This document shows positions 1-64,000 of a DNA stretch of 64,000 bases, in pieces (within the stretch, counting starts at the first letter, position 1; the number at the start of each line of letters is the position of its first letter). Made by a program: the position numbers and the translations under genes. The stretch comes from Macrostomum lignano (lineage: Eukaryota). Location: positions 43,843 through 107,842 of the forward strand of contig NIVC01003270.1 of NCBI GenBank assembly GCA_002269645.1. The letters run 5' to 3'. The notes under the pieces were generated by a model. That model saw nothing but the letters and a program-made list of their open reading frames with translations. It was not told the origin of the DNA and searched no databases.

Positions 1-3000
1 CTACTGATAGCCTAGAGCTAACTAGCATTAGCCAGGCCTCGCCATTAGTCTCCGCGGACAAAACAAAGAATCCGAATAAAATTAAACGAATGAAGAATAA
101 AAATCCAGGCCCCCGATTTGACTTGCTTCTGCCAGTCGCTATTTTTGTCTCTAATACCCCCGCGATATCTCCGCTGGCTTCGTGTTTCCCTCCCACCCAA
201 ACCCACGAACTGCGGAGCACCTATCCTATTCAGACATTGGTTCCCATGGACCTCGCCTATACACTCTATACAGGTCCTACAGAACGATATGGAAGCGGGA
301 CTTGGGCCTAATACCGGTACGAAATAATGGAAGCGCAGGGCTAGACGGAAGGGGGGGCAGGCGGAGAAAACGCAGATGTGGCGCTGCGCAGAAGGCCACC
401 AACTAGCCATATCTTCCTCTCGTTCCCTCACTGCCCCCCCCCCTGCACCAATAGCAATGTCCTGTCAGCGGCGAGCTATTAATAAGACAGGCCAGTTCCG
501 AATGGGTAACCAACCTGAACTAACCAGCCAACCAGCCTTAGAAAAAAACCCGAGCCATTAGTGTAGAAAAGCACGTTAAGGCGAAAAAGGACGGGACAAG
601 CGCTGCACGCGGTAACTGATATGCGCGTTCTTGTTCACAGGACCGGACATGAAAAATTGTGTTTTTTATCGGGAGCCAAGCCGGCAGTGTGGGACTGTCA
701 GCTGGGCCCCGTTCTGTCCCTGCGGCTACCAACCCTTGGCTCGTACTGCGGGCAAGCATTGCAGACAGATACAGGCAGTGCAGGACGCAAAGTGTATGTG
801 GGAACTCGAGTGCGGCCAATGCCGTGTACCAAAGCCAACGAACTGCACTAAGGGTTTCAATCTGCCTCCGATATGCGTAATTTTATGGCTATTTTTTCAA
901 GCTAACTAGCAACTGTAGCTTATCCACTGGCAACACGAAACGGGTCACTGGGCAAACAAGTTGTTTAATAATAATAATATATAATGTATGTTGCTTGTCT
1001 AAAACTAAACGTATAGAAAATATTTTTAGAAAGGATCGAACTCTACAGTTTCATATACTTTGCCCACAGTAAAATACATTCAGCAGCAAATGATGCCTAG
1101 AGCCAATCCTGCATAATTTGATGAAGTCCTAGGGACTGGAGGATACTGGAAAGGAAGGAGGTAATCGATTTTGTACAAGTTTAAGTCGCCGTCACTCTGT
1201 CTCCGTCCTACCCTAAAGACTAGACTCAGCCTCAACTCTGCTCAGCCAGTCAGTCAGTACAGAAACTCCAATTGAGTGCAGCAGAGAGAACATTTGAGAG
1301 ACGGCAGCTCCCAGTCTTCGAAAAAGTTTTGGAGACGAACTAACGGAGAGAGAAAAAAGTTAATTAGCTCGCTTCCGATCGAGATATAAGAGACCGAAGT
1401 ATTCCCGAGAATGAGAATTTCCAGGACACGGAAGGGATAAGAAAAATTGATGTGCTCGCACAGCATTTTAATAATGCAATAGCAAGTCCAGCACGTATGT
1501 ATTGCTTCGATTTTCCCTTCATCGAGCCAATACTCGAGCGGCAGCGCATCATGCAATCATAAATCGCATGCGGAATAGACGGGCACTAATGCCAGGGGAA
1601 GCAGGAATCGATGCAGGCACAGTTAACTGGGCAAACATTAAGGCAATTGCCTATAGAAGAAAGCTTGTTGCAGCATAAAGTCTAGTTAGAAAAGTTGTGC
1701 AGTATTGCCTAAGCTAGCCGAGCTAAAAATAGCAGAAACTGCAGTGTAATACTCGTATGTAGATTCTGTTGTGACCCAAACAGACCCGAAATGAGACTTA
1801 GGAGAGATTTGACAGCGGAAACTAAACCTTTCTTTTATGTCCGAAAGGCCCACACCGAAGCCTGCCCAGTCAAGATTAGGGTAAACATTCCTAGGAAATG
1901 AACATATACTAGGTACTAGAAAAATAGTATATGTAGATTTTTTCGCTAAAAGATATTTAATAAGGGGTTATCGATTGAACGCTAGCAATTAGTGTCGAAA
2001 GCATCGCAAACAGCACGGGTTTTTAGACAGACTAGCCAATATTTCAGGCCTGTGACGCGGCAACTTACCCCGATCTAGATCAACAGAGACCAGCGGCAAT
2101 GCTCGAGAGCGAAACGGGCCACCACCGCCAGAGTGCAGTACCAATAGCAGCACCACTTTGCGTCTAGCCGACAATGAGCTCCCGCCACTGTTGTTGCTGC
2201 TAGACAGCCACATACTCATGCGGCCTCTGCCGCCGCTGGCGGGCCTGCGACCAAAGTAGCGTCTGCGCGATTCGGGCAGAGGACTGGCAAGACAAGCGGG
2301 ATCTAACAGCGGCCTAGGATGCGAAAAGCTTGGCCAACAGCTGGCAGACAGAGGGGTCAAGTAAGAGGACGGTAGATAGCCTAGCCGACCAGCGGATGCG
2401 ACTGTAGTCGATAACAGCCGGAACAGACGGATGCGAAGAAGCCGCTTGATTAGTGGAGGCAACGGGCGCTCGGGGGAAGCATAGTGCGACCCCTTCCCGT
2501 GCAGCCCTGCCCTCCACCCCGCTGAAGCAAAGGCTAGCGGTACGCGATGCCAATTGTTGCCTTGCCCTCCTCGTCTTCACACACTCCTGTTCGCGTATTT
2601 TCTTCAGGCTTTGGCACCTTAGTTATTTCTTCGGCAAGAGCGGCGACTGTAGCCTCTAGCGTGGCTTTCCGTTGATTTCTATTCGTTCTCGCTCGGGTCC
2701 ATGCTGCGCACTTTATAATACCGCCTCTCACTATGCACCCATGTGCACATAGAAGATAGGGTAGTAGATTGGGCAGTATTTTCCGTCCACAGAATACTTT
2801 TGAACGATGGCGCGAGCGCACGGGCGTCTCAGATACTTGGCAATTAAGCGGGGCTGTCTGTCAACGTATTCGATTCATGGCGGGAAAATATTGATGACTG
2901 GACTTCAAGACGCATGCTCCATAACGGCGCGCTTTAGCTGGATATTTGCAGCAGCCACAGGGCTCGGATTAACTGAAGGTTGCGCGTAACGCTAACATGG

Positions 3001-6000
3001 GATTTTTCGCTAATGCGTTATTTTTGCCAGAAAGGAGCAATTGAACCTCTTTGCGTTCAGCACGACCAAATGCGGCCAGAACAGAGGGCAGTCGGCCTCA
3101 GCAACCGCTGCGTCTGTTTTTCTACCCTTCAAGAGTGCAGAGTATAGAATGAGTCAACGCGGCGCTGGCGGAGTACGGGGCCAGCCAAGAGCAGGACGAG
3201 CAAAGGGGAACGGGATAGCAGGATGGATTTGCTGCGAATGCCGCTGTCGAATATAAATCGAATCCACAAAACGGGCGGACGGCCCAAGGGAAAGGGGGTA
3301 GGAATAGAGAGAGCGGCAGGCGAGTCAGCGAGATGGGAAAGGGCCACTAGTAGAAGCAGGCTCTAGGCAAGGGGGCAGGGACTAGAAGGGGGAATTTAGA
3401 AGACCGCCACGAGGGATTAATCAAGGGACGCCGGGTGGTTGGAAAGAGAAAAAGAGCGCAAGAGATGAGGGGGCGGTAGCGGCAGACGCAAATCCGAGTG
3501 CAGAGTCGCTAATGCGAGCAGCGCCTTGAATAACAGCCGGATAGGAGCAAGCACGAATGGAGAGCAGCGTATTTCTTTACTAGCACAACTTCCTTGCTTC
3601 GCGGTTTTTTTTCTTTTCTTAGTAACGTTAAGCTAGACTGAAGCGTCTTTGCGGGAGGCAAGGTTCCTCTCAGGAGGGGGTACGGAGCTGAAAATCCGGC
3701 AGAGACGAGATTCGGGGAGTCGGGGTAATAAAGGGGATGGAAAAAATATGGAATGTCAGTGTAGAGGATACACGAGGCCTTTACAGCGCAGGCGATTCTT
3801 TGATGCGGAAGGCAACCACTTGTGACGAGGAGCGAAGGGGAAGCCTTCAGACTACCTCGGGCAGTTGGGCAGCTGCAGGCTCGAAGCGGACTGGCGAATC
3901 CAAGTTAGTTCTTAGATGCTGAATGAATAACTTTAGTCTGCCTCGCCAACTCGTCGGTTTTTCCACAAAATTGTTTGCTTTAGGACTGGATGGAATTCTT
4001 TTGGCCGCCAACACAGACTTGATGAATGCGTACGCAAGGCAGAGGAATTCCAAAGTTGTCTTTAATGTAAATCGGTATAGACAATCAGTTGAAAATTGCA
4101 AACGCTTGCTGTGGAGCTTCTTTTACTGTTGGGCTTCTCTCGGTGAGCAGATTAATTCAGTTGCTAGCCAAAATTTTAATTTAGTCTGACACGCACAGCA
4201 GAACGACGATCTAGTGAAATGCAGAACTTTCTCTTCGGAATATTTGATAATATACAACAATGAGTGACAAACTTTGAGTCTCACACCCGAGCTCCTCTTA
4301 TATGCAGAATTACGCTTCTCCGCCTGTTGCAGCAGTAACGAAAGCAGAAAAAGCTCGCAATAAAAGCAGAAAACTGAGTGGGTGGAGACTAAAAGGCGCC
4401 TGTGCGCAGGCGTGTGGACTAATGAACGAAGAATGAATAGAGAAGGAATGAGCGACCGCTTCTTTTAGCTTGAAGCAAATAGAAGATGCAGAAGGGAAAA
4501 GAGGAGAGACTGGGGGAAGGCCGGAGACGGGTCGTGTTCAGACCTGACGCGCAGACTGGACAGAATGCAGACAGACGGAGAGTGTGGAGGAGAGAAAGGG
4601 ACTTGGGTCGCTGGTTGCCTACACCAGAAACTAGCCCCGCACTGATGTGTCTGTCTACAGGGGGAGGAAGGAAAGATAGGCAGGGAGAATGCTCGCGACG
4701 AAGGCAACACACAGGGAACGTTTCCAAAGTGCTCGGAGCTGGAGGGAGAGAGTAGGATTAAAAATCAGACAGAAATGAGCAGTTCGAAGAGTCTAAATGG
4801 AATTATAGTCGAACAAAGAAGACAAATTAGGACAAAAGTGAAGCAATTTAACGGCTAGAACTGTTAAAAAGATGCAACTGTACTCTAGATGCTCAAGTAG
4901 AGTAACTACAGAGAGTGCGAAAAGCACTAGACTCAAGAGCGGACTTCTTTACGCGAACTTAGCTGCAAGAGCCTATTGAAAAGATTTTTTAGGAAAGCGA
5001 AATTGTCTTCTTTACTGATTCGAAAAGCTGCGCTGTGTTCCTCATATGATGCATCGCGTGTCGAAGTACACTCGATCTTCTGAGCCGGGACCAGCAACAA
5101 AGTTCTATTAGACTGATCAACGGACGAGACTTCTCGGTATATTCGATCTTATCAAGGGTGCCTGATGAAGCTGAGCAGTTTCTGCTATCGAGACACTGCT
5201 CCAGGTTTAAACGTCCCAAAGATGGCTGATAAGAAACACGAGTGTAGAAATCCAATACCACCGAACGAAATAGGAAGCTTATGTTGTTGGACGCTTGAAG
5301 TAGCCGCTTGAAGCGCTGCCGCGTGAACTGAATGCAAACAGCAGGCGGAAGACAGGCCGGGCTTTGCGGGCAGCGCAAATTAAAATTCCACGAGTGACTC
5401 CCATCTCCCAGCCTGCACTCACACATCTTAAGGCATTCAGTCCGGTTCAACAAATCCACATATTTCTACCCTGTGGAAGATGTATACGCCCGCAGAAAAT
5501 AGCAACGGGAGTTATACTTTACAAGTGAAAAAGCCGCATTTTAAAACCCAGGAATGCAGGCCAAACGCCCATAAAAGCCTTAGGTCTTAATCGATAGCTC
5601 GAAAGAAAGGAAAATTACAACCAAGGCGCATGCGAAAGTCGCTACAGTTGGCTTCCAAGCAGCAATAGCGAAGCGCTCACCGCAGACTCAGACTATTAAG
5701 TATGTCAGCCAAGGGTCGGGACTGGAATATTTTGATAGAAAATGCACGACGGGAGACAGAAGCGACTCAAATGGAGAGGAAACAAGGCGTACTTTTGAGT
5801 AACTAAATAACCCCAAGAGCAGAGGAACTTCGACTCGCTACACTTTCTTTTCTTATAGATAAGCAGGAGGCCGTCGAAGGTACGTATATTTTTCGCATCA
5901 CAAGTGCATTTTGCAAAATTAAGAATGTGAGCACTGGTATTTTTGGTTTGGTAAGCGACATTTTTTGCCTGGCATCAGGAATCGTCAAGCTCTTAAAAAA

Positions 6001-8600
6001 TAGCAACGATTTATTTTTTAAAAATCGATTTAGACGAAAATTGGTCGATAAATGAGAAAATGTGCATTTAATTAACAGTCGATTGCAGTCTTGCAGAGCG
6101 CTCACAGTGCACAGTGCTCATGTGTACACCTAGAATACTCTAATGAGGGCACTGGCACTATGATTGTAAAGTTGCTTAAATGTACATTTTCTGACTTTCA
6201 TTGACCCGTTTTCGTCTAAATTGATATAAATGATAATAATATTTTTTTTGTCTTTTAGGGTTATTATTGTTGCTCATTTTTAGGAGCCTGACGATGCCTG
6301 ACGCGAGGCAAAACATGTCACTTAGCTCGTGCGAAAAATCTAGTGCTCACATTCGTAATTTTACTAGGGCATTTTCCAAGCCGATTGAGCCTAGGAGCAA
6401 GCAATTTAATCCTTAGTGGGAAAATAAAGCTATCAGGAAAATCAAGCAATCGGGGCGACGTAACGAAAAATTTCTGAACAAAGCTGCCACAGTATCTATT
6501 GGTTTTACCTGGTCTTACAATGCCAAGATTGAGAAATTTAGCTCGAACTGCAAGCCAAGCAGCCAAACAGAAGCCAGACACCGATCGAGTGGAAGCAACT
6601 TCAAAGGGGACGCCGCCAACGTGGAGATCACCTTCCAGTAAAAACAGCAGGGCAGGCGGCAGCTCCAAAGGTACCAACAGAACCTGCTGTCCATCCATGC
6701 CATCGGAGACTTCAAATTATAATAATCAGACAAACTCATATACTGACAAGTCGACTGTATTTATCAAGGACAAGTTGGCAGTAAGTTCTACCATTCTGTT
6801 TCGATCTTCTTCGTTGACAACAGTCAGATAGTAGCACTAAGAAGTCGGTGTATGATTTTTTAATAATAAATTCTGCTCTTCTGCTCAACAAGCGCAACTC
6901 GGTCTCTCTCTATAAGCGGAGAAGACTGCACTCCTTGCTCACACTGTGCGTGCCGCGAGCATTTCCGACAGTGCACGACTCTCGGACAACTTCCTGCCGT
7001 CTCAAGCCAGCAAGTCTTGCCCTGTCCGCCTGTTGTACTCAGATTGCTGAGACGGCGCTGGTTGAACTATGGGGGTTGGGCGATCTCAGCAAAGAAAAGT
7101 AACAGCTTACGCGCCAAAGGGAAGAAAAATGAAGCATTGGATGAGCTGCCAGATAAGAACACGAACATGTGCATAGAAATCCCATATAGACAGCCATTAG
7201 CTGCTCTGGTGGAAGAGAATGGAAAGGGGAGTAAGCATAATTGGTGCGCGGTGGCCCAATGAACAAAATGCTTATGGAATTTGGAGGTAGCTACACGCGA
7301 CTGGGAGAACTCAAACGTGACAGAGAGCTCAGAGTGGGGAGAGAAAGGGAGTTCACTACTTGGGCAGCATTGATCAGCTCATAAATACATTGGGGACACG
7401 AGGCATTGGACGAACCTCAACTCAGGAAACACGTGACTCATGCAACCCCTCAAAGTACTCAAAGGTGAAAATATTTTTGCACGCTTACTCACATGTTGAC
7501 TGATTTCTCAGGGAGACGGCTCAGAGCACAGACAAACAGGTAGACTGGGATATTGGGACCACAGGCCAGATCTATCCGGCCATCGGGTAGTTTGAAACTT
7601 CACAACAGCAATTTAAACTGTTCAGGGTTTATATCTTCTCTCAGGTCCCTCCTCTCCCCTCTCCTTTATATTAGGTCATACCAGGATCATTTTAACTTTA
7701 CAAGTCTCTTCTTAGCTATCTTCTTTATAATAGCTTTTCTTCTTTCTCCTCTCTCATTACATTCTTTCTTCCTTATCTCTCCTTTATTCTCCCTTGTATT
7801 CTCATTGACATTTTCTTCATTCTCAGCTGACCCGCTAAGAACTGGAGAACCAAAAAGTCAATCCTACGATACCCTAGCCCAAAACCGCAAAGAACACAGC
7901 CTGAACTGATAGCTAAAACTACACAAGAGAAAATAAATAGAAAACACAGACTGACACAAACAAGTACAGTGCCGCCTCAAGCCTTTCAATTTGTTCTTAG
8001 CTGAACACACAGAGAGAGATGGAACAGCATAGAAACGCAGCGGGCAATTGAGCAGCTTTATATCAGATATAAAGCTGAATATGCAAACAATTGGTTTAAT
8101 GTATTTTTGTAATTAGTAATTAAAAATGATTTTGCAGGTGCATTGGTAAACAATATAATAGGAACTTTACACTTCGCGCGCCCGGGTGAGACTTGAGGAA
8201 CAAAGAAAAGGGAAAGATGGGCTGGGGGGAGTCAAGAAGCTTTTTCAAGTCTCCAAGCCGCTGATGCAACAGAGAAGAGCTTAGAAAACTAGCAGGCCTG
8301 GCGATTTCACAATTTAACAATTTTAGGCGACAAAAAACAAAAAAAATGCTAAAAACTGCGACTCTCAATCAGGCAATACATTTGGCTCTACTAACAGTAG
8401 CCTGATGCGGACATGAACTGAGCTCTGCATTCAATATGAGAATTTAATAGCCACAGAAACAGGCCTGGGATGCCCGGTCTGCTCAGGTCAAATTTCTAAT
8501 GTTATACTAATATAAATTAGTCTTAACTAAACAAGAAAAGCGACAGTCAATGAAGAATAACACCCCAGATACGGCACAGCTGGGGTAGTTAGATGGAGAA
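1..8600. mobile_element. Probable cluster of decayed non-LTR retroelement fragments (LINE/Penelope-like)
   Basis: No intact gene. Only faint motifs: KVYVG (789-803, GIY-YIG-like), LYRFTLKTTLEF...RGRLKLF (3847-4101 -, CR1-like C-terminus), and hammerhead-like bits. Confidence 0.3.
6288..6319 (+). ncRNA. Minimal hammerhead-ribozyme-like motif (probably inactive, Penelope-type)
   Basis: CTGACGA-T-GCCT-gacgcg-AGGC-AAAA-CATGTC. The core matches CUGANGA/stem II/GAAA/palindromic ACAUGU except G>A in GAAA. Stem I is poor. Confidence 0.45.
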
Positions 8601-8698
8601 GAAATGCAAATTTCCATCATGCATTCTAAACACAATCGAATTGAAATATGAATGATTATTTATTATTCATGGGTTAATCTCCCACGGCCTCCAACAGG

Positions 8699-8837
8699 AA
8701 GGGGTTGGCAAACTGTTTTCCTCAAAAGTCCAGATAGAGAAGAGAGACAGACCGGATCGATATTGTGAAGTTTTAAAAAGGCCCGTGGGCCGGTTGGAGA
8801 GGCTTCGCGGGCCGCATGTGGAGTTTGCCAACCCCTG
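8699..8837. mobile_element. hAT(Charlie)-like MITE
   Basis: 15-bp TIR AGGGGTTGGCAAACT / AGTTTGCCAACCCCT and internal GGCCCG..GGGCCG motifs. No 8-bp TSD found. Confidence 0.6.
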
Positions 8838-9121
8838 GGCCCAGAGGGTGACAACCGGGCCATGCCACAGAGTACCTGAATGCAGTATAGAGGCACAATA
8901 GAGTGAGAAAGCAAACACTGCATTACCCCAGAAGTAATCAGCAAATTAGTTCTAAGCGAATTAATTTAACACAATAAGCAGATAAACTGAGCCCAGTATT
9001 TCTTATCAACAGTGTTTTTTAGACTAAATTAAGAGAGAGAAGAAATTGCTACCCCAGTTGGGAACGAATGAGACAGGTGAGACAGAGGGGGGGGGGATAG
9101 GACAGGAGGGTTGGGGCACAT

Positions 9122-10351
9122 TCAGTCATGCAGCTGGGCAATGAGCCGCTCTCTCTCCTTCTCCAGCTCGCCCTCGCTCAGGTCCATGCTGTCCGAGGCG
9201 TTCAGCGCCGCCTGCGACTCCTTCGGCGGTGCATCGTCGGCAGCAGTCTTCGAGGAGCCGCCACCGCGACCTCCGCGCTCGTCACCGGAGGCTGCCGACG
9301 ACCGGCTGGAATGTCGGCGCGCGCGCTTCCCGACCGCCGCTGACGACGAGGCGCCGGAGTGGCGCCGACTCCGGTGCTGCCGGCGCCGCGAGCCGCCGCT
9401 TTCCTCGCCGTCGTCAGGCAAGTCATCGCCGCCGCCGCCGCCATCGTCGCGTTTTCGTTTCCGACTACTGCCGCCGCCGCTGGAGGACTTGCCCTCCTTT
9501 CTGTGTTTCTTCTGCTCCTTCTCTTTCTTGTCCTTTTTCTTCTTTTTCTTCTCGCCACCAGCGTCGCCCTCGCCGTCGTCGGAATGCCGACTCTGCTTTT
9601 TCTTCTTCTTTTTGGCTTTTTTGTCGCGCTCGCCGCCGGAGTCCGCCTTCTCGCCGTCCAAGTCGCCGTCGCTGTTTCGACGCGACTTCTTGCGGTCTTT
9701 GTCCTTAGACCGGTGGTCCTTGTCCTTGTCGGCCTCGCGGTCGCGGTCTTTCTTTTTCTTCTTTTTCTTGCTCCCAGCCGCGGCGCCCGTGCCGCCAGAC
9801 GCTGCGGATGCCGCCGGTTCGGCGAGGCTCTTCAAGAAGTCCTTGAACACGATGAGGCGCTCGGACTCCAGCGGGATGGCCTGGAAGCAGTCGGCCTGGC
9901 CGAATCTCTCCCTGACGGTGTCCCAGCTGGTGCTGGCGTCAACAGGCGGATCGGCCGAGAACAGCAGCTCCTTGAAGGCCTCGGCATGGCGCTGCATCTT
10001 GCGGCGCTCCTCTGCACGCTTCTCCTGCTCGATGCAGCGCGCCTTCTCCTGCAGGCTGTCGAAGCTGCGCTCCACGTTGCCGGGGTCCAGCGAGCGGCCG
10101 CGCTCGTCCGAAGCGATCAGGCGAAGGAAATCCTCCAGCGCGGTGTCCGGGCAGATGCTGAACGCGCGGTCCTTCATGATCTCCTTCACGATGCGCTTCT
10201 CCTCGGGGAATCGTTTCTTCAGATCGTCCACGTAGAATTTGAACAGGTCCAGCGGCGTGGAGCCCTGCTGGCACAGCATCTGGTCGAAACGACGGTCGCG
10301 GCAGATGTCGCGGAAGCAGTCTTTCCATAGGGAGTTCGCAGTGAGCCGGCC
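9122..10351 (-). CDS. PRPF40A: PRPF40A homolog, exon 3 (FF domains, Lys/Arg/Ser-rich tail)
   Basis: Acceptor atccccag|GGCCGG. Reads GRLTANSLW...QGSTPLDLFKFYVDDLK and ends DLSEGELEKERERLIAQL*, matching the PRP40 family C-terminus. Joined CDS ~920 aa. Confidence 0.93.
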   Translation of the reverse strand, partial: GRLTANSLWKDCFRDICRDRRFDQMLCQQGSTPLDLFKFYVDDLKKRFPEEKRIVKEIMKDRAFSICPDTALEDFLRLIASDERGRSLDPGNVERSFDSLQEKARCIEQEKRAEERRKMQRHAEAFKELLFSADPPVDASTSWDTVRERFGQADCFQAIPLESERLIVFKDFLKSLAEPAASAASGGTGAAAGSKKKKKKKDRDREADKDKDHRSKDKDRKKSRRNSDGDLDGEKADSGGERDKKAKKKKKKQSRHSDDGEGDAGGEKKKKKKDKKEKEQKKHRKEGKSSSGGGSSRKRKRDDGGGGGDDLPDDGEESGGSRRRQHRSRRHSGASSSAAVGKRARRHSSRSSAASGDERGGRGGGSSKTAADDAPPKESQAALNASDSMDLSEGELEKERERLIAQLHD

Positions 10352-10418
10352 CTGGGGATTGGCAGGAAATGCAAATAGACATTCATTATAGGAGCTTTGC
10401 TTTGCTTGTCTATTCTCC

Positions 10419-11170
10419 TCAGTGACAGATCTACTCCAATCAGTGACAATCTACTTTAATCAGTGACAGATCTACTTCAATCAGTGACAGATCCACTCTC
10501 ATCAGTGACAGATCCGCTCCCATCAGTGACAGATCCACTCTCATCAGTGACGGATCCACTCCCATCAGTGACAGATCCACTCCCATCAGTGACAGATCGA
10601 CTCTCATCAGTGACAGATCTACTTCAATCAGTGACAGATCCATTCTCATCAGTGACAGATCTACTCCAATCAGTGACAGATCGACTCCCATCAGTGACAG
10701 ATCCACTCCCATCAGTGACAGATCCACTCCCATCAGTTACAGATCCACTCCAATCAGTGCCAGATCCACTCCAATCAGTGACAGATCCACTCCAATCAGT
10801 GACAGATCTACTCCCATCAGTGACAGATCTACTCCCATCAGTGACAGATCCACTCCCGTCAGTGACAGATCCACTCCCGTCAGTGACAGATCTACTGCCA
10901 TCAGTGACAGATCTACTCCCATCAGTGACAGATCCACTCCCATCAGTGACAGATCCACTCCCGTCAGTGGCAGATCCACTCCAATCAGTGACATATCCAC
11001 TCCCATCAGTGACAGATCCACTCCCGTCAGTGACAGATCCACTCCCGTCAGTGACAGATCCACTCCCGTCAGTGACAGATCCACTCCCATCAGTGACAGA
11101 TCCACTCCCGTCAGTGACAGATCCACTCCCGTCAGTGGCAGATCCACTGCCGTCAGTGACAGATCCGCTC
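10419..11170. repeat. 21-bp minisatellite (ATCAGTGACAGATCCACTCCC), ~36 copies, PRPF40A intron 2
   Basis: Tandem units read directly. Explains the (SVTDPLP)n ORFs in the track. Confidence 0.97.
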
Positions 11171-11174
11171 ATAC

Positions 11175-11669
11175 CTGGTCATGCAGCTCGTCCAACAGCA
11201 CAACGAAGGCCTCTCTATTCTTCCTCTCCTGCCGCCGCTGCCTCAGCTGGTTCTCCTCTTTCTTATCGTCCTCCTCTTTCTCCAGGCGGGTGACGTGTTT
11301 CTGAAAGCAGATCAGCGCGTCCTCCTTGTCCATGTCCAGCAGCTCGCGGTCGGAGCGGAAGCTGGCGCTATTGCTGAGCATCTGCTGTGCCTCAGTCCAG
11401 GTGGTCAGGTAGTTCATCTCCTTCATACCTGCCAGAATCTCACCGAACCGTTCGATATTCCTGCGCTGCAGGGCTCGCTGCGCCTCCCGCTCGCGCTTGT
11501 CAATCTCGCGCACCGCGTCATCGAAGATGTCCCTGCGGTCCCGTTCGGGGACGGCCGTCCAGACGCGCAGATCGACGAACATCTTCTCGGCTGTGCGGTA
11601 CTTTGTGCTGGAAGTGATTGGCGCCGTCTGCAGCAGGAACTGCTCCAGGTCTTCGCGGGCCTTCTTGAT
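11175..11669 (-). CDS. PRPF40A: PRPF40A homolog, exon 2 (FF domains)
   Basis: Acceptor ctcgcag|ATCAAG, donor CAG|GTATGA. 495 nt, phase 0/0. Reads [12 protein letters not shown]...RDRRDIFDD...[12 protein letters not shown]. Confidence 0.92.
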
Positions 11670-11699
11670 CTGCGAGGGTTTGACAAGAAAGCATTGATG

Positions 11700-12310
11700 G
11701 ATTAGTATAAGCATGTATAAGCATTTCAGCAGATATAAACACCCGATTTCAGCTATTATAAACACCCCATTTTAGCATGGATAAACACCCGATACAGCAG
11801 ATATAAACACTCGATTAAGTTTTTATAAACACCCAATTTAAGCATATAAAAACACCCAATTAAGTTTATATAAACACCCGATTTCAGCATAGATAAACAC
11901 TTTTTAGCATATATAAACACATGATTTCAGCAGATATAAACACAAAAGTTTAGCATATATAAACACCTGATTTTAGCTGATATAAACACCCGATTTCATC
12001 ATAGATATACACACTTTTTTATCATAGATAAACACTTGATTTCAGCATAGATAAACACTTGATTTCAGCATAGATAAACACTCAATTTCAGCATATATAA
12101 GCATCCAATTTTAGCAGACATAAACACGGATATCAGCATAGATAAACAACCGATTTGAGCAAATATAAACACACGATTTCAGCAGATAAAAACACAAAAT
12201 TTTAGCATCTATAAACACCTGATTTTAGCTGATATAAACACCCGATTTCAGTGTATATAAACCCAATTCAGGCGAATAAACACTCAATTTCAGCAGCTAT
12301 AAAATCAATT
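11700..12310. repeat. Degenerate 21-23-bp tandem repeat (GATTTCAGCATAGATAAACAC), PRPF40A intron 1
   Basis: ATAAACAC and TTAGCA/TCAGCA cores recur about every 22 bp. Confidence 0.85.
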
Positions 12311-12484
12311 TTTTAATCTATTCATCTAAACACCGAATTGATGCTCTAATAAAAACATCAACTCAACTTAAGCCTCTCAAAACACAATTAAAGATTGCAA
12401 AAACACTCTGATAAGGCTCTCTATAAACAAACACCCAATAGATGCCTTAAAGAGAATCAAAATAAAGATTCAACTGAAACCAAC

Positions 12485-13522
12485 CTTCAACCGCTGCTCC
12501 TCTTTCTCCTCCTTCTGCCGCTGAGTCTTATAATTATTGAACACCTGGCGCCTGTGCTGCAGGTGTTTCACCTGCTGGTAGCGCGGGTCCTCCTGAATCA
12601 TGCGCACTGCGGTCTCCCAGGTAGCGCTGGACGGCACCCGCCTGTCCCGCAGCAGCTCTTTGAATACGTCCTCCTTGCTCTGCTGCTGCTGCTGCGGCTT
12701 GTTTTTCTTCTTCTTTCGGCCGGAGCCGCCGCTGCCGTCCGAGTCCTCGGAGCTGTCGCTGTCGTCATCGGCGCCAGACATGTCGCCGCCGCCGCGCCTT
12801 CGCTTGCCGCCGCCTCGCTTGCCCGCCGCCGACGCCGAACTGCCAGCGTCGGAGGCGGCGGCGTCGGTAGTCGGCGGAATGACGCCGAATGACTCCAGCG
12901 TCTTCTTCATCGCTTCCTCTATGGCGGAGCTGCCGCCGCCGCCGCCGCCGCCGCCGCTGGCAGCCGGGGAGCCAACGGCGGCGGTAGGCGGAGGCGGCGG
13001 CCCAGACTGCTGCAGGTGCTGCATCTGCCTGAGCGGCTCGATGGCAGCCGCGGCCGCCGCCCGCTGCCGGGCCATCTCAGCCTGCTGCTCAGCCAAGCGG
13101 AGCTCCTCAGGCTTGGTCCACACGGACTGGTTGGTGACCGAGTGAGAATAGTACACCTTGCCGGCATCCGTGCGGAACTCTCGCCACGGACACCGGGCCA
13201 TGATCAGCTCCCACTCGGTTTTCAGATCGTCCGGCTTCTCCCAGACTGTCTTGCCGGTCACCAGGTTGTAATAGTACGTCTTGCCGTCTGGCATCGTGTG
13301 CTCCGCCCACTTCTTGTCCGTCGCAGCCGCCGCAGCTGCCGGGTGCCCCATCTGGTGATGCGGCATGGCGTGAAAGGCGTGGTGGGGCTGCTGCTGATGC
13401 TGCGGCGCTGGCGCCGAATAAGCGCCGGGCGCGGCGCCGCTGGGAAACATTGGCGCCCCGACAACTGGGGATGAGTGCTGTTGGTGCTGCGTGCGAACAG
13501 GAAAGCCGTTAGCCGCTGACAT
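12485..13522 (-). CDS. PRPF40A: Pre-mRNA processing factor 40 homolog (WW + FF domains), exon 1 of 3
   Basis: ATG at 13522 with an in-frame stop just upstream. Two WW domains (KKWAEHTMPDGKTYYYNLVTGKTVWEKP; CPWREFRTDAGKVYYSHSVTNQSVWTKP) and a first FF domain (FKELLRDRRVPSSATWETAVRMIQEDPRY). Donor AAG|GTTGGT, phase 0. Confidence 0.93.
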
Positions 13523-13680
13523 TGACTGCTGTGTCGGCGTAGGCTAGACTGGGTTCATGCAGTAATGCGCAAAATATTTACTGTATTCATATTCTACTTG
13601 AAGTAGACGAATTGGATTATCAGTACATCATTTGTGCGCTCAACCCAAATTTAAAACCTGATACAGGCATTGGTTGAGTA

Positions 13681-15135
13681 GCTGGTGGACAGGAACAGTA
13701 GCTGATGGACAGGAACAGTAGCTGGTGGACAGGAACAGTAGCTGGTGGACAGGGACAGTAGCTAATGGACAGGGGCAGTAGCTAATGGACAGGGGCAGTA
13801 GCTAATGGACATGGACAGTAGCTAATGGACAGAGGCAGTAGCTAATGGACATGGACAGTAGCTAATGGACAGGGACAGTAGCTAATGGACAGGGACAGTA
13901 GCTAATGGACAGGGGCAGTAGCTAATGGACAGGGACAGTAGCTAATGGACAGGGGCAGTAGCTAATGGACATGGACGGTAGCTAATGGACAGGGGCAGTA
14001 GCTAATGGACAGGGGCAGTAGCTAATGGACATGGACAGTAGCTAATGGACAGAGGCAGTAGCTAATGGACATGGACAGTAGCTAATGGACAGGGGCAGTA
14101 GCTAATGGACAGGGGCAGTAGCTAATGGACAGGGGCAGTAGCTAATGGACATGGACAGTAGCTAATGGACAGAGGCAGTAGCTAATGGACATGGACAGTA
14201 GCTAATGGACAGGGGCAGTAGCTAATGGACAGGGGCAGTAGCTAATGGACATGGACGGTAGCTAATGGACAGGGGCAGTAGCTGATGGACAGGAGCAGTA
14301 GCTAATGGACATGGACGGTAGCTAATGGACAGGGGCAGTAGCTAATGGACAGGGGCAGTAGCTAATGGACATGGACGGTAGCTAATGGACAGGGGCAGTA
14401 GCTAATGGACAGGGGCAGTAGCTAATGGACAGGGGCAGTAGCTAATGGACATGGACGGTAGCTAATGGACAGGGGCAGTAGCTAATGGACAGGAGCAGTA
14501 GCTAATGGACAGGGACAGTAGCTAATGGACAGGGGCAGTAGCTAATGGACTGGGGCAGTAGCCGGTGGACAGGAACAGTAGCTAATGGTCAGGGACAGAA
14601 GCTAATGGACAGGGACAGTAGCTAATGGTCAGGGACAGTAGCTAATAGACAGGGGCAGTAGCTAATGGACATGGACAGTAGCTAATGGACAGGAGCAGTA
14701 GCTAATGGACAGGGACAGTAGCTAATGGACAGGGGCAGTAGCTAATGGTCAGGGACAGTAGCTAATGGACAGGGGCAGTAGCTAATGGACAGGGGCAGTA
14801 GCTAATGGTCAGGGACAGTAGCTAATGGACAGGGACAGTAGCTAATGGTCAGGGGCAGTAGCTAATGGACAGGGGCAGTAGCTAATGGTCAGGGACAGTA
14901 GCTAATGGACAGGGGCAGTAGCTAATGGACAGGGGCAGTAGCCGGTGGACAGGAACAGTAGCTAATGGACAGGGGCAGTAGCTAATGGACAGGGGCAGTA
15001 GCTAATGGTCAGGGACAGTAGCTAATGGACAGGGGCAGTAGCTAATGGACTGGGGCAGTAGCCGGTGGACAGGAACAGTAGCTAATGGACATGGAAAGTA
15101 GCTAATGGACAGAGGCAGTAGCCGGTGGACAGAAG
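13681..15135. repeat. 20-bp minisatellite (GCTAATGGACAGGGGCAGTA), ~73 copies
   Basis: Perfect 20-nt register across the array. Lies between the WDR34-like stop and the PRPF40A start. Confidence 0.98.
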
Positions 15136-15625
15136 TTATAACTGGTGAACTAGCAGTCTAGTCTTAGAACCTATAAAAATAATTCAATCGAAAATCGACT
15201 TCAAAACGTATGATAAAGCCGAGTTGGTTATTTATTTGAAACTCTGATTACTTAAATTGCTTGAAGCGATAAAAAATCAAAGGACAGAAGTTAATTTTTA
15301 GATATCAAATCAAATTTTACTGCATGAATAGAAAAAATCAAAACAGTAATGTACAAGTATTTTAGTTCAAAACGGACGGAGTAAGCGCAGATTCTGACAA
15401 GGATTAAGAGAACAGAACAAGGCAGTGATCTACATCTATATATATACTACTTACTAAGTAGCTTGAAAAAATATTTATCGATTTCAGTAAACAGGAACCA
15501 TCATCTTGGTTAACCTTTCGGTTACAATGAGTTTTCGAGCTATTCCCACTGACACCCTACTCACGATTATAGGCAATAAAAAGGCCAAACAGGCTACATG
15601 CAATGCATTGTAAGCCCAAAGACGA

Positions 15626-16627
15626 TCATTCATCCCCAGCTCCTTCGTCACCTGCTTGACCCTCGCCTCCGCCGCCACCTCTGCTGCCAGCTCCAGTAAG
15701 GCTGGCAAAGAACTCGCCAACAGTGGCAGCGTTGCCAGCGGCTCCCAGATCCGCGTCCTGCCACACCAGCAGCCGGCCATCGGCTGTGCCAGCAGCCAGC
15801 CAGCTGGCATTCATCGGGTTCCACTGGGTGCACAGCACCGCCTGCTGCTGCCCGCTGTCCGCGCCGCCCGCCGCACTCAGGGAAGCCACGGGAGACGCAA
15901 CAGCCGAGGCGCCGGCTCCGCCAGCTGCACCGAGCGCGTACACCAGAACCCCGGCGTGCTCAGTTGCTATGGCAACCAGTCCAGGCCGAGCGGCTCCGCT
16001 GCTGGCGCAGCCGCCGGCAGCTCCGGCCGCAGTCTCCAGGCAGAGCAGCGGCGGCAGCGACGTGGCGGAAGCTGAGGCCGGCGGCGCCGCAGCGGACGAG
16101 GACTCGCCGCCAACGGCGTACATCGAGCAGGCGCCGGAGCCGCCGCTGACGATGAAGAGGCCAGCGGAGGCGCCGGGCATGGCTGGCGCCAGGTGCACCG
16201 AGTCCAGCGCCAGCACCATGCCGAGCCCGCCGCAGTCGATGGCGCGCAGCACTTCGGGATCTCGCGGCGGCGAATTCGGGTCAAACGGCTTGGATTTGGA
16301 GGCCCGCGACTTCACCCGGCAGACCAGCACCGCACCGGCTTCGCAGCCCAGCGCCACTGTCACTGTCGAGGAGGAATCGCCGCTGCGACCGCCGCCGCCG
16401 CCGACCAGCCGCGCGCAGGTGACGCCGACGACGCCAGCCCGGCCGGAGGCGCGAACCCGCAGCGATTTCGGCAGCGACTTGGCCGACAGGCGGTTCGCAC
16501 CGGCCAAGCCAAGCGTGGCCTTGCGCGAGTCCAGCAGCCACAGCAGCAGCAGGCCGTCAGCGCCGACAGTCAGCAAGTGGTCCCGGCTGGAGGAGCCGCC
16601 GGCGGTGGACTTTTTGATCCACAGAAT
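15626..16627 (-). CDS. DYNC2I2: WDR34-like, exon 4 (divergent WD repeats)
   Basis: Acceptor ccaatcag|ATTCTGTGG. Reads ILW...LLTVGADGLLLLW...AVLCTQWNPMNASWLAAGTADGRLLVWQ. Stop TGA at 15628-15626. Confidence 0.85.
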   Translation of the reverse strand: MLWIKKSTAGGSSSRDHLLTVGADGLLLLWLLDSRKATLGLAGANRLSAKSLPKSLRVRASGRAGVVGVTCARLVGGGGGRSGDSSSTVTVALGCEAGAVLVCRVKSRASKSKPFDPNSPPRDPEVLRAIDCGGLGMVLALDSVHLAPAMPGASAGLFIVSGGSGACSMYAVGGESSSAAAPPASASATSLPPLLCLETAAGAAGGCASSGAARPGLVAIATEHAGVLVYALGAAGGAGASAVASPVASLSAAGGADSGQQQAVLCTQWNPMNASWLAAGTADGRLLVWQDADLGAAGNAATVGEFFASLTGAGSRGGGGGEGQAGDEGAGDE

Positions 16628-16791
16628 CTGATTGGAAATTTAGTTGGCAAATATGCGATGAGAGTGATCTGCTAGAGGTGCTCAAAAATGAGATTCGAAC
16701 TCAGGATCGCAGTATTTATAAGCTATGAACTAGGTAGCTCAACTGTAACGCGTCTGTCTAAGAGTCACACTGGCTCACACTGGTAGCACAG

Positions 16792-16857
16792 AAAGACAGA
16801 CACACAGACACACAGACAGAAAGACAGACAGACAGACAGACAGACACACAGACAGAA

Positions 16858-16894
<37 letters not shown>

Positions 16895-16913
16895 GCCAGA
16901 CAGACAGACAGCC

Positions 16914-16946
<33 letters not shown>

Positions 16947-16983
16947 GCCAGACAGCCAGACAGACAGACAGACAGCCAGACAG

Positions 16984-17017
<34 letters not shown>

Positions 17018-17045
17018 AGCCAGACAGCCAGACAGACAGACAGCC

Positions 17046-17076
<31 letters not shown>

Positions 17077-17105
17077 AAGACAGACAGACAGACAGACAGA
17101 CAGAA

Positions 17106-17136
<31 letters not shown>

Positions 17137-17137
17137 A

Positions 17138-17168
<31 letters not shown>

Positions 17169-17266
17169 AAGACAGACAGACAGACAGACAGACACAGACA
17201 GACAGCCAGGCAGACAGACAGACAGACAGACAGACAGCCAGGCAGATAGACAGACAGACAGACAGC

Positions 17267-17298
<32 letters not shown>
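16792..17298. repeat. (GACA)n microsatellite, WDR34-like intron 3
   Basis: Read directly. Confidence 0.98.
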
Positions 17299-17794
17299 GA
17301 GGCAATTTTAATGTCTGCGACTCTAAAACGACTCTACGACTCAAGAAGTCGTACTTGATGCGTGCTAAAGTCGCTGTCGAGCCACTAAGTTGTGCTTGAA
17401 TCACTAACTAGCCTACTGAGTTAGTAGAAAGTTGAGGGCCAACACAATAATTCTTAAACGACTCTTGGACGTTTGTGTCGCAACAGTCGCCTCTTTGTCG
17501 CATTAGACGCGTTTGAGTCGTTCGAAAGTCATAAGAGTCGCTAGAGTCACCAGAAAGTTGTTTGTAAGGACTTTTCAGCGATTCTTCTCTTGGTATCGGG
17601 GACCCAACGATAATAAGGCTAAGGCAGTTGTACACCACTAGTCAGCGCGTGCCTGCGTGCGTATCCGAGTGCGGATATTCATGGCTGCTTGCAGTTTGCC
17701 TCACCGATGGCTGATAATGATCCCGCAAATACAGACAATCAAAGCCAAAGCCTAGATAAACAGATAATTGGTCTGTGCAACCAACTCAACTTAC

Positions 17795-18046
17795 CTCAAC
17801 AATGGGCTCTTGGTGAGCAATCTCCAGTCCGCCCTCTGAGTCAGTAGCGACCGCCTGATGTTTCAGCGAGCTGACAAGCAGCTGCTCGGCCTCCTCCCCC
17901 ACTGACACATTCCACACCAGCAGCTCGCCTGTGAAGCTGCCGCCCGCCAGCAGGGAGGCGTTGCTGGGGTGGTATTGCACTGAGGTAACGCAGCTGGACG
18001 TCTCGAGAACTGCGTGCGGCTTCTGCTGCTGCTGCTGGCGGTCCTG
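17795..18046 (-). CDS. DYNC2I2: WDR34-like, exon 3
   Basis: Tandem NAGNAG acceptor (tgcag|CAG). Reads SSCVTSVQYHPSNASLLAGGSFTGELLVWNV...HQEPIVE. Donor GAG|GTAAGT. Confidence 0.9.
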
Positions 18047-18107
18047 CTGCAATGAGTGACATGTTCAGGTGCACTGATTGTGGATAAATGCGGTCTGTTT
18101 GGGAGCA

Positions 18108-18160
18108 CAGACGGACAGACACACACAGACAGACAGACACACACAGACAGACAGACAGGC

Positions 18161-18230
<70 letters not shown>

Positions 18231-18232
18231 GC

Positions 18233-18297
<65 letters not shown>

Positions 18298-18344
18298 CAC
18301 AGACAGACAGACAGGCAGGCAGGCAGACAGACAGACAGACAGAC

Positions 18345-18389
<45 letters not shown>

Positions 18390-18443
18390 GGCAGGCAGGC
18401 AGACAGACAGACAGACAGACAGACAGGCAGACAGACAGACAGG

Positions 18444-18491
<48 letters not shown>

Positions 18492-18510
18492 TAGACAAAC
18501 AGACAGACCC
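18108..18510. repeat. (GACA)n microsatellite, WDR34-like intron 2
   Basis: Read directly. Abuts the donor site. Confidence 0.98.
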
Positions 18511-18512
18511 AC

Positions 18513-18833
18513 CTGTCCCCGCGCAGAGGAGGCATTCCACACGCAGACGGCGCCCCTGTGCAGGCACCAGTCCTGGTGGTCCGACCGGCCCAGCGCAGCG
18601 GCCACAAACGCGCCGGTGGCGCTCCAGCTCAGCGCGGCTACTGGCATGGAATCGATCTCGGGACTGCCAGCGCCGGCTACGACGGACAGTCGAAGCGGCG
18701 CTGCGTCGGAGTTGGTGCCGGCGCCGCCACCGGGTCCGCGGGCGCCATAACGGCCAGACAGAGCGGAGAAGGCGGTGCTGCGCGAGGCGCGCTCGAGCTC
18801 CCGGCACATCAAAGGCTCGAGCCGACGCAGCGC
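18513..18833 (-). CDS. DYNC2I2: WDR34-like, exon 2
   Basis: Acceptor ...ctgatgcag|GCG. Reads ALRRLEPLMCREL...VAALSWSATGAFVAAALGRSDHQDWCLHRGAVCVWN, matching WDR34 ([23 protein letters not shown]). Donor CAG|GTGGGT. Confidence 0.9.
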
Positions 18834-18935
18834 CTGCATCAGTGAGAATAACGGGATGGGTTGGAAATGCTTCTCTGCTTGCCATCGGAAGCTTGAAGAG
18901 TTTAGGGCTGATAGCGGCTGCTTGAATTCAGCTTT

Positions 18936-19338
18936 TCAGGTGGGGAGTTTACTCAGGTAGCCCATTGCTCAGGTGGGGAATTTACTCAGGTAGCCCATTG
19001 CTGAGGTGGGGAATTTACTCAGGTAGCCCATTGCCCAGGTGGGGAATTTACTCAGGTAGCCCATTGCTCAGGTGGGGAATTTACTCAGGTAGCCCATTGC
19101 CCAGGTGGGGAATTTACTCAGGTAGCCCATTGCTGAGGTGGGGAATTTACTCAGGTAGCCCATTGCTCAGGTGGGAATTTACTCAGGTAGCCCATTGCTC
19201 AGGTGGGGAATTTACTCAGGTAGCTCATTGCTCAGGTGGGGAATTTACTCAGGTAGCCCATTGCTCAGGTGGGGAATTTACTCAGGTAGCCCATTGCTGA
19301 GGTGGGGAATTTACTCAGATAGCTCATTGCTCAGATGG
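18936..19338. repeat. 33-bp minisatellite (17+16-bp dimer, each half starting CTCAGGT), ~12 copies, WDR34-like intron 1
   Basis: Unit CTCAGGTGGGGAATTTA-CTCAGGTAGCCCATTG. Confidence 0.95.
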
Positions 19339-19432
19339 GTATTTTACATACTCAGGCGGGTAACCCACTTCTCATTTAACTTATTTGTTAAATAACTTAT
19401 TAGTTTATAAAACCAATAAAACTCAGACACAC

Positions 19433-19654
19433 CTTGATAACCTCCGGATCCAGCTCGCTGGAATCAACACTGAGCTCCTCCTGCACGTACATGAAGCTGT
19501 CAGTCTGGCACTCGACCTCTTTGCGCCGGGTGGTCTGCAGGCCGCGCTGGTAGCGGGTGATGGCGGGTGTCTCGGTCTCGCGGTCCTTGGTTTTTACCTC
19601 AACGCGCCAGGCCGAGGGGCAATCGATGACGGCTTGACTCTCGTCTGAGAACAT
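19433..19654 (-). CDS. DYNC2I2: WD-repeat dynein-2 intermediate chain (WDR34-like), exon 1 of 4
   Basis: ATG at 19654 (the track's longer start is a TTG). MFSDESQAVIDCPSAWR...EVECQT resembles the WDR34 N-terminus. Donor AAG|GTGTGT, phase 0. Confidence 0.82.
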
Positions 19655-21122
19655 GCTCAAAATTCTATTTAGCAATTCAGCATGAAAATTTTATTGAATT
19701 GCTATATTGTCATATTATATTGTCAAGGCTAAATGCTGTGTCATCTGATTAGTATTATATTTGTTTTTGGCTAGGCATTTTTGCAGCTTACTTTAGCTAC
19801 TTTAGTTAATTTTAGAAAAAAATAAGAATTTTATGGCTGGCCAAATACAATAGCCAGCCAATATTTTATCAAGCTAGCAGCCTATGCCAACAAGATTGCT
19901 GAAAAATCACTGAAGCAACAATGACAAAAATAAAAATTATATTAAGAAAACCTTATTCTTATGTTTTGAAAGTTTTATGCTTAAAATAAGAAAGAAATTT
20001 TTCAAAATTCTTCATTAAACTCTAGCCTTAAATAGCACAAATTTAGGTTTAGCTAACAATTCTTGAAGATTGCCCATGCTTTAATCATAGAGAAAAGTGG
20101 CTTTGATTTGAATATGGCATTAACTAAACTGAATATACATCTACTGAATAAACAATAAAATAGACAAACTGAATTAACATAGACTGAATAGTGCATAGTG
20201 AATAATCAAGAAGATTGCCTTTTAGGAACAAAATTCTGACACAAAAGAGGGTTAGACATGTGCCATGCCATTGCATTCCAGTTCAATAGCAGACAAAGGG
20301 GGAAATCTAGAATATTATGAGTATGATATAAGTCAAAACTTTGACACAAATTGGTATAAGACAAAAACTTTTAGAAAGATAGTATTTTTGTAGATGGAAA
20401 CTTAGCATATTTGTTTACTAGTATACTGATAGCTTTTTTTTATTAAAATCTTAATATTCTATGAAAAAGATTTAAATATGAGTTTTACTAGCATTTTTAA
20501 ATGGAAAATACAGATTTTTGTTTTGTGTTTTTTTTCATAAAAGTTCTAGCACACGGCACAAGCAGACTTATTTGATAGGAATACTATTCCAAGTAGTTCC
20601 ACTGCACATTGCAATCAGTTTTTGATAGAATTTGCTCTGGCACAGATATACCATGATCTTAATTAACTATACTATCACATCTATAGGACCATGTTCAGGA
20701 AAATGGCCTTTTTGCTTAAAAGTTCTAGCATGCAATATTAGCCATTTAGTTTATTGATGTGTTTATTTGGCAATTGGCATGCAAAGTTCTTTGAAAATAA
20801 GTAAATATATATTTTAGTTTTTATAACAAAAGGTAGAACATTTTTAAAAAAAGTTGTAATTAAGAGATAATAGGAGTGTAAATGAAAATAATAATAATAC
20901 TGATTGAATGTGATAATTTTATTTTAAAGAATTTAGCTACTTAAACTTTATGCAACCCATAGTCAGGAAAATGGCTTTTTTTCCCAAAAAATTCCAGTGC
21001 AAAAGTGGGTTGGACATTCGCAGTGTTGGGCAAAGTTCTGGCACTTCTAGCACTTTTAGTACCAGAAGTAATTTTTTAAAGCAGCACTTTTTTCTGGTTC
21101 TTTTTTTAAGAATGCTGGACTT

Positions 21123-21350
21123 TGGTAATGGAAGTTACTTTTTGATAAAGTCCAGTCCTCCAGTACTTGAACATGAAATTTTAGGTGCCAAACAGTCAAT
21201 TTAGCACTAAATATTTCCCAAAAGCACAAAACCTCTTGGTAATGGAAGTTACTTTTTGATAAAGTCCAGTCCTCCAGTACTTGAACATGAAATTTTAGGT
21301 GCCAAACAGTCAGTTTAGCACTAAATATTTCCCAAAAGCACAAAACCTCT
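21123..21350. repeat. 114-bp tandem duplication
   Basis: 21123-21236 and 21237-21350 are nearly identical. Confidence 0.92.
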
Positions 21351-21551
21351 TCCAAAACACTTGTAGTACAATTATAAAAAGGTAAAAAAAAGATTATCCT
21401 AGATCATGTGGTTTTTACATTTTTTAAGTTAAAGCATGTTTTAAGCATACATGCGCAACTGCTGGCCGACCTGGCTGATCTGGCCACCATAAATTGTGGT
21501 GGACCAAGGGTAAGTCGCAAAAATGCCCAGCCTAAAGAATACAGACGTAGT

Positions 21552-21614
21552 ACTAATTAGATGACGAGGCATTTAGCCCTTATAAGACAGTCATAGTTAC
21601 TCTTGCTGTTTACC
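21552..21614 (-). other. Degenerate 28S rRNA fragment (R2 target region), copy 1
   Basis: The reverse complement GGTAAACAGCAAGAGTAACTATGAC-TGTCTTATAAGGGCTAA-ATGCCTCGTCATCTAATTAGT matches the conserved LSU sequence GGTAAACGGCGGGAGTAACTATGAC-TCTCTTAAGGTAGCCAA-ATGCCTCGTCATCTAATTAGT (recalled from memory). Confidence 0.88.
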
Positions 21615-23099
21615 TAATCGGGTTTCTTTTACAGGTAAGTCGCATTTGGTCAAAAAGTAAGTTGCATGGCCAGTGTAAATCAGGGGGGTTGTGCATGTAT
21701 GTTTTAAGCATCATATAGAATCATAGAATGAAGTAATTAAATTGGTAATTACTAATACTGAAACAAGAAAAATTCATATTCAACACAATAAACATCCTTG
21801 TTTAACAACTCCTTGCATGTTTTCTAACAAGCATAACTAGTAGTACATCATGATGCTACACTTGTGATTCCTGGAACATTTTTGAAGGCATATTTCTTCA
21901 TTTTGATGTTCATGCAAGACAACACAAGTGATATATTCTTGAAGGTTTTGAGTTTTAACTCATTTGAGGCTAATATTCATTTTCTAATTGCAGCACAAGG
22001 CACTATAATCAAGTTATGTTAAAGTCTTACACATTGGTCTATCTATCAAATTCCAGCCATTTGTTATCTTTTTTGTTAATTGTTAACTGGCATTTCTAAG
22101 GCTGCCAGAATATGATTATTGATTCTAAATGAGTCAACAAAACAAAAGTATACTAATTACACTAACTATAAAAACATAGCTGCTGTGGAGCTACAGCACA
22201 ATATTATATATAGTAGGGTGACAAGAGAATGGCCCATACAAACTAAGAGTCACCTGAAATACAGTATTCTACAAGCTGATCATTGTGGCACATCTATTTC
22301 CATATATAATTCTAGAGTCAGAATCAATGTTCGAAAATTAGCCTTCAACTTTTATATGAATCATCCTTATGTACTGCTAATCTTTGTTTAGTAAAGGTTT
22401 TATTTATTCATTTAAATTTTGGATGCAATAATAACAAAAAACAATATATAGCATCTTTATTTAAGAAATAACGTTATATTTAACTCTAGACTAATACATG
22501 TTTTTGTTTTTCCTCATGAAGACATATTTAAATACTTTTTAGAAATCCAAATGTTTTGTATTTGGAAATTTTATTTTCCAAAATTCCAAATGTGCTTCCG
22601 AATATGAAAAAATCAAAAAAACCAAAACAAAATTATGCTAACATAAAAGAAATACAACTTTTTGAAAAGAAAGTCAATTAAAAAATGAGAATGCAAAATT
22701 TAATGTAATATTATTCATTTTTACAATTGTCTGTTTTGCAGTAATGTATATTATTAAAAAGTGTTAATAAGTAAAGTTACTTAACTTTGGAACCTTTGAG
22801 GCATTCAACCTAAAGTTGCAGAAACATTTAATTGCAGTAATCATTTTTTAAGTGTAATCATCACTTTTTTTCAAAATGCAAATGCAATGGACTTTACGCA
22901 CTATACACAGTAAAGTTATCAAATTGCACAAACGTAATGTCAGTTAGTATTAGTAATTGGAATTAGTTAGATTATATATATAAGATTTGAGCTCAATTTT
23001 AAGTTTCACTCAATTTAGATACTAGATAGATATAGTATAAGCCCTAGATTAGATTGAATCTTGTCAGTAAATTAATGTATAGCACTTACTAATACGATT

Positions 23100-23163
23100 A
23101 CTAATTAGATGACGAGGCATATTTTGTCACTAAAAGATGTCATAGTTACTCCCGCTGTGTACC
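23100..23163 (-). other. Degenerate 28S rRNA fragment (R2 target region), copy 2
   Basis: The reverse complement is GGTACACAGCGGGAGTAACTATGAC-ATCTTTTAGTGACAAAAT-ATGCCTCGTCATCTAATTAGT, with the same endpoints as copy 1. Confidence 0.88.
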
Positions 23164-24120
23164 TTTTACTTTTGTCTGCATTCAGAAACACATTTTGATA
23201 TTTGGATTCGGATTTGGAATTTTTTTGTACATTCGGATTTGGTTTCGGAAACTTGCAAAAATCTACATTCAGTCCATCACTTATCAAAGTACTGATACCA
23301 AAACCCACACTCAAGAAGGTATACATTATAATAGAAAATTATGGCACATATCAACGAAAAATGTATACAAAGTGGCGCACACGGTGCACAACAAAGGCTT
23401 AGCAGAAATTTTTAGTGCACAGTGGCATATAGCAAAACCTGATAAGAAAAATTTAGCTGACAATGAGTCACCTAAATTTATAATCTGCATATGCAGTACA
23501 TAAAATATGGTTGAAGATTACACTTTTTCTAAGCATATTAATTAAAAAATTGTTTCTTGGTAAGTAAAATGAATAATAAAATTCAAAATGGGATGTTATT
23601 ATAAAGTTGAAGCTAATTCTTTTGATAATTTTCTACGTGAGCTAAAATAAAGCAAAATGTTTGAGTTAAAAAAAGCCTACCAAGGTACAAAAATTTATCT
23701 GTTTTTTTTTAGTTTTGTTTTAATTTGACTTTTACCAAGTTTTTTAGTGCTACAATGCATTAGTACTCTAGCTATGTATTTGTCAGTAAACAAATGTTAA
23801 CCTTGGTGCACAAATTCATATTTTGTTTTACGCACAGTGTGCATTCCAAAAATATATTGAAATATATTCCTGCACACATGTGACACCTTCTTAAGTATAG
23901 ACCAGAACAAGTGCTAGAAGTTACTTTCTTTGGAATAGGAAGTTACTTAACCGGAAGTTATTTTTTCCAGGGTGCCCGCAAATTTTGAGAAAGTAAAATA
24001 AAGGAGACTATTTGACTGATCCCAAAATAAAGGAGATTTAATTTGGTAATGTAACAATGATAGGCAATGTCTGTCTAAGGCCTGTATAGGCAAACTCTGG
24101 CCTCTTGCCTCTGCATCACT

Positions 24121-24500
24121 ATGTCCTTTGGGTCCTCTGAAACTTTTATCTTTTTTTCTGTTTCCTCTCTTCTCTCTCTCTCCTTTAATCTTTTTTCTTT
24201 TCTTCCCATTCTCCTATCCTATCTACTCTCTTCTCTTGCTCATCTATATTCTTTTTTTCTACTCTTTCCTGTATCCACTCTGGGCTCTCTCATCTTTCTC
24301 CTCTCTTTTCTTTTATCTCTTCTTTCTTTCATCTTATCTCTCCTCTCTCTTCTTGTCTCTCTTTTTTGCATCTTTTCCCCTCTATTATCCTCGCACTCCT
24401 CTTTCCCTTTTCCTTTTCTCTGCCTTCTCTTTCTCTCCTTACCCTCCTGTCTCCTCTTATACGAGCCTATTTTATCTATTCTCTTATCCTTTCTCTCAAC
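24121..24500. repeat. CT-rich low-complexity tract
   Basis: Polypyrimidine composition. The ORFs here are compositional artefacts. Confidence 0.85.
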
Positions 24501-25589
24501 ACATTTTATTGTCACATTGGCCACGTGATGTGATTGTCACATTGTCACATTGTCACACATTTTATTGTCACATGTGTGCATTATCAATTCTTTTATTGTC
24601 TATTAATTCTCTTTTCCACTTGCATCTACCCCTGTAGCCATTAGCTGGATTTTTTATCTGGCCTTTGAGATAAAAATCTGCCAATCCCTACTTCAAAAGC
24701 CAGTTGTACTCTCATGATTGTTTTATTCTATGGCCTATTTGTTGACTTCTTTGATCACATTATCTTTCTAGCCAATTTGCCATCCTAAGAAGAACTTGTA
24801 TATTCCTAGCTTCACAGCATAGGCAGCGGGAGCTTGCGGCACTGGGGGCACATGCCCCCCTCCCCCCCCCCCAAAATGAGTCTATGTGGTTATTTTAGTG
24901 CTTTTTCTGATTTTAGACCCTAATTAGCAATTACAAAGGTACCTGTGCCTTCCTTGCCCCTTGCCCCTTTTAAAATATTAGGCTCTGCCGCCACTGCTGA
25001 ACAGTTCCATATCTGATATTGTGGCTAACCTAGGGTTGATACTATAAAGTTTGTCCAATTGTTAACTAACTTTGCCTAGGAAAATAATATAAGTCAATAG
25101 AATACTCTTATTAAAAATTATTATTTAAACGGACCCTAAACTAATAATACATTTAAGTATAAGTGCTAAAAATCCTAGGAGCTAAAGTGGCTAAAATAAA
25201 GGAGAAACTTTTAAAAATCTTCTAAATAAAGAAAATAAAGGAGGGGTTTGCCAAAAAAGAGAACAAAGGAGATAAAGGAGATAAAAGAAGGTGTGGGCAC
25301 CTTGTTTTTTAGAGTAACTTGCCTAATACTAGACATGTGCCAAGCGCCATGCCAATGTATTCTAGCACAGCAGACAAGAGAAAAATTAGGCACAATATAG
25401 TATAAGTAAAGAAATCTATACAATTTAGTATTTAAGACAAAAATTTTAGATGAGACAATACTTTCTTTGTCAAAAAATTAGCTTATAATTTCTTTTTATC
25501 AGCACGTTTTGCTTGCCAAAATATCAATAGCTATTTGAATTAATTTATATAAACATTGCATTTTCTATGAAATATATTCAAATATGTTT

Positions 25590-27725
25590 TGTAATATATC
25601 TCCATATCTATTTTAAAAGGAATCATATTTTGTACTTATTTCTCACTGTATTATTTGTATTTCATATTTGTATTCTGTTTCTGCATTTACTGTACTTTTT
25701 AGTGTCTATACTCGTATTTATCTAATTTTGCATAATTGTTTTATAATGTAGTTTGTTTTATTGCTCAATGTAACTAATATATAATAAATATTGCTTGTAA
25801 GAGTTCGCCGCTCTGATTTGGCACTCTGGTCTTGACTGACGATTCAAATATTCAAATGAGACTTCTCAGCAACTAATTCATTACATTGGCAACCATGCCA
25901 GGACCCGGATTCCACAAGGGGACTCTGCTAGATCCTTCTGACCTCTAGCAGCTAGCGAATCAACACAAGCCAACACCAAAAAGCCAGCCAATGACAGCAG
26001 AGATGCCATGACTCCATGAGTGCAGGCATCCGAAGATTAGAAGATATTGAATCTGTGTTGTTTCAATTGTACTATATAGCAATTCCACTTAGTACTTGTA
26101 TTCTTTCATATCATATGTATTTTATACTGTATTTTGGCAATTGCCATAATGTACTTACTTTTCAAATAACATTAATAATTATTTTTTAATGTAACTGTTC
26201 ATTTTGTGAAGTGTCACCCAATGGCACTGCATCACAAAAGTGTGTACAAGTATTTCTTTTTTTGTAAAGTATTTTTACTTGATCCATACTGTTTGTGCTC
26301 TGTGCTGGTTGTAATGGGGAGAACCCAGGGCTCTGTTTTCCCTGTTAGGTTCTAGTCTATGTATTGTTTGTTTAACTTGCTTCTTATAAGGTACCAGACC
26401 ATTACATTGTTTTTTGTTAATGTGTTCTGCTATTCTCATATTGAATGCATAGTTGGGAAAGCAGTTAAATTTGTTCTAATAATTTCAATTTTATCTGTTC
26501 TTTTACTGTATATTTAATAGTTATTTTCATTACTGAAGTAGGGCGCATAGTAATTACTCGTTTCTGTCTATATTTCTTAGAAGAGCCGATTTCAAATTCG
26601 CGCTAAAACTTTGTTTTAATGTGGTGAGTTTCAAAAATATTTTTGCGATTAATATTTGTTATAAACTGTAATGATTTCTACTATAAATAGAAGCTCTGAG
26701 CGGGCCAGGAGGACTAACTCGGACTACTCGCCCAGCTCATTCAACTTGTTCGTTCGTGTGCTTTAGCAGAAGCTAAAAATTGACAAGAAGAATTGAAAAT
26801 TGGCTTGTTCATTTCTTAGAGTATAAACCCCAATTGGGAGAGTCAGAATCCGCTAAGAGCGAGAATCGCCTCAGGGCCGAAGAATCGCTTCAGAGCAGGA
26901 ATATTCACCTCAGGGCAGGAGAACCGCCTCAGAGTGAGGGAAAGATCGCCTCAGGGCAGAGATTTCGCTTAGAGCTGTGACCCTCTGATCCCGGGAACGC
27001 CCAGGACTGAGAAAATAATATCTTTAGAGGAATATAGGAATAGAATAGACAGTGCCTAAAAAGACCGCTCAGGCCAGAAAGTACAATAAAAGTACATACG
27101 CTACCAATAAAAGTACATACGCTACCAATAGAAGTACATACGCTACTAGTAAAAGGCAGATAATAACCAGCAATATTAACAAGAAGGAATAACCCCTGTA
27201 ACAGCTTGGTGGCAGCAAGTAAGGCTAGACAAAGGAATAAATAAGCACCCTGTAACAACTTTAGTGACAGCGGTGAAATCATTTGTAGGGACAGAAGTTA
27301 CCCCTACAACAACTTTGGTGTCAGCGGTTGAAATTGTATAGAGAGACGGAGCCTTACAACATTACTTTGTATTGTACTTTTTGTACTTTTATTGACAATG
27401 TGGACATTGTCCTTTCCAAGAGGAGGATAATGTAATGTATCTCCATATCTATTTTAAAAGGAATTATATTTGTACTTATTTCTCACTGAATTATTTGTAT
27501 TTCATATTTGTATTCTATTTCTGTATTTACTGTACTTTTTAGTGTATGTACTTGTGTTTATATAATTTTGCATAATTGTTTTATAATGTAGTTTGTTTTA
27601 TTGCTCAATGTAACTAATATATAATAAATATCACTTGTAAGAGTTTGCCACTCTGATTTGGCACTTTGGTCTTAACTGACGATTCAAATATTCAAATGAG
27701 ACTTCTTGGCAACTAATTCATTATA
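25590..27725 (+). mobile_element. Non-autonomous LTR retrotransposon (TRIM/LARD-like)
   Basis: LTRs at 25590-25885 and 27431-27725 (TGTAAT...ATTACA/ATTATA, ~20 differences by eye). PBS TGGCAACCATGCCAGGAC at 25887, polypurine AAGAGGAGGATAA before the 3' LTR, 4-bp TSD GTTT. No pol ORF. Confidence 0.9.
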
Positions 27726-28437
27726 GTTTTACTAGCATTTTTCAAATAAAAAATTACTAATTTAGTAATTTTTCAAAAAGTTTTGTACCATATGGCACAA
27801 ACAAACTTTTTTATAGATTTGTTCTGGCACAGGTATATGATGATCCCCATAGTCCATTTCATTACAGTTAACAATTCTAGACAAAAATTAGTCTTGGCAT
27901 AAATGCTTGGGGTAAGATTTAATAGAAAAATAGACTGGCATAAATGATGGGCATAAAAACAACTATAGATAATCTTTTGGTTTATTTCCCTGACCAAAAA
28001 TAAACGCAACTGGCCAACCAACCATGTTTCAATTACTGTAACTTATTTAAAGTATTTGAATAAAATGGAGAATTTAAATAACTACACATTTTATAATTTG
28101 TATAAAGTAAGACAAAGTTAAAAATCTAGAAATTAAATTGTAATGCAAAACTTTTATGTTATTCTGTTTTTATTACTTATATGTTTCTAAGGTTTTAATT
28201 TTAATAGACAAATAAAATCATTAATAAACTTTTTTGAAATAAAAAATGTTTGTACAAACTGCCCTGCGCCTTAGTCTAGGTATTATGCCTGGCGTGTGCC
28301 ATGTGGTACATAAGTCTGGCGTAAATGATGAAATTTCATCAGTTTTTCTCCAGCATAACTCCAAGCATGAAATGGACTATGGCATGATCCTAACTAGGCC
28401 TATGGCTTTAATGGACCTCTTCCCAAATTTAATTCAG

Positions 28438-28998
28438 CAATAGTGTAGTTTTGTTCGCGAAATTATTTTTTGTTTAAATTTGAAGTTGGAAACCAGAAAA
28501 CAATAACAACAATAAAAAATGATATTTTAAACTATTCTAACGATTGTGGCAGAGACCGTGGCAGCTATCAGGTTGCGTGCATTTAGCTCTATTTGGGGTA
28601 GAGCATTTGCTAGCAGCACTTCATTTGGTAGAGTTATCTATGAGGGTCTTGGTGTTCATCTAGCCATGATGCAATATGTTGTCCAAAAGAAAAAGTAGAT
28701 ATTAGCAGCTTCTCAGCTAAAGGGAAATAGTTCAAGCCCCCCCCCCCAGCTTAAGCCCCATTTAGATTTTTTTAACTATTTTTTCCATAGACAACTTGCG
28801 TTTCAAGTAGCATTTGAGTATGGCACAGATTTAATGAAAAAAGTATATGAATAGAGCGCCCATTTGCTTTAAAGTTCCGTGACCAATGAGCTCTGGACCA
28901 GTTGCTAGAATGGTTTAAAACATTGTTGTTATTGTTTTCTGGTTTTGAACTTTCAAATTTAAATGAAAAATAATTTCGCAAATGAAACTGCACTATTG
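28438..28998. mobile_element. Foldback/MITE with ~110-bp imperfect inverted arms
   Basis: CAATAGTG..CGAAATTATTTTT..TTTAAATTTGAA..AACCAGAAAACAATAACAACAAT is matched in inverted orientation at the right end. Confidence 0.7.
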
Positions 28999-31518
28999 CC
29001 TTTAATTCAAATGCACACATGCCAAATTCTTAACTATGATATTGCAAAGCATATCATTAGAATATTTACAAAGAAAATTAAAAAGTTATAGTCTAAGTCT
29101 ACTCTAAAAATTAGGTCTTTAAGAATTTGTTCCACATAGGACTAAGAATTTCCTTCCAAAATATCATCTTCAGGAATATGGCCTAAATTCTAAAATGAAT
29201 CTGCTGAAATTTTGTTCAATGTTCATTAAAGTGACTTCACTAAATTAATGTTCCAAATAAAGGCCTAACCTAATTTTGGCATACTGCATTCTGGAAAAGG
29301 CATTAAAAAATTAACTAGACCTAAATAGGTCTAGATAGATATTTCAAACTAACACAGGCAAAATGATCATACAGCATGCACCTTGGCTTGAGTTAGGTGA
29401 AATGGTCAAAAATGATACTTACGACTGGGTGTTAAATAATATTGATTGTTATTAAACAGGACTATATAACATAGTACTGTACTACTGTTACTGTATAGTG
29501 TATATATTCAATTTATACTAGGCTAACCTACTAAACTAAACATGCTAACAGATAGGCACCCAACCATAACAATAGTGCCTCTAGAGTGCACACAGGGACG
29601 ATGCCCTAGCCCCTGGGCATGAACATACTGTCACTAACAAGTGAACAACAATAGAAGTAAGTGTCTATGTCTAGGACGAGCACTGAGCAGCAACGATGTG
29701 AAAGTTTAAAACAAAATCGTAGAATTTTGGTAAAATTCTACTGTTAAATTTTTTTATTTTTTTAACAAAATGTAAACTCTTTTTTAAATATTGATTAACT
29801 ATTATATAGTATTGAGAGGTAAAATTATTTAAAATAAAAATAAATTGTTATTTAAATATATTAAGAAAACTAACTCAAATCAACACTATCTTCCGGAAGC
29901 CAATGCCTCACAAAATGTTCAACAGGTGGTTTCCGTTTTATTCTTCCAGCCCTAACTACCATTAAAATTATCTAATTTTTATATTGGTTTTTATTTAACA
30001 GTATTGACACCTTAGTCGTATTTATATGTCCGGACTACTAAAGAGAAGGACCAACACTCAAAATATAATGGAAAATGTTTTGAAGGCCACTGTTCCAAAC
30101 AATTTCACTTTTGAATGGATGCACGGGAACATTAGAAATGTATACTCCTTTAAGAATAAAATACCATTCGCGGCTTTGGCTAAATCTAATTTTTTTAATT
30201 TACTTTTTCAAGGCAGACAACCCATTTTTTCAACAAGGTGTGCCATTACTATGTACTATCTACATATAAAATTAGTGCAAACTGATTGCCTATATATGAG
30301 ACTGCTTCAGCAAGTTTTATCGTTCTAGTGATCGTATAGTCGCTGCAGGATGAGCAATTAAGAAGCACCTTGCGCTTGTAGTGGTGCATATAGTTTTGCT
30401 ACAGCAGTAATTATTATGATCTTGTCGAGCTCTTGGTTCATATAGCTGCTATTACATGTAGTTAAAGGCCTGTCTGGTAGGAGCGCAGAAACATTTCACC
30501 CAGCTGGTTTCGAGAGCTTTTACATGTAGATGCAGCAGATAGGGCCTAGTGTACGGAGTTAGCTGAAGTTGTCCAAATTGTTGAGACGGCACATACATGT
30601 ACTACATGTATCAGGCAGGGCATCTCAATCTAGATGTATATCCGACTTCTTCCGCGCGGCCCGGACTTACGACAGAAAGAATTGAGGCAGCAAATGCAAG
30701 CTAGGGAGGGCACTCGCCGTGCGTTTATTTCGATTCCGACTTGTACTATATGTGATTTTTGTTACTGATCATGCAACTTCAAGATGCATGAAGCGTACGT
30801 GAATAATACGGATCGTTTAGAGCCCTCATAGAGCTGTATGCTGACGCTGCAGCTTGCCTGCACTGCAGGGGCTGCTGAATTTTAATTGTGCTGCACGCCG
30901 TTTGTAGAACGTAAGGTAGCTAGTCAGGCATGTTTTGTGACCTCGTTTCTTGCTTTTGCTCTTCATCGATCCCGAGCATTGATTTTGAATATCTAATAGT
31001 ACAGTGTTATTTACCACCTATTTAAAACATGTACATCTGTCTTCTTGCAGGGCACAAGTGAACGAAAGAGCTGCTGTGCTGCTATGGCACCATGCATATA
31101 CTACTCTAGCTGGATTGCCAAACTTTTCATGACTACATGTACACCTGTGTTTTGTAAATTCAAGGCTCAAGCCAACCGTTAAATGAATGAAAAGCAGAAC
31201 TAAAAAGCGTCAAGCTTTTACGTTGACTTTGCAGCCGCATATAAGAGCTAATCGGTAAAAGCTGGCATCCTGAACCCATATTGTAGTGCTGCAATAACTT
31301 AGGCTTTTATTTTTGCAAGCTCGCATCGATTTTGAAGATTTTTGTCTTCACGATCAATACAGCTAAAAGCTTTCAAACAATAGTAAAATTGACATTTCAA
31401 AAGACCAATACACAACTGGATTCTAGTATAAAAACTCCAGTTAGAAAGGAAATTAAAGAAATCGCTTCTCCATCAGTTCGCTTCCCAGAAAATACGCATT
31501 GGTCGGCATCCGATTTAA

Positions 31519-31867
31519 ATGTCCAAGCTGGAATTAAAAACGTTCTGTACGTCTGCAGCTGCCTGCGTTGCCATGCTTATTCTCATTGAGATATTTTTTA
31601 AAATCCGCTACGCTTCAGCTGCAAATATCCAGTTTAAAAAGACTAAACTTTGCCCAGCTTCTGAGCAGATACGGCAGATAAAGCTGAGCAGTAAAATCCA
31701 GTGCGCCGCTGCGTGCAGCGCTGATAAGCTTTGCGACGCGTTTCATTTCGACAGGATAAGCCGGATCTGCTACATTGGAGACGCCTGCGCAAATAAAATG
31801 CTGTGGACTGCTGGAGCATGCGACTCGCACGTGTACTATCCAGGCCATGTTGTCAGCAATGTGAAGG
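31519..31867 (+). CDS. Secreted PAN/apple + ConA-like domain protein A, exon 1 (signal peptide, PAN domain)
   Basis: Hydrophobic N-terminus, PAN-type Cys pattern CAAACSADKLCDAFHF...CYI. Donor AAGG|GTAAGT, phase 1. The start ATG could be 31519 or the downstream MLILI. Confidence 0.75.
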
Positions 31868-31942
31868 GTAAGTGCATCGCATATTTCAAGTACTGTACAA
31901 CTGCATGAATCGCTTACACTCTCGGACACTCATTCTACTCAG

Positions 31943-32198
31943 ACCGAAAATCGACATTCTTCAAGCGCCTACAGCTGCTGCTGTTTTACCGGTTCAAGAA
32001 GAATGGTTTGGTGAACGAAGTGGACTCGAGGCGATTCTGTTTGAAAGCGCACGATGTGACAGTCGGCAGTGACGGAGCCGAGTTCAAGGGCAGCCCGAGT
32101 TCTTACCTGAGCGCGGAGACTCCAGGATTTAATGAATACCTCGACTATGGGAAGAGTTACTCGTTTTACCTTCTGGTTCGGCATGTCATGGATTGCGA
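31943..32198 (+). CDS. Protein A, exon 2
   Basis: Acceptor ctactcag|AC. Reads DRKSTFFKRLQLLLFYRFKKNGLVNEVD...SYSFYLLVRH and is collinear with paralogue B. Donor GA|GTACGT, phase 2. Confidence 0.75.
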
Positions 32199-32302
32199 GT
32201 ACGTTGCCTTCTAATTATAATAGGTCACTTTTCAAATTTACAGTATGCATGAACGTTGAGTCAACTACATGTATGAATTCCAAAACTGCCAATAAATTTC
32301 AG

Positions 32303-32741
32303 GTATCAATACTATCATTCGTTCTGGAGCTGTGGCAGCTCTCCTGAAAGAAGCAATTCATTTGCTAAGCGTTCGAACTTCATATACGGCTATTCGTACT
32401 GGACTCAGGGCGACTACAAGAGGTTCCTGGCCGAGTCTGAGACTTTCCTGCCTGAGACCACTCAGCCAGCCCTGCTGTCTGTCGGTTGCGCTTACAACAG
32501 AACTGCCTACCAGCACTTCTACTTTAACGGCTTGGTGTATGACAACTTCAAGAAGGCTCATCCGATGCAACCGGGAGCTTCAGTTAATCCATCTAGTTTT
32601 GACTGTCTAAAACTGGGATATTCTCCAGACTCCTCTATCAGTCTAAATGGCTCTCTTTACTGCTATGGCATGAGCTCGAAAATATTGAATCAGGAAGAGT
32701 TCAAAGAGCTGGAGGACTTCTGCACCAACGCTAGTGATTAA
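32303..32741 (+). CDS. Protein A, exon 3 (LamG/pentraxin-like C-terminus)
   Basis: Acceptor aatttcag|G, open to TAA at 32741. Ends LNGSLYCYGMSSKILNQEEF, like the NG-x-I...RAL-x-x-EEI end of ConA-like folds. Total 347 aa. Confidence 0.72.
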
Positions 32742-33284
32742 CCAGCGATGAGGACTGAGATTGAAAAGTGAATCTCTAACTCGTGTTATCGCAAAGAAAT
32801 TGCATGATCTAAAAAATTGTGTTTCTCCTGCTCGACGTCGAATTTCTCCTGCTCTTGATTTTCTTTCTGACATATCACCAGATCTGCTTGCTTTTGTCGT
32901 GCACGGGACTTGGATTTCCTTGAATTATCCTCGCGCAGAATTTTGTGTTTGGAACCAAGGCGAATAACAATGTGAAAAAGACGAATAAATATCACGGCTC
33001 CTGTTTAAATACTGAGTAGAAAGCTTTCGCACGTCCGTCAAACAAAGAATCTCGTTATATCGCAAGATAGTCTTTTGTATTTCATTTTCAGGAATAAATC
33101 ATTCTTTTCATGTTATACCAGCTAAATCACACCGTTGAAAATCTTCGAATTTACAAAAAGCAGAAATCAAGTTAAAATCATAGTTTTCGTTTGCATGGTT
33201 AAAAATTCGAGTAGTATTGCGGTACATAACGAAACCGAGGTATCGCTTATTCTATCAAGTCCACTGTCTTTACTCAGTTGAACT

Positions 33285-33382
33285 CAAGGACAACTTGATA
33301 ACTCAGGACCAGAAACGAGCCTCATACTTTTTTTCGCCATGAATTGGCTCGTTTCCGGTCCTGAGTTATCAAGTTGTCCTTG
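33285..33382. other. Near-perfect 37-bp-arm hairpin
   Basis: CAAGGACAACTTGATAACTCAGGACCAGAAACGAGCC, a 24-nt loop, then the reverse complement with one mismatch. Confidence 0.9.
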
Positions 33383-33907
33383 GGTACGATGCTACACAAC
33401 TCATTGTGCATTATGGCCTTAGTGTTCGTCCTCAAGACCTAGAATTTCAGGACACTTCTAAATTACATGTACATGTAATCGCTTTCCAAACCTCGAACGA
33501 TATTGCAGCTCTGCCACTTATAATCTGACTTGCCTTGACTCCTTTCTTAATTGAAGTACATTTAAGTTGTCATCATTTGGTCGGCTGCCTAGCTGATGAA
33601 AGCAAAAACCCAGAGAAAACAGGATGCGAAAAGCGATTGCGACCAATTAGGCCACCACGAGAAGTAAATTGCGAGCGTACTTAGGAGTTGTTTTATTTGT
33701 TATTTCCAAGAGGGCCGCCGAGAAACTGAGGATTTGGATTCGTAAAACGTCTATTTTGAGGTTTACTAAAGTTTCACAAATTTTTTTCGATGATTTCAGG
33801 CAATATTTTTAACCAATAACTCATTATTTAAGTTCATTATTGCTTGGCGTGCCTATTGTAACATCATTTCGAGTCTTATTGAATAGCAGATTAAAATAAG
33901 CAGCTGG

Positions 33908-34341
33908 TTAGCAGAATTCTTCCATCAGTTGAAACTCTTCAGGACTCAGAGCTCTGGTGCTCATCGCAAAGCAAGCCATGCTGCCATTGAGGCACGAGAC
34001 GATCGGCAGAACGCAGCCGAGCTGCAGACGCTCGAATACGCTGCCAGGAGCGAAAAATGTTTCGGAACTGATAACTGGCATCGGCACCAGGGAGCGGTTC
34101 CAGTAGGCCTCGTGCGCGGTCCCATTGAATTGATAGCCAATTGACAGCTCAGCAGGTTGTTCAAGATTTGGCAACTTCTTTGAAGCTTGCATCGTCTGGA
34201 AGTCACTGCGCGAAGTCCAGAGAATTGATAGTAGAGCCCCATTGAAACTCTTAAGCAGCAGTCCTGGTGGCGAACTCTTAGCTGACTGTCGAAACATGAA
34301 GTATCCGTGTTCACTTAAACAACAGGAGTAGTGGAGTCGTT
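33908..34341 (-). CDS. Protein B, exon 3
   Basis: Open to TAA at 33908. Ends LNGSMACFAMSTRALSPEEFQLMEEFC, homologous to the end of gene A. The 5' boundary (aatag|AA) is tentative. Confidence 0.68.
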
Positions 34342-34389
34342 CTATTACCTCGGAAGTTAAGTTTTAGTAAACAAGAAAACGTTTCTCAC

Positions 34390-34648
34390 GTTTCACTCGT
34401 GACTCGATGCCGAACTCGCATGAAGAATGAGTAAGCGTTTTGATTCCCTATCAAATGCTCGAACCCCGGAGTTTGAGCAATCAGGTAAGAGCTGATGTGA
34501 TTCTTGAACTCAGCTCCGTCAGTACCAATTGGCACATTGCCGGAGAGTAGGCAAAACTGGCTGGGATCCACTTCGTTCACCAGGCCGCTCCGCCTGAAGC
34601 TGTAGAAGAGCTTCACCTGCAGCTGCTTGAACATCCGCGATCTCGTCT
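34390..34648 (-). CDS. Protein B, exon 2
   Basis: Acceptor ttttccag|AG. Reads KQLQVKLFYSFRRSGLVNEVD...YSFFMRVRH. The donor is ambiguous: GT at 34389 (phase 2) or GT at 34396 (phase 1). Only the latter joins exon 3 in frame. Confidence 0.7.
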
Positions 34649-35002
34649 CTGGAAAAATTTTGAAGTTTCCCTAATAGATAATTTAAATATTCCAGAAAGG
34701 TTTGCTGGCACCCTCGCGCAATGCCTTTGTCTATTCCGTTGACTCCTGGGCATATACGAGCCAATACTGTACGAGGACTTTCTGATCGTCAGGCATATGC
34801 ACTGTAGGAAAATAACTGAAGAAATAACACTGGCCAGCCCCAGCCTCTGTGTGTCTCGGCAAGCCCCAACGTCCACAAATGAGATTGGCCGCGCGCAGAA
34901 ACGAACCAAGAGTTATGACGCGAAAGTCAGACAACTACTACTGCCAAGCTACAGTGCCCCTCAAGTTCCCCTTCGAAGAAGAGTCTCATAAAAAATCCTC
35001 AC

Positions 35003-35297
35003 CCTTGCCAGCGGACACCTTGCGATATGACTTGCAGTTCCCGGCTGACCAGCGCGCTATCATGGAGCACTCCGACATTGCCAGGTAGCAAGCGCCTGCA
35101 GTTCCAGGACTAAAGTGAAATCCTTTGCACAGGGTCTGAGCACTGCAGACTCGAGCACACTGCATCGTATTTGTAATTTGCAGCTTTGGGTCAACCGATT
35201 TTGGACACATTTTAACCTTCTCGAACTGGACTACGTCACTGGCTGTAGATTTTTCAACTAGCAGAAGCAACAGCGCTGTCGCAAGAAAAATAGTCAT
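35003..35297 (-). CDS. Secreted PAN/apple + ConA-like domain protein B, exon 1
   Basis: Signal peptide MTIFLATALLLLLVEKSTAS, PAN pattern CARVCSAQTLCKGFHF...CYL. Donor AAGG|GTGAGG at the same position and phase as in gene A. Confidence 0.8.
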
Positions 35298-35609
35298 TTT
35301 AGAATTAACCTACTCGAAACTACGGGTAAGAACAGGAACTCACATCTGGAGCCGCAATCTTCGGTACAGCTGTTTTTATATTGTAGAAACCATTGTTTGC
35401 TAATCATTGCAAGCTGGAGTCTGCTTGTGGAGCCAAAAGAGAAACTCTTTTTTATTTGCCGGTGAAACTAAACCGGACATCGGTAATACCTGTGCAAATG
35501 ATCCGTAGGACACCACGAATCCTGTGCTTCCCTACTCCGGAAGCATGTCATGAATTTACCTTAGTGCCAATTAGTGCCGTCACACGTAACACAAAGTTGA
35601 TCTGACTGT

Positions 35610-36065
<456 letters not shown>

Positions 36066-37227
36066 ATATTTATCAATTGATAAAGTGAAACTTTTTTTAG
36101 AAATGCCGAGGTGACCGGGTGCTCCAACTGAGTTGCACCAACGGTGAGTTGCTGCTGCTGGTGGCCACTTGTTTAACATTTGCTCTTCGTATGTTGCTAT
36201 GTTGTATTTTGGAGACAAAACCAAGTTTCAGATAGTAACTCAAAAGCCTGCATACATGTACATGTATTTTTATGGCGAGTAATTCTCATAGCTGATTCTG
36301 GGTCCGCGCTGATCTAAATTGTTTACCTTCTTAACACGATTTTTTAACTGCTTTGAGACAATTATTTTTTTAGACTAAAACATATTTGTATATGGAAAAA
36401 GAAATGGACAAGCAGACACTCGGAGAGGCAGACACTTTTTTATTGTAATCGGTCACTGTCAGTGTCACTGAGTACATCTGTCACTACATTTATTACTTTT
36501 TAAATTGCACTGTTCCAAACAGCTCTGTGCAGTTTCCATTATCAATCCGAGTATTTCACCTTTTCAGCAATAAGTTCTTTAGTCCATGATAAAAAACTTG
36601 TGAATACCTTCGCTCCAATTAACTTGTATTGAGTTTGTCAGCAGTTGATGTGCATTGATGCCTCAGTCTCTATCTCTCTGAGCACAAATATACTCTGAGC
36701 TAATACAGACTATACAGGTGCGCACTTAAACAAACGCTTACACAGGGCGTATGAAAAGAAATTTGTTTCTCATTTATACCGATGAATTTTTAAATATTCC
36801 TATTCATTATCCTCGCAAGCTGCTTTTCCCTTTTGACTCTCAAACTGAGTGGTAAAATTTAAATTCATTTATTGACGCAGACACACGGTGGGCCTAATGG
36901 TCTTGGCGCCACCCCCGCAGTAGAAAAGAGATCCCGATGGAGGCTCATGCGGCTGCGACTGAAAGCAAATCGAGTCTCCCAACGTCACTCGGCTCACTGA
37001 TTCTGGCTAAGGGCACATCGAGTTAATGCATGGAGCTAATGGATTTCAATCCGGCTCATTCCGCTCCGACAGCTGTTTACCGACATGCAAGCGGCTGCCT
37101 GCTGAGAGTCTCCATGGCAACGCATCAATAAGGCTGCTGTTATTTAGCCTCTCTCTCGCACAAAGATTCGGCAATCTTCTGCTTAATGCCGCACTGACAA
37201 ACCCAGCCTGGCCATGCCTCTCTGCAG

Positions 37228-37459
37228 GATCCTCTGCGCTGCTCCGAGGTGTCTCCGAGTGACGAAGACGGCACCGCTTTTGTCCACAGCTTCTGGATAA
37301 TGACTCACGAGCTGTGCGGCAGCGTCTGCGCTCTGGGCGGCTTCCAGTTCGCGGCTCTGCATGCCACGTATTGGTGCACATGCGGCAACTCCTACGGGTC
37401 GCAGGGCGCTACTCCTGACTCGGACTGCTCCTTTGCCTGCAGTGGAACCTTTCATAATG
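37228..37459 (+). CDS. WSC-domain exon (partial gene or pseudogene)
   Basis: Acceptor ctctctgcag|GAT with an in-frame stop upstream. MTHELCGSVCALGGFQFAALHATYWCTCGN...DCSFACSG fits the WSC Cys pattern. The 3' end is uncertain and no partner exons were placed. Confidence 0.65.
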
Positions 37460-40400
37460 TATTTCAATTCCTCGTTAGTATTTGCCTGCATTCATATTGT
37501 ATTCGAATTCCTATAATTCATAGTAGTAACCAAAGTCTTTAGATATACGCTCGTAATTGCGGACTTACTCTTAGTTTTTTTCCGTGACTATTTGAATGCT
37601 TTTTTCGACCATGAAATAGATTCAGTCTTCACTGCAAGAGACCGTGTTAACGGCCTGTCCTGAATCAATGTAGGCCCGTTAACATAACCAAAACAACAAA
37701 AAGGCGCTCTCTGGGGGGAGAGACCGCACAGAGAAGAAAATGAGAAGAAATTATGCGAGTCGCTACTTAGTTAGAGTTTCAAGTAAAACGGACCGAACAT
37801 GGGCTCGGGACCCAAACGGGAGTATTTATGTCAGTAAACTATGGGAGGGGTGGAGAGCAAGTGAGAGTTAGGAGGGAGTTTGTGGACGGAGGCAAGATTA
37901 AAGAGCCAATCAAACTAACCGTACCAATCGGCTGGATAAGTCTGAGTCTGATACCGACTGAACGAAATTGAACGCAGAGTATTTTTTTGAGTCAACTTTT
38001 CTGGTTCTGAAATTCAACAAATTTAATTTACGAGAGTTTGTATATTTTCCATCGCAAAGTTTCAATGTAATCTTTTTGATAGTCTTTGTGAATACCTTTC
38101 TTGAGGAAGAAATTCGATTTCTGCTTTTGATTATTCTAAAATAGTTGTTGTGTATGCAATCGGGTCTTCGTAGAATATCTGTAAAATCTTTCTTCTAAAG
38201 CTTTCTCCATTCCTCACAAACAGGACTAACTAGGCTAAATTATTAGGCTAATCTCTATTTTAGACCTCTGAGCTCAGGAATAGAATTTTATTGTAAACTC
38301 AGCGCGTAAACTCTCGCGTACGGACCAAGTTCAGATCCCGGAGAAGAGACCTACGTGAGGTGACAGACGACCATGTGCCGCAAGAAGAGAAGTCTGCAAC
38401 AGTTATACGAGTAGATCACTGAATTGTGCTTAGCCTCACAGACTTGGAAATGGTCGTACCTTTAGACATTAAACCCAATTCTCTTTCTATATTTTTCTCT
38501 TCTCGCTTCTCATACTCTAGTTTGGTAAAGACAAACCCTTCACTTACCCTCCACCCCGCCCCTCGCCACTTTCTGCCCTTTGATCTCCGCAAAGTGCTCT
38601 CTCGGCAGGGTTCTGCCAACCCGCACTGCTAGAGGCAGATATGCTGAAATCATCTCATAACGGGTGCGGCCAACTGGGCCGCCAATCTTATCTATTCAAT
38701 TGTATTCGGCCTCTTCTCAGTTCTTTTGTTAAACTGGATGCAAAAATATATCTCTGCACCCCTTTATCTTCCAGATATTATGCCAGGATGCATCCATTGC
38801 TAGGCCCAGGAGTACCGTACAGACGGAGCACAGCACAGCCTATAATTTAGTGGCTGAAAAGTATATTATAACAAAATCTAGCTCTTCAAAATCCTGCCCA
38901 GGCGACAGTCGGGTGCGGTTTTGCTGGCTTGGCACAGAATCGTGCCATAAGTAGTCCCGTCGTGGTTTTTAAACAGAGTCGCTTTAATTTTCCTTTTCAA
39001 ACCAGTTCTGATCCCAGGTAAGCGTTGAAGTTTGAGCTTTTTACGATTGTACGAGTAAAAAATATTGCTTTTTGCTAACATTATTTTGACAAAAACACTA
39101 CATTTTGACTCGATTGTTAGCTGATTCCTGCAACTCCTTGATTCATCACCTACAGTAACCCTACCCTACCCTACCTTACCTTAGGAGTAGAATTACCTAT
39201 CCTACCTTACTTTACCCTACTTAAACCTAGCCTAACCCTACCCTAAGTTATACAGGTAGTGAGGTAAATAGGGCAGTGTTAGGGAGGATGGGGTAGGTTA
39301 TTTGATGGTTAGGCGTGGGTTCATATTTTAGTCATCGTACCCTATCATACCCTACACAGATTCCATCCTAACCTTACTCCTACCCCATCCTATCCTACCT
39401 AAAACTGAAGCTAACTTGTAGCTATACTGAACTCTAACTTGAAACCTACAAGGAGAGCTGGATTGTCCTGGGAATAGCATCAGTCTAATTTATAAATGCC
39501 AGTGTGCCAAGAATTATCGTGCCAGAAATTATTTAGACATGGTGAGACTCCATTTTAAGAATATTAAATTCGAATTGATTTTATGGACCCACACCCACCG
39601 AAATGGTTACACTAGACGACAATGATGCAGTACACTGCAAGATGGCTACACTGCTATGGTACAGGTACAGATTCCACACTAGATGGCACCTAGTCATCAA
39701 AATCTGAAGCGTGAGACGATCACACTGACAACTGCTGTGAGCAGTAGAATAGCCTTTGCTTTAGTGCATTTCTTGCCTGGGGCAAACGAGCTGGTTAGAG
39801 GTTAGAACAGTGCAACTTCGAACTCAAGCGGTGCTTTCTTTTATGCTATTGCCAGCGCCTGCTCCTCCTGCCGCCAGCCTGTCTGCGCCTGCAGGTTGAG
39901 CACTTCTTAGCTTATCGGCTGAACCTCTTTATATCAGGTTTTTTTTGTTTCTGACTTTCAAAACACACTGGCTCCTAGCTAATTGCCCTATATTATGAGT
40001 GTGCGGTTCACATCTCACATCTCAAGGCAGTGTATCAGATATGCAACAAGAGAGAATAGGCTCAATGCAAAGCAATCAATAGTTTGACCAGGGTAGGGCT
40101 AGCGCCCATGAAGCTTGACGTTATTAGACAACCATCAACCCCCTACCCTCTAAAAGCAAATTTGCTGCGAGTCTTTTGTGTCTCGTACATTGTGGCTGTT
40201 CGCTTGGCTCTCAAACCTCAGCTTCGTTATCATCCTTTTTGTATTAAGGTCGGCTGGTCCGGAGCTGGTCTGCCTCTCGATATCTGCGGTCGAGGCAAGT
40301 AGAGTCCGTTGTTTCTTCGCTCCAATGTAAGAGCGCCTTTCCAGTGCTTATTCTCATTCTCACAGTGCATTAACTGGCTATTTGAGAGTGCGAAATTGAC

Positions 40401-41410
40401 CGAACTACTCGGTTGTTCAGTTGCAACAGGTGGCTAGAGTACAGTATTACTAGTAGTATGGGTACAGTGCTACAAGTAGCTTAAATAGCTTCGCCTATCA
40501 GACGAAGATACCTCAGCTTCTAATCAGTTATTAGAAGAATTCAATAAGATGAGAAAGAGGAGAGAGTGCAAAGTATAGAGGAGAAAGCATAGGTTCCCGT
40601 GCAGCAATCTGACGTTGCTGACAGTATATGTACTTTTACACTGCACTGGCGTTCAGCCGATGCATGAAGTCGTTGTAATGTAAAATTACATATTTGTCAC
40701 CGACGTCGGATTTCTCTACGGGCTTCGCTGTCCTGCTCCACCGAATGATCCTTCGGGTCCTCCAGGACCAACGGCGGGACCAACGGATGGACTTTTCGAT
40801 GGAAAGCTTCCTACAGAGAAACTTCCAGCAGGTGCGGCCATGCAATGGACTTTAAAACAAAAAAACAACAGTGGTAGCCCCACTAGCACAATTCGCTGTA
40901 CTTACGTTTTTTTATATAATTACCTGAGAGAATCTTAGAGATTATGGTTTTTAATTCTAATTCTGCTTTTTCAGTTTCAATTTTCATTCTTAGAACATGG
41001 AAAATACTCATAGTTATATAGACACGCGGCGGAGTACGGTCTCTATCTACATGTATCTCTGAAGTCTTTGGCCAGCCTCCCAAATACATAGTTGCTGGGC
41101 CACCAACCTCCCAGATGTTTAACTGCTGGGCCACCAGCCTCCCAGATCCTCAGCTGCTGGATATTCAAATTCAAGATTATTACGCTCGTAAATCAATAAA
41201 GTTACTTTCTCTTTCTAAATAGCGTTCATGTGTTTAATTATCCACAAAACGTTTTTTTAATATTAGTATTGGTATTAATAAATTGGCCATCCGCAACCCC
41301 CGTTGCTTAGGCAGCAAAGAAGAACCAAATTATAAAATACATATAGGTTTTGACCTAGGGTGCAGTCACGATTGTTAATTACTTAAGTAAAAATGATTTG
41401 TAAAAGAAAA

Positions 41411-41806
41411 AAGCCCTAGCTCAGAAAGCCTGAGATATCAGCATACTCTATGAACTTTGGCTCAAGATATAGCATAAAAACAACACCCAATGAGCCGCAA
41501 TCCTCTCATAACCCTTGACATCTCAGAAATCCCCCATGCCATGAGTCTTGACATCATAGTGGTTCCTCCACGAGTCTTAAGCGTTTCTTTTATGGTTGAA
41601 ACTTAAGCCCCTAGCCCAATAAGCCACGGTAATTTAGAACTTCCACCCATCGTAGGGTCCATACGACTCATTGGGGGAATTACTGTAATGTCAAGGCTTG
41701 TTTAAACTCTGTTGCTCATGGGGGTTGCTCAGATACTTTGAGCCACAGCTCACTGGGGGATGCTGATATCCTAAGCTAGAAAACTGGCTTTCGGGGCTGA
41801 TGCTTT
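41411..41806. mobile_element. Degenerate foldback/MITE (~400-bp palindrome)
   Basis: Six motif pairs in mirrored order (GAAAGCC/GGCTTTC, GATATCAGCAT/ATGCTGATATC, GGCTCAA/TTGAGCC, ATGAGC/GCTCAT, CCTTGACAT/ATGTCAAGG, ATGAGTC/GACTCAT). Confidence 0.65.
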
Positions 41807-43606
41807 ATTTGCTTAGAACATTATTTACATTAGGATGTTAGCAGGCTTAAAGCATACATGTAGTTAGTTCAAAAATTCTGTTGTGTCTTCTGTTTTTTAA
41901 TGACAAATCAAAAAGCAAGTCTGGAACTTAAAATGTTAAACTAACCAGCCGATCTTCGGCTCTTGTTTTTTTATTATTTATTTCCTGCAAGCCTAGCTTG
42001 CTCTCGTTACGCGTAGAAGCGTACGGTGCGCTGGGAAGCAAATCATTTTGTTTATGCTTGACTTATAGCCACAACAAATTCTTTGTTTCCATCACAGATA
42101 CTAAAAACACAATTTTTATTTTTTCATTATCTATGGTTGCCACCCCAAATGGAGCGCAGATTTCTGTAGTGTTAGTAATATAGCATTTTTCAAGCCAATT
42201 GAGCCTAGGAGCAAACAATTTATCCTGTGGGAAAATAAAGCTACTGAAAACTTGCTTTTCATTATCTAGCTCGTATGGCTAGAAAGTGGTCTATGGAGCA
42301 ACCAATTTGAGAATCTGGGCGCGCAATTAATCTTTTTCACAGTGCTCGTACATCCTTTACGAATAGCTTAACTGAAATAGCGTCTGCAAATAGATGGCAT
42401 TTCAAAAAAACGATTGACATTAGCACTTTGATTTCAAAGGAGCCAGTAAAAACAGACAAAGGCAACACCATGCCATACAGTATAAGCCGAGAACAATCGT
42501 GTCTCTCAAAACAGTGTTAGACATATTGAAATCAAACCCGATCAATGTTCAGAGAATTTCTTTCTCGTTTAAGCAGCCCGGGATAAAGCGAAGCATCTGC
42601 CGAAGCCTACTGTGACGTTGCCACTTTCAGTAGCCCCGCCAAGGGCCGTTTTGACATACGGTACCAATCTTTAATATTACCAGTTCCGTATTCCCATGTC
42701 TGCTTAAAGTAGTGCCCTAAGAATTTTAATCAACTGCGTACAATTGTAAACTCTGCGTACAGCGCGTGATCAATAATTTCTGTTCCTGTTTTTCGCAGTC
42801 AGCCAATAGAAATACGCCGCATTAATTATACTAATTTCTCTCGCGCTACCCCCTCCCCCCCAGCCCGGTCCTTATCAGTTCTGTCTGGCCGTGCGCTCGG
42901 GCCTTTTTCACCCTTCGCTCCTTCCCGCGACTCTACTCGGCTCCACTCCGCTCCACTTCGCTCCGCCGCCACCCTTGTGAGCCCGTGTAGTCTGTAGGCC
43001 CTGGCCGCCTCTACTTTGTTTTTCTCTCTCTCTGCCTCACTTCGCCACGGCTTAAGCTACGCCTTTGCCAGCCTCAGTCACGCCACTCCTACTGTTTGTT
43101 AAGCTCTCACTACGAGCACCGCCATCGTTCATCCTCTGCCATTACTTCGCCATCATAGTCTCAGACTCATCAACCTACTCAGCCTTCCACCAATTAATTT
43201 ATTGTTGCGTAGCCACCAGTGCATCTTGTACGAAGTCAACCAATACTTTGACCTGCCTCTGTTGTGTGACGAATAAAGGCGGGAAGACGTACGGTTTGTG
43301 TAGCGGTTAAATTTAATAATCTAGAGCCAGTAGCCGACTAGATTATTAAATTTATCCTAGACTATAAAGGATAAGCTAGGATTGGCTAGTCATATGGCTC
43401 AGAAGCTCAGAAGGTATAAAAATAAAAGAATACGACGCATAGACCAATCGATTCTCACATTGGATGGCTTTTTATCACTTTGCTTGTCCTTTATTGTCTA
43501 TGGCCCATAGACTAAGGCTGCACGCAGCCAGGCCCTTCTCAGTCAGCGTAGGCAGGATTCTCATTTTGGGTGGCTTTATTCTCAGTTAGGCTGACATTAG
43601 GCTCTA

Positions 43607-45223
43607 GATAAGACTTTAGACATTCAAAATAAGACTGCATAGGATCGCAAGCAAGGCCAGGCTAGCCACAGCCAGAGCAAGCCCAGTCTTGGCTGCAGGG
43701 ATGGCTTGGCCATAGACTAAAAAATGGAATATCAAAATGAGAATAAGACGCTCAATATGAGACCGGCAGTGAACGTAATTTATTTGCTTTTTGGCAGTCA
43801 CCATACAAACAGCTAAGGAGAAATTAGGCAATAAACAAGAAGCAGAATAGCATATGGAAATGTTTAGTCCATCACTGAAGTCAGCCTGGCGGACTGCGTT
43901 AGAAGGCCATTCGATTTAAGCACCTGCCAAAGTGCCTCTGACAGCGGAGTTCCCATCTGGCCGCCTTCTCAGCTGTGATGACGAGGCCGACTGCCTCCCG
44001 TGCAATCCGCTCCAGCAGCATGAAGCGCCACTCCTCTTGTGTGAAATCTGCAGGTGGAGCAGCCTCTTCCTCGACTAGCTCAGGGTTCGCCAGCATCTGG
44101 CGAATGCGCGCCTTGAGTGCTGAGTTCGCGAGCTCCACAGGATTGAGGAAAGGCGAGTATGGTGGCAGAATCCTGATGGAGATCTGGTTCTGGAGCTGCT
44201 GAGGGACCCTCGCCGCACGATGAAAATTTGCCCATCCATCAGGATGACCCATTGGGCTCCCTGGTCCAATTGGTTGCATCGCTCGCACAGGGCGTCCACA
44301 ACTCTTGGAAGCGAGCAACGGTTTGTCCACCGCGGTAGACATTCGAGTGCAGGAGACCAAACTCAGTCGCAATCGCCATGCACACCGAGACATTTGGCCC
44401 GCGTTGCGTTGTCACAGTTCGCCGAATAGGACGGCCTTTCAGCGCACGACCCTGAGAGCGCCTGGTCCAGAGATTGAACCCGGTCTCGTCCAAGAAGACA
44501 GTGCGAGTCTCTTGAGCCAAATTCAGCATGAACATGGCGTATTTGTTCCTGGCTTCGATATTTGCCTCAGAATTTGTCCTCATCCTCGCGTCAGTGCCTT
44601 TGACAGCCAGCTTCACGGTGTATAGCAGACCGTGCAGCATTCGGTCCACGCACTTGTAGCTGACTTGCGGCTTTTCCGGAAACTGCGTAGCCAGACGTGA
44701 GGACATTTCCTTAAGTGTGAGGAAGTGATTTTCCTCCAGCGTCTCAGTCAGGAAGTCTCTCATCTTGTTGTCAGCCTTGCAATTTTCTTCTCTCCGACCG
44801 CCACGAGGTAGGGATTCAACTCTGCCATGGAGGCGGAACTCCGCAGCGATCCTAAAGGCGGACGCTCTCTTGATCTTGAGAATTTGAGCGGCAGCTAGGA
44901 TGGTTGATCCATTGTTTACTGCGTCGATCAGACGCTGACGGTCTGCTGCAGGAATCGATGGTGCCATCACAGTGAAATCCAAGGGGTCAGATGCAACCCA
45001 AGGGGTGAAGAAGGAGAGCTGGCTGAGGGTCAGGGTTAGAGCGATATCTGAAGGCTTTCACACTCAGTCTCATATTGAGCGTCTTATTCTCATTTTGATA
45101 TTCCATCTTTTAGTCTATGGCCAAGCCATTCCTGCAGCCAAGACTGGGCATGCTCTGGCCGTGGCTAGCCTGGCCTTGCTTGCGATCCTATGCAGTCTTA
45201 TTTTGAATGTCTAAAGTCTTATC
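43607..45223 (-). mobile_element. IS630-Tc1-mariner DNA transposon (DD~34E, Gambol/IS630-like), frameshifted
   Basis: ~157-bp near-identical TIRs (43607-43763 / 45067-45223) flanked by TA on both sides. Transposase from ATG 44967 to 43899 with N-terminal HTH, VFLDETGFNL, ILMD..FH and LPPYSPFLNPVE. Two frameshifts near 44300 and 44235. Confidence 0.92.
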
Positions 45224-45564
45224 TAGAGCGTCAAAAGCTACATTTATACGAGTAGACGAGCGTAGCAATAAGACTGAATATTTACAGTATCACATATGGT
45301 ATTTATAACAATATTAATCACATAAATATGAAATTTATAAACGGAAAAATATGGTTTACATAATATACGCTCGTATACAGCGTACGTAAAATATATTTTA
45401 TTAGTCTGTTGTTTTAGTTAATGTTTTAAGACTAGATACTTAAGATGTGTTTTTAATTCATTTTCATCAAAAAAGGTATTAGCAAAAACAGCACGCCTAA
45501 ATGATAGAAAAGTAGCCTATAATTTTCTCATTTTTATTTGAACAGGAAATAGTGGCTGTCAGCT

Positions 45565-48500
45565 ATGTCTACTATTGCCCAGGTCGGCGGTATTCGTAAA
45601 AGTTCAAGCAGCTCAGTCTCAGATTTAACTGAAGTGGACAGGCACTCATCTGACGGATATAACACCCCTTCCCGTTTAGAGACTGACTACAATATTGATG
45701 AATTTTTGAAGGCTTACTACGAGTACAAGAAGGAAAATATTCCTGATAATCAAGATTCTGAGGATGACGAGGATAATGAGAATGATGGGCTGCAAAAACG
45801 GCCGCCTCTGGATCACGGATTTATGGACGATCTGCTGGTTTACGTACTGGATGGAAAGTTTGACGAAGCGGTTGAATTTGTCAAAACCATGTACGACCGA
45901 CAGCTTGATTTGCAACAAGACAGGCAAAAGAGAACTGCCGCTCACTATGCTGCAATGAGGGCTGAAGGAGCAGGACTGCTCAAGAAATTAGTACAAAAAG
46001 TGGGTACTTCTTGTCTGAAGCATGAGGACTGCAACTTGGTAACTCCACTTCAATATGCTGCTCAGAACTATTCACTGTGGCAGTTTAAGGATCTATTTCC
46101 AGGTGCGGAACAAGAGCTGCGGAGCTCAACTCATAGAAATAAACTCGGAGACACGCTGGCCCACTTTGCTGCTAGAAACACTGGAGATAAAGAAGTCATC
46201 AAAGCGGTGCTCCACGGCAACAAGCCAGATCGGTTGTTATGGCCAAACAACAGAGGCCGCACGGTGCTGCATGAGGCCGTTGAGCACTGCAGTGCCGAAA
46301 CTGTGAAGGACCTGCTTAGCTTCATCTCAGTGGGCCTGGGAGGTGAGAACAATGATGAAGATACCCAAGGCTCCTTAACAACCAATGATCAGCAACAGGA
46401 AGGAGAAGACGAAACGAGTACAAGCACAAACCAAAGGAAACAAAAAGTATCGCAGGAGGTCATTCAGAAAATGAAAAATCTGAAAGATTCCACCGGAAGC
46501 ACACTGGCCCACTGCGCCTCTAGGAACCGAAATACCAACCGCGATGATGGCGAAGTGTTCCTGGAAGTGAAACAGCTATTTGGCAATGAGTGCCTTAACT
46601 GGGAGAACTCAATGAATCAGACAGTGCTGCAGGCAGTTATCCAGTACAGCTCAAGCAGCACGGCTGAACAGATGGTAGATGCTTTCGGTACAGAAAATGC
46701 AGATCAGTTTTTCACGCATACGGATGAGTCTAAAAACGGTTACCTTCACTTTGCCGCGATGTACAAAAAAGTAAACACATTTGGAAAGATATTAGAGCTC
46801 ATGAAGAAAGCTCGCGTAGGCGAAGAGGAAGATGAGCACATAAAGCAAATTTGTGACAAGCCCAATGTCGACGGCCAAACAGTTTTGCTCCTTGCGGCCG
46901 AAAACGAAGATGAAATATCGATTCTGAAGGAGGAACTTCCCTTAGATGATTGGGGGAAAGTGACTGGTAAGCGCGACAATAGAAACAGAAACATGCTTTT
47001 CTACGCCTGCATGAACTGGAATTTCTCAGTTTTTGAGTTTCATTCAAACGAAGCAGACATTACGGTTTTCACAGAAGTCGATGCCGATGGAAACAGTCTT
47101 TTACACGCTCTGTTCATGAATCCCAACAACGATATAGAAAATTCTCTACCTAATTTTTTTAAATTTCTGAAATTCTTTGCTGATAAAACGGCTGATGGAA
47201 TTAGGCAGGAAAACAATTTGGGAAAAAACTTTCTTCACTGCTCCCAGATAAATGAGGAAATTCTGATTAAAATTTTGACTGACGCAAATGAACATCAAAT
47301 GGAAGAAAAATTGAAACAAGTTTTTCTGAGCAAGGAAGGCGTTCACTTAGTTCACGAGTTCGCATGCAGGTACAACCTGGTGAAACTGATGAGACCCCTT
47401 TCTGAGATTGCTGGAGTGAAGAAAGCCGAACTGCGGAGCAAAAAAGTCGAGAGAGGTCCCTACAAGGGTGCAACCTGCCTGCACTTCGCCTGCCGGGCCG
47501 GTCACAAGGCCAACATTGCTTACTTGTTGAAAAAGAGCCTTAGTATCGACGCTAGAGACGACGATGGGCGCACTTGCGTAGATTACGCTCGCAGCGCGGA
47601 TCAGCTGGAAAAGCTTGCGGAGGTAACGGGGAAATCAGAGCTGGAATTTCTTCGCCTTCTGGACCCGACTCGAGCAGCCTTAAAAGTACCTGACCGAGCC
47701 GCCGCCATGCAGTACATCAGTCAGATTGTCGATCAGCCGGTGATAGATGAAGTAGGACGAGGCCAGTCACAAGTCATAAATGAAACACAGACAGACCAGC
47801 CCAAACATTCAACTGACGCATCAAGCAAGCCTTCGACTGAAGTCTCGGTGTTTAAGGCAGTCTGGAAGGATGGCTCGACCAGGGCGCTTCGAAGCGCACT
47901 TAAGCTAGACCCACTAAATTTAGATACTGAAGCAAAATTCATTCGGTATTGGGTGAAGAAGCATCCCAAAGATGAATGCATCGATGAAAACATAGAAGAG
48001 ATAAGAATAGTTAACCTTGCGCTTAGACATGGGAAGCTCAATCTTCTCCCCGACCTCATTCTGACGAGGCAGTTTGAGCTGATTCCCAGCTGCATTCTGC
48101 TGATAATTCAGTTGAAGCAAAAAAAGGTCAATACTAAGGTATGCTGCGACCAGCTAAAACGTCTTAAAAGCAAAGTCATTAGTATTGCTGTAAACACTGT
48201 GGACGAACTGTACACAAATGCGAACGGCAGAGAAGAGAGGCAGCTTTTATTCGACTACATTAAAGGTGAAATCGGAGGTCCAAAGTTTAGCATTGCCGAC
48301 GAGGAGTCGCAACAGGCTCAGCAGCACACTATTTTGGAACTGGTGGAAATAGCTGAATGCGAGGATCTGTACGCTGCAGACTGCATCTACAAACTGGCTA
48401 AAAAAGAATGGAAAAAGTCAAAAATCTGTGGAAGTCCAAGAGCTCACTTCGTATTTAGCTTGGCTATCTACATACTATTCATGCTATACTTTGCTTGGTT

Positions 48501-49374
48501 TATTACCGACTTTAGGAGGACATTCGATTCGTCGGCTTCTGATGCGATTTTGACAGCATTCGCGCTGCTGTTTTTCGTGCTCGAACTCATAGAACTATTC
48601 TCGCTTCCGCCAAACAAAATTTGTTGTTGCAGAAGCAGGTGGACCAAGTGCTCAATGTACTGGAGAAATGTCTACAACGTGTTCGACTTCATAGCACTGG
48701 TCCTTCTGTGGCTTGGCATTGTCTGGAAATGGATAATATTCGGAAAATCGGAGTACGTCACTGCCTACGCGTGTCAGTCTGTTCTCAGCACGTCGTTCCT
48801 TTTTTTTGGATTTCGGTCTGTTGCCTTTCTAAGCTCGTGGCAAAGGACCGGGGCCGTCATCGTCATACTGAAGAATTTAATCGTCAAAGATTTGGGCCCC
48901 TTCTTAGCTATCATTGCCCTTGTTTTCCTGTCTTTCGGGGTGTTCTTCTTCAATTTGCTGTTCCCGTCAATAACTGCGGAGACTAGCGAAACTCGGGACA
49001 CATTTTACTGGTGGCGAGTCATGCTGCAGATTTTTACAATGCCGTTTGACTTGCTTTTTACCAACTACGATCGCCTTGAGTTCGAAACTCCTACAAGCGG
49101 CTCTCCCCAGAAAGTCGGTTCAGTGACAAACGCCATCGGGCTATCCTGGTTTCGCAATCTTATGATGTTTGTCTTCCTCCTTCTGGTAAACATTGTAATG
49201 GTGAACCTTCTTATCGCTCTGTTTAGTCTCCGAGTGAGTACACTTCACAGTAAGGCCATCGGAATTTGGAGACAGGGATATTTTGAGCTGCTTCTTATGT
49301 ATCAGAGACGTGCTGAACTGTGTCGGTCCTGCGTTGGAAGGAGTGCCTCGATTTATCCAGATGACAACCAAGAC
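45565..49374 (+). CDS. TRP cation channel with N-terminal ankyrin array and TRPM-like transmembrane region, exon 1
   Basis: About 12 ankyrin-type motifs (e.g. GRTVLHEAVEH; GATCLHFACRAGHKANIAYLL...DDDGRTCVDYA). Six hydrophobic segments with WRNVYNVFDF, KDLGPFL, VNLLIALFS and a TRP-helix-like IWRQGYFELLLMYQRR. In-frame stop upstream of the ATG. Donor GAC|GTGAGA. Confidence 0.88.
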
Positions 49375-49479
49375 GTGAGAGCTGATTTGGTAGTTTGCTA
49401 TAAAATTAAATCCTATTTAATTGGTTTGTAATTTCAGTTCCTATTTTATTGCACTCAGCTTTCTTCTCTTGCCTTACAG

Positions 49480-49800
49480 GTTGTAATAGACGGGAAAAAA
49501 TATAAAAAGTCATACCTGCGTTACCTGCGTTACCAAGCTCAACAACTGCGTAAGATTCGTCCAAGGCTGTCTCAAGAATTGGAAAAAAATCGAAGCGATT
49601 TCGAACAGCTAAAAGCGCATTTTGAGAACAACATGGCACAAGTGCAATCTGAGACCAGCGAGGATCTAGCGCACTTACAGCGCAAGTTTAAGGAACTTGA
49701 GCACGCTCAGAATCTCAGCCTCCAAGAAATCCTAGAAATCCTGAAACGTCTGCCACAGCAGAGCCAGCAGGAACCTGAAACTGACCAAGGTAGAACGTAG
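49480..49800 (+). CDS. TRP channel, exon 2 (coiled coil)
   Basis: Acceptor gccttacag|GTT, phase 0, in frame with the track ORF at 49579. Heptad-like LEKNRSDFEQLKAHF...LQEILEILKRL. Confidence 0.75.
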   Translation, partial: VVIDGKKYKKSYLRYLRYQAQQLRKIRPRLSQELEKNRSDFEQLKAHFENNMAQVQSETSEDLAHLQRKFKELEHAQNLSLQEILEILKRLPQQSQQEPETDQGRT

Positions 49801-51409
49801 CAGTGACTGTTGGTAATCAAGCTGATTGCAAACTATTGGCTACCTGAGACAGATAGTTTCTTTTTACTCTTACGACTAAAAGTTAGTGTGAGCTGCCTAA
49901 TATCTCTTATTACAGGTGAAATCTCGAAATTAGGTCAGAATTTTTAGTATATAGGATCGACAATAGAAGTATGAAATTAACAAATTAAATTTCGGTCTTA
50001 AAACATATTACGATAAGAATGCCAGTAGAAAAGCTTTGAATTTGCTTTTGTTTCAGCAGAAAATACTTTATTTTAAGTCTAAAACCGATAAAAACACAAC
50101 TACGAGTACATGAGAACTTTAAGCAGTTTTTTTTCGAATTCAAAAAGGGATTTGATTCGATCATGAAAAGCGCACTGCAGGGAGCACACACTGCTTCACT
50201 ATCATACTTTTTATACGGTGAGTTTGATGCATATGCTTTTTCATTTTTATTCCGACTTATTTAATTCAAGTTTTTATTACTTTTTTATTCCCAAGACCTT
50301 TATAACTGTTTCAGCTGAATGTTTAAAAAATTATTCTAGAAGTTTTTCATTAGCTATTATAAAAAAATTTACGCATTCTTCGTATTTATTGCTTTTAATT
50401 AATATGAAAGACAAGGTTCCGTAGGTTTTGTGAATTTTGTTGCTAACCATTTTTAAAAACGCAGACTCAACTATTAGTAGTTTTTATTAGAGTAGTATTT
50501 GTAGTTTTAGCTATAGCTAGTGTTGTCATAACTTGCGTGAAGAAATTATTATAATATCAAAATAAAACAAAATATCAATATATTCAACGTTTTTTAATTA
50601 TTCAACGTAGATGCTTTAAGTGCAGGACACGATCTTTAATAAATATGATAGCTTTAAATTGAATGACCCAAATAAATTCGCTTCTATACGAGAGCTTCTT
50701 TTCTCCATAATGCTTTCTCTGCTGCGATGTGCAACACTTGTATCAACACTTCTCTGGTGAAAAGCCATTTGATTGTGACGAGCAACGTGTATTTTTATTA
50801 TCAACAATAAAGCTATCAGTTTTTAATGAACCAAGACCAATTTCAAAGATATGTATGCTGGTTGAGTTTTGGCAGGTTATTTGTGTCAGTTTGAAGAGCT
50901 AAACCTCTTACGCTCGTAAAAAAATACAATTCTCGCTACGGTTGCCCCGAATGTTATTAACAGATGGATGCTGGTAAAACTAACCAGTTCCTCCAGCTCA
51001 TCCAGTTCCTCCGGACAACAGGACGTGCCACACTCTTTTCTCCAGAGGACCACACTGTAGGACAGACTGGGGGACCACCCTGACCGACTTCGTACCTTTG
51101 CCTGTCTGCGGGTCTTCAGGGGCTAGCGGAATGGATGACACTTGCCTCCCCGTTGTGTCCAATGGACCAACCTGCAGCTACTCGAAAGTCAAGAAGCGGG
51201 TAAAGTACGAGTATTTCTCAACTGAGTTCACTAGGCACGAATGGTCAGGCATTTATAACCTCATTCACCATGCAGTAGGAGCGCCAGTTATTATTTTCTG
51301 TCGTTGGTCAGCTACTTTCAGTCTCCATACTGAATTTCGAAACTGAGTTAAAGCAAATTCTAATATTTAGGTTACTATCATTATAAATTTTTTAACCAAA
51401 TACTGGAAA

Positions 51410-52010
<601 letters not shown>

Positions 52011-52128
52011 TATACTAACATGCACCGGCTATCTTGTAAATAGCGAGAAACTAAAGTTGCTGATGAAAGAGAGTCCTGTGCACGCGGCTGCAAATAGTGG
52101 CATATATCCTCCCATAATCCACCAGGTT

Positions 52129-52314
52129 TAGATCCACATGTGGGAGTAGATCCTCATGTGGGATTAGATCCTCATGCGGGATTAGATCCTCATGTGGGAT
52201 TAGATTCTCATGTGGGAGTAGATCCTCAGGTGGGTTTAGATCCTCAGGTGGGAGTAGATCCTCAGGTGGGAGTAGATCCTCAGGTGGGAGTAGATCCTCA
52301 TGCGGGAGTAGATA
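52129..52314. repeat. 18-bp tandem repeat (TAGATCCTCATGTGGGAG), ~10 copies
   Basis: TAGATCC recurs at 52147, 52165, 52183 and onward. Confidence 0.93.
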
Positions 52315-52554
52315 TATAGTGTGTAAAAAACTTCAAATTTTTATGTGCGTTCAGATCTTTTAGTAAGCATATGGCCCCTAAACTCAAATATGTAGTCACC
52401 GTTTCTCTAAATTAATGACGTCCCAAAGTGTATGCAGATGCTGTGCGCATTCTAGTGACAGTCAACTTGCACAAAGTGAAGAAGAGATTTGAGAACACAC
52501 GTTTCGCTGACATCTGCCATGACGTCTCATTGACAGGAGTAGTAGGGCGAATTA

Positions 52555-53030
52555 TGATACTGCCGCACTAGCACTGGCGAGATAGGCGGCAATGCAAATG
52601 TACAGGGAAAAATACACTGCGGAGATATGAGCCCTATCTCTGTGCATTGGGACGGCTAAGCACTGCAGAGATATGAGCTCTATCTCTGTGCATTGGGGAC
52701 GGCTAAGCACTGCAGAGATATGAGCTCTATCTCTGTGCATTGGGGACGGCTAAGCACTGCAGAGATATGAGCTCTATCTCTGTGCATTGGGGACGGCTAA
52801 GCACTGCAGAGATATGAGCTCTATCTCTGTGCATTGGGGACGGCTAAGCACTGCAGAGATATGAGCTCTATCTCTGTGCATTGGGGACGGCTAAGCACTG
52901 CGGAGATGGAGGCGATTCATGATACTGCCGCACTAGCACTGGCGAGATAGGCGGCAAAAAGGATATAGGAAAAATACACTGCGGAGAGGATCCTATCTCT
53001 GTGCATTGGGAACGGCTAAACATTGCAGAG
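52555..53030. repeat. Composite repeat: duplicated hairpin motif plus 47-bp palindromic tandem units
   Basis: GATACTGCCGCACTAGCACTGGCGAGATAGGCGGCAA at ~52556 and 52921. Six 46-47-bp units start at ~52617, 52663, 52710, 52757, 52804 and 52851. Confidence 0.9.
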
Positions 53031-54169
53031 ATAAGAGGGGTGGCCAATCTCTGTGCTCTGTGTTAGGGTAAGGTTATAAAGTTTTACAACTGCACAGAGG
53101 ACGGCTGGTGTTGCTTACCTGGATAAGGGGACGGGGGGATACACTAACTAGATTGAAGGTGTGCCACCTTAGCAGGTCGAAGTGCATTAATTGCTCAATA
53201 TTTCGAAATTATTTTTGATTTCTTTGAGTACAGTTTTGCAACACATAAAACCCTAAAAATGTTAAACTATTGTAAACTACTTAGATGCTACGTATTTTAG
53301 TTACATATGTCCTATGTGACTAATTAATTATAATTTACCATTCATTAATTTTTTAATCACAAAGTTCTATTAAATAGACTCAAAAAATCAAACTGAGACA
53401 CATGAATTAACATCATATACTAAGGTCCAAGAAATAATACTCATAATAAATATCTTGGACATTTGGACTTACGAAAAATAATCTTGCAATTAACAACGAA
53501 ATTAGTTAAAAAAAATTTTCGCCGCTCCGATTCTGTTCACTGTAATTTGAAATGAGATTTTCCTAGAAATTCAGCATTTCAAATGTACAGTTTAACGCCC
53601 ACAGGTACGTGAAACCACCGGATGCGACTTTGCAGTGAAATGCTTTGCCATTTGATACAAGTTACCCAACATTAGGTAGCCTGATCATTTAGCTAAATCC
53701 ATAATTAGGCACAGCAGCTTTCAAAACTCCGAAAAAACGAATTAATCAATAAATATGTAAACTATTATATGAGAAAAATACTGCCGTGTCTAAAACAAAA
53801 AGCGTCGAGCATTTAACTAACCTCACACAGTGCAATGAGAATTAAAAACAAAGATATTTTTATGGAAACTTTACACCATTTTTTACACTGTAAATTTTTT
53901 TACACTGTGAAAGGTTAATCAATGCTACTCACACTTTTAGGGACTTTCACTGCACATTTTGTGGGCGGTGCTGCGCGCAATAATAGTTTCGCAAATTTGT
54001 ATCAAAACCGCCAAACGGCAAACATGCGCGCAGTACCCACTCAATAGAGTGTTCGTTTTTGGAAAGAATATTTAAATTGTAACTCGAGCAGACATTAGCT
54101 TTTTAAGTGCTTTGCTTATGAGAATTCAGCAGCCACTGCAACGCAAATTACGCAATTTATCGTAAATAA

Positions 54170-57100
54170 TTGGATGGTTGTTGACTGGACGTATGGTTGT
54201 GACTGGATTGTTGCTGACTGGATGGTTGCTGACTGGATGGACGGTTGCTGACTGGATGGTTGCTGACTGGACGTATGGTTGTGACTGGATTGTTGCTGAC
54301 TGGAATGGTTGCTGACTGGACGGATGGTTGCTGACTGGATGGTTGCTGACTGGACGTATGGTTGTGACTGGATTGTTGCTGACTGGATGGTTGCTAACTG
54401 GATGGACGGTTGCTCACTGGATGGCTGCTGACTCGATGGCTGCTGACTAGATGGCTGCTGACTGGATGGTTGCTGACTGGATGTATGGTTGTGACTGGAT
54501 TGTTGCTGACTGGATTGTTGCTGACTGGATGGACTGTTGTTGACTGGATGGTTGCTGACTGGATGGATGTTTGCTGACTGGATGGTTGCTGACTGGATGG
54601 TTGCTGACTGGATGGTCGCTGACTGGATGGTTGTTGACTGGATGGGTGCTGACTGGATGGATGGTTGCTGACTGGATGGATGTTTGCTGACTGGATGGCT
54701 GCTGACAGGATGGCTGCTGACTGGATGGTTGCTGACTGGACGGTTGCTGACTCGATGGATGGTTGCTGACTAGATGGTTGCTGCCTGGATGGTTTCCGAC
54801 TGGATGGATGTTTGCTGACTGGATGGTTGCTGACTGGACGGATGGTTGTGACTGGATTGTTGCTGACTGGATGGACGGTTGCTGACTGGATGGTTGCTGA
54901 CTGGATGGTTGCTGACTGGATTGTTCCTGACTGGATTGTTGCTGACTGGACGGACGGTTGCTGACTGGATGGTTGCTGACTGGATGTATGGTTGTGACTG
55001 GATTGTTGCTGACTGGATTGTTGCTGACTGGATGGACGGTTGCTGACTGGATGGTTGCTGACTGGATGTATGGTTGTGACTGGATTGTTGCTGACTGGAT
55101 GGATGGTTGCTGACTGGATGGACTGTTGTTGACTGGATGGTTGCTGACTGGATGGATGTTTGCTGACTGGATGGTTGCTGACTGGATGGTTGCTGACTGG
55201 ATGGTTGCTGACTGGATGGTCGCTGACTGGATGGTTGTTGACTGGATGGTTGCTGACTGGATGGACGGTTGTTGACTGGATGGTTGCTGACTGGATGGAT
55301 GATTGCTGACTGGATGGTTGCTGACTGGACGGTTGCTGACTGGATGGATGGTTGCTGACTGGATAGTTGCTGACTGGATGGACGGTTGCTGACTGGATTG
55401 TTGCTGACTGGATTGTTGCTGACTGGATGGACGGTTGCTGACTGGATGGTTGCTGACTGGATGTATGGTTGTGACTGGATTGTTGCTGACTGGATTGTTG
55501 CTGACTGGATTGTTGCTGACTGGATGATTGGTTGCTGACTTGATGGACTGTTGTTGACTGGATGGTTGCTGACTGGATGGATGTTTGCTGACTGGATGGT
55601 TGCTGACTGGATGGTTGCTGACTGGATGGTCGCTGACTGGATGGTTGTTGACTGGATGGGTGCTGACTGGATGGACGGTTGCTGACTGGATGGCTGCTGA
55701 CTGGATGGCTGCTGACAGGATGGCTGCTGACTGGATGGTTGCTGACTGGACGGATGGTTGCTGACTGGATGGTTGCTAACTGGATGGACGGTTGCTCACT
55801 GGATGGCTGCTGACTCGATGGCTGCTGACTAGATGGCTGCTGACTGGATGGTTGCTGACTGGATGTATGGTTGTGACTGGATTGTTGCTGACTGGATTGT
55901 TGCTGACTGGATGGACTGTTGTTGACTGGATGGTTGCTGACTGGATGGATGTTTGCTGACTGGATGGTTGCTGACTGGATGGTTGCTGACTGGATGGTCG
56001 CTGACTGGATGGTTGTTGACTGGATGGGTGCTGACTGGATGGATGGTTGCTGACTGGATGAATGTTTGCTGACTGGATGGCTGCTGACAGGATGGCTGCT
56101 GACAGGATGGTTGCTGACTGGACGGTTGCTGACTCGATGGATGGTTGCTGACTAGATGGTTGCTGCCTGGATGGTTTCCGACTGGATGGATGTTTGCTGA
56201 CTGGATGGTTGCTGACTGGACGGATGGTTGTGACTGGATTGTTGCTGACTGGATGGACGGTTGCTGACTGGATGGTTGCTGACTGGATGGTTGCTGACTG
56301 GATTGTTCCTGACTGGATTGTTGCTGACTGGATGGACGGTTGCTGACTGGATGGTTGCTGACTGGATGTATGGTTGTGACTGGATTGTTGCTGACTGGAT
56401 TGTTGCTGACTGGATGGACGGTTGCTGACTGGATGGTTGCTGACTGGATGTATGGTTGTGACTGGATTGTTGCTGACTGGATGGATGGTTGCTGACTGGA
56501 TGGACTGTTGTTGACTGGATGGTTGCTGACTGGATGGATGTTTGCTGACTGGATGGTTGCTGACTGGATGGTTGCTGACTGGATGGTTGCTGACTGGATG
56601 GTCGCTGACTGGATGGTTGTTGACTGGATGGTTGCTGACTGGATGGACGGTTGTTGACTGGATGGTTGCTGACTGGATGGATGATTGCTGACTGGATGGT
56701 TGCTGACTGGACGGTTGCTGACTGGATGGATGGTTGCTGACTGGATAGTTGCTGACTGGATGGACGGTTGCTGACTGGATTGTTGCTGACTGGATTGTTG
56801 CTGACTGGATGGACGGTTGCTGACTGGATGGTTGCTGACTGGATGTATGGTTGTGACTGGATTGTTGCTGACTGGATTGTTGCTGACTGGATTGTTGCTG
56901 ACTGGATGATTGGTTGCTGACTTGATGGACTGTTGTTGACTGGATGGTTGCTGACTGGATGGACGGTTGCTGACTGGATGGTTGCTGACTGGATGGATGT
57001 TTGCTGACTGGATGGTTGCTGACTGGATGGTTGCTGACTGGATGGTCGCTGACTGGATGGTTGTTGACTGGATGGGTGCTGACTGGATGGATGGTTGCTG

Positions 57101-60100
57101 ACTGGATGAATGTTTGCTGACTGGATGGCTGCTGACAGGATGGCTGCTGACTGGATGGTTGCTGACTGGACGGTTGCTGACTCGATGGATGGTTGCTGAC
57201 TAGATGGTTGCTGCCTGGATGGTTTCCGACTGGATGGATGTTTGCTGACTGGATGGTTGCTGACTGGACGGATGGTTGTGACTGGATTGTTGCTGACTGG
57301 ATGGACGGTTGCTGACTGGATGGTTGCTGACTGGATGGTTGCTGACTGGATTGTTCCTGACTGGATTGTTGCTGACTGGATGGACGGTTGCTGACTGGAT
57401 GGTTGCTGACTGGATGTATGGTTGTGACTGGATTGTTGCTGACTGGATTGTTGCTGACTGGATGGACGGTTGCTGACTGGATGGTTGCTGACTGGATGTA
57501 TGGTTGTGACTGGATTGTTGCTGACTGGATGGATGGTTGCTGACTGGATGGACTGTTGTTGACTGGATGGTTGCTGACTGGATGGATGTTTGCTGACTGG
57601 ATGGTTGCTGACTGGATGGTTGCTGACTGGATGGTTGCTGACTGGATGGTCGCTGACTGGATGGTTGTTGACTGGATGGTTGCTGACTGGATGGACGGTT
57701 GTTGACTGGATGGTTGCTGACTGGATGGATGATTGCTGACTGGATGGTTGCTGACTGGACGGTTGCTGACTGGATGGATGGTTGCTGACTGGATAGTTGC
57801 TGACTGGATGGACGGTTGCTGACTGGATTGTTGCTGACTGGATTGTTGCTGACTGGATGGACGGTTGCTGACTGGATGGTTGCTGACTGGATGTATGGTT
57901 GTGACTGGATTGTTGCTGACTGGATTGTTGCTGACTGGATGATTGGTTGCTGACTTGATGGACTGTTGTTGACTGGATGGTTGCTGACTGGATGGATGTT
58001 TGCTGACTGGATGGTTGCTGACTGGATGGTTGCTGACTGGATGGTCGCTGACTGGATGGTTGTTGACTGGATGGGTGCTGACTGGATGGACGGTTGCTGA
58101 CTGGATGGCTGCTGACTGGATGGCTGCTGACAGGATGGCTGCTGACTGGATGGTTGCTGACTGGACGGATGGTTGCTGACTGGATGGTTGCTGACTGGAT
58201 GTATGGTTGTGACTGGATTGTTGCTGACTGGATGGATGGTTGCTGACTGGATGGACTGTTGTTGACTGGATGGTTGCTGACTGGATGGATGTTTGCTGAC
58301 TGGATGGACTGTTGTTGACTGGATGGTTGCTGACTGGATGGTTGCTGACTGGATGGTCGCTGACTGGATGGTTGTTGACTGGATGGTTGCTGACTGGATG
58401 GATGGTTGCTGACTGGATAGTTGCTGACTGGATGGACGGTTGCTGACTGGATTGTTGCTGACTGGATTGTTGCTGACTGGATGGACGGTTGCTGACTGGA
58501 TGGTTGCTGACTGGATGTATGGTTGTGACTGGATTGTTGCTGACTGGATTGTTGCTGACTGGATTGTTGCTGACTGGATGATTGGTTGCTGACTTGATGG
58601 ACTGTTGTTGACTGGATGGTTGCTGACTGGATGGATGTTTGCTGACTGGATGGTTGCTGACTGGATGGTTGCTGACTGGATGGTCGCTGACTGGATGGTT
58701 GTTGACTGGATGGGTGCTGACTGGATGGACGGTTGCTGACTGGATGGCTGCTGACTGGATGGCTGCTGACAGGATGGCTGCTGACTGGATGGTTGCTGAC
58801 TGGACGGATGGTTGCTGACTGGATGGTTGCTGACTGGATGTATGGTTGTGACTGGATTGTTGCTGACTGGATGGATGGTTGCTGACTGGATGGACTGTTG
58901 TTGACTGGATGGTTGCTGACTGGATGGATGTTTGCTGACTGGATGGACTGTTGTTGACTGGATGGTTGCTGACTGGATGGTTGCTGACTGGATGGTCGCT
59001 GACTGGATGGTTGTTGACTGGATGGTGCTGACTGGATGGACGGTTGCTGACTGGATGGCTGCTGACTGGATGGCTGCTGACAGGATGGCTGCTGACTGGA
59101 TGGTTGCTGACTGGACGGATGGTTGCTGACTGGATGGTTGCTGACTGGATGGTTGCTGACTGGATTGTTGCTGACTGGATGGATGGTTGCTGGACGAATG
59201 GTTGCTGACTGGATGGTTGCTGACTGGATGGTTGCTGACTGGATGGTTGCTGAATGGATGGATGGTTGCTGACTGGATGGTTGCTGACTGGATGGTTGCT
59301 GACTGGACGTATGGTTGTGACTGGATGGTTGCCGACTGGATGGTCGCTGACTGGACGGATGATTGCTGACTGGACGGATGGTTGCTGACTGGATGACTGG
59401 ATGCTGACTGGATGGTTGTGACTGGATGGTTGCTGACTGGATGATTGCTGACTGGATTGTTGCTGACTGGATGGACGGTTGCTGACTGGATGGCTGCTGA
59501 CTGGACGGATGCTGACTGGATGGTTGCTGACTGGATGGTTGCTGACTGGATGGATGCTGACTGACGAATGGTTGCTGACTGGATGGATGTTTGCTGACTG
59601 GATGGTTGCTGACTGGATGGTTGCTGACTGGATGGATGGTTGCTGGACGAATGGTTGCTGACTGGATGGTTGCTGACTGGATGGTTGCTGACTGGATGGT
59701 TGCTGAATGGATGGATGGTTGCTGACTGGATGGTTGCTGACTGGACGTATGGTTGTGACTGGATGGTTGCCGACTGGATGGTCGCTGACTGGACGGATGA
59801 TTGCTGACTGGACGGATGGTTGCTGACTGGACGGATGGTTGCTGACTGGATGACTGCTGACTGGATGGTTGTGACTGGATGGTTGCTGACTGGATGATTG
59901 CTGACTGGATTGTTGCTGACTGGATGGACGGTTGCTGACTGGATGGCTGCTGACTGGACGGATGCTGACTGGATGGTTGCTGACTGGATGGTTGCTGACT
60001 GGATGGATGCTGACTGGACGAATGGTTGCTGACTGGATGGATGTTTGCTGACTGGATGGTTGCTGACTGGATGGTTGCTGACTGGATGTTGCTGACTGAC

Positions 60101-60150
60101 GGCTGCTGACTGGACGGATGCTGACTGGATGATAGTTGCTGACTAAATAG
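54170..60150. repeat. 6-kb minisatellite, 15/19-bp units (GGATGGTTGCTGACT and variants) with higher-order repeats
   Basis: Tandem array read directly. Rare variants recur at fixed spacings of 1382 and 1048 bp. Confidence 0.97.
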
Positions 60151-60172
60151 TTGCCGACTTTAGAATAGCAAG

Positions 60173-63100
60173 TTAGCGGCTATCAGAATTCGCGGATGAG
60201 CACATTCTCAGCAAACGCTTTTGCTCATGCAACTGCGTCTGCACTTTTTGTGCAGAAAAAAGGCTCACGAAATTGTTGTAATCGCAACTTGATACTCGCA
60301 AATCTGCAAATGCACGAACTCTACTCACCGCAGTATAAAATAATCCAGCTGAATAGCTTTCCTGGCGCCTCCTTTGCTAAACGCCACGCTACGCTTTTGG
60401 AATTGTAAGTCCTTGGCTCTTGTGAATCGTACTAGCCCAAGCCAATCGTAGTGGAAATTGTTGACGCGACAATTGGGCTCCTCCTTTAAACTTTTCATTC
60501 GTTACTGACAGAATTGGCACTACACGAATTGCACGATTATCTTGTACAATTGCCCCCATTGCTGGGCCAGAATAATTGTCAAATTCAACCAAATACAATC
60601 TGGCCAATCCTTTGGTGATTGCCTTCCAGGAGCGTAGCAAATTCCTCGTACAGTTCCAACTGATCCATTCACAAGTCCATTGCGTACTGACAGATTTCTA
60701 GTTAGCATTACTCGAGCACCAATACACAAATAGAGTCGCTTCTCCAGATTCGTATCCGATTTTTATGTTCCTTCTTTTGCCACACAATTTTGCTTCGTCT
60801 CCTTTACAAATTGCGTTAATTTGCCGCACAGGATTCAATTCGGAAACCATCTTTCCCAATAGCATGTAGTTGCGATTTCTCACATCCTCGTTAGTGTGAT
60901 ATAAAAATGTACACCCGCTTTGGAAACCTTCAGGAAAAGGTCGGGAGCATAGACGCGACAATTGTTCATCAACGAATTCCAGCAGGCTTCGTCGGCCTTG
61001 CCTTCGCGAAGTTTATCCAACAACTGGGCGAATTCGTATCGTTTGCTTGTCGGACTTGTTCTGTCAGATGCACAACCTTTTTGAACTCCATGTACAATTT
61101 ATAGCCTTCAGATTTCAATATATCGTGCTTCTTTTGATTTGGATTGTAAACGTACAGTTGCGTGTCCAAAACTGGAGGCAATTGAAACACGTCGCCAATT
61201 AGGATTACAGATCGACCACCAAAACTCTGTTTACTGTGTTCTGGAAACAATCGCGCAAAACACGAGCAGCATCCACCTTACGGAGTAACCTTTGGCCAAG
61301 CATGCTAAATCGTCAATAAAAATGTAGCGCACATCTTTCCACTGCTCTTGCATCTCCATTAGGGATTTCTTGCCAACACCAGCACTAAAATTTACATTCA
61401 ATTTCAAAGCCGAGTGCAAAGTTTCGCCTGCAATATTGAAAGCGCTACGCCTGTTGATGCCATAATTCTGCATCTTGATTCTCCAATCAACCGACGCATG
61501 TAGAAATCAAGTAGCTTTTTCCAGTTCCAGCGCTACCATACAAAATTGCTTTGAGAGGCTCCGGCTTTTCGCCTTGGTTTTCTTCGGCTAGTCTTGAAAG
61601 CTGCAAATGACTTTCAATTAGGTTGTACATTTCTCGCTGCCGAACATTAAGCGATTCACACTGTTTATCGGCATGTCAGCGACCTCTCTTGCGCCAAGTT
61701 TTAGGTCGCTACTTAAAAACGCCTTTGCTTCTCCAACCGTTGGAAACTGGCTAGCTGCGCTCCAGCAGTCAAAATTTCTGCGGCTTTGGCAATTGATCTT
61801 CTGGACAGGCCAATAGATTTCTCTCGCGATGAAGTGCCCCCACTGCAACCATAATCTTCTTGCTCTTCGTGCTCATAAGTTGGCTGAGCAGCAGATTGGC
61901 ATTTGCGTTGGTCATTTCGGGTAGCTCCGCAACTGCTTCGACTTCTTCGTCAGCTTCGTCGTTGCGCAAATCGTCCAAATTGGGCAGCTGCAGCTCGCAT
62001 CGATTCTCAGCAGGCATGGCTTCGTACGCTTGCTGCCAGCTTGTGTGCAAACCTTTTGGCTTCTCGCTCATTTCGCCAACAACTGTACAACAAAACCTGC
62101 TGCCGATAATAGCCTTCGCGTCTTTCGTCTGATTGCTCATTCGTCGAAAAAATGGACTGATTAGCAAAACTACTTGTTTCGGCCTTTTTGTGCACCTCCC
62201 ATTAGGCTGAGACAGTAGTCGGAAAAGAAACGAAACATTTTACATTTTCCAAATTCTTTGCACGCTTTGAATACTTGTCGCAACTATTCCTGCAAACACC
62301 CTTTCCTCCACTGCGCGGGTTTTCGCCAGTCTGAACAAAAACAAATTCTCGCGAACCCTTGTACATTGACGTCTGCAATAGCAAATGCATTGCCTCTTGC
62401 GCCGAATAATCACGCGCTCCAACTTGCGCCATCAAGTGTTGTTGTAAACACGCCTTGCAGTGTTGCTACGCTGAAAATTGTTATCGGCATTCTGTTCTGC
62501 ATTATCTTCCAACTCCTTATGAAGACGCTTGTCAGCTCCGCCATATAATCCGACTCCTTTTCGCTTTTTGTCGCATACTTGATCAAATAGGCGAATCAAA
62601 TTCTTCACGGACGAAATCATTTGAACATCGACATTGCTCCCACATGCACAGCAACTGCGGACTGTGAGAAATCATTCGCTCGTCGTTGCGCTGCGTCTCA
62701 ACTTGCCAATTTAAACGGGATACTCGCTTTGCAACAGTCTTTCCTGCGGCTCGCGCGGATACTTGAATCGGCACTCTTGTTTGCCTTTACTGTCGCAAGC
62801 ACTTTTTACTGCAAATAGTGTGCCTCTCTGTCAAATGCGAAATTAACTGCAAATCTTGCTTGTCATTTTCAATCTCTCCGGTTTCAGTTGAGCTGGATGA
62901 CCTTGACCTGCTAAACTGCCATTCAAAAACTTGATTTCCATAATCCGATTCGTCCATGGCCAAATTCCAACTACAGATGTACTTGTCAACAGCTCGTCAA
63001 TTCTTCTGCATTCAATGTATTCGATGTCACATCAACACCATCTGGCATCCAAATGCAACCGTGAACGTGTGGACTTCCGCGACTCTGATATTCTATGCGA

Positions 63101-64000
63101 AACCAATAATCGTTTACTTTCCAGTGCTCGACCAAAAAACTTTCAAACATGTTTCAAATCGCAACCAAAACACAGTGTCTGCCATTCCGGATCTTTTTGC
63201 AACTTTGACAACATTTCTGCTCTTAGTTCTACATTGCTTTCATATTGCTCTGCATCGATTCCCCAGGCATGCGCAACTCTGGCCAATGTACATCTGCTGC
63301 GATAGTGTCACGAAAATGAGGAACACCAGCGTTCGAATCATGGCTTCCAATTGCCGTCCTTTACTCTGCCAATAAGCGCTTGTGCCTCGCAAATCTGATG
63401 CTCGAACTGACACGCTAGCCAATACTGCCGGGTCATTTTAGTGCTTCAATCATTTCCTTGGCACTTAATCCAGCATACTTGTTGTCGTGTACAAACACGC
63501 GACCAACTTCCAGCGCCCTCCAACGCATCACCATATTTTCAATGTAAAATTTAAACCGCAAATCCGGTACGAAATCTTGACACCGGAATTGCATCAAATG
63601 CTTTGCATAGTCGCCCAAACTTAGTCCAAAATTACGTGGCGTACTATAATCTCCTGCTCCATCCGGAAAGAGATGAGGATAAGCCAATGTAAAATATCCT
63701 TCATCCTGAAATTCGTTTACCGGCTCGTTGCTTCTTGCTGGCCATTTCAATTTTTCACTCAAAAATTTGTCTCGTACTGCCGATTCCAATCGACGCAAAG
63801 GAGTCTCCAACGCGAACTAATTGTTTCCCTCGAGCTCGTTCGTCTCGTCCGCATTTTTTTCTACTTGTTGCTGCAATCGCTCAGCTCTGGCTGAGCCGCC
63901 TTCTTGCTGTGCCGCCTCGAAATTCACTTTCATTGTCAGACTGCATTTCGACAATCATACCTTCTACTTGATGGAGCATAACCATCTTCAGGCAGATGTA
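60173..64000 (-). mobile_element. Helitron Rep/PIF1-helicase gene, disrupted; runs off the right edge of the window
   Basis: LFPDGAGD, LRGTSAYW, HUH motif EYQSRGSPHVHGCIW (~63061), YLIKYATKSE (62575-62589), RDYSAQEAMHLL, Walker A GSAGTGKS (61514-61537), FGGRSVILIGDVFQLPPV, NGLVNGSVG, FPLRLAWASTIHKSQGLT, YTAVSRV, stop at 60173. Many frameshifts and stops. Confidence 0.92.

What the first reader, a model, noticed from the sequence alone, without database searches (positions are those of the whole stretch)
45565..49800. TRP channel joining a long ankyrin array to a TRPM-like linker, pore and TRP helix
Seen: about 12 ankyrin-type motifs (45930-47590), then IVNLALRHG...SIAVNTVDELY...TILELVEIAECEDLYAADCIYKLAKKEWK, six TM segments, SFGVFFFNLLFP...QIFTMPFDLLF, NLLIALFS...IWRQGYFELLLMYQRR and a C-terminal coiled coil. 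Established: canonical TRPM channels lack an N-terminal ankyrin array. TRPA carries 14-17 ankyrins but has different S6 and post-S6 motifs. Inference: the linker resembles TRPM MHR4/pre-S1 (TCLxLA...CxQxLLxxxW), and the pore and TRP helix resemble TRPM (FGV..aiL.P; FY.PY; NLLIAMF...WKFQRY.LI.EY..RP). This could be an ankyrin-for-MHR1-3 domain swap, i.e. an unclassified TRP architecture. It is pharmacologically relevant because a flatworm TRPM is the praziquantel target.
Basis: partly seen in the sequence, partly recalled or inferred. Interest (0 to 1): 0.82.

Follow-up and report, generated by a model that had tools for sequence, protein, structure and literature searches.

The report
Ankyrin-bearing TRPM-like flatworm channel gene
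This is an intact flatworm (Macrostomum lignano) gene for an ion channel with a melastatin-type (TRPM) pore and about 14 ankyrin repeats in place of the usual TRPM N-terminus; the design is real but already known from TRPM_MCLZ, the parasite channel targeted by meclonazepam, of which this is a divergent free-living relative.

Summary
A 1270-codon exon (45565-49374), a 105-nt GT-AG intron and a 106-codon exon (49480-49800) encode a 1376-aa protein. It has about 13-14 ankyrin repeats, a helical linker, six TM helices, a pore helix, a TRP helix and a helical tail.

The channel core is TRPM-like. All 45 PDB sequence hits (E<1e-3) and all top-50 Foldseek hits are TRPMs, and an NJ tree separates it from TRPN/TRPC with 96% bootstrap. 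No SLOG/MHR1-2 domain is detectable.

The architecture is not unclassified. The organism is Macrostomum lignano. The nearest relatives outside its own paralog family are flatworm channels with N-terminal ankyrins plus a TRPM MHR3/4 domain. Their parasite members are TRPM_MCLZ (Smp_333650), confirmed by matching the published residue numbering. The literature already describes TRPM_MCLZ as ankyrin-bearing, SLOG-less and "TRPM-like".

What I did not find described:
- a large M. lignano expansion (31 clusters at 50% identity) of a long-ankyrin subfamily in which the MHR3-like part is reduced;
- the presence of this clade in a free-living flatworm.

Ka/Ks against a paralog is 0.16 in the TM domain and 0.63 in the ankyrins. 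Verdict: real, functional-looking, a new variant of a known kind, of moderate interest.

The parts
45565..49374 (+). Coding exon 1 (aa 1-1270). It encodes the N-terminal acidic region, ankyrin array, linker, six TM helices and TRP helix without interruption.
   Evidence: ORF list; sequence and splice donor GTGAG at 49375; translation; same junction in annotated paralogs.
49375..49479 (+). 105-nt GT-AG intron.
   Evidence: Donor AAGAC|GTGAGA; acceptor TTCTCTTGCCTTACAG|GTTGT; in frame. The paralog locus L003 spans 4308 nt for 1400 aa, consistent with one intron of the same size.
49480..49800 (+). Coding exon 2 (aa 1271-1376 plus TAG). It encodes a basic stretch (KKYKKSYLRYLRYQAQQLRKIRPR) followed by a charged helical, coiled-coil-like tail.
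   Evidence: Only weak generic coiled-coil Pfam hits, no TRPM_tetra. Modest heptad signal.
45922..47649 (+). Ankyrin-repeat array of about 13-14 repeats (aa ~120-695). It is interrupted by an acidic low-complexity loop at aa 261-288 (46345-46428).
   Evidence: Pfam Ank_2 1.9e-26, Ank_4, Ank_3, Ank, Ank_5. TxLHxA-type motifs at aa 122, 195, 231, 311, 351, 437, 474 and 508 by scan; further motifs read by eye at aa ~158, ~390, ~553, ~592, ~635 and ~668. AF2 helix pairs with pLDDT mostly 75-91 and a disordered loop at model residues 177-204. Foldseek matches to NOMPC, dTRPA1 and ankyrin-B/R.
47731..47826 (+). Disordered spacer between the ankyrin array and the linker (aa 723-754).
   Evidence: pLDDT below 50 in both models.
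47836..48429 (+). Helical linker and pre-S1 domain (aa ~758-955), homologous to the C-terminal part of the TRPM MHR3/4 ('TRPM2-like', PF25508) domain. It contains LILTRQFELIPSC (aa 831-843) and the pre-S1 helices TILELVEIAECEDLY...KLAKKEWKK (aa 922-951).
   Evidence: hhalign: this family vs the TRPM_MCLZ-like family 95.8%, E 6.6e-9; the latter vs canonical TRPM 99.7%, E 1.4e-26; direct comparison not significant. PF25508 is above the gathering score in M. lignano family-B proteins, overlapping the same motif. Foldseek alignments to TRPMs span 530-700 columns of the 571-residue model.
48436..48834 (+). S1-S4 voltage-sensor-like domain (aa 958-1090). It carries the TRPM-type Ca2+-site residues E1007, E1010 (S2), N1038, D1041 (S3) and the S4 arginine R1084.
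   Evidence: AF2 helices. Pairwise alignments to nvTRPM2 and TRPM4. Column conservation across 33 family A and B sequences: E 32/33, E/D/Q, N 33/33, D/E.
48850..49230 (+). Pore domain: S4-S5 linker and S5, pore helix (YWWRVMLQIF), atypical filter region FTMPFD...TNYD, and S6 (VNIVMVNLLIALFS).
   Evidence: AF2; alignment to TRPM4, where LQIF is conserved but the FGQ filter is replaced; alignment rows.
49231..49338 (+). TRP helix (aa ~1223-1258) with a degenerate TRPM-type TRP box, IWRQGYFELLLMYQRR.
   Evidence: Continuous helix at model residues 491-559. Alignment to the TRPM W-K-x-Q-R-Y box with only the Trp invariant. TRPN and TRPC have EWKF(G/A)R preceded by LIAMM.

Best explanation
The locus is a functional Macrostomum lignano gene with two coding exons. 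It encodes a subunit of a tetrameric TRP cation channel from the flatworm-specific, ankyrin-bearing 'TRPM-like' clade, whose characterised member is TRPM_MCLZ, the schistosome meclonazepam target. Within that clade it belongs to a divergent subfamily that is strongly expanded in M. lignano. In this subfamily the ankyrin array has grown to about 14 or more repeats, and the MHR3-like part of the TRPM homology region is reduced to an MHR4-like linker.

Inferred mechanism:
- The S1-S6 core gates like a TRPM channel, with the VSLD, S4-S5 linker and TRP helix coupled to the S6 gate.
- Cytosolic Ca2+ probably binds the conserved S2/S3 site (E1007, E1010, N1038, D1041) as a co-activator or modulator.
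- The ankyrin array replaces the SLOG/MHR1-2 layer as the cytosolic assembly and regulatory platform for partner or cytoskeleton binding.

Shown: gene structure, domain architecture, TRPM-type core, absence of SLOG, relatedness to TRPM_MCLZ-like proteins, purifying selection. Inferred: tetrameric cation channel, Ca2+ modulation, a sensory role suggested by the lineage-specific expansion. The physiological stimulus is unknown.
For: Gene model.

Organism and paralogs:
- The best hits are all M. lignano proteins (82-98% identity), all with Ank plus Ion_trans.
- The window is collinear at 97-99% identity with contig NIVC01001044.1 of GCA_002269645.1.

TRPM-type core:
- A profile of linker plus TM hits TRPM2/4/5/8/3/1/7 at 1.5e-12 to 1e-4, NOMPC only at 3.5e-4, and no TRPC, TRPA or TRPV among the 60 listed of 65 hits at E<0.01.
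- The single TM sequence gives 45 PDB hits at E<1e-3, all TRPM.
- The AF2 model (pLDDT 74.9) gives Foldseek top-50 hits that are all TRPM, TMq 0.55-0.62.
- The NJ tree splits the ingroup from TRPC4 plus TRPN with 96/100 bootstraps.
- Family-A sequences score about 90-150 bits on TRPM or TRPM_MCLZ-like HMMs and about 10-45 bits on a TRPN HMM.

No SLOG: with positive controls.

Link to TRPM_MCLZ:
- In the exhaustive search, the next tier after the M. lignano family is ankyrin-bearing flatworm proteins (Opisthorchis, Dicrocoelium, Schistocephalus and M. lignano, E 1e-27 to 1e-10), ahead of canonical TRPMs.
- Their orthologues occur across trematodes, cestodes and a monogenean.
- They carry H946/Y1038/R1120/T1121, Y940 and Y944 exactly as published for TRPM_MCLZ (PMC10788528, PMC12861061).
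- Linker homology A-B E 6.6e-9 and B-TRPM E 1.4e-26.
- The ankyrin-bearing flatworm sequences form one NJ clade (64%), with family A at 100% and family B at 96%.

Functionality:
- The ORF is intact.
- Ka/Ks against the paralogous gene is 0.42 overall, 0.155 in the TM domain, 0.26 in the linker and 0.63 in the ankyrins.
- The Ca2+-site residues are conserved.
- Sm.TRPM_MCLZ was cloned from cDNA and conducts cation current in HEK293 cells (PMC10788528).
Against: - The sister relation between this subfamily and the TRPM_MCLZ-like group has only 64% NJ bootstrap. TM-only HMM scores do not favour TRPM_MCLZ-like over canonical TRPM; for this gene they are 99 vs about 119 bits.
- Only distance methods were available, and the family sits on long branches.
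- Pfam's TRPM2-like domain, Ion_trans and TRPM_tetra do not hit this protein directly.
- The selectivity-filter motif (FTMPFD) differs from the TRPM FGQ/FGE motif and from TRPM_MCLZ, so conduction properties cannot be predicted.
- No transcript evidence for this exact locus was obtained.
- In the public assembly the same locus carries a frameshift near aa 408. This could be a sequencing error or a null allele.
Confidence: 0.8

Rival explanations
1. The flatworm ankyrin-bearing TRPM-like clade, including this gene, is not a derived TRPM. It would be an old, separate TRP lineage, sister to TRPM plus TRPS, that kept the ancestral ankyrin repeats which TRPM and TRPS lost. It would thus be a relic or an additional TRP family rather than a domain swap.
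For: - In the NJ tree the clade branches outside all canonical TRPMs, including the choanoflagellate ones.
- Himmel et al. 2020 infer that ankyrins were lost before the TRPM-TRPS split, and they did not sample Platyhelminthes.
- PMC12861061 places TRPM_MCLZ 'next to' the TRPM orthologues, not within them.
Against: - The basal position has only 41% support and is what long-branch attraction would produce.
- Every member whose organism could be identified is a flatworm. An ancient origin would need many independent losses.
- Family B keeps a bona fide TRPM MHR3/4 domain. This fits replacement of only the SLOG module in a TRPM ancestor.
Confidence: 0.12
2. It is a highly divergent TRPN (NOMPC-like) or TRPA-type channel. 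The resemblance of its pore to TRPM would then reflect the general similarity among group-1 TRP channels.
For: - The full-length model's best Foldseek matches are NOMPC (2e-18) and Drosophila TRPA1 with 17 ankyrins.
- The full-length sequence search retrieved fish TRPN1 at about 1e-11.
- The initial full-length PDB search put NOMPC level with the TRPMs.
Against: - Those matches are driven by the ankyrin array. Without it NOMPC drops to 3.5e-4 (profile) or below threshold (single sequence), while TRPMs stay at 1e-12.
- A genuine TRPN query hits NOMPC at 1e-112 and TRPC at 1e-25.
- A TRPN HMM scores the family about five-fold lower than TRPM HMMs.
- The TRPN/TRPC signature LIAMM...EWKF is absent, and the TRPM-type LIA(L/M)F...W...Y is present.
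- 96% bootstrap separates it from TRPN and TRPC.
Confidence: 0.03
3. The copy in the window is a recently duplicated, non-functional or decaying paralog (pseudogene in the making) within a repeat-rich region.
For: - The region is repeat-rich, and a Tc1/mariner-type remnant lies about 580 bp upstream.
- The same locus in GCA_002269645.1 has a frameshift.
- No exact protein is on record.
- Ka/Ks in the ankyrin array is high at 0.63.
Against: - 1270 plus 106 codons are uninterrupted, with canonical splice sites.
- Ka/Ks in the TM domain is 0.155.
- Key gating and Ca2+-site residues are retained.
Confidence: 0.05

Closest known systems
TRPM_MCLZ (Schistosoma mansoni Smp_333650 and its trematode, cestode and monogenean orthologues): the meclonazepam-activated 'TRPM-like' channel
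   Same: - Restricted to flatworms.
- N-terminal ankyrin repeats instead of the SLOG/MHR1-2 domain.
- TRPM-type linker, VSLD, pore and TRP helix.
- Conserved S2/S3 acidic/Asn Ca2+-site residues and S4 arginine.
- Very few exons (3 there, 2 coding exons here).
- Nearest non-paralogous relatives in the exhaustive profile search and in the NJ tree (PMC10788528, PMC11731825, PMC12861061).
   Different: - About 20% identity over the linker and core.
- About 14 ankyrin repeats spanning about 575 aa, against ankyrin hits spanning about 250-280 aa there.
- The MHR3-like segment (IWRKILLND...DCYENGTG) is missing.
- The pore filter differs: FTMPFD against AFYSIFE, with the pore Tyr1038 aligned to Asp.
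- The meclonazepam-sensitivity residue H946 is Ala1087, and T1121 is Ala1250.
- It is one of many paralogs in a free-living species, not a mostly single-copy gene in parasites.
- No functional data exist for it.
M. lignano TRPM_MCLZ-like paralogs (P0057, P0077, P0079, P0097, P0141)
   Same: Same genome, N-terminal ankyrins, no SLOG, TRPM-like TM core; they fall in the same ankyrin-bearing clade.
   Different: They keep a Pfam-detectable TRPM2-like (MHR3/4) domain above the gathering score and the TRPM pore-loop Cys...CP motif. They have only about 4-6 ankyrin repeats.
Canonical TRPM channels (TRPM2, 4, 5, 8, 3, 7; flatworm TRPM_PZQ)
   Same: Fold and sequence of pre-S1, S1-S6, pore helix and TRP helix; the Ca2+-site motif E..(Q/E) / N..D; an MHR4-like linker.
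   Different: - No SLOG/MHR1-2 and no detectable MHR3.
- A long ankyrin array is present.
- No NUDT9H or kinase domain, and no TRPM_tetra hit.
- The TRP box is WRQGYF instead of WKFQRY, and the filter is not FGQ/FGE.
- 2 coding exons, against 36 exons for Sm.TRPM_PZQ (PMC11731825).
NOMPC/TRPN1 and TRPA1
   Same: The overall plan of a long N-terminal ankyrin solenoid, helical linker, 6-TM channel and TRP helix; these are the best whole-chain Foldseek matches.
   Different: The channel core is not of TRPN or TRPA type by sequence, profile or tree. There are about 14 repeats here, against 29 in NOMPC. The resemblance is analogy of architecture, not membership.

Membership tests
Canonical TRPM | N-terminal SLOG/MHR1-2 domain (Pfam LSDAT_euk) | tested here: not met
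   No hit at E<=1 in the query or paralogs. Controls P0062, P0067, P0076 and P0130 hit at 5e-21 to 2e-77.
Canonical TRPM | MHR3/4 region (Pfam PF25508 TRPM2-like domain) before S1 | tested here: inconclusive
   There is no direct Pfam hit, and direct hhalign to the TRPM linker is not significant. The link is transitive through TRPM_MCLZ-like proteins (E 6.6e-9, then 1.4e-26). Foldseek alignments to TRPMs cover the linker.
Canonical TRPM | TRPM-type S1-S6 and TRP-helix core | tested here: met
   All PDB sequence hits and all top-50 fold hits are TRPM. NJ separates it from TRPN and TRPC at 96%.
Canonical TRPM | Absence of an ankyrin-repeat array | tested here: not met
   About 13-14 ankyrin repeats.
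Canonical TRPM | C-terminal tetramerising coiled coil (TRPM_tetra) | tested here: inconclusive
   The tail is helical and charged, but there is no TRPM_tetra hit and only a weak heptad signal. It was not modelled.
Flatworm ankyrin-bearing TRPM-like clade (TRPM_MCLZ group) | N-terminal ankyrin repeats, no SLOG, TRPM-like transmembrane core, in one polypeptide | tested here: met
   The definition follows PMC11731825 and PMC12861061.
Flatworm ankyrin-bearing TRPM-like clade (TRPM_MCLZ group) | Phylogenetic grouping with TRPM_MCLZ orthologues to the exclusion of canonical TRPMs | tested here: inconclusive
   NJ gives 64% bootstrap for the joint clade. The profile search ranks these proteins ahead of TRPMs, and the linker homology is specific to them. 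TM-only HMM scores do not discriminate. No ML tree was possible.
Flatworm ankyrin-bearing TRPM-like clade (TRPM_MCLZ group) | Activation by (S)-meclonazepam through the VSLD pocket (His at the S4 position 946) | not testable with these tools
   The sequence shows Ala1087 at the His946 position, Arg1249 conserved, and Ala1250 for Thr1121. Sensitivity needs an assay.
TRPN (NOMPC) | TRPN-type core with LIAMM...EWKFG TRP box and about 29 ankyrin repeats | tested here: not met
   NOMPC scores 3.5e-4 against TRPM at 1e-12. A TRPN HMM gives 21 bits. The motifs are absent. There are about 14 repeats.
TRPA / TRPC / TRPV | Core sequence similarity to the family | tested here: not met
   No TRPA, TRPC or TRPV chain appears among the PDB hits: E<1e-3 with the single sequence, and the 60 listed of 65 hits at E<0.01 with the profile. 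None is in the Foldseek top 50 for the core model.

The most novel reading that the evidence does not exclude
The ankyrin-bearing TRPM-like channels of flatworms (TRPM_MCLZ plus this expanded Macrostomum subfamily) could be an ancient TRP lineage in its own right. It would branch before the TRPM-TRPS split and preserve the ankyrin-bearing ancestral state. The long-ankyrin Macrostomum subfamily could then serve as the mechanosensory, NOMPC-like channels of flatworms; TRPN is reported absent from schistosomes.
Probability: 0.12. Interest if true: 0.75.

Novelty: new variant of a known kind. Interest (0 to 1): 0.45.

Why it matters
- TRPM_MCLZ is a validated anthelmintic target whose odd ankyrin-for-SLOG design has so far been discussed only for parasites.
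- This gene shows that the design is also present in Macrostomum, a free-living flatworm outside the parasitic groups, so it is probably older than parasitism.
- In a tractable free-living model it has radiated into dozens of paralogs with much longer ankyrin arrays and a fast-evolving cytosolic domain on a conserved pore.
- That offers natural variants for learning how an ankyrin platform can replace the SLOG/MHR layer in gating a TRPM-type pore.
- It offers a model organism for studying the physiology of the drug-target clade.
- It adds a data point to the open question of when TRPM-type channels lost or regained ankyrin repeats.

Tried and rejected
- **Full-length searches.** Searching with the full-length protein is misleading. 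The ankyrin array pulls in DARPins, TRPN1 and fungal ankyrin proteins. All classification was therefore repeated on the linker and core alone.
- **Word-indexed homology search.** With the core profile it found only M. lignano paralogs and one metagenome fragment. The exhaustive HMMER scan was needed to reach other flatworms and the TRPMs.
- **Direct hhalign.** Comparing the family-A linker with the canonical TRPM MHR3/4 region gave no significant match. The only family-A to TRPN match was an ankyrin repeat.
- **TM-only HMM scoring.** It could not decide between TRPM_MCLZ-like and canonical TRPM as the closest group.
- **Distance tree.** The NJ tree does not resolve whether the ankyrin clade lies inside or beside TRPM. 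No ML program was available.
- **Tail domain.** Pfam on the exon-2 tail gave no TRPM_tetra hit.
- **Transcript evidence.** Looking up the exact protein failed: the spliced protein was not accepted and the ORF product is not on record.
- **Unnamed clade members.** The organism behind several of them (for example P0056 from run DRR639838, and P0052, P0064, P0073) could not be determined.
- **Chimeric assembly.** Considered and rejected. The ankyrin and channel parts share one uninterrupted exon, and the same architecture recurs at many independent M. lignano loci.

Full report
**1. What is in the sequence**

The + strand carries an ATG-initiated ORF of 1288 codons (45565..49431). It is the only ORF above 400 aa in the window.

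Reading the 3' end shows a GTGAG donor directly after codon 1270 (49375). A pyrimidine-rich tract and an AG follow, ending at 49479. An in-frame continuation then runs to a TAG at 49798-49800. The spliced product is 1376 aa. The junction '...IYPDDNQD|VVIDGKKYKK...' is the same as in annotated Macrostomum lignano proteins P0001, P0003 and P0004.

Pfam finds only ankyrin families (Ank_2 at 1.9e-26) and nothing else at E<=1.

**2. Organism and paralogs**

The best database hits are M. lignano proteins:
- 98% identity for a partial model, P0003;
- 82% for full-length P0001;
- 29-69% for further paralogs.

The window is collinear at 97-99% identity with contig NIVC01001044.1 of assembly GCA_002269645.1. 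The exception is a ~2-kb stretch (43339-45309) that contains a degenerate Tc1/mariner-type DDE_3 transposase. In that public copy the ORF is split by a frameshift near aa 408, whereas the window copy is intact.

**3. The channel core is TRPM-like**

I repeated every comparison without the ankyrin array, because it dominates full-length searches.
- A profile of linker plus TM (aa 762-1270 with three paralogs, alignment A2) hits TRPM2, 4, 5, 8, 3, 1 and 7 in the PDB at 1.5e-12 to 1e-4. NOMPC scores only 3.5e-4. No TRPC, TRPA or TRPV is among the 60 listed of the 65 hits at E<0.01.
- The single TM sequence gives 45 hits at E<1e-3, all of them TRPM.
- For calibration, a true TRPN1 core hits NOMPC at 1e-112, TRPC4/5 at 1e-25 and TRPM2 at 1e-21.
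- AlphaFold2 on aa 700-1270 gave pLDDT 74.9 and pTM 0.66 from 39 sequences. It shows a helical linker, two short strands, pre-S1 helices, S1-S6, a pore helix and one continuous S6-TRP helix.
- The 50 best Foldseek matches in the PDB are all TRPM channels, with TMq 0.55-0.62. The alignments span 530-700 columns, so they include the linker.
- HMMs built from canonical TRPM cores or from TRPM_MCLZ-like cores score the family at about 90-150 bits. A TRPN HMM scores it at about 10-45 bits.

I also built an NJ tree of 113 sequences over 275 trimmed columns, using Scoredist distances and 100 bootstraps. The outgroups were Drosophila NOMPC and zebrafish TRPC4a, transcribed from the PDB alignments with lengths checked, plus three fish TRPN1. 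The tree separates the ingroup from TRPN and TRPC in 96% of replicates.

Diagnostic motifs agree with this. The protein has LIA(L/M)F...W...(Y/F).L..(E/M)Y..R as in TRPM. TRPN and TRPC have LIAMM...EWKF(G/A)R.

**4. No SLOG, but an MHR4-like linker**

LSDAT_euk and the PF25508 'TRPM2-like domain' do not hit this protein or its close paralogs. Canonical TRPM controls hit LSDAT_euk at 5e-21 to 2e-77 and PF25508 at 3e-24 to 7e-81. One control, P0139, shows PF25508 only.

I ran profile-profile comparison on the 330 residues before S1:
- this family vs the next-nearest family (B): 95.8% probability, E 6.6e-9, 129 columns;
- family B vs canonical TRPM: 99.7%, E 1.4e-26, 157 columns;
- this family vs canonical TRPM directly: not significant.

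The shared segment contains the motif LILTRQFELIPSC. In family B this is LLRMRQFD(I/Q/V)(I/L)P, which lies inside the PF25508 hits of M. lignano family-B proteins. The linker is therefore an MHR4 homologue by transitive evidence. The MHR3-like part is missing.

**5. Ankyrin array**

Motif scanning finds TxLHxA-type cores at aa 122, 195, 231, 311, 351, 437, 474 and 508. Reading the sequence by eye adds cores at aa ~158, ~390, ~553, ~592, ~635 and ~668.

The AlphaFold2 model of aa 85-1270 (pLDDT 72) shows about 13-14 helix-pair repeats with pLDDT mostly 75-91. An acidic disordered loop (aa 261-288) interrupts them, and a disordered spacer (aa 723-754) follows.

With the array included, the best whole-chain Foldseek matches become NOMPC (2e-18), Drosophila TRPA1 with 17 repeats, and ankyrin-B/R. 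TRPMs follow. The overall plan is thus analogous to NOMPC and TRPA1, while the core is TRPM-like.

**6. Relatives and what is already known**

The exhaustive HMMER scan of 1.84 billion representatives gave 259 hits at E<=0.001.
- **Family A.** 31 clusters at E<1e-30. Every one whose source could be named is M. lignano and ankyrin-bearing.
- **Family B.** The next tier, at 1e-27 to 1e-10, is again ankyrin-bearing flatworm proteins. These come from Opisthorchis, Dicrocoelium, Schistocephalus (auto-named 'TRPM7') and further M. lignano genes. Four of the M. lignano proteins pass Pfam's gathering score for the TRPM2-like domain and lack SLOG.
- **Canonical TRPMs.** Ankyrin-free TRPMs follow at about 1e-12.

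A profile of family B retrieves orthologues across Schistosoma, Trichobilharzia, Heterobilharzia, Fasciola, Paragonimus, Calicophoron, Opisthorchis, Taenia, Echinococcus, Hymenolepis, Mesocestoides, Sparganum, Anoplocephala and a monogenean.

These are TRPM_MCLZ. The S. guineensis protein (1380 aa) has H946, Y1038, R1120 and T1121. S. turkestanicum has Y940 and S. mekongi has Y944. This matches the numbering published for TRPM_MCLZ orthologues (PMC10788528, PMC12861061).

The literature states that TRPM_MCLZ:
- lacks MHR1/2-SLOG;
- has N-terminal ankyrin repeats;
- is encoded by three exons;
- forms a 'TRPM-like' group next to the TRPMs.

Those studies analysed parasitic species only. I found no paper in the held library that mentions this architecture in Macrostomum or other free-living flatworms. 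Himmel et al. 2020 concluded that ankyrins are absent from TRPM and TRPS, but they did not sample Platyhelminthes.

In my NJ tree all ankyrin-bearing flatworm sequences form one clade:
- the joint clade has 64% bootstrap;
- family B has 96%;
- family A plus three intermediate M. lignano sequences has 92%;
- family A has 100%.

Its position relative to canonical and choanoflagellate TRPMs is unresolved (41% or less).

**7. Functional inferences**

- *Ca2+ site.* The S2/S3 residues that coordinate Ca2+ in TRPM2, 4, 5 and 8 are retained as E1007, E1010, N1038 and D1041. This role is established knowledge: E..Q in S2 and N..D in S3. The residues are conserved across families A and B.
- *Gating elements.* The S4 arginine, the S6 NLLIA motif and the TRP-helix tryptophan are kept.
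- *Filter.* The filter region (LQIF-TMPFD...TNYD) differs from the TRPM FGQ/FGE motif.
- *Meclonazepam determinants.* H946 aligns with Ala1087, R1120 with R1249 and T1121 with Ala1250.
- *Selection.* Against the paralogous gene for P0001 (locus L003), Nei-Gojobori Ka/Ks is 0.42 overall, 0.155 in the TM domain, 0.26 in the linker and 0.63 in the ankyrin array. The pore is under purifying selection and the cytosolic array evolves fast.
- *Mosaic divergence.* The 3' third of the gene and its downstream flank are 96.8% identical to that paralogous locus, against 84% for the 5' part. This suggests gene conversion or mosaic divergence.

**8. Verdict**

The claim of an unclassified architecture does not hold, because TRPM_MCLZ is a published precedent and the closest characterised relative.

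The element I did not find described is a divergent, long-ankyrin, MHR3-reduced subfamily that has expanded strongly in a free-living flatworm. I rate it a new variant of a known kind, of moderate interest.

The main open question is whether the whole ankyrin-bearing clade arose by domain replacement within TRPM or is an older lineage. I could not run the ML phylogeny needed to settle that.

Noticed in passing
window 43899-44982 (- strand); insertion span about 43339-45309: Two overlapping ORFs (247 and 164 aa) carry HTH_32 and DDE_3 (Tc1/mariner-type transposase) matches split between frames, so this is a degenerate transposon about 580 bp upstream of the channel's ATG. The stretch has no blastn counterpart at the orthologous position of NIVC01001044.1 (L004), where about 1.4 kb of unmatched sequence lies instead.
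   Followed up: partly
L004 4769-8685 (NIVC01001044.1, GCA_002269645.1), orthologous to window 45565-49431: In the public M. lignano assembly the same gene is broken into two ORFs (408 aa and 894 aa) in different frames. The annotated protein P0003 therefore starts at Met413. The window copy is intact. This is either an assembly indel error or a null allele.
   Followed up: partly
window 48297-52017 vs 45383-48302, compared with L003 (NIVC01003930.1): The paralogous locus encoding P0001 is 96.8% identical to the window over the 3' third of the gene, the intron and 2 kb downstream, but only 84% identical over the 5' two-thirds. This mosaic pattern suggests gene conversion between paralogs or homeologs.
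   Followed up: partly
window 54171-60159: A 6-kb satellite of a 15-nt unit (TGGATGGTTGCTGAC, about 368 copies, 79% matches) with extreme GC skew (+0.44 to +0.49) and AT skew (-0.33 to -0.39).
   Followed up: no
window 10419-11170, 11723-12262, 13677-15122, 16788-17298, 18107-18508, 18936-19347, 35613-36074, 51410-52013, 52615-52907: There are many further tandem arrays: 20-33-nt minisatellites with up to 72 copies, and (ACAG)n, (ATCT)n and (TATC)n microsatellites of 100-150 copies. The window is very repeat-rich, and GC content shifts from about 0.52 (1-20 kb) to about 0.30 (20-30 kb).
   Followed up: no
window 9122-10279 and 12470-13522 (- strand): ORFs with WW domains (1.5e-17) and FF domains, including a PRPF40A-like FF domain (2e-16). 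These are probably exons of a PRPF40/TCERG1-type splicing or transcription factor gene on the minus strand, interleaved with minisatellites.
   Followed up: partly
P0177 (Opisthorchis viverrini OON13731.1, 2059 aa): This annotated 'ankyrin repeat protein' contains two successive linker-plus-TM modules (TM hits at 916-1144 and 1580-1815). That is what would result if the alternative exons 3a and 3b reported for some TRPM_MCLZ genes (PMC12861061) were fused into one gene model.
   Followed up: partly
P0130 (Clonorchis sinensis KAG5447154.1, canonical TRPM, 1708 aa): This SLOG-containing flatworm TRPM has an Ank_2 match (1e-7, 32.9 bits against a gathering score of 27.3) at aa 63-119, upstream of the SLOG domain. 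If real, ankyrin and SLOG would coexist in one flatworm TRPM, which bears on how the ankyrin-for-SLOG replacement arose.
   Followed up: no
L001 (Logan DRR639838 contig, 6849 nt), gene 1298-4516: A 1072-aa TRPM_MCLZ-like protein (P0056, ankyrins plus Ion_trans) is encoded as one uninterrupted ORF in a sequencing-run assembly of unknown organism. In the NJ tree it branches as sister to the parasite TRPM_MCLZ group. It may come from another free-living flatworm.
   Followed up: partly
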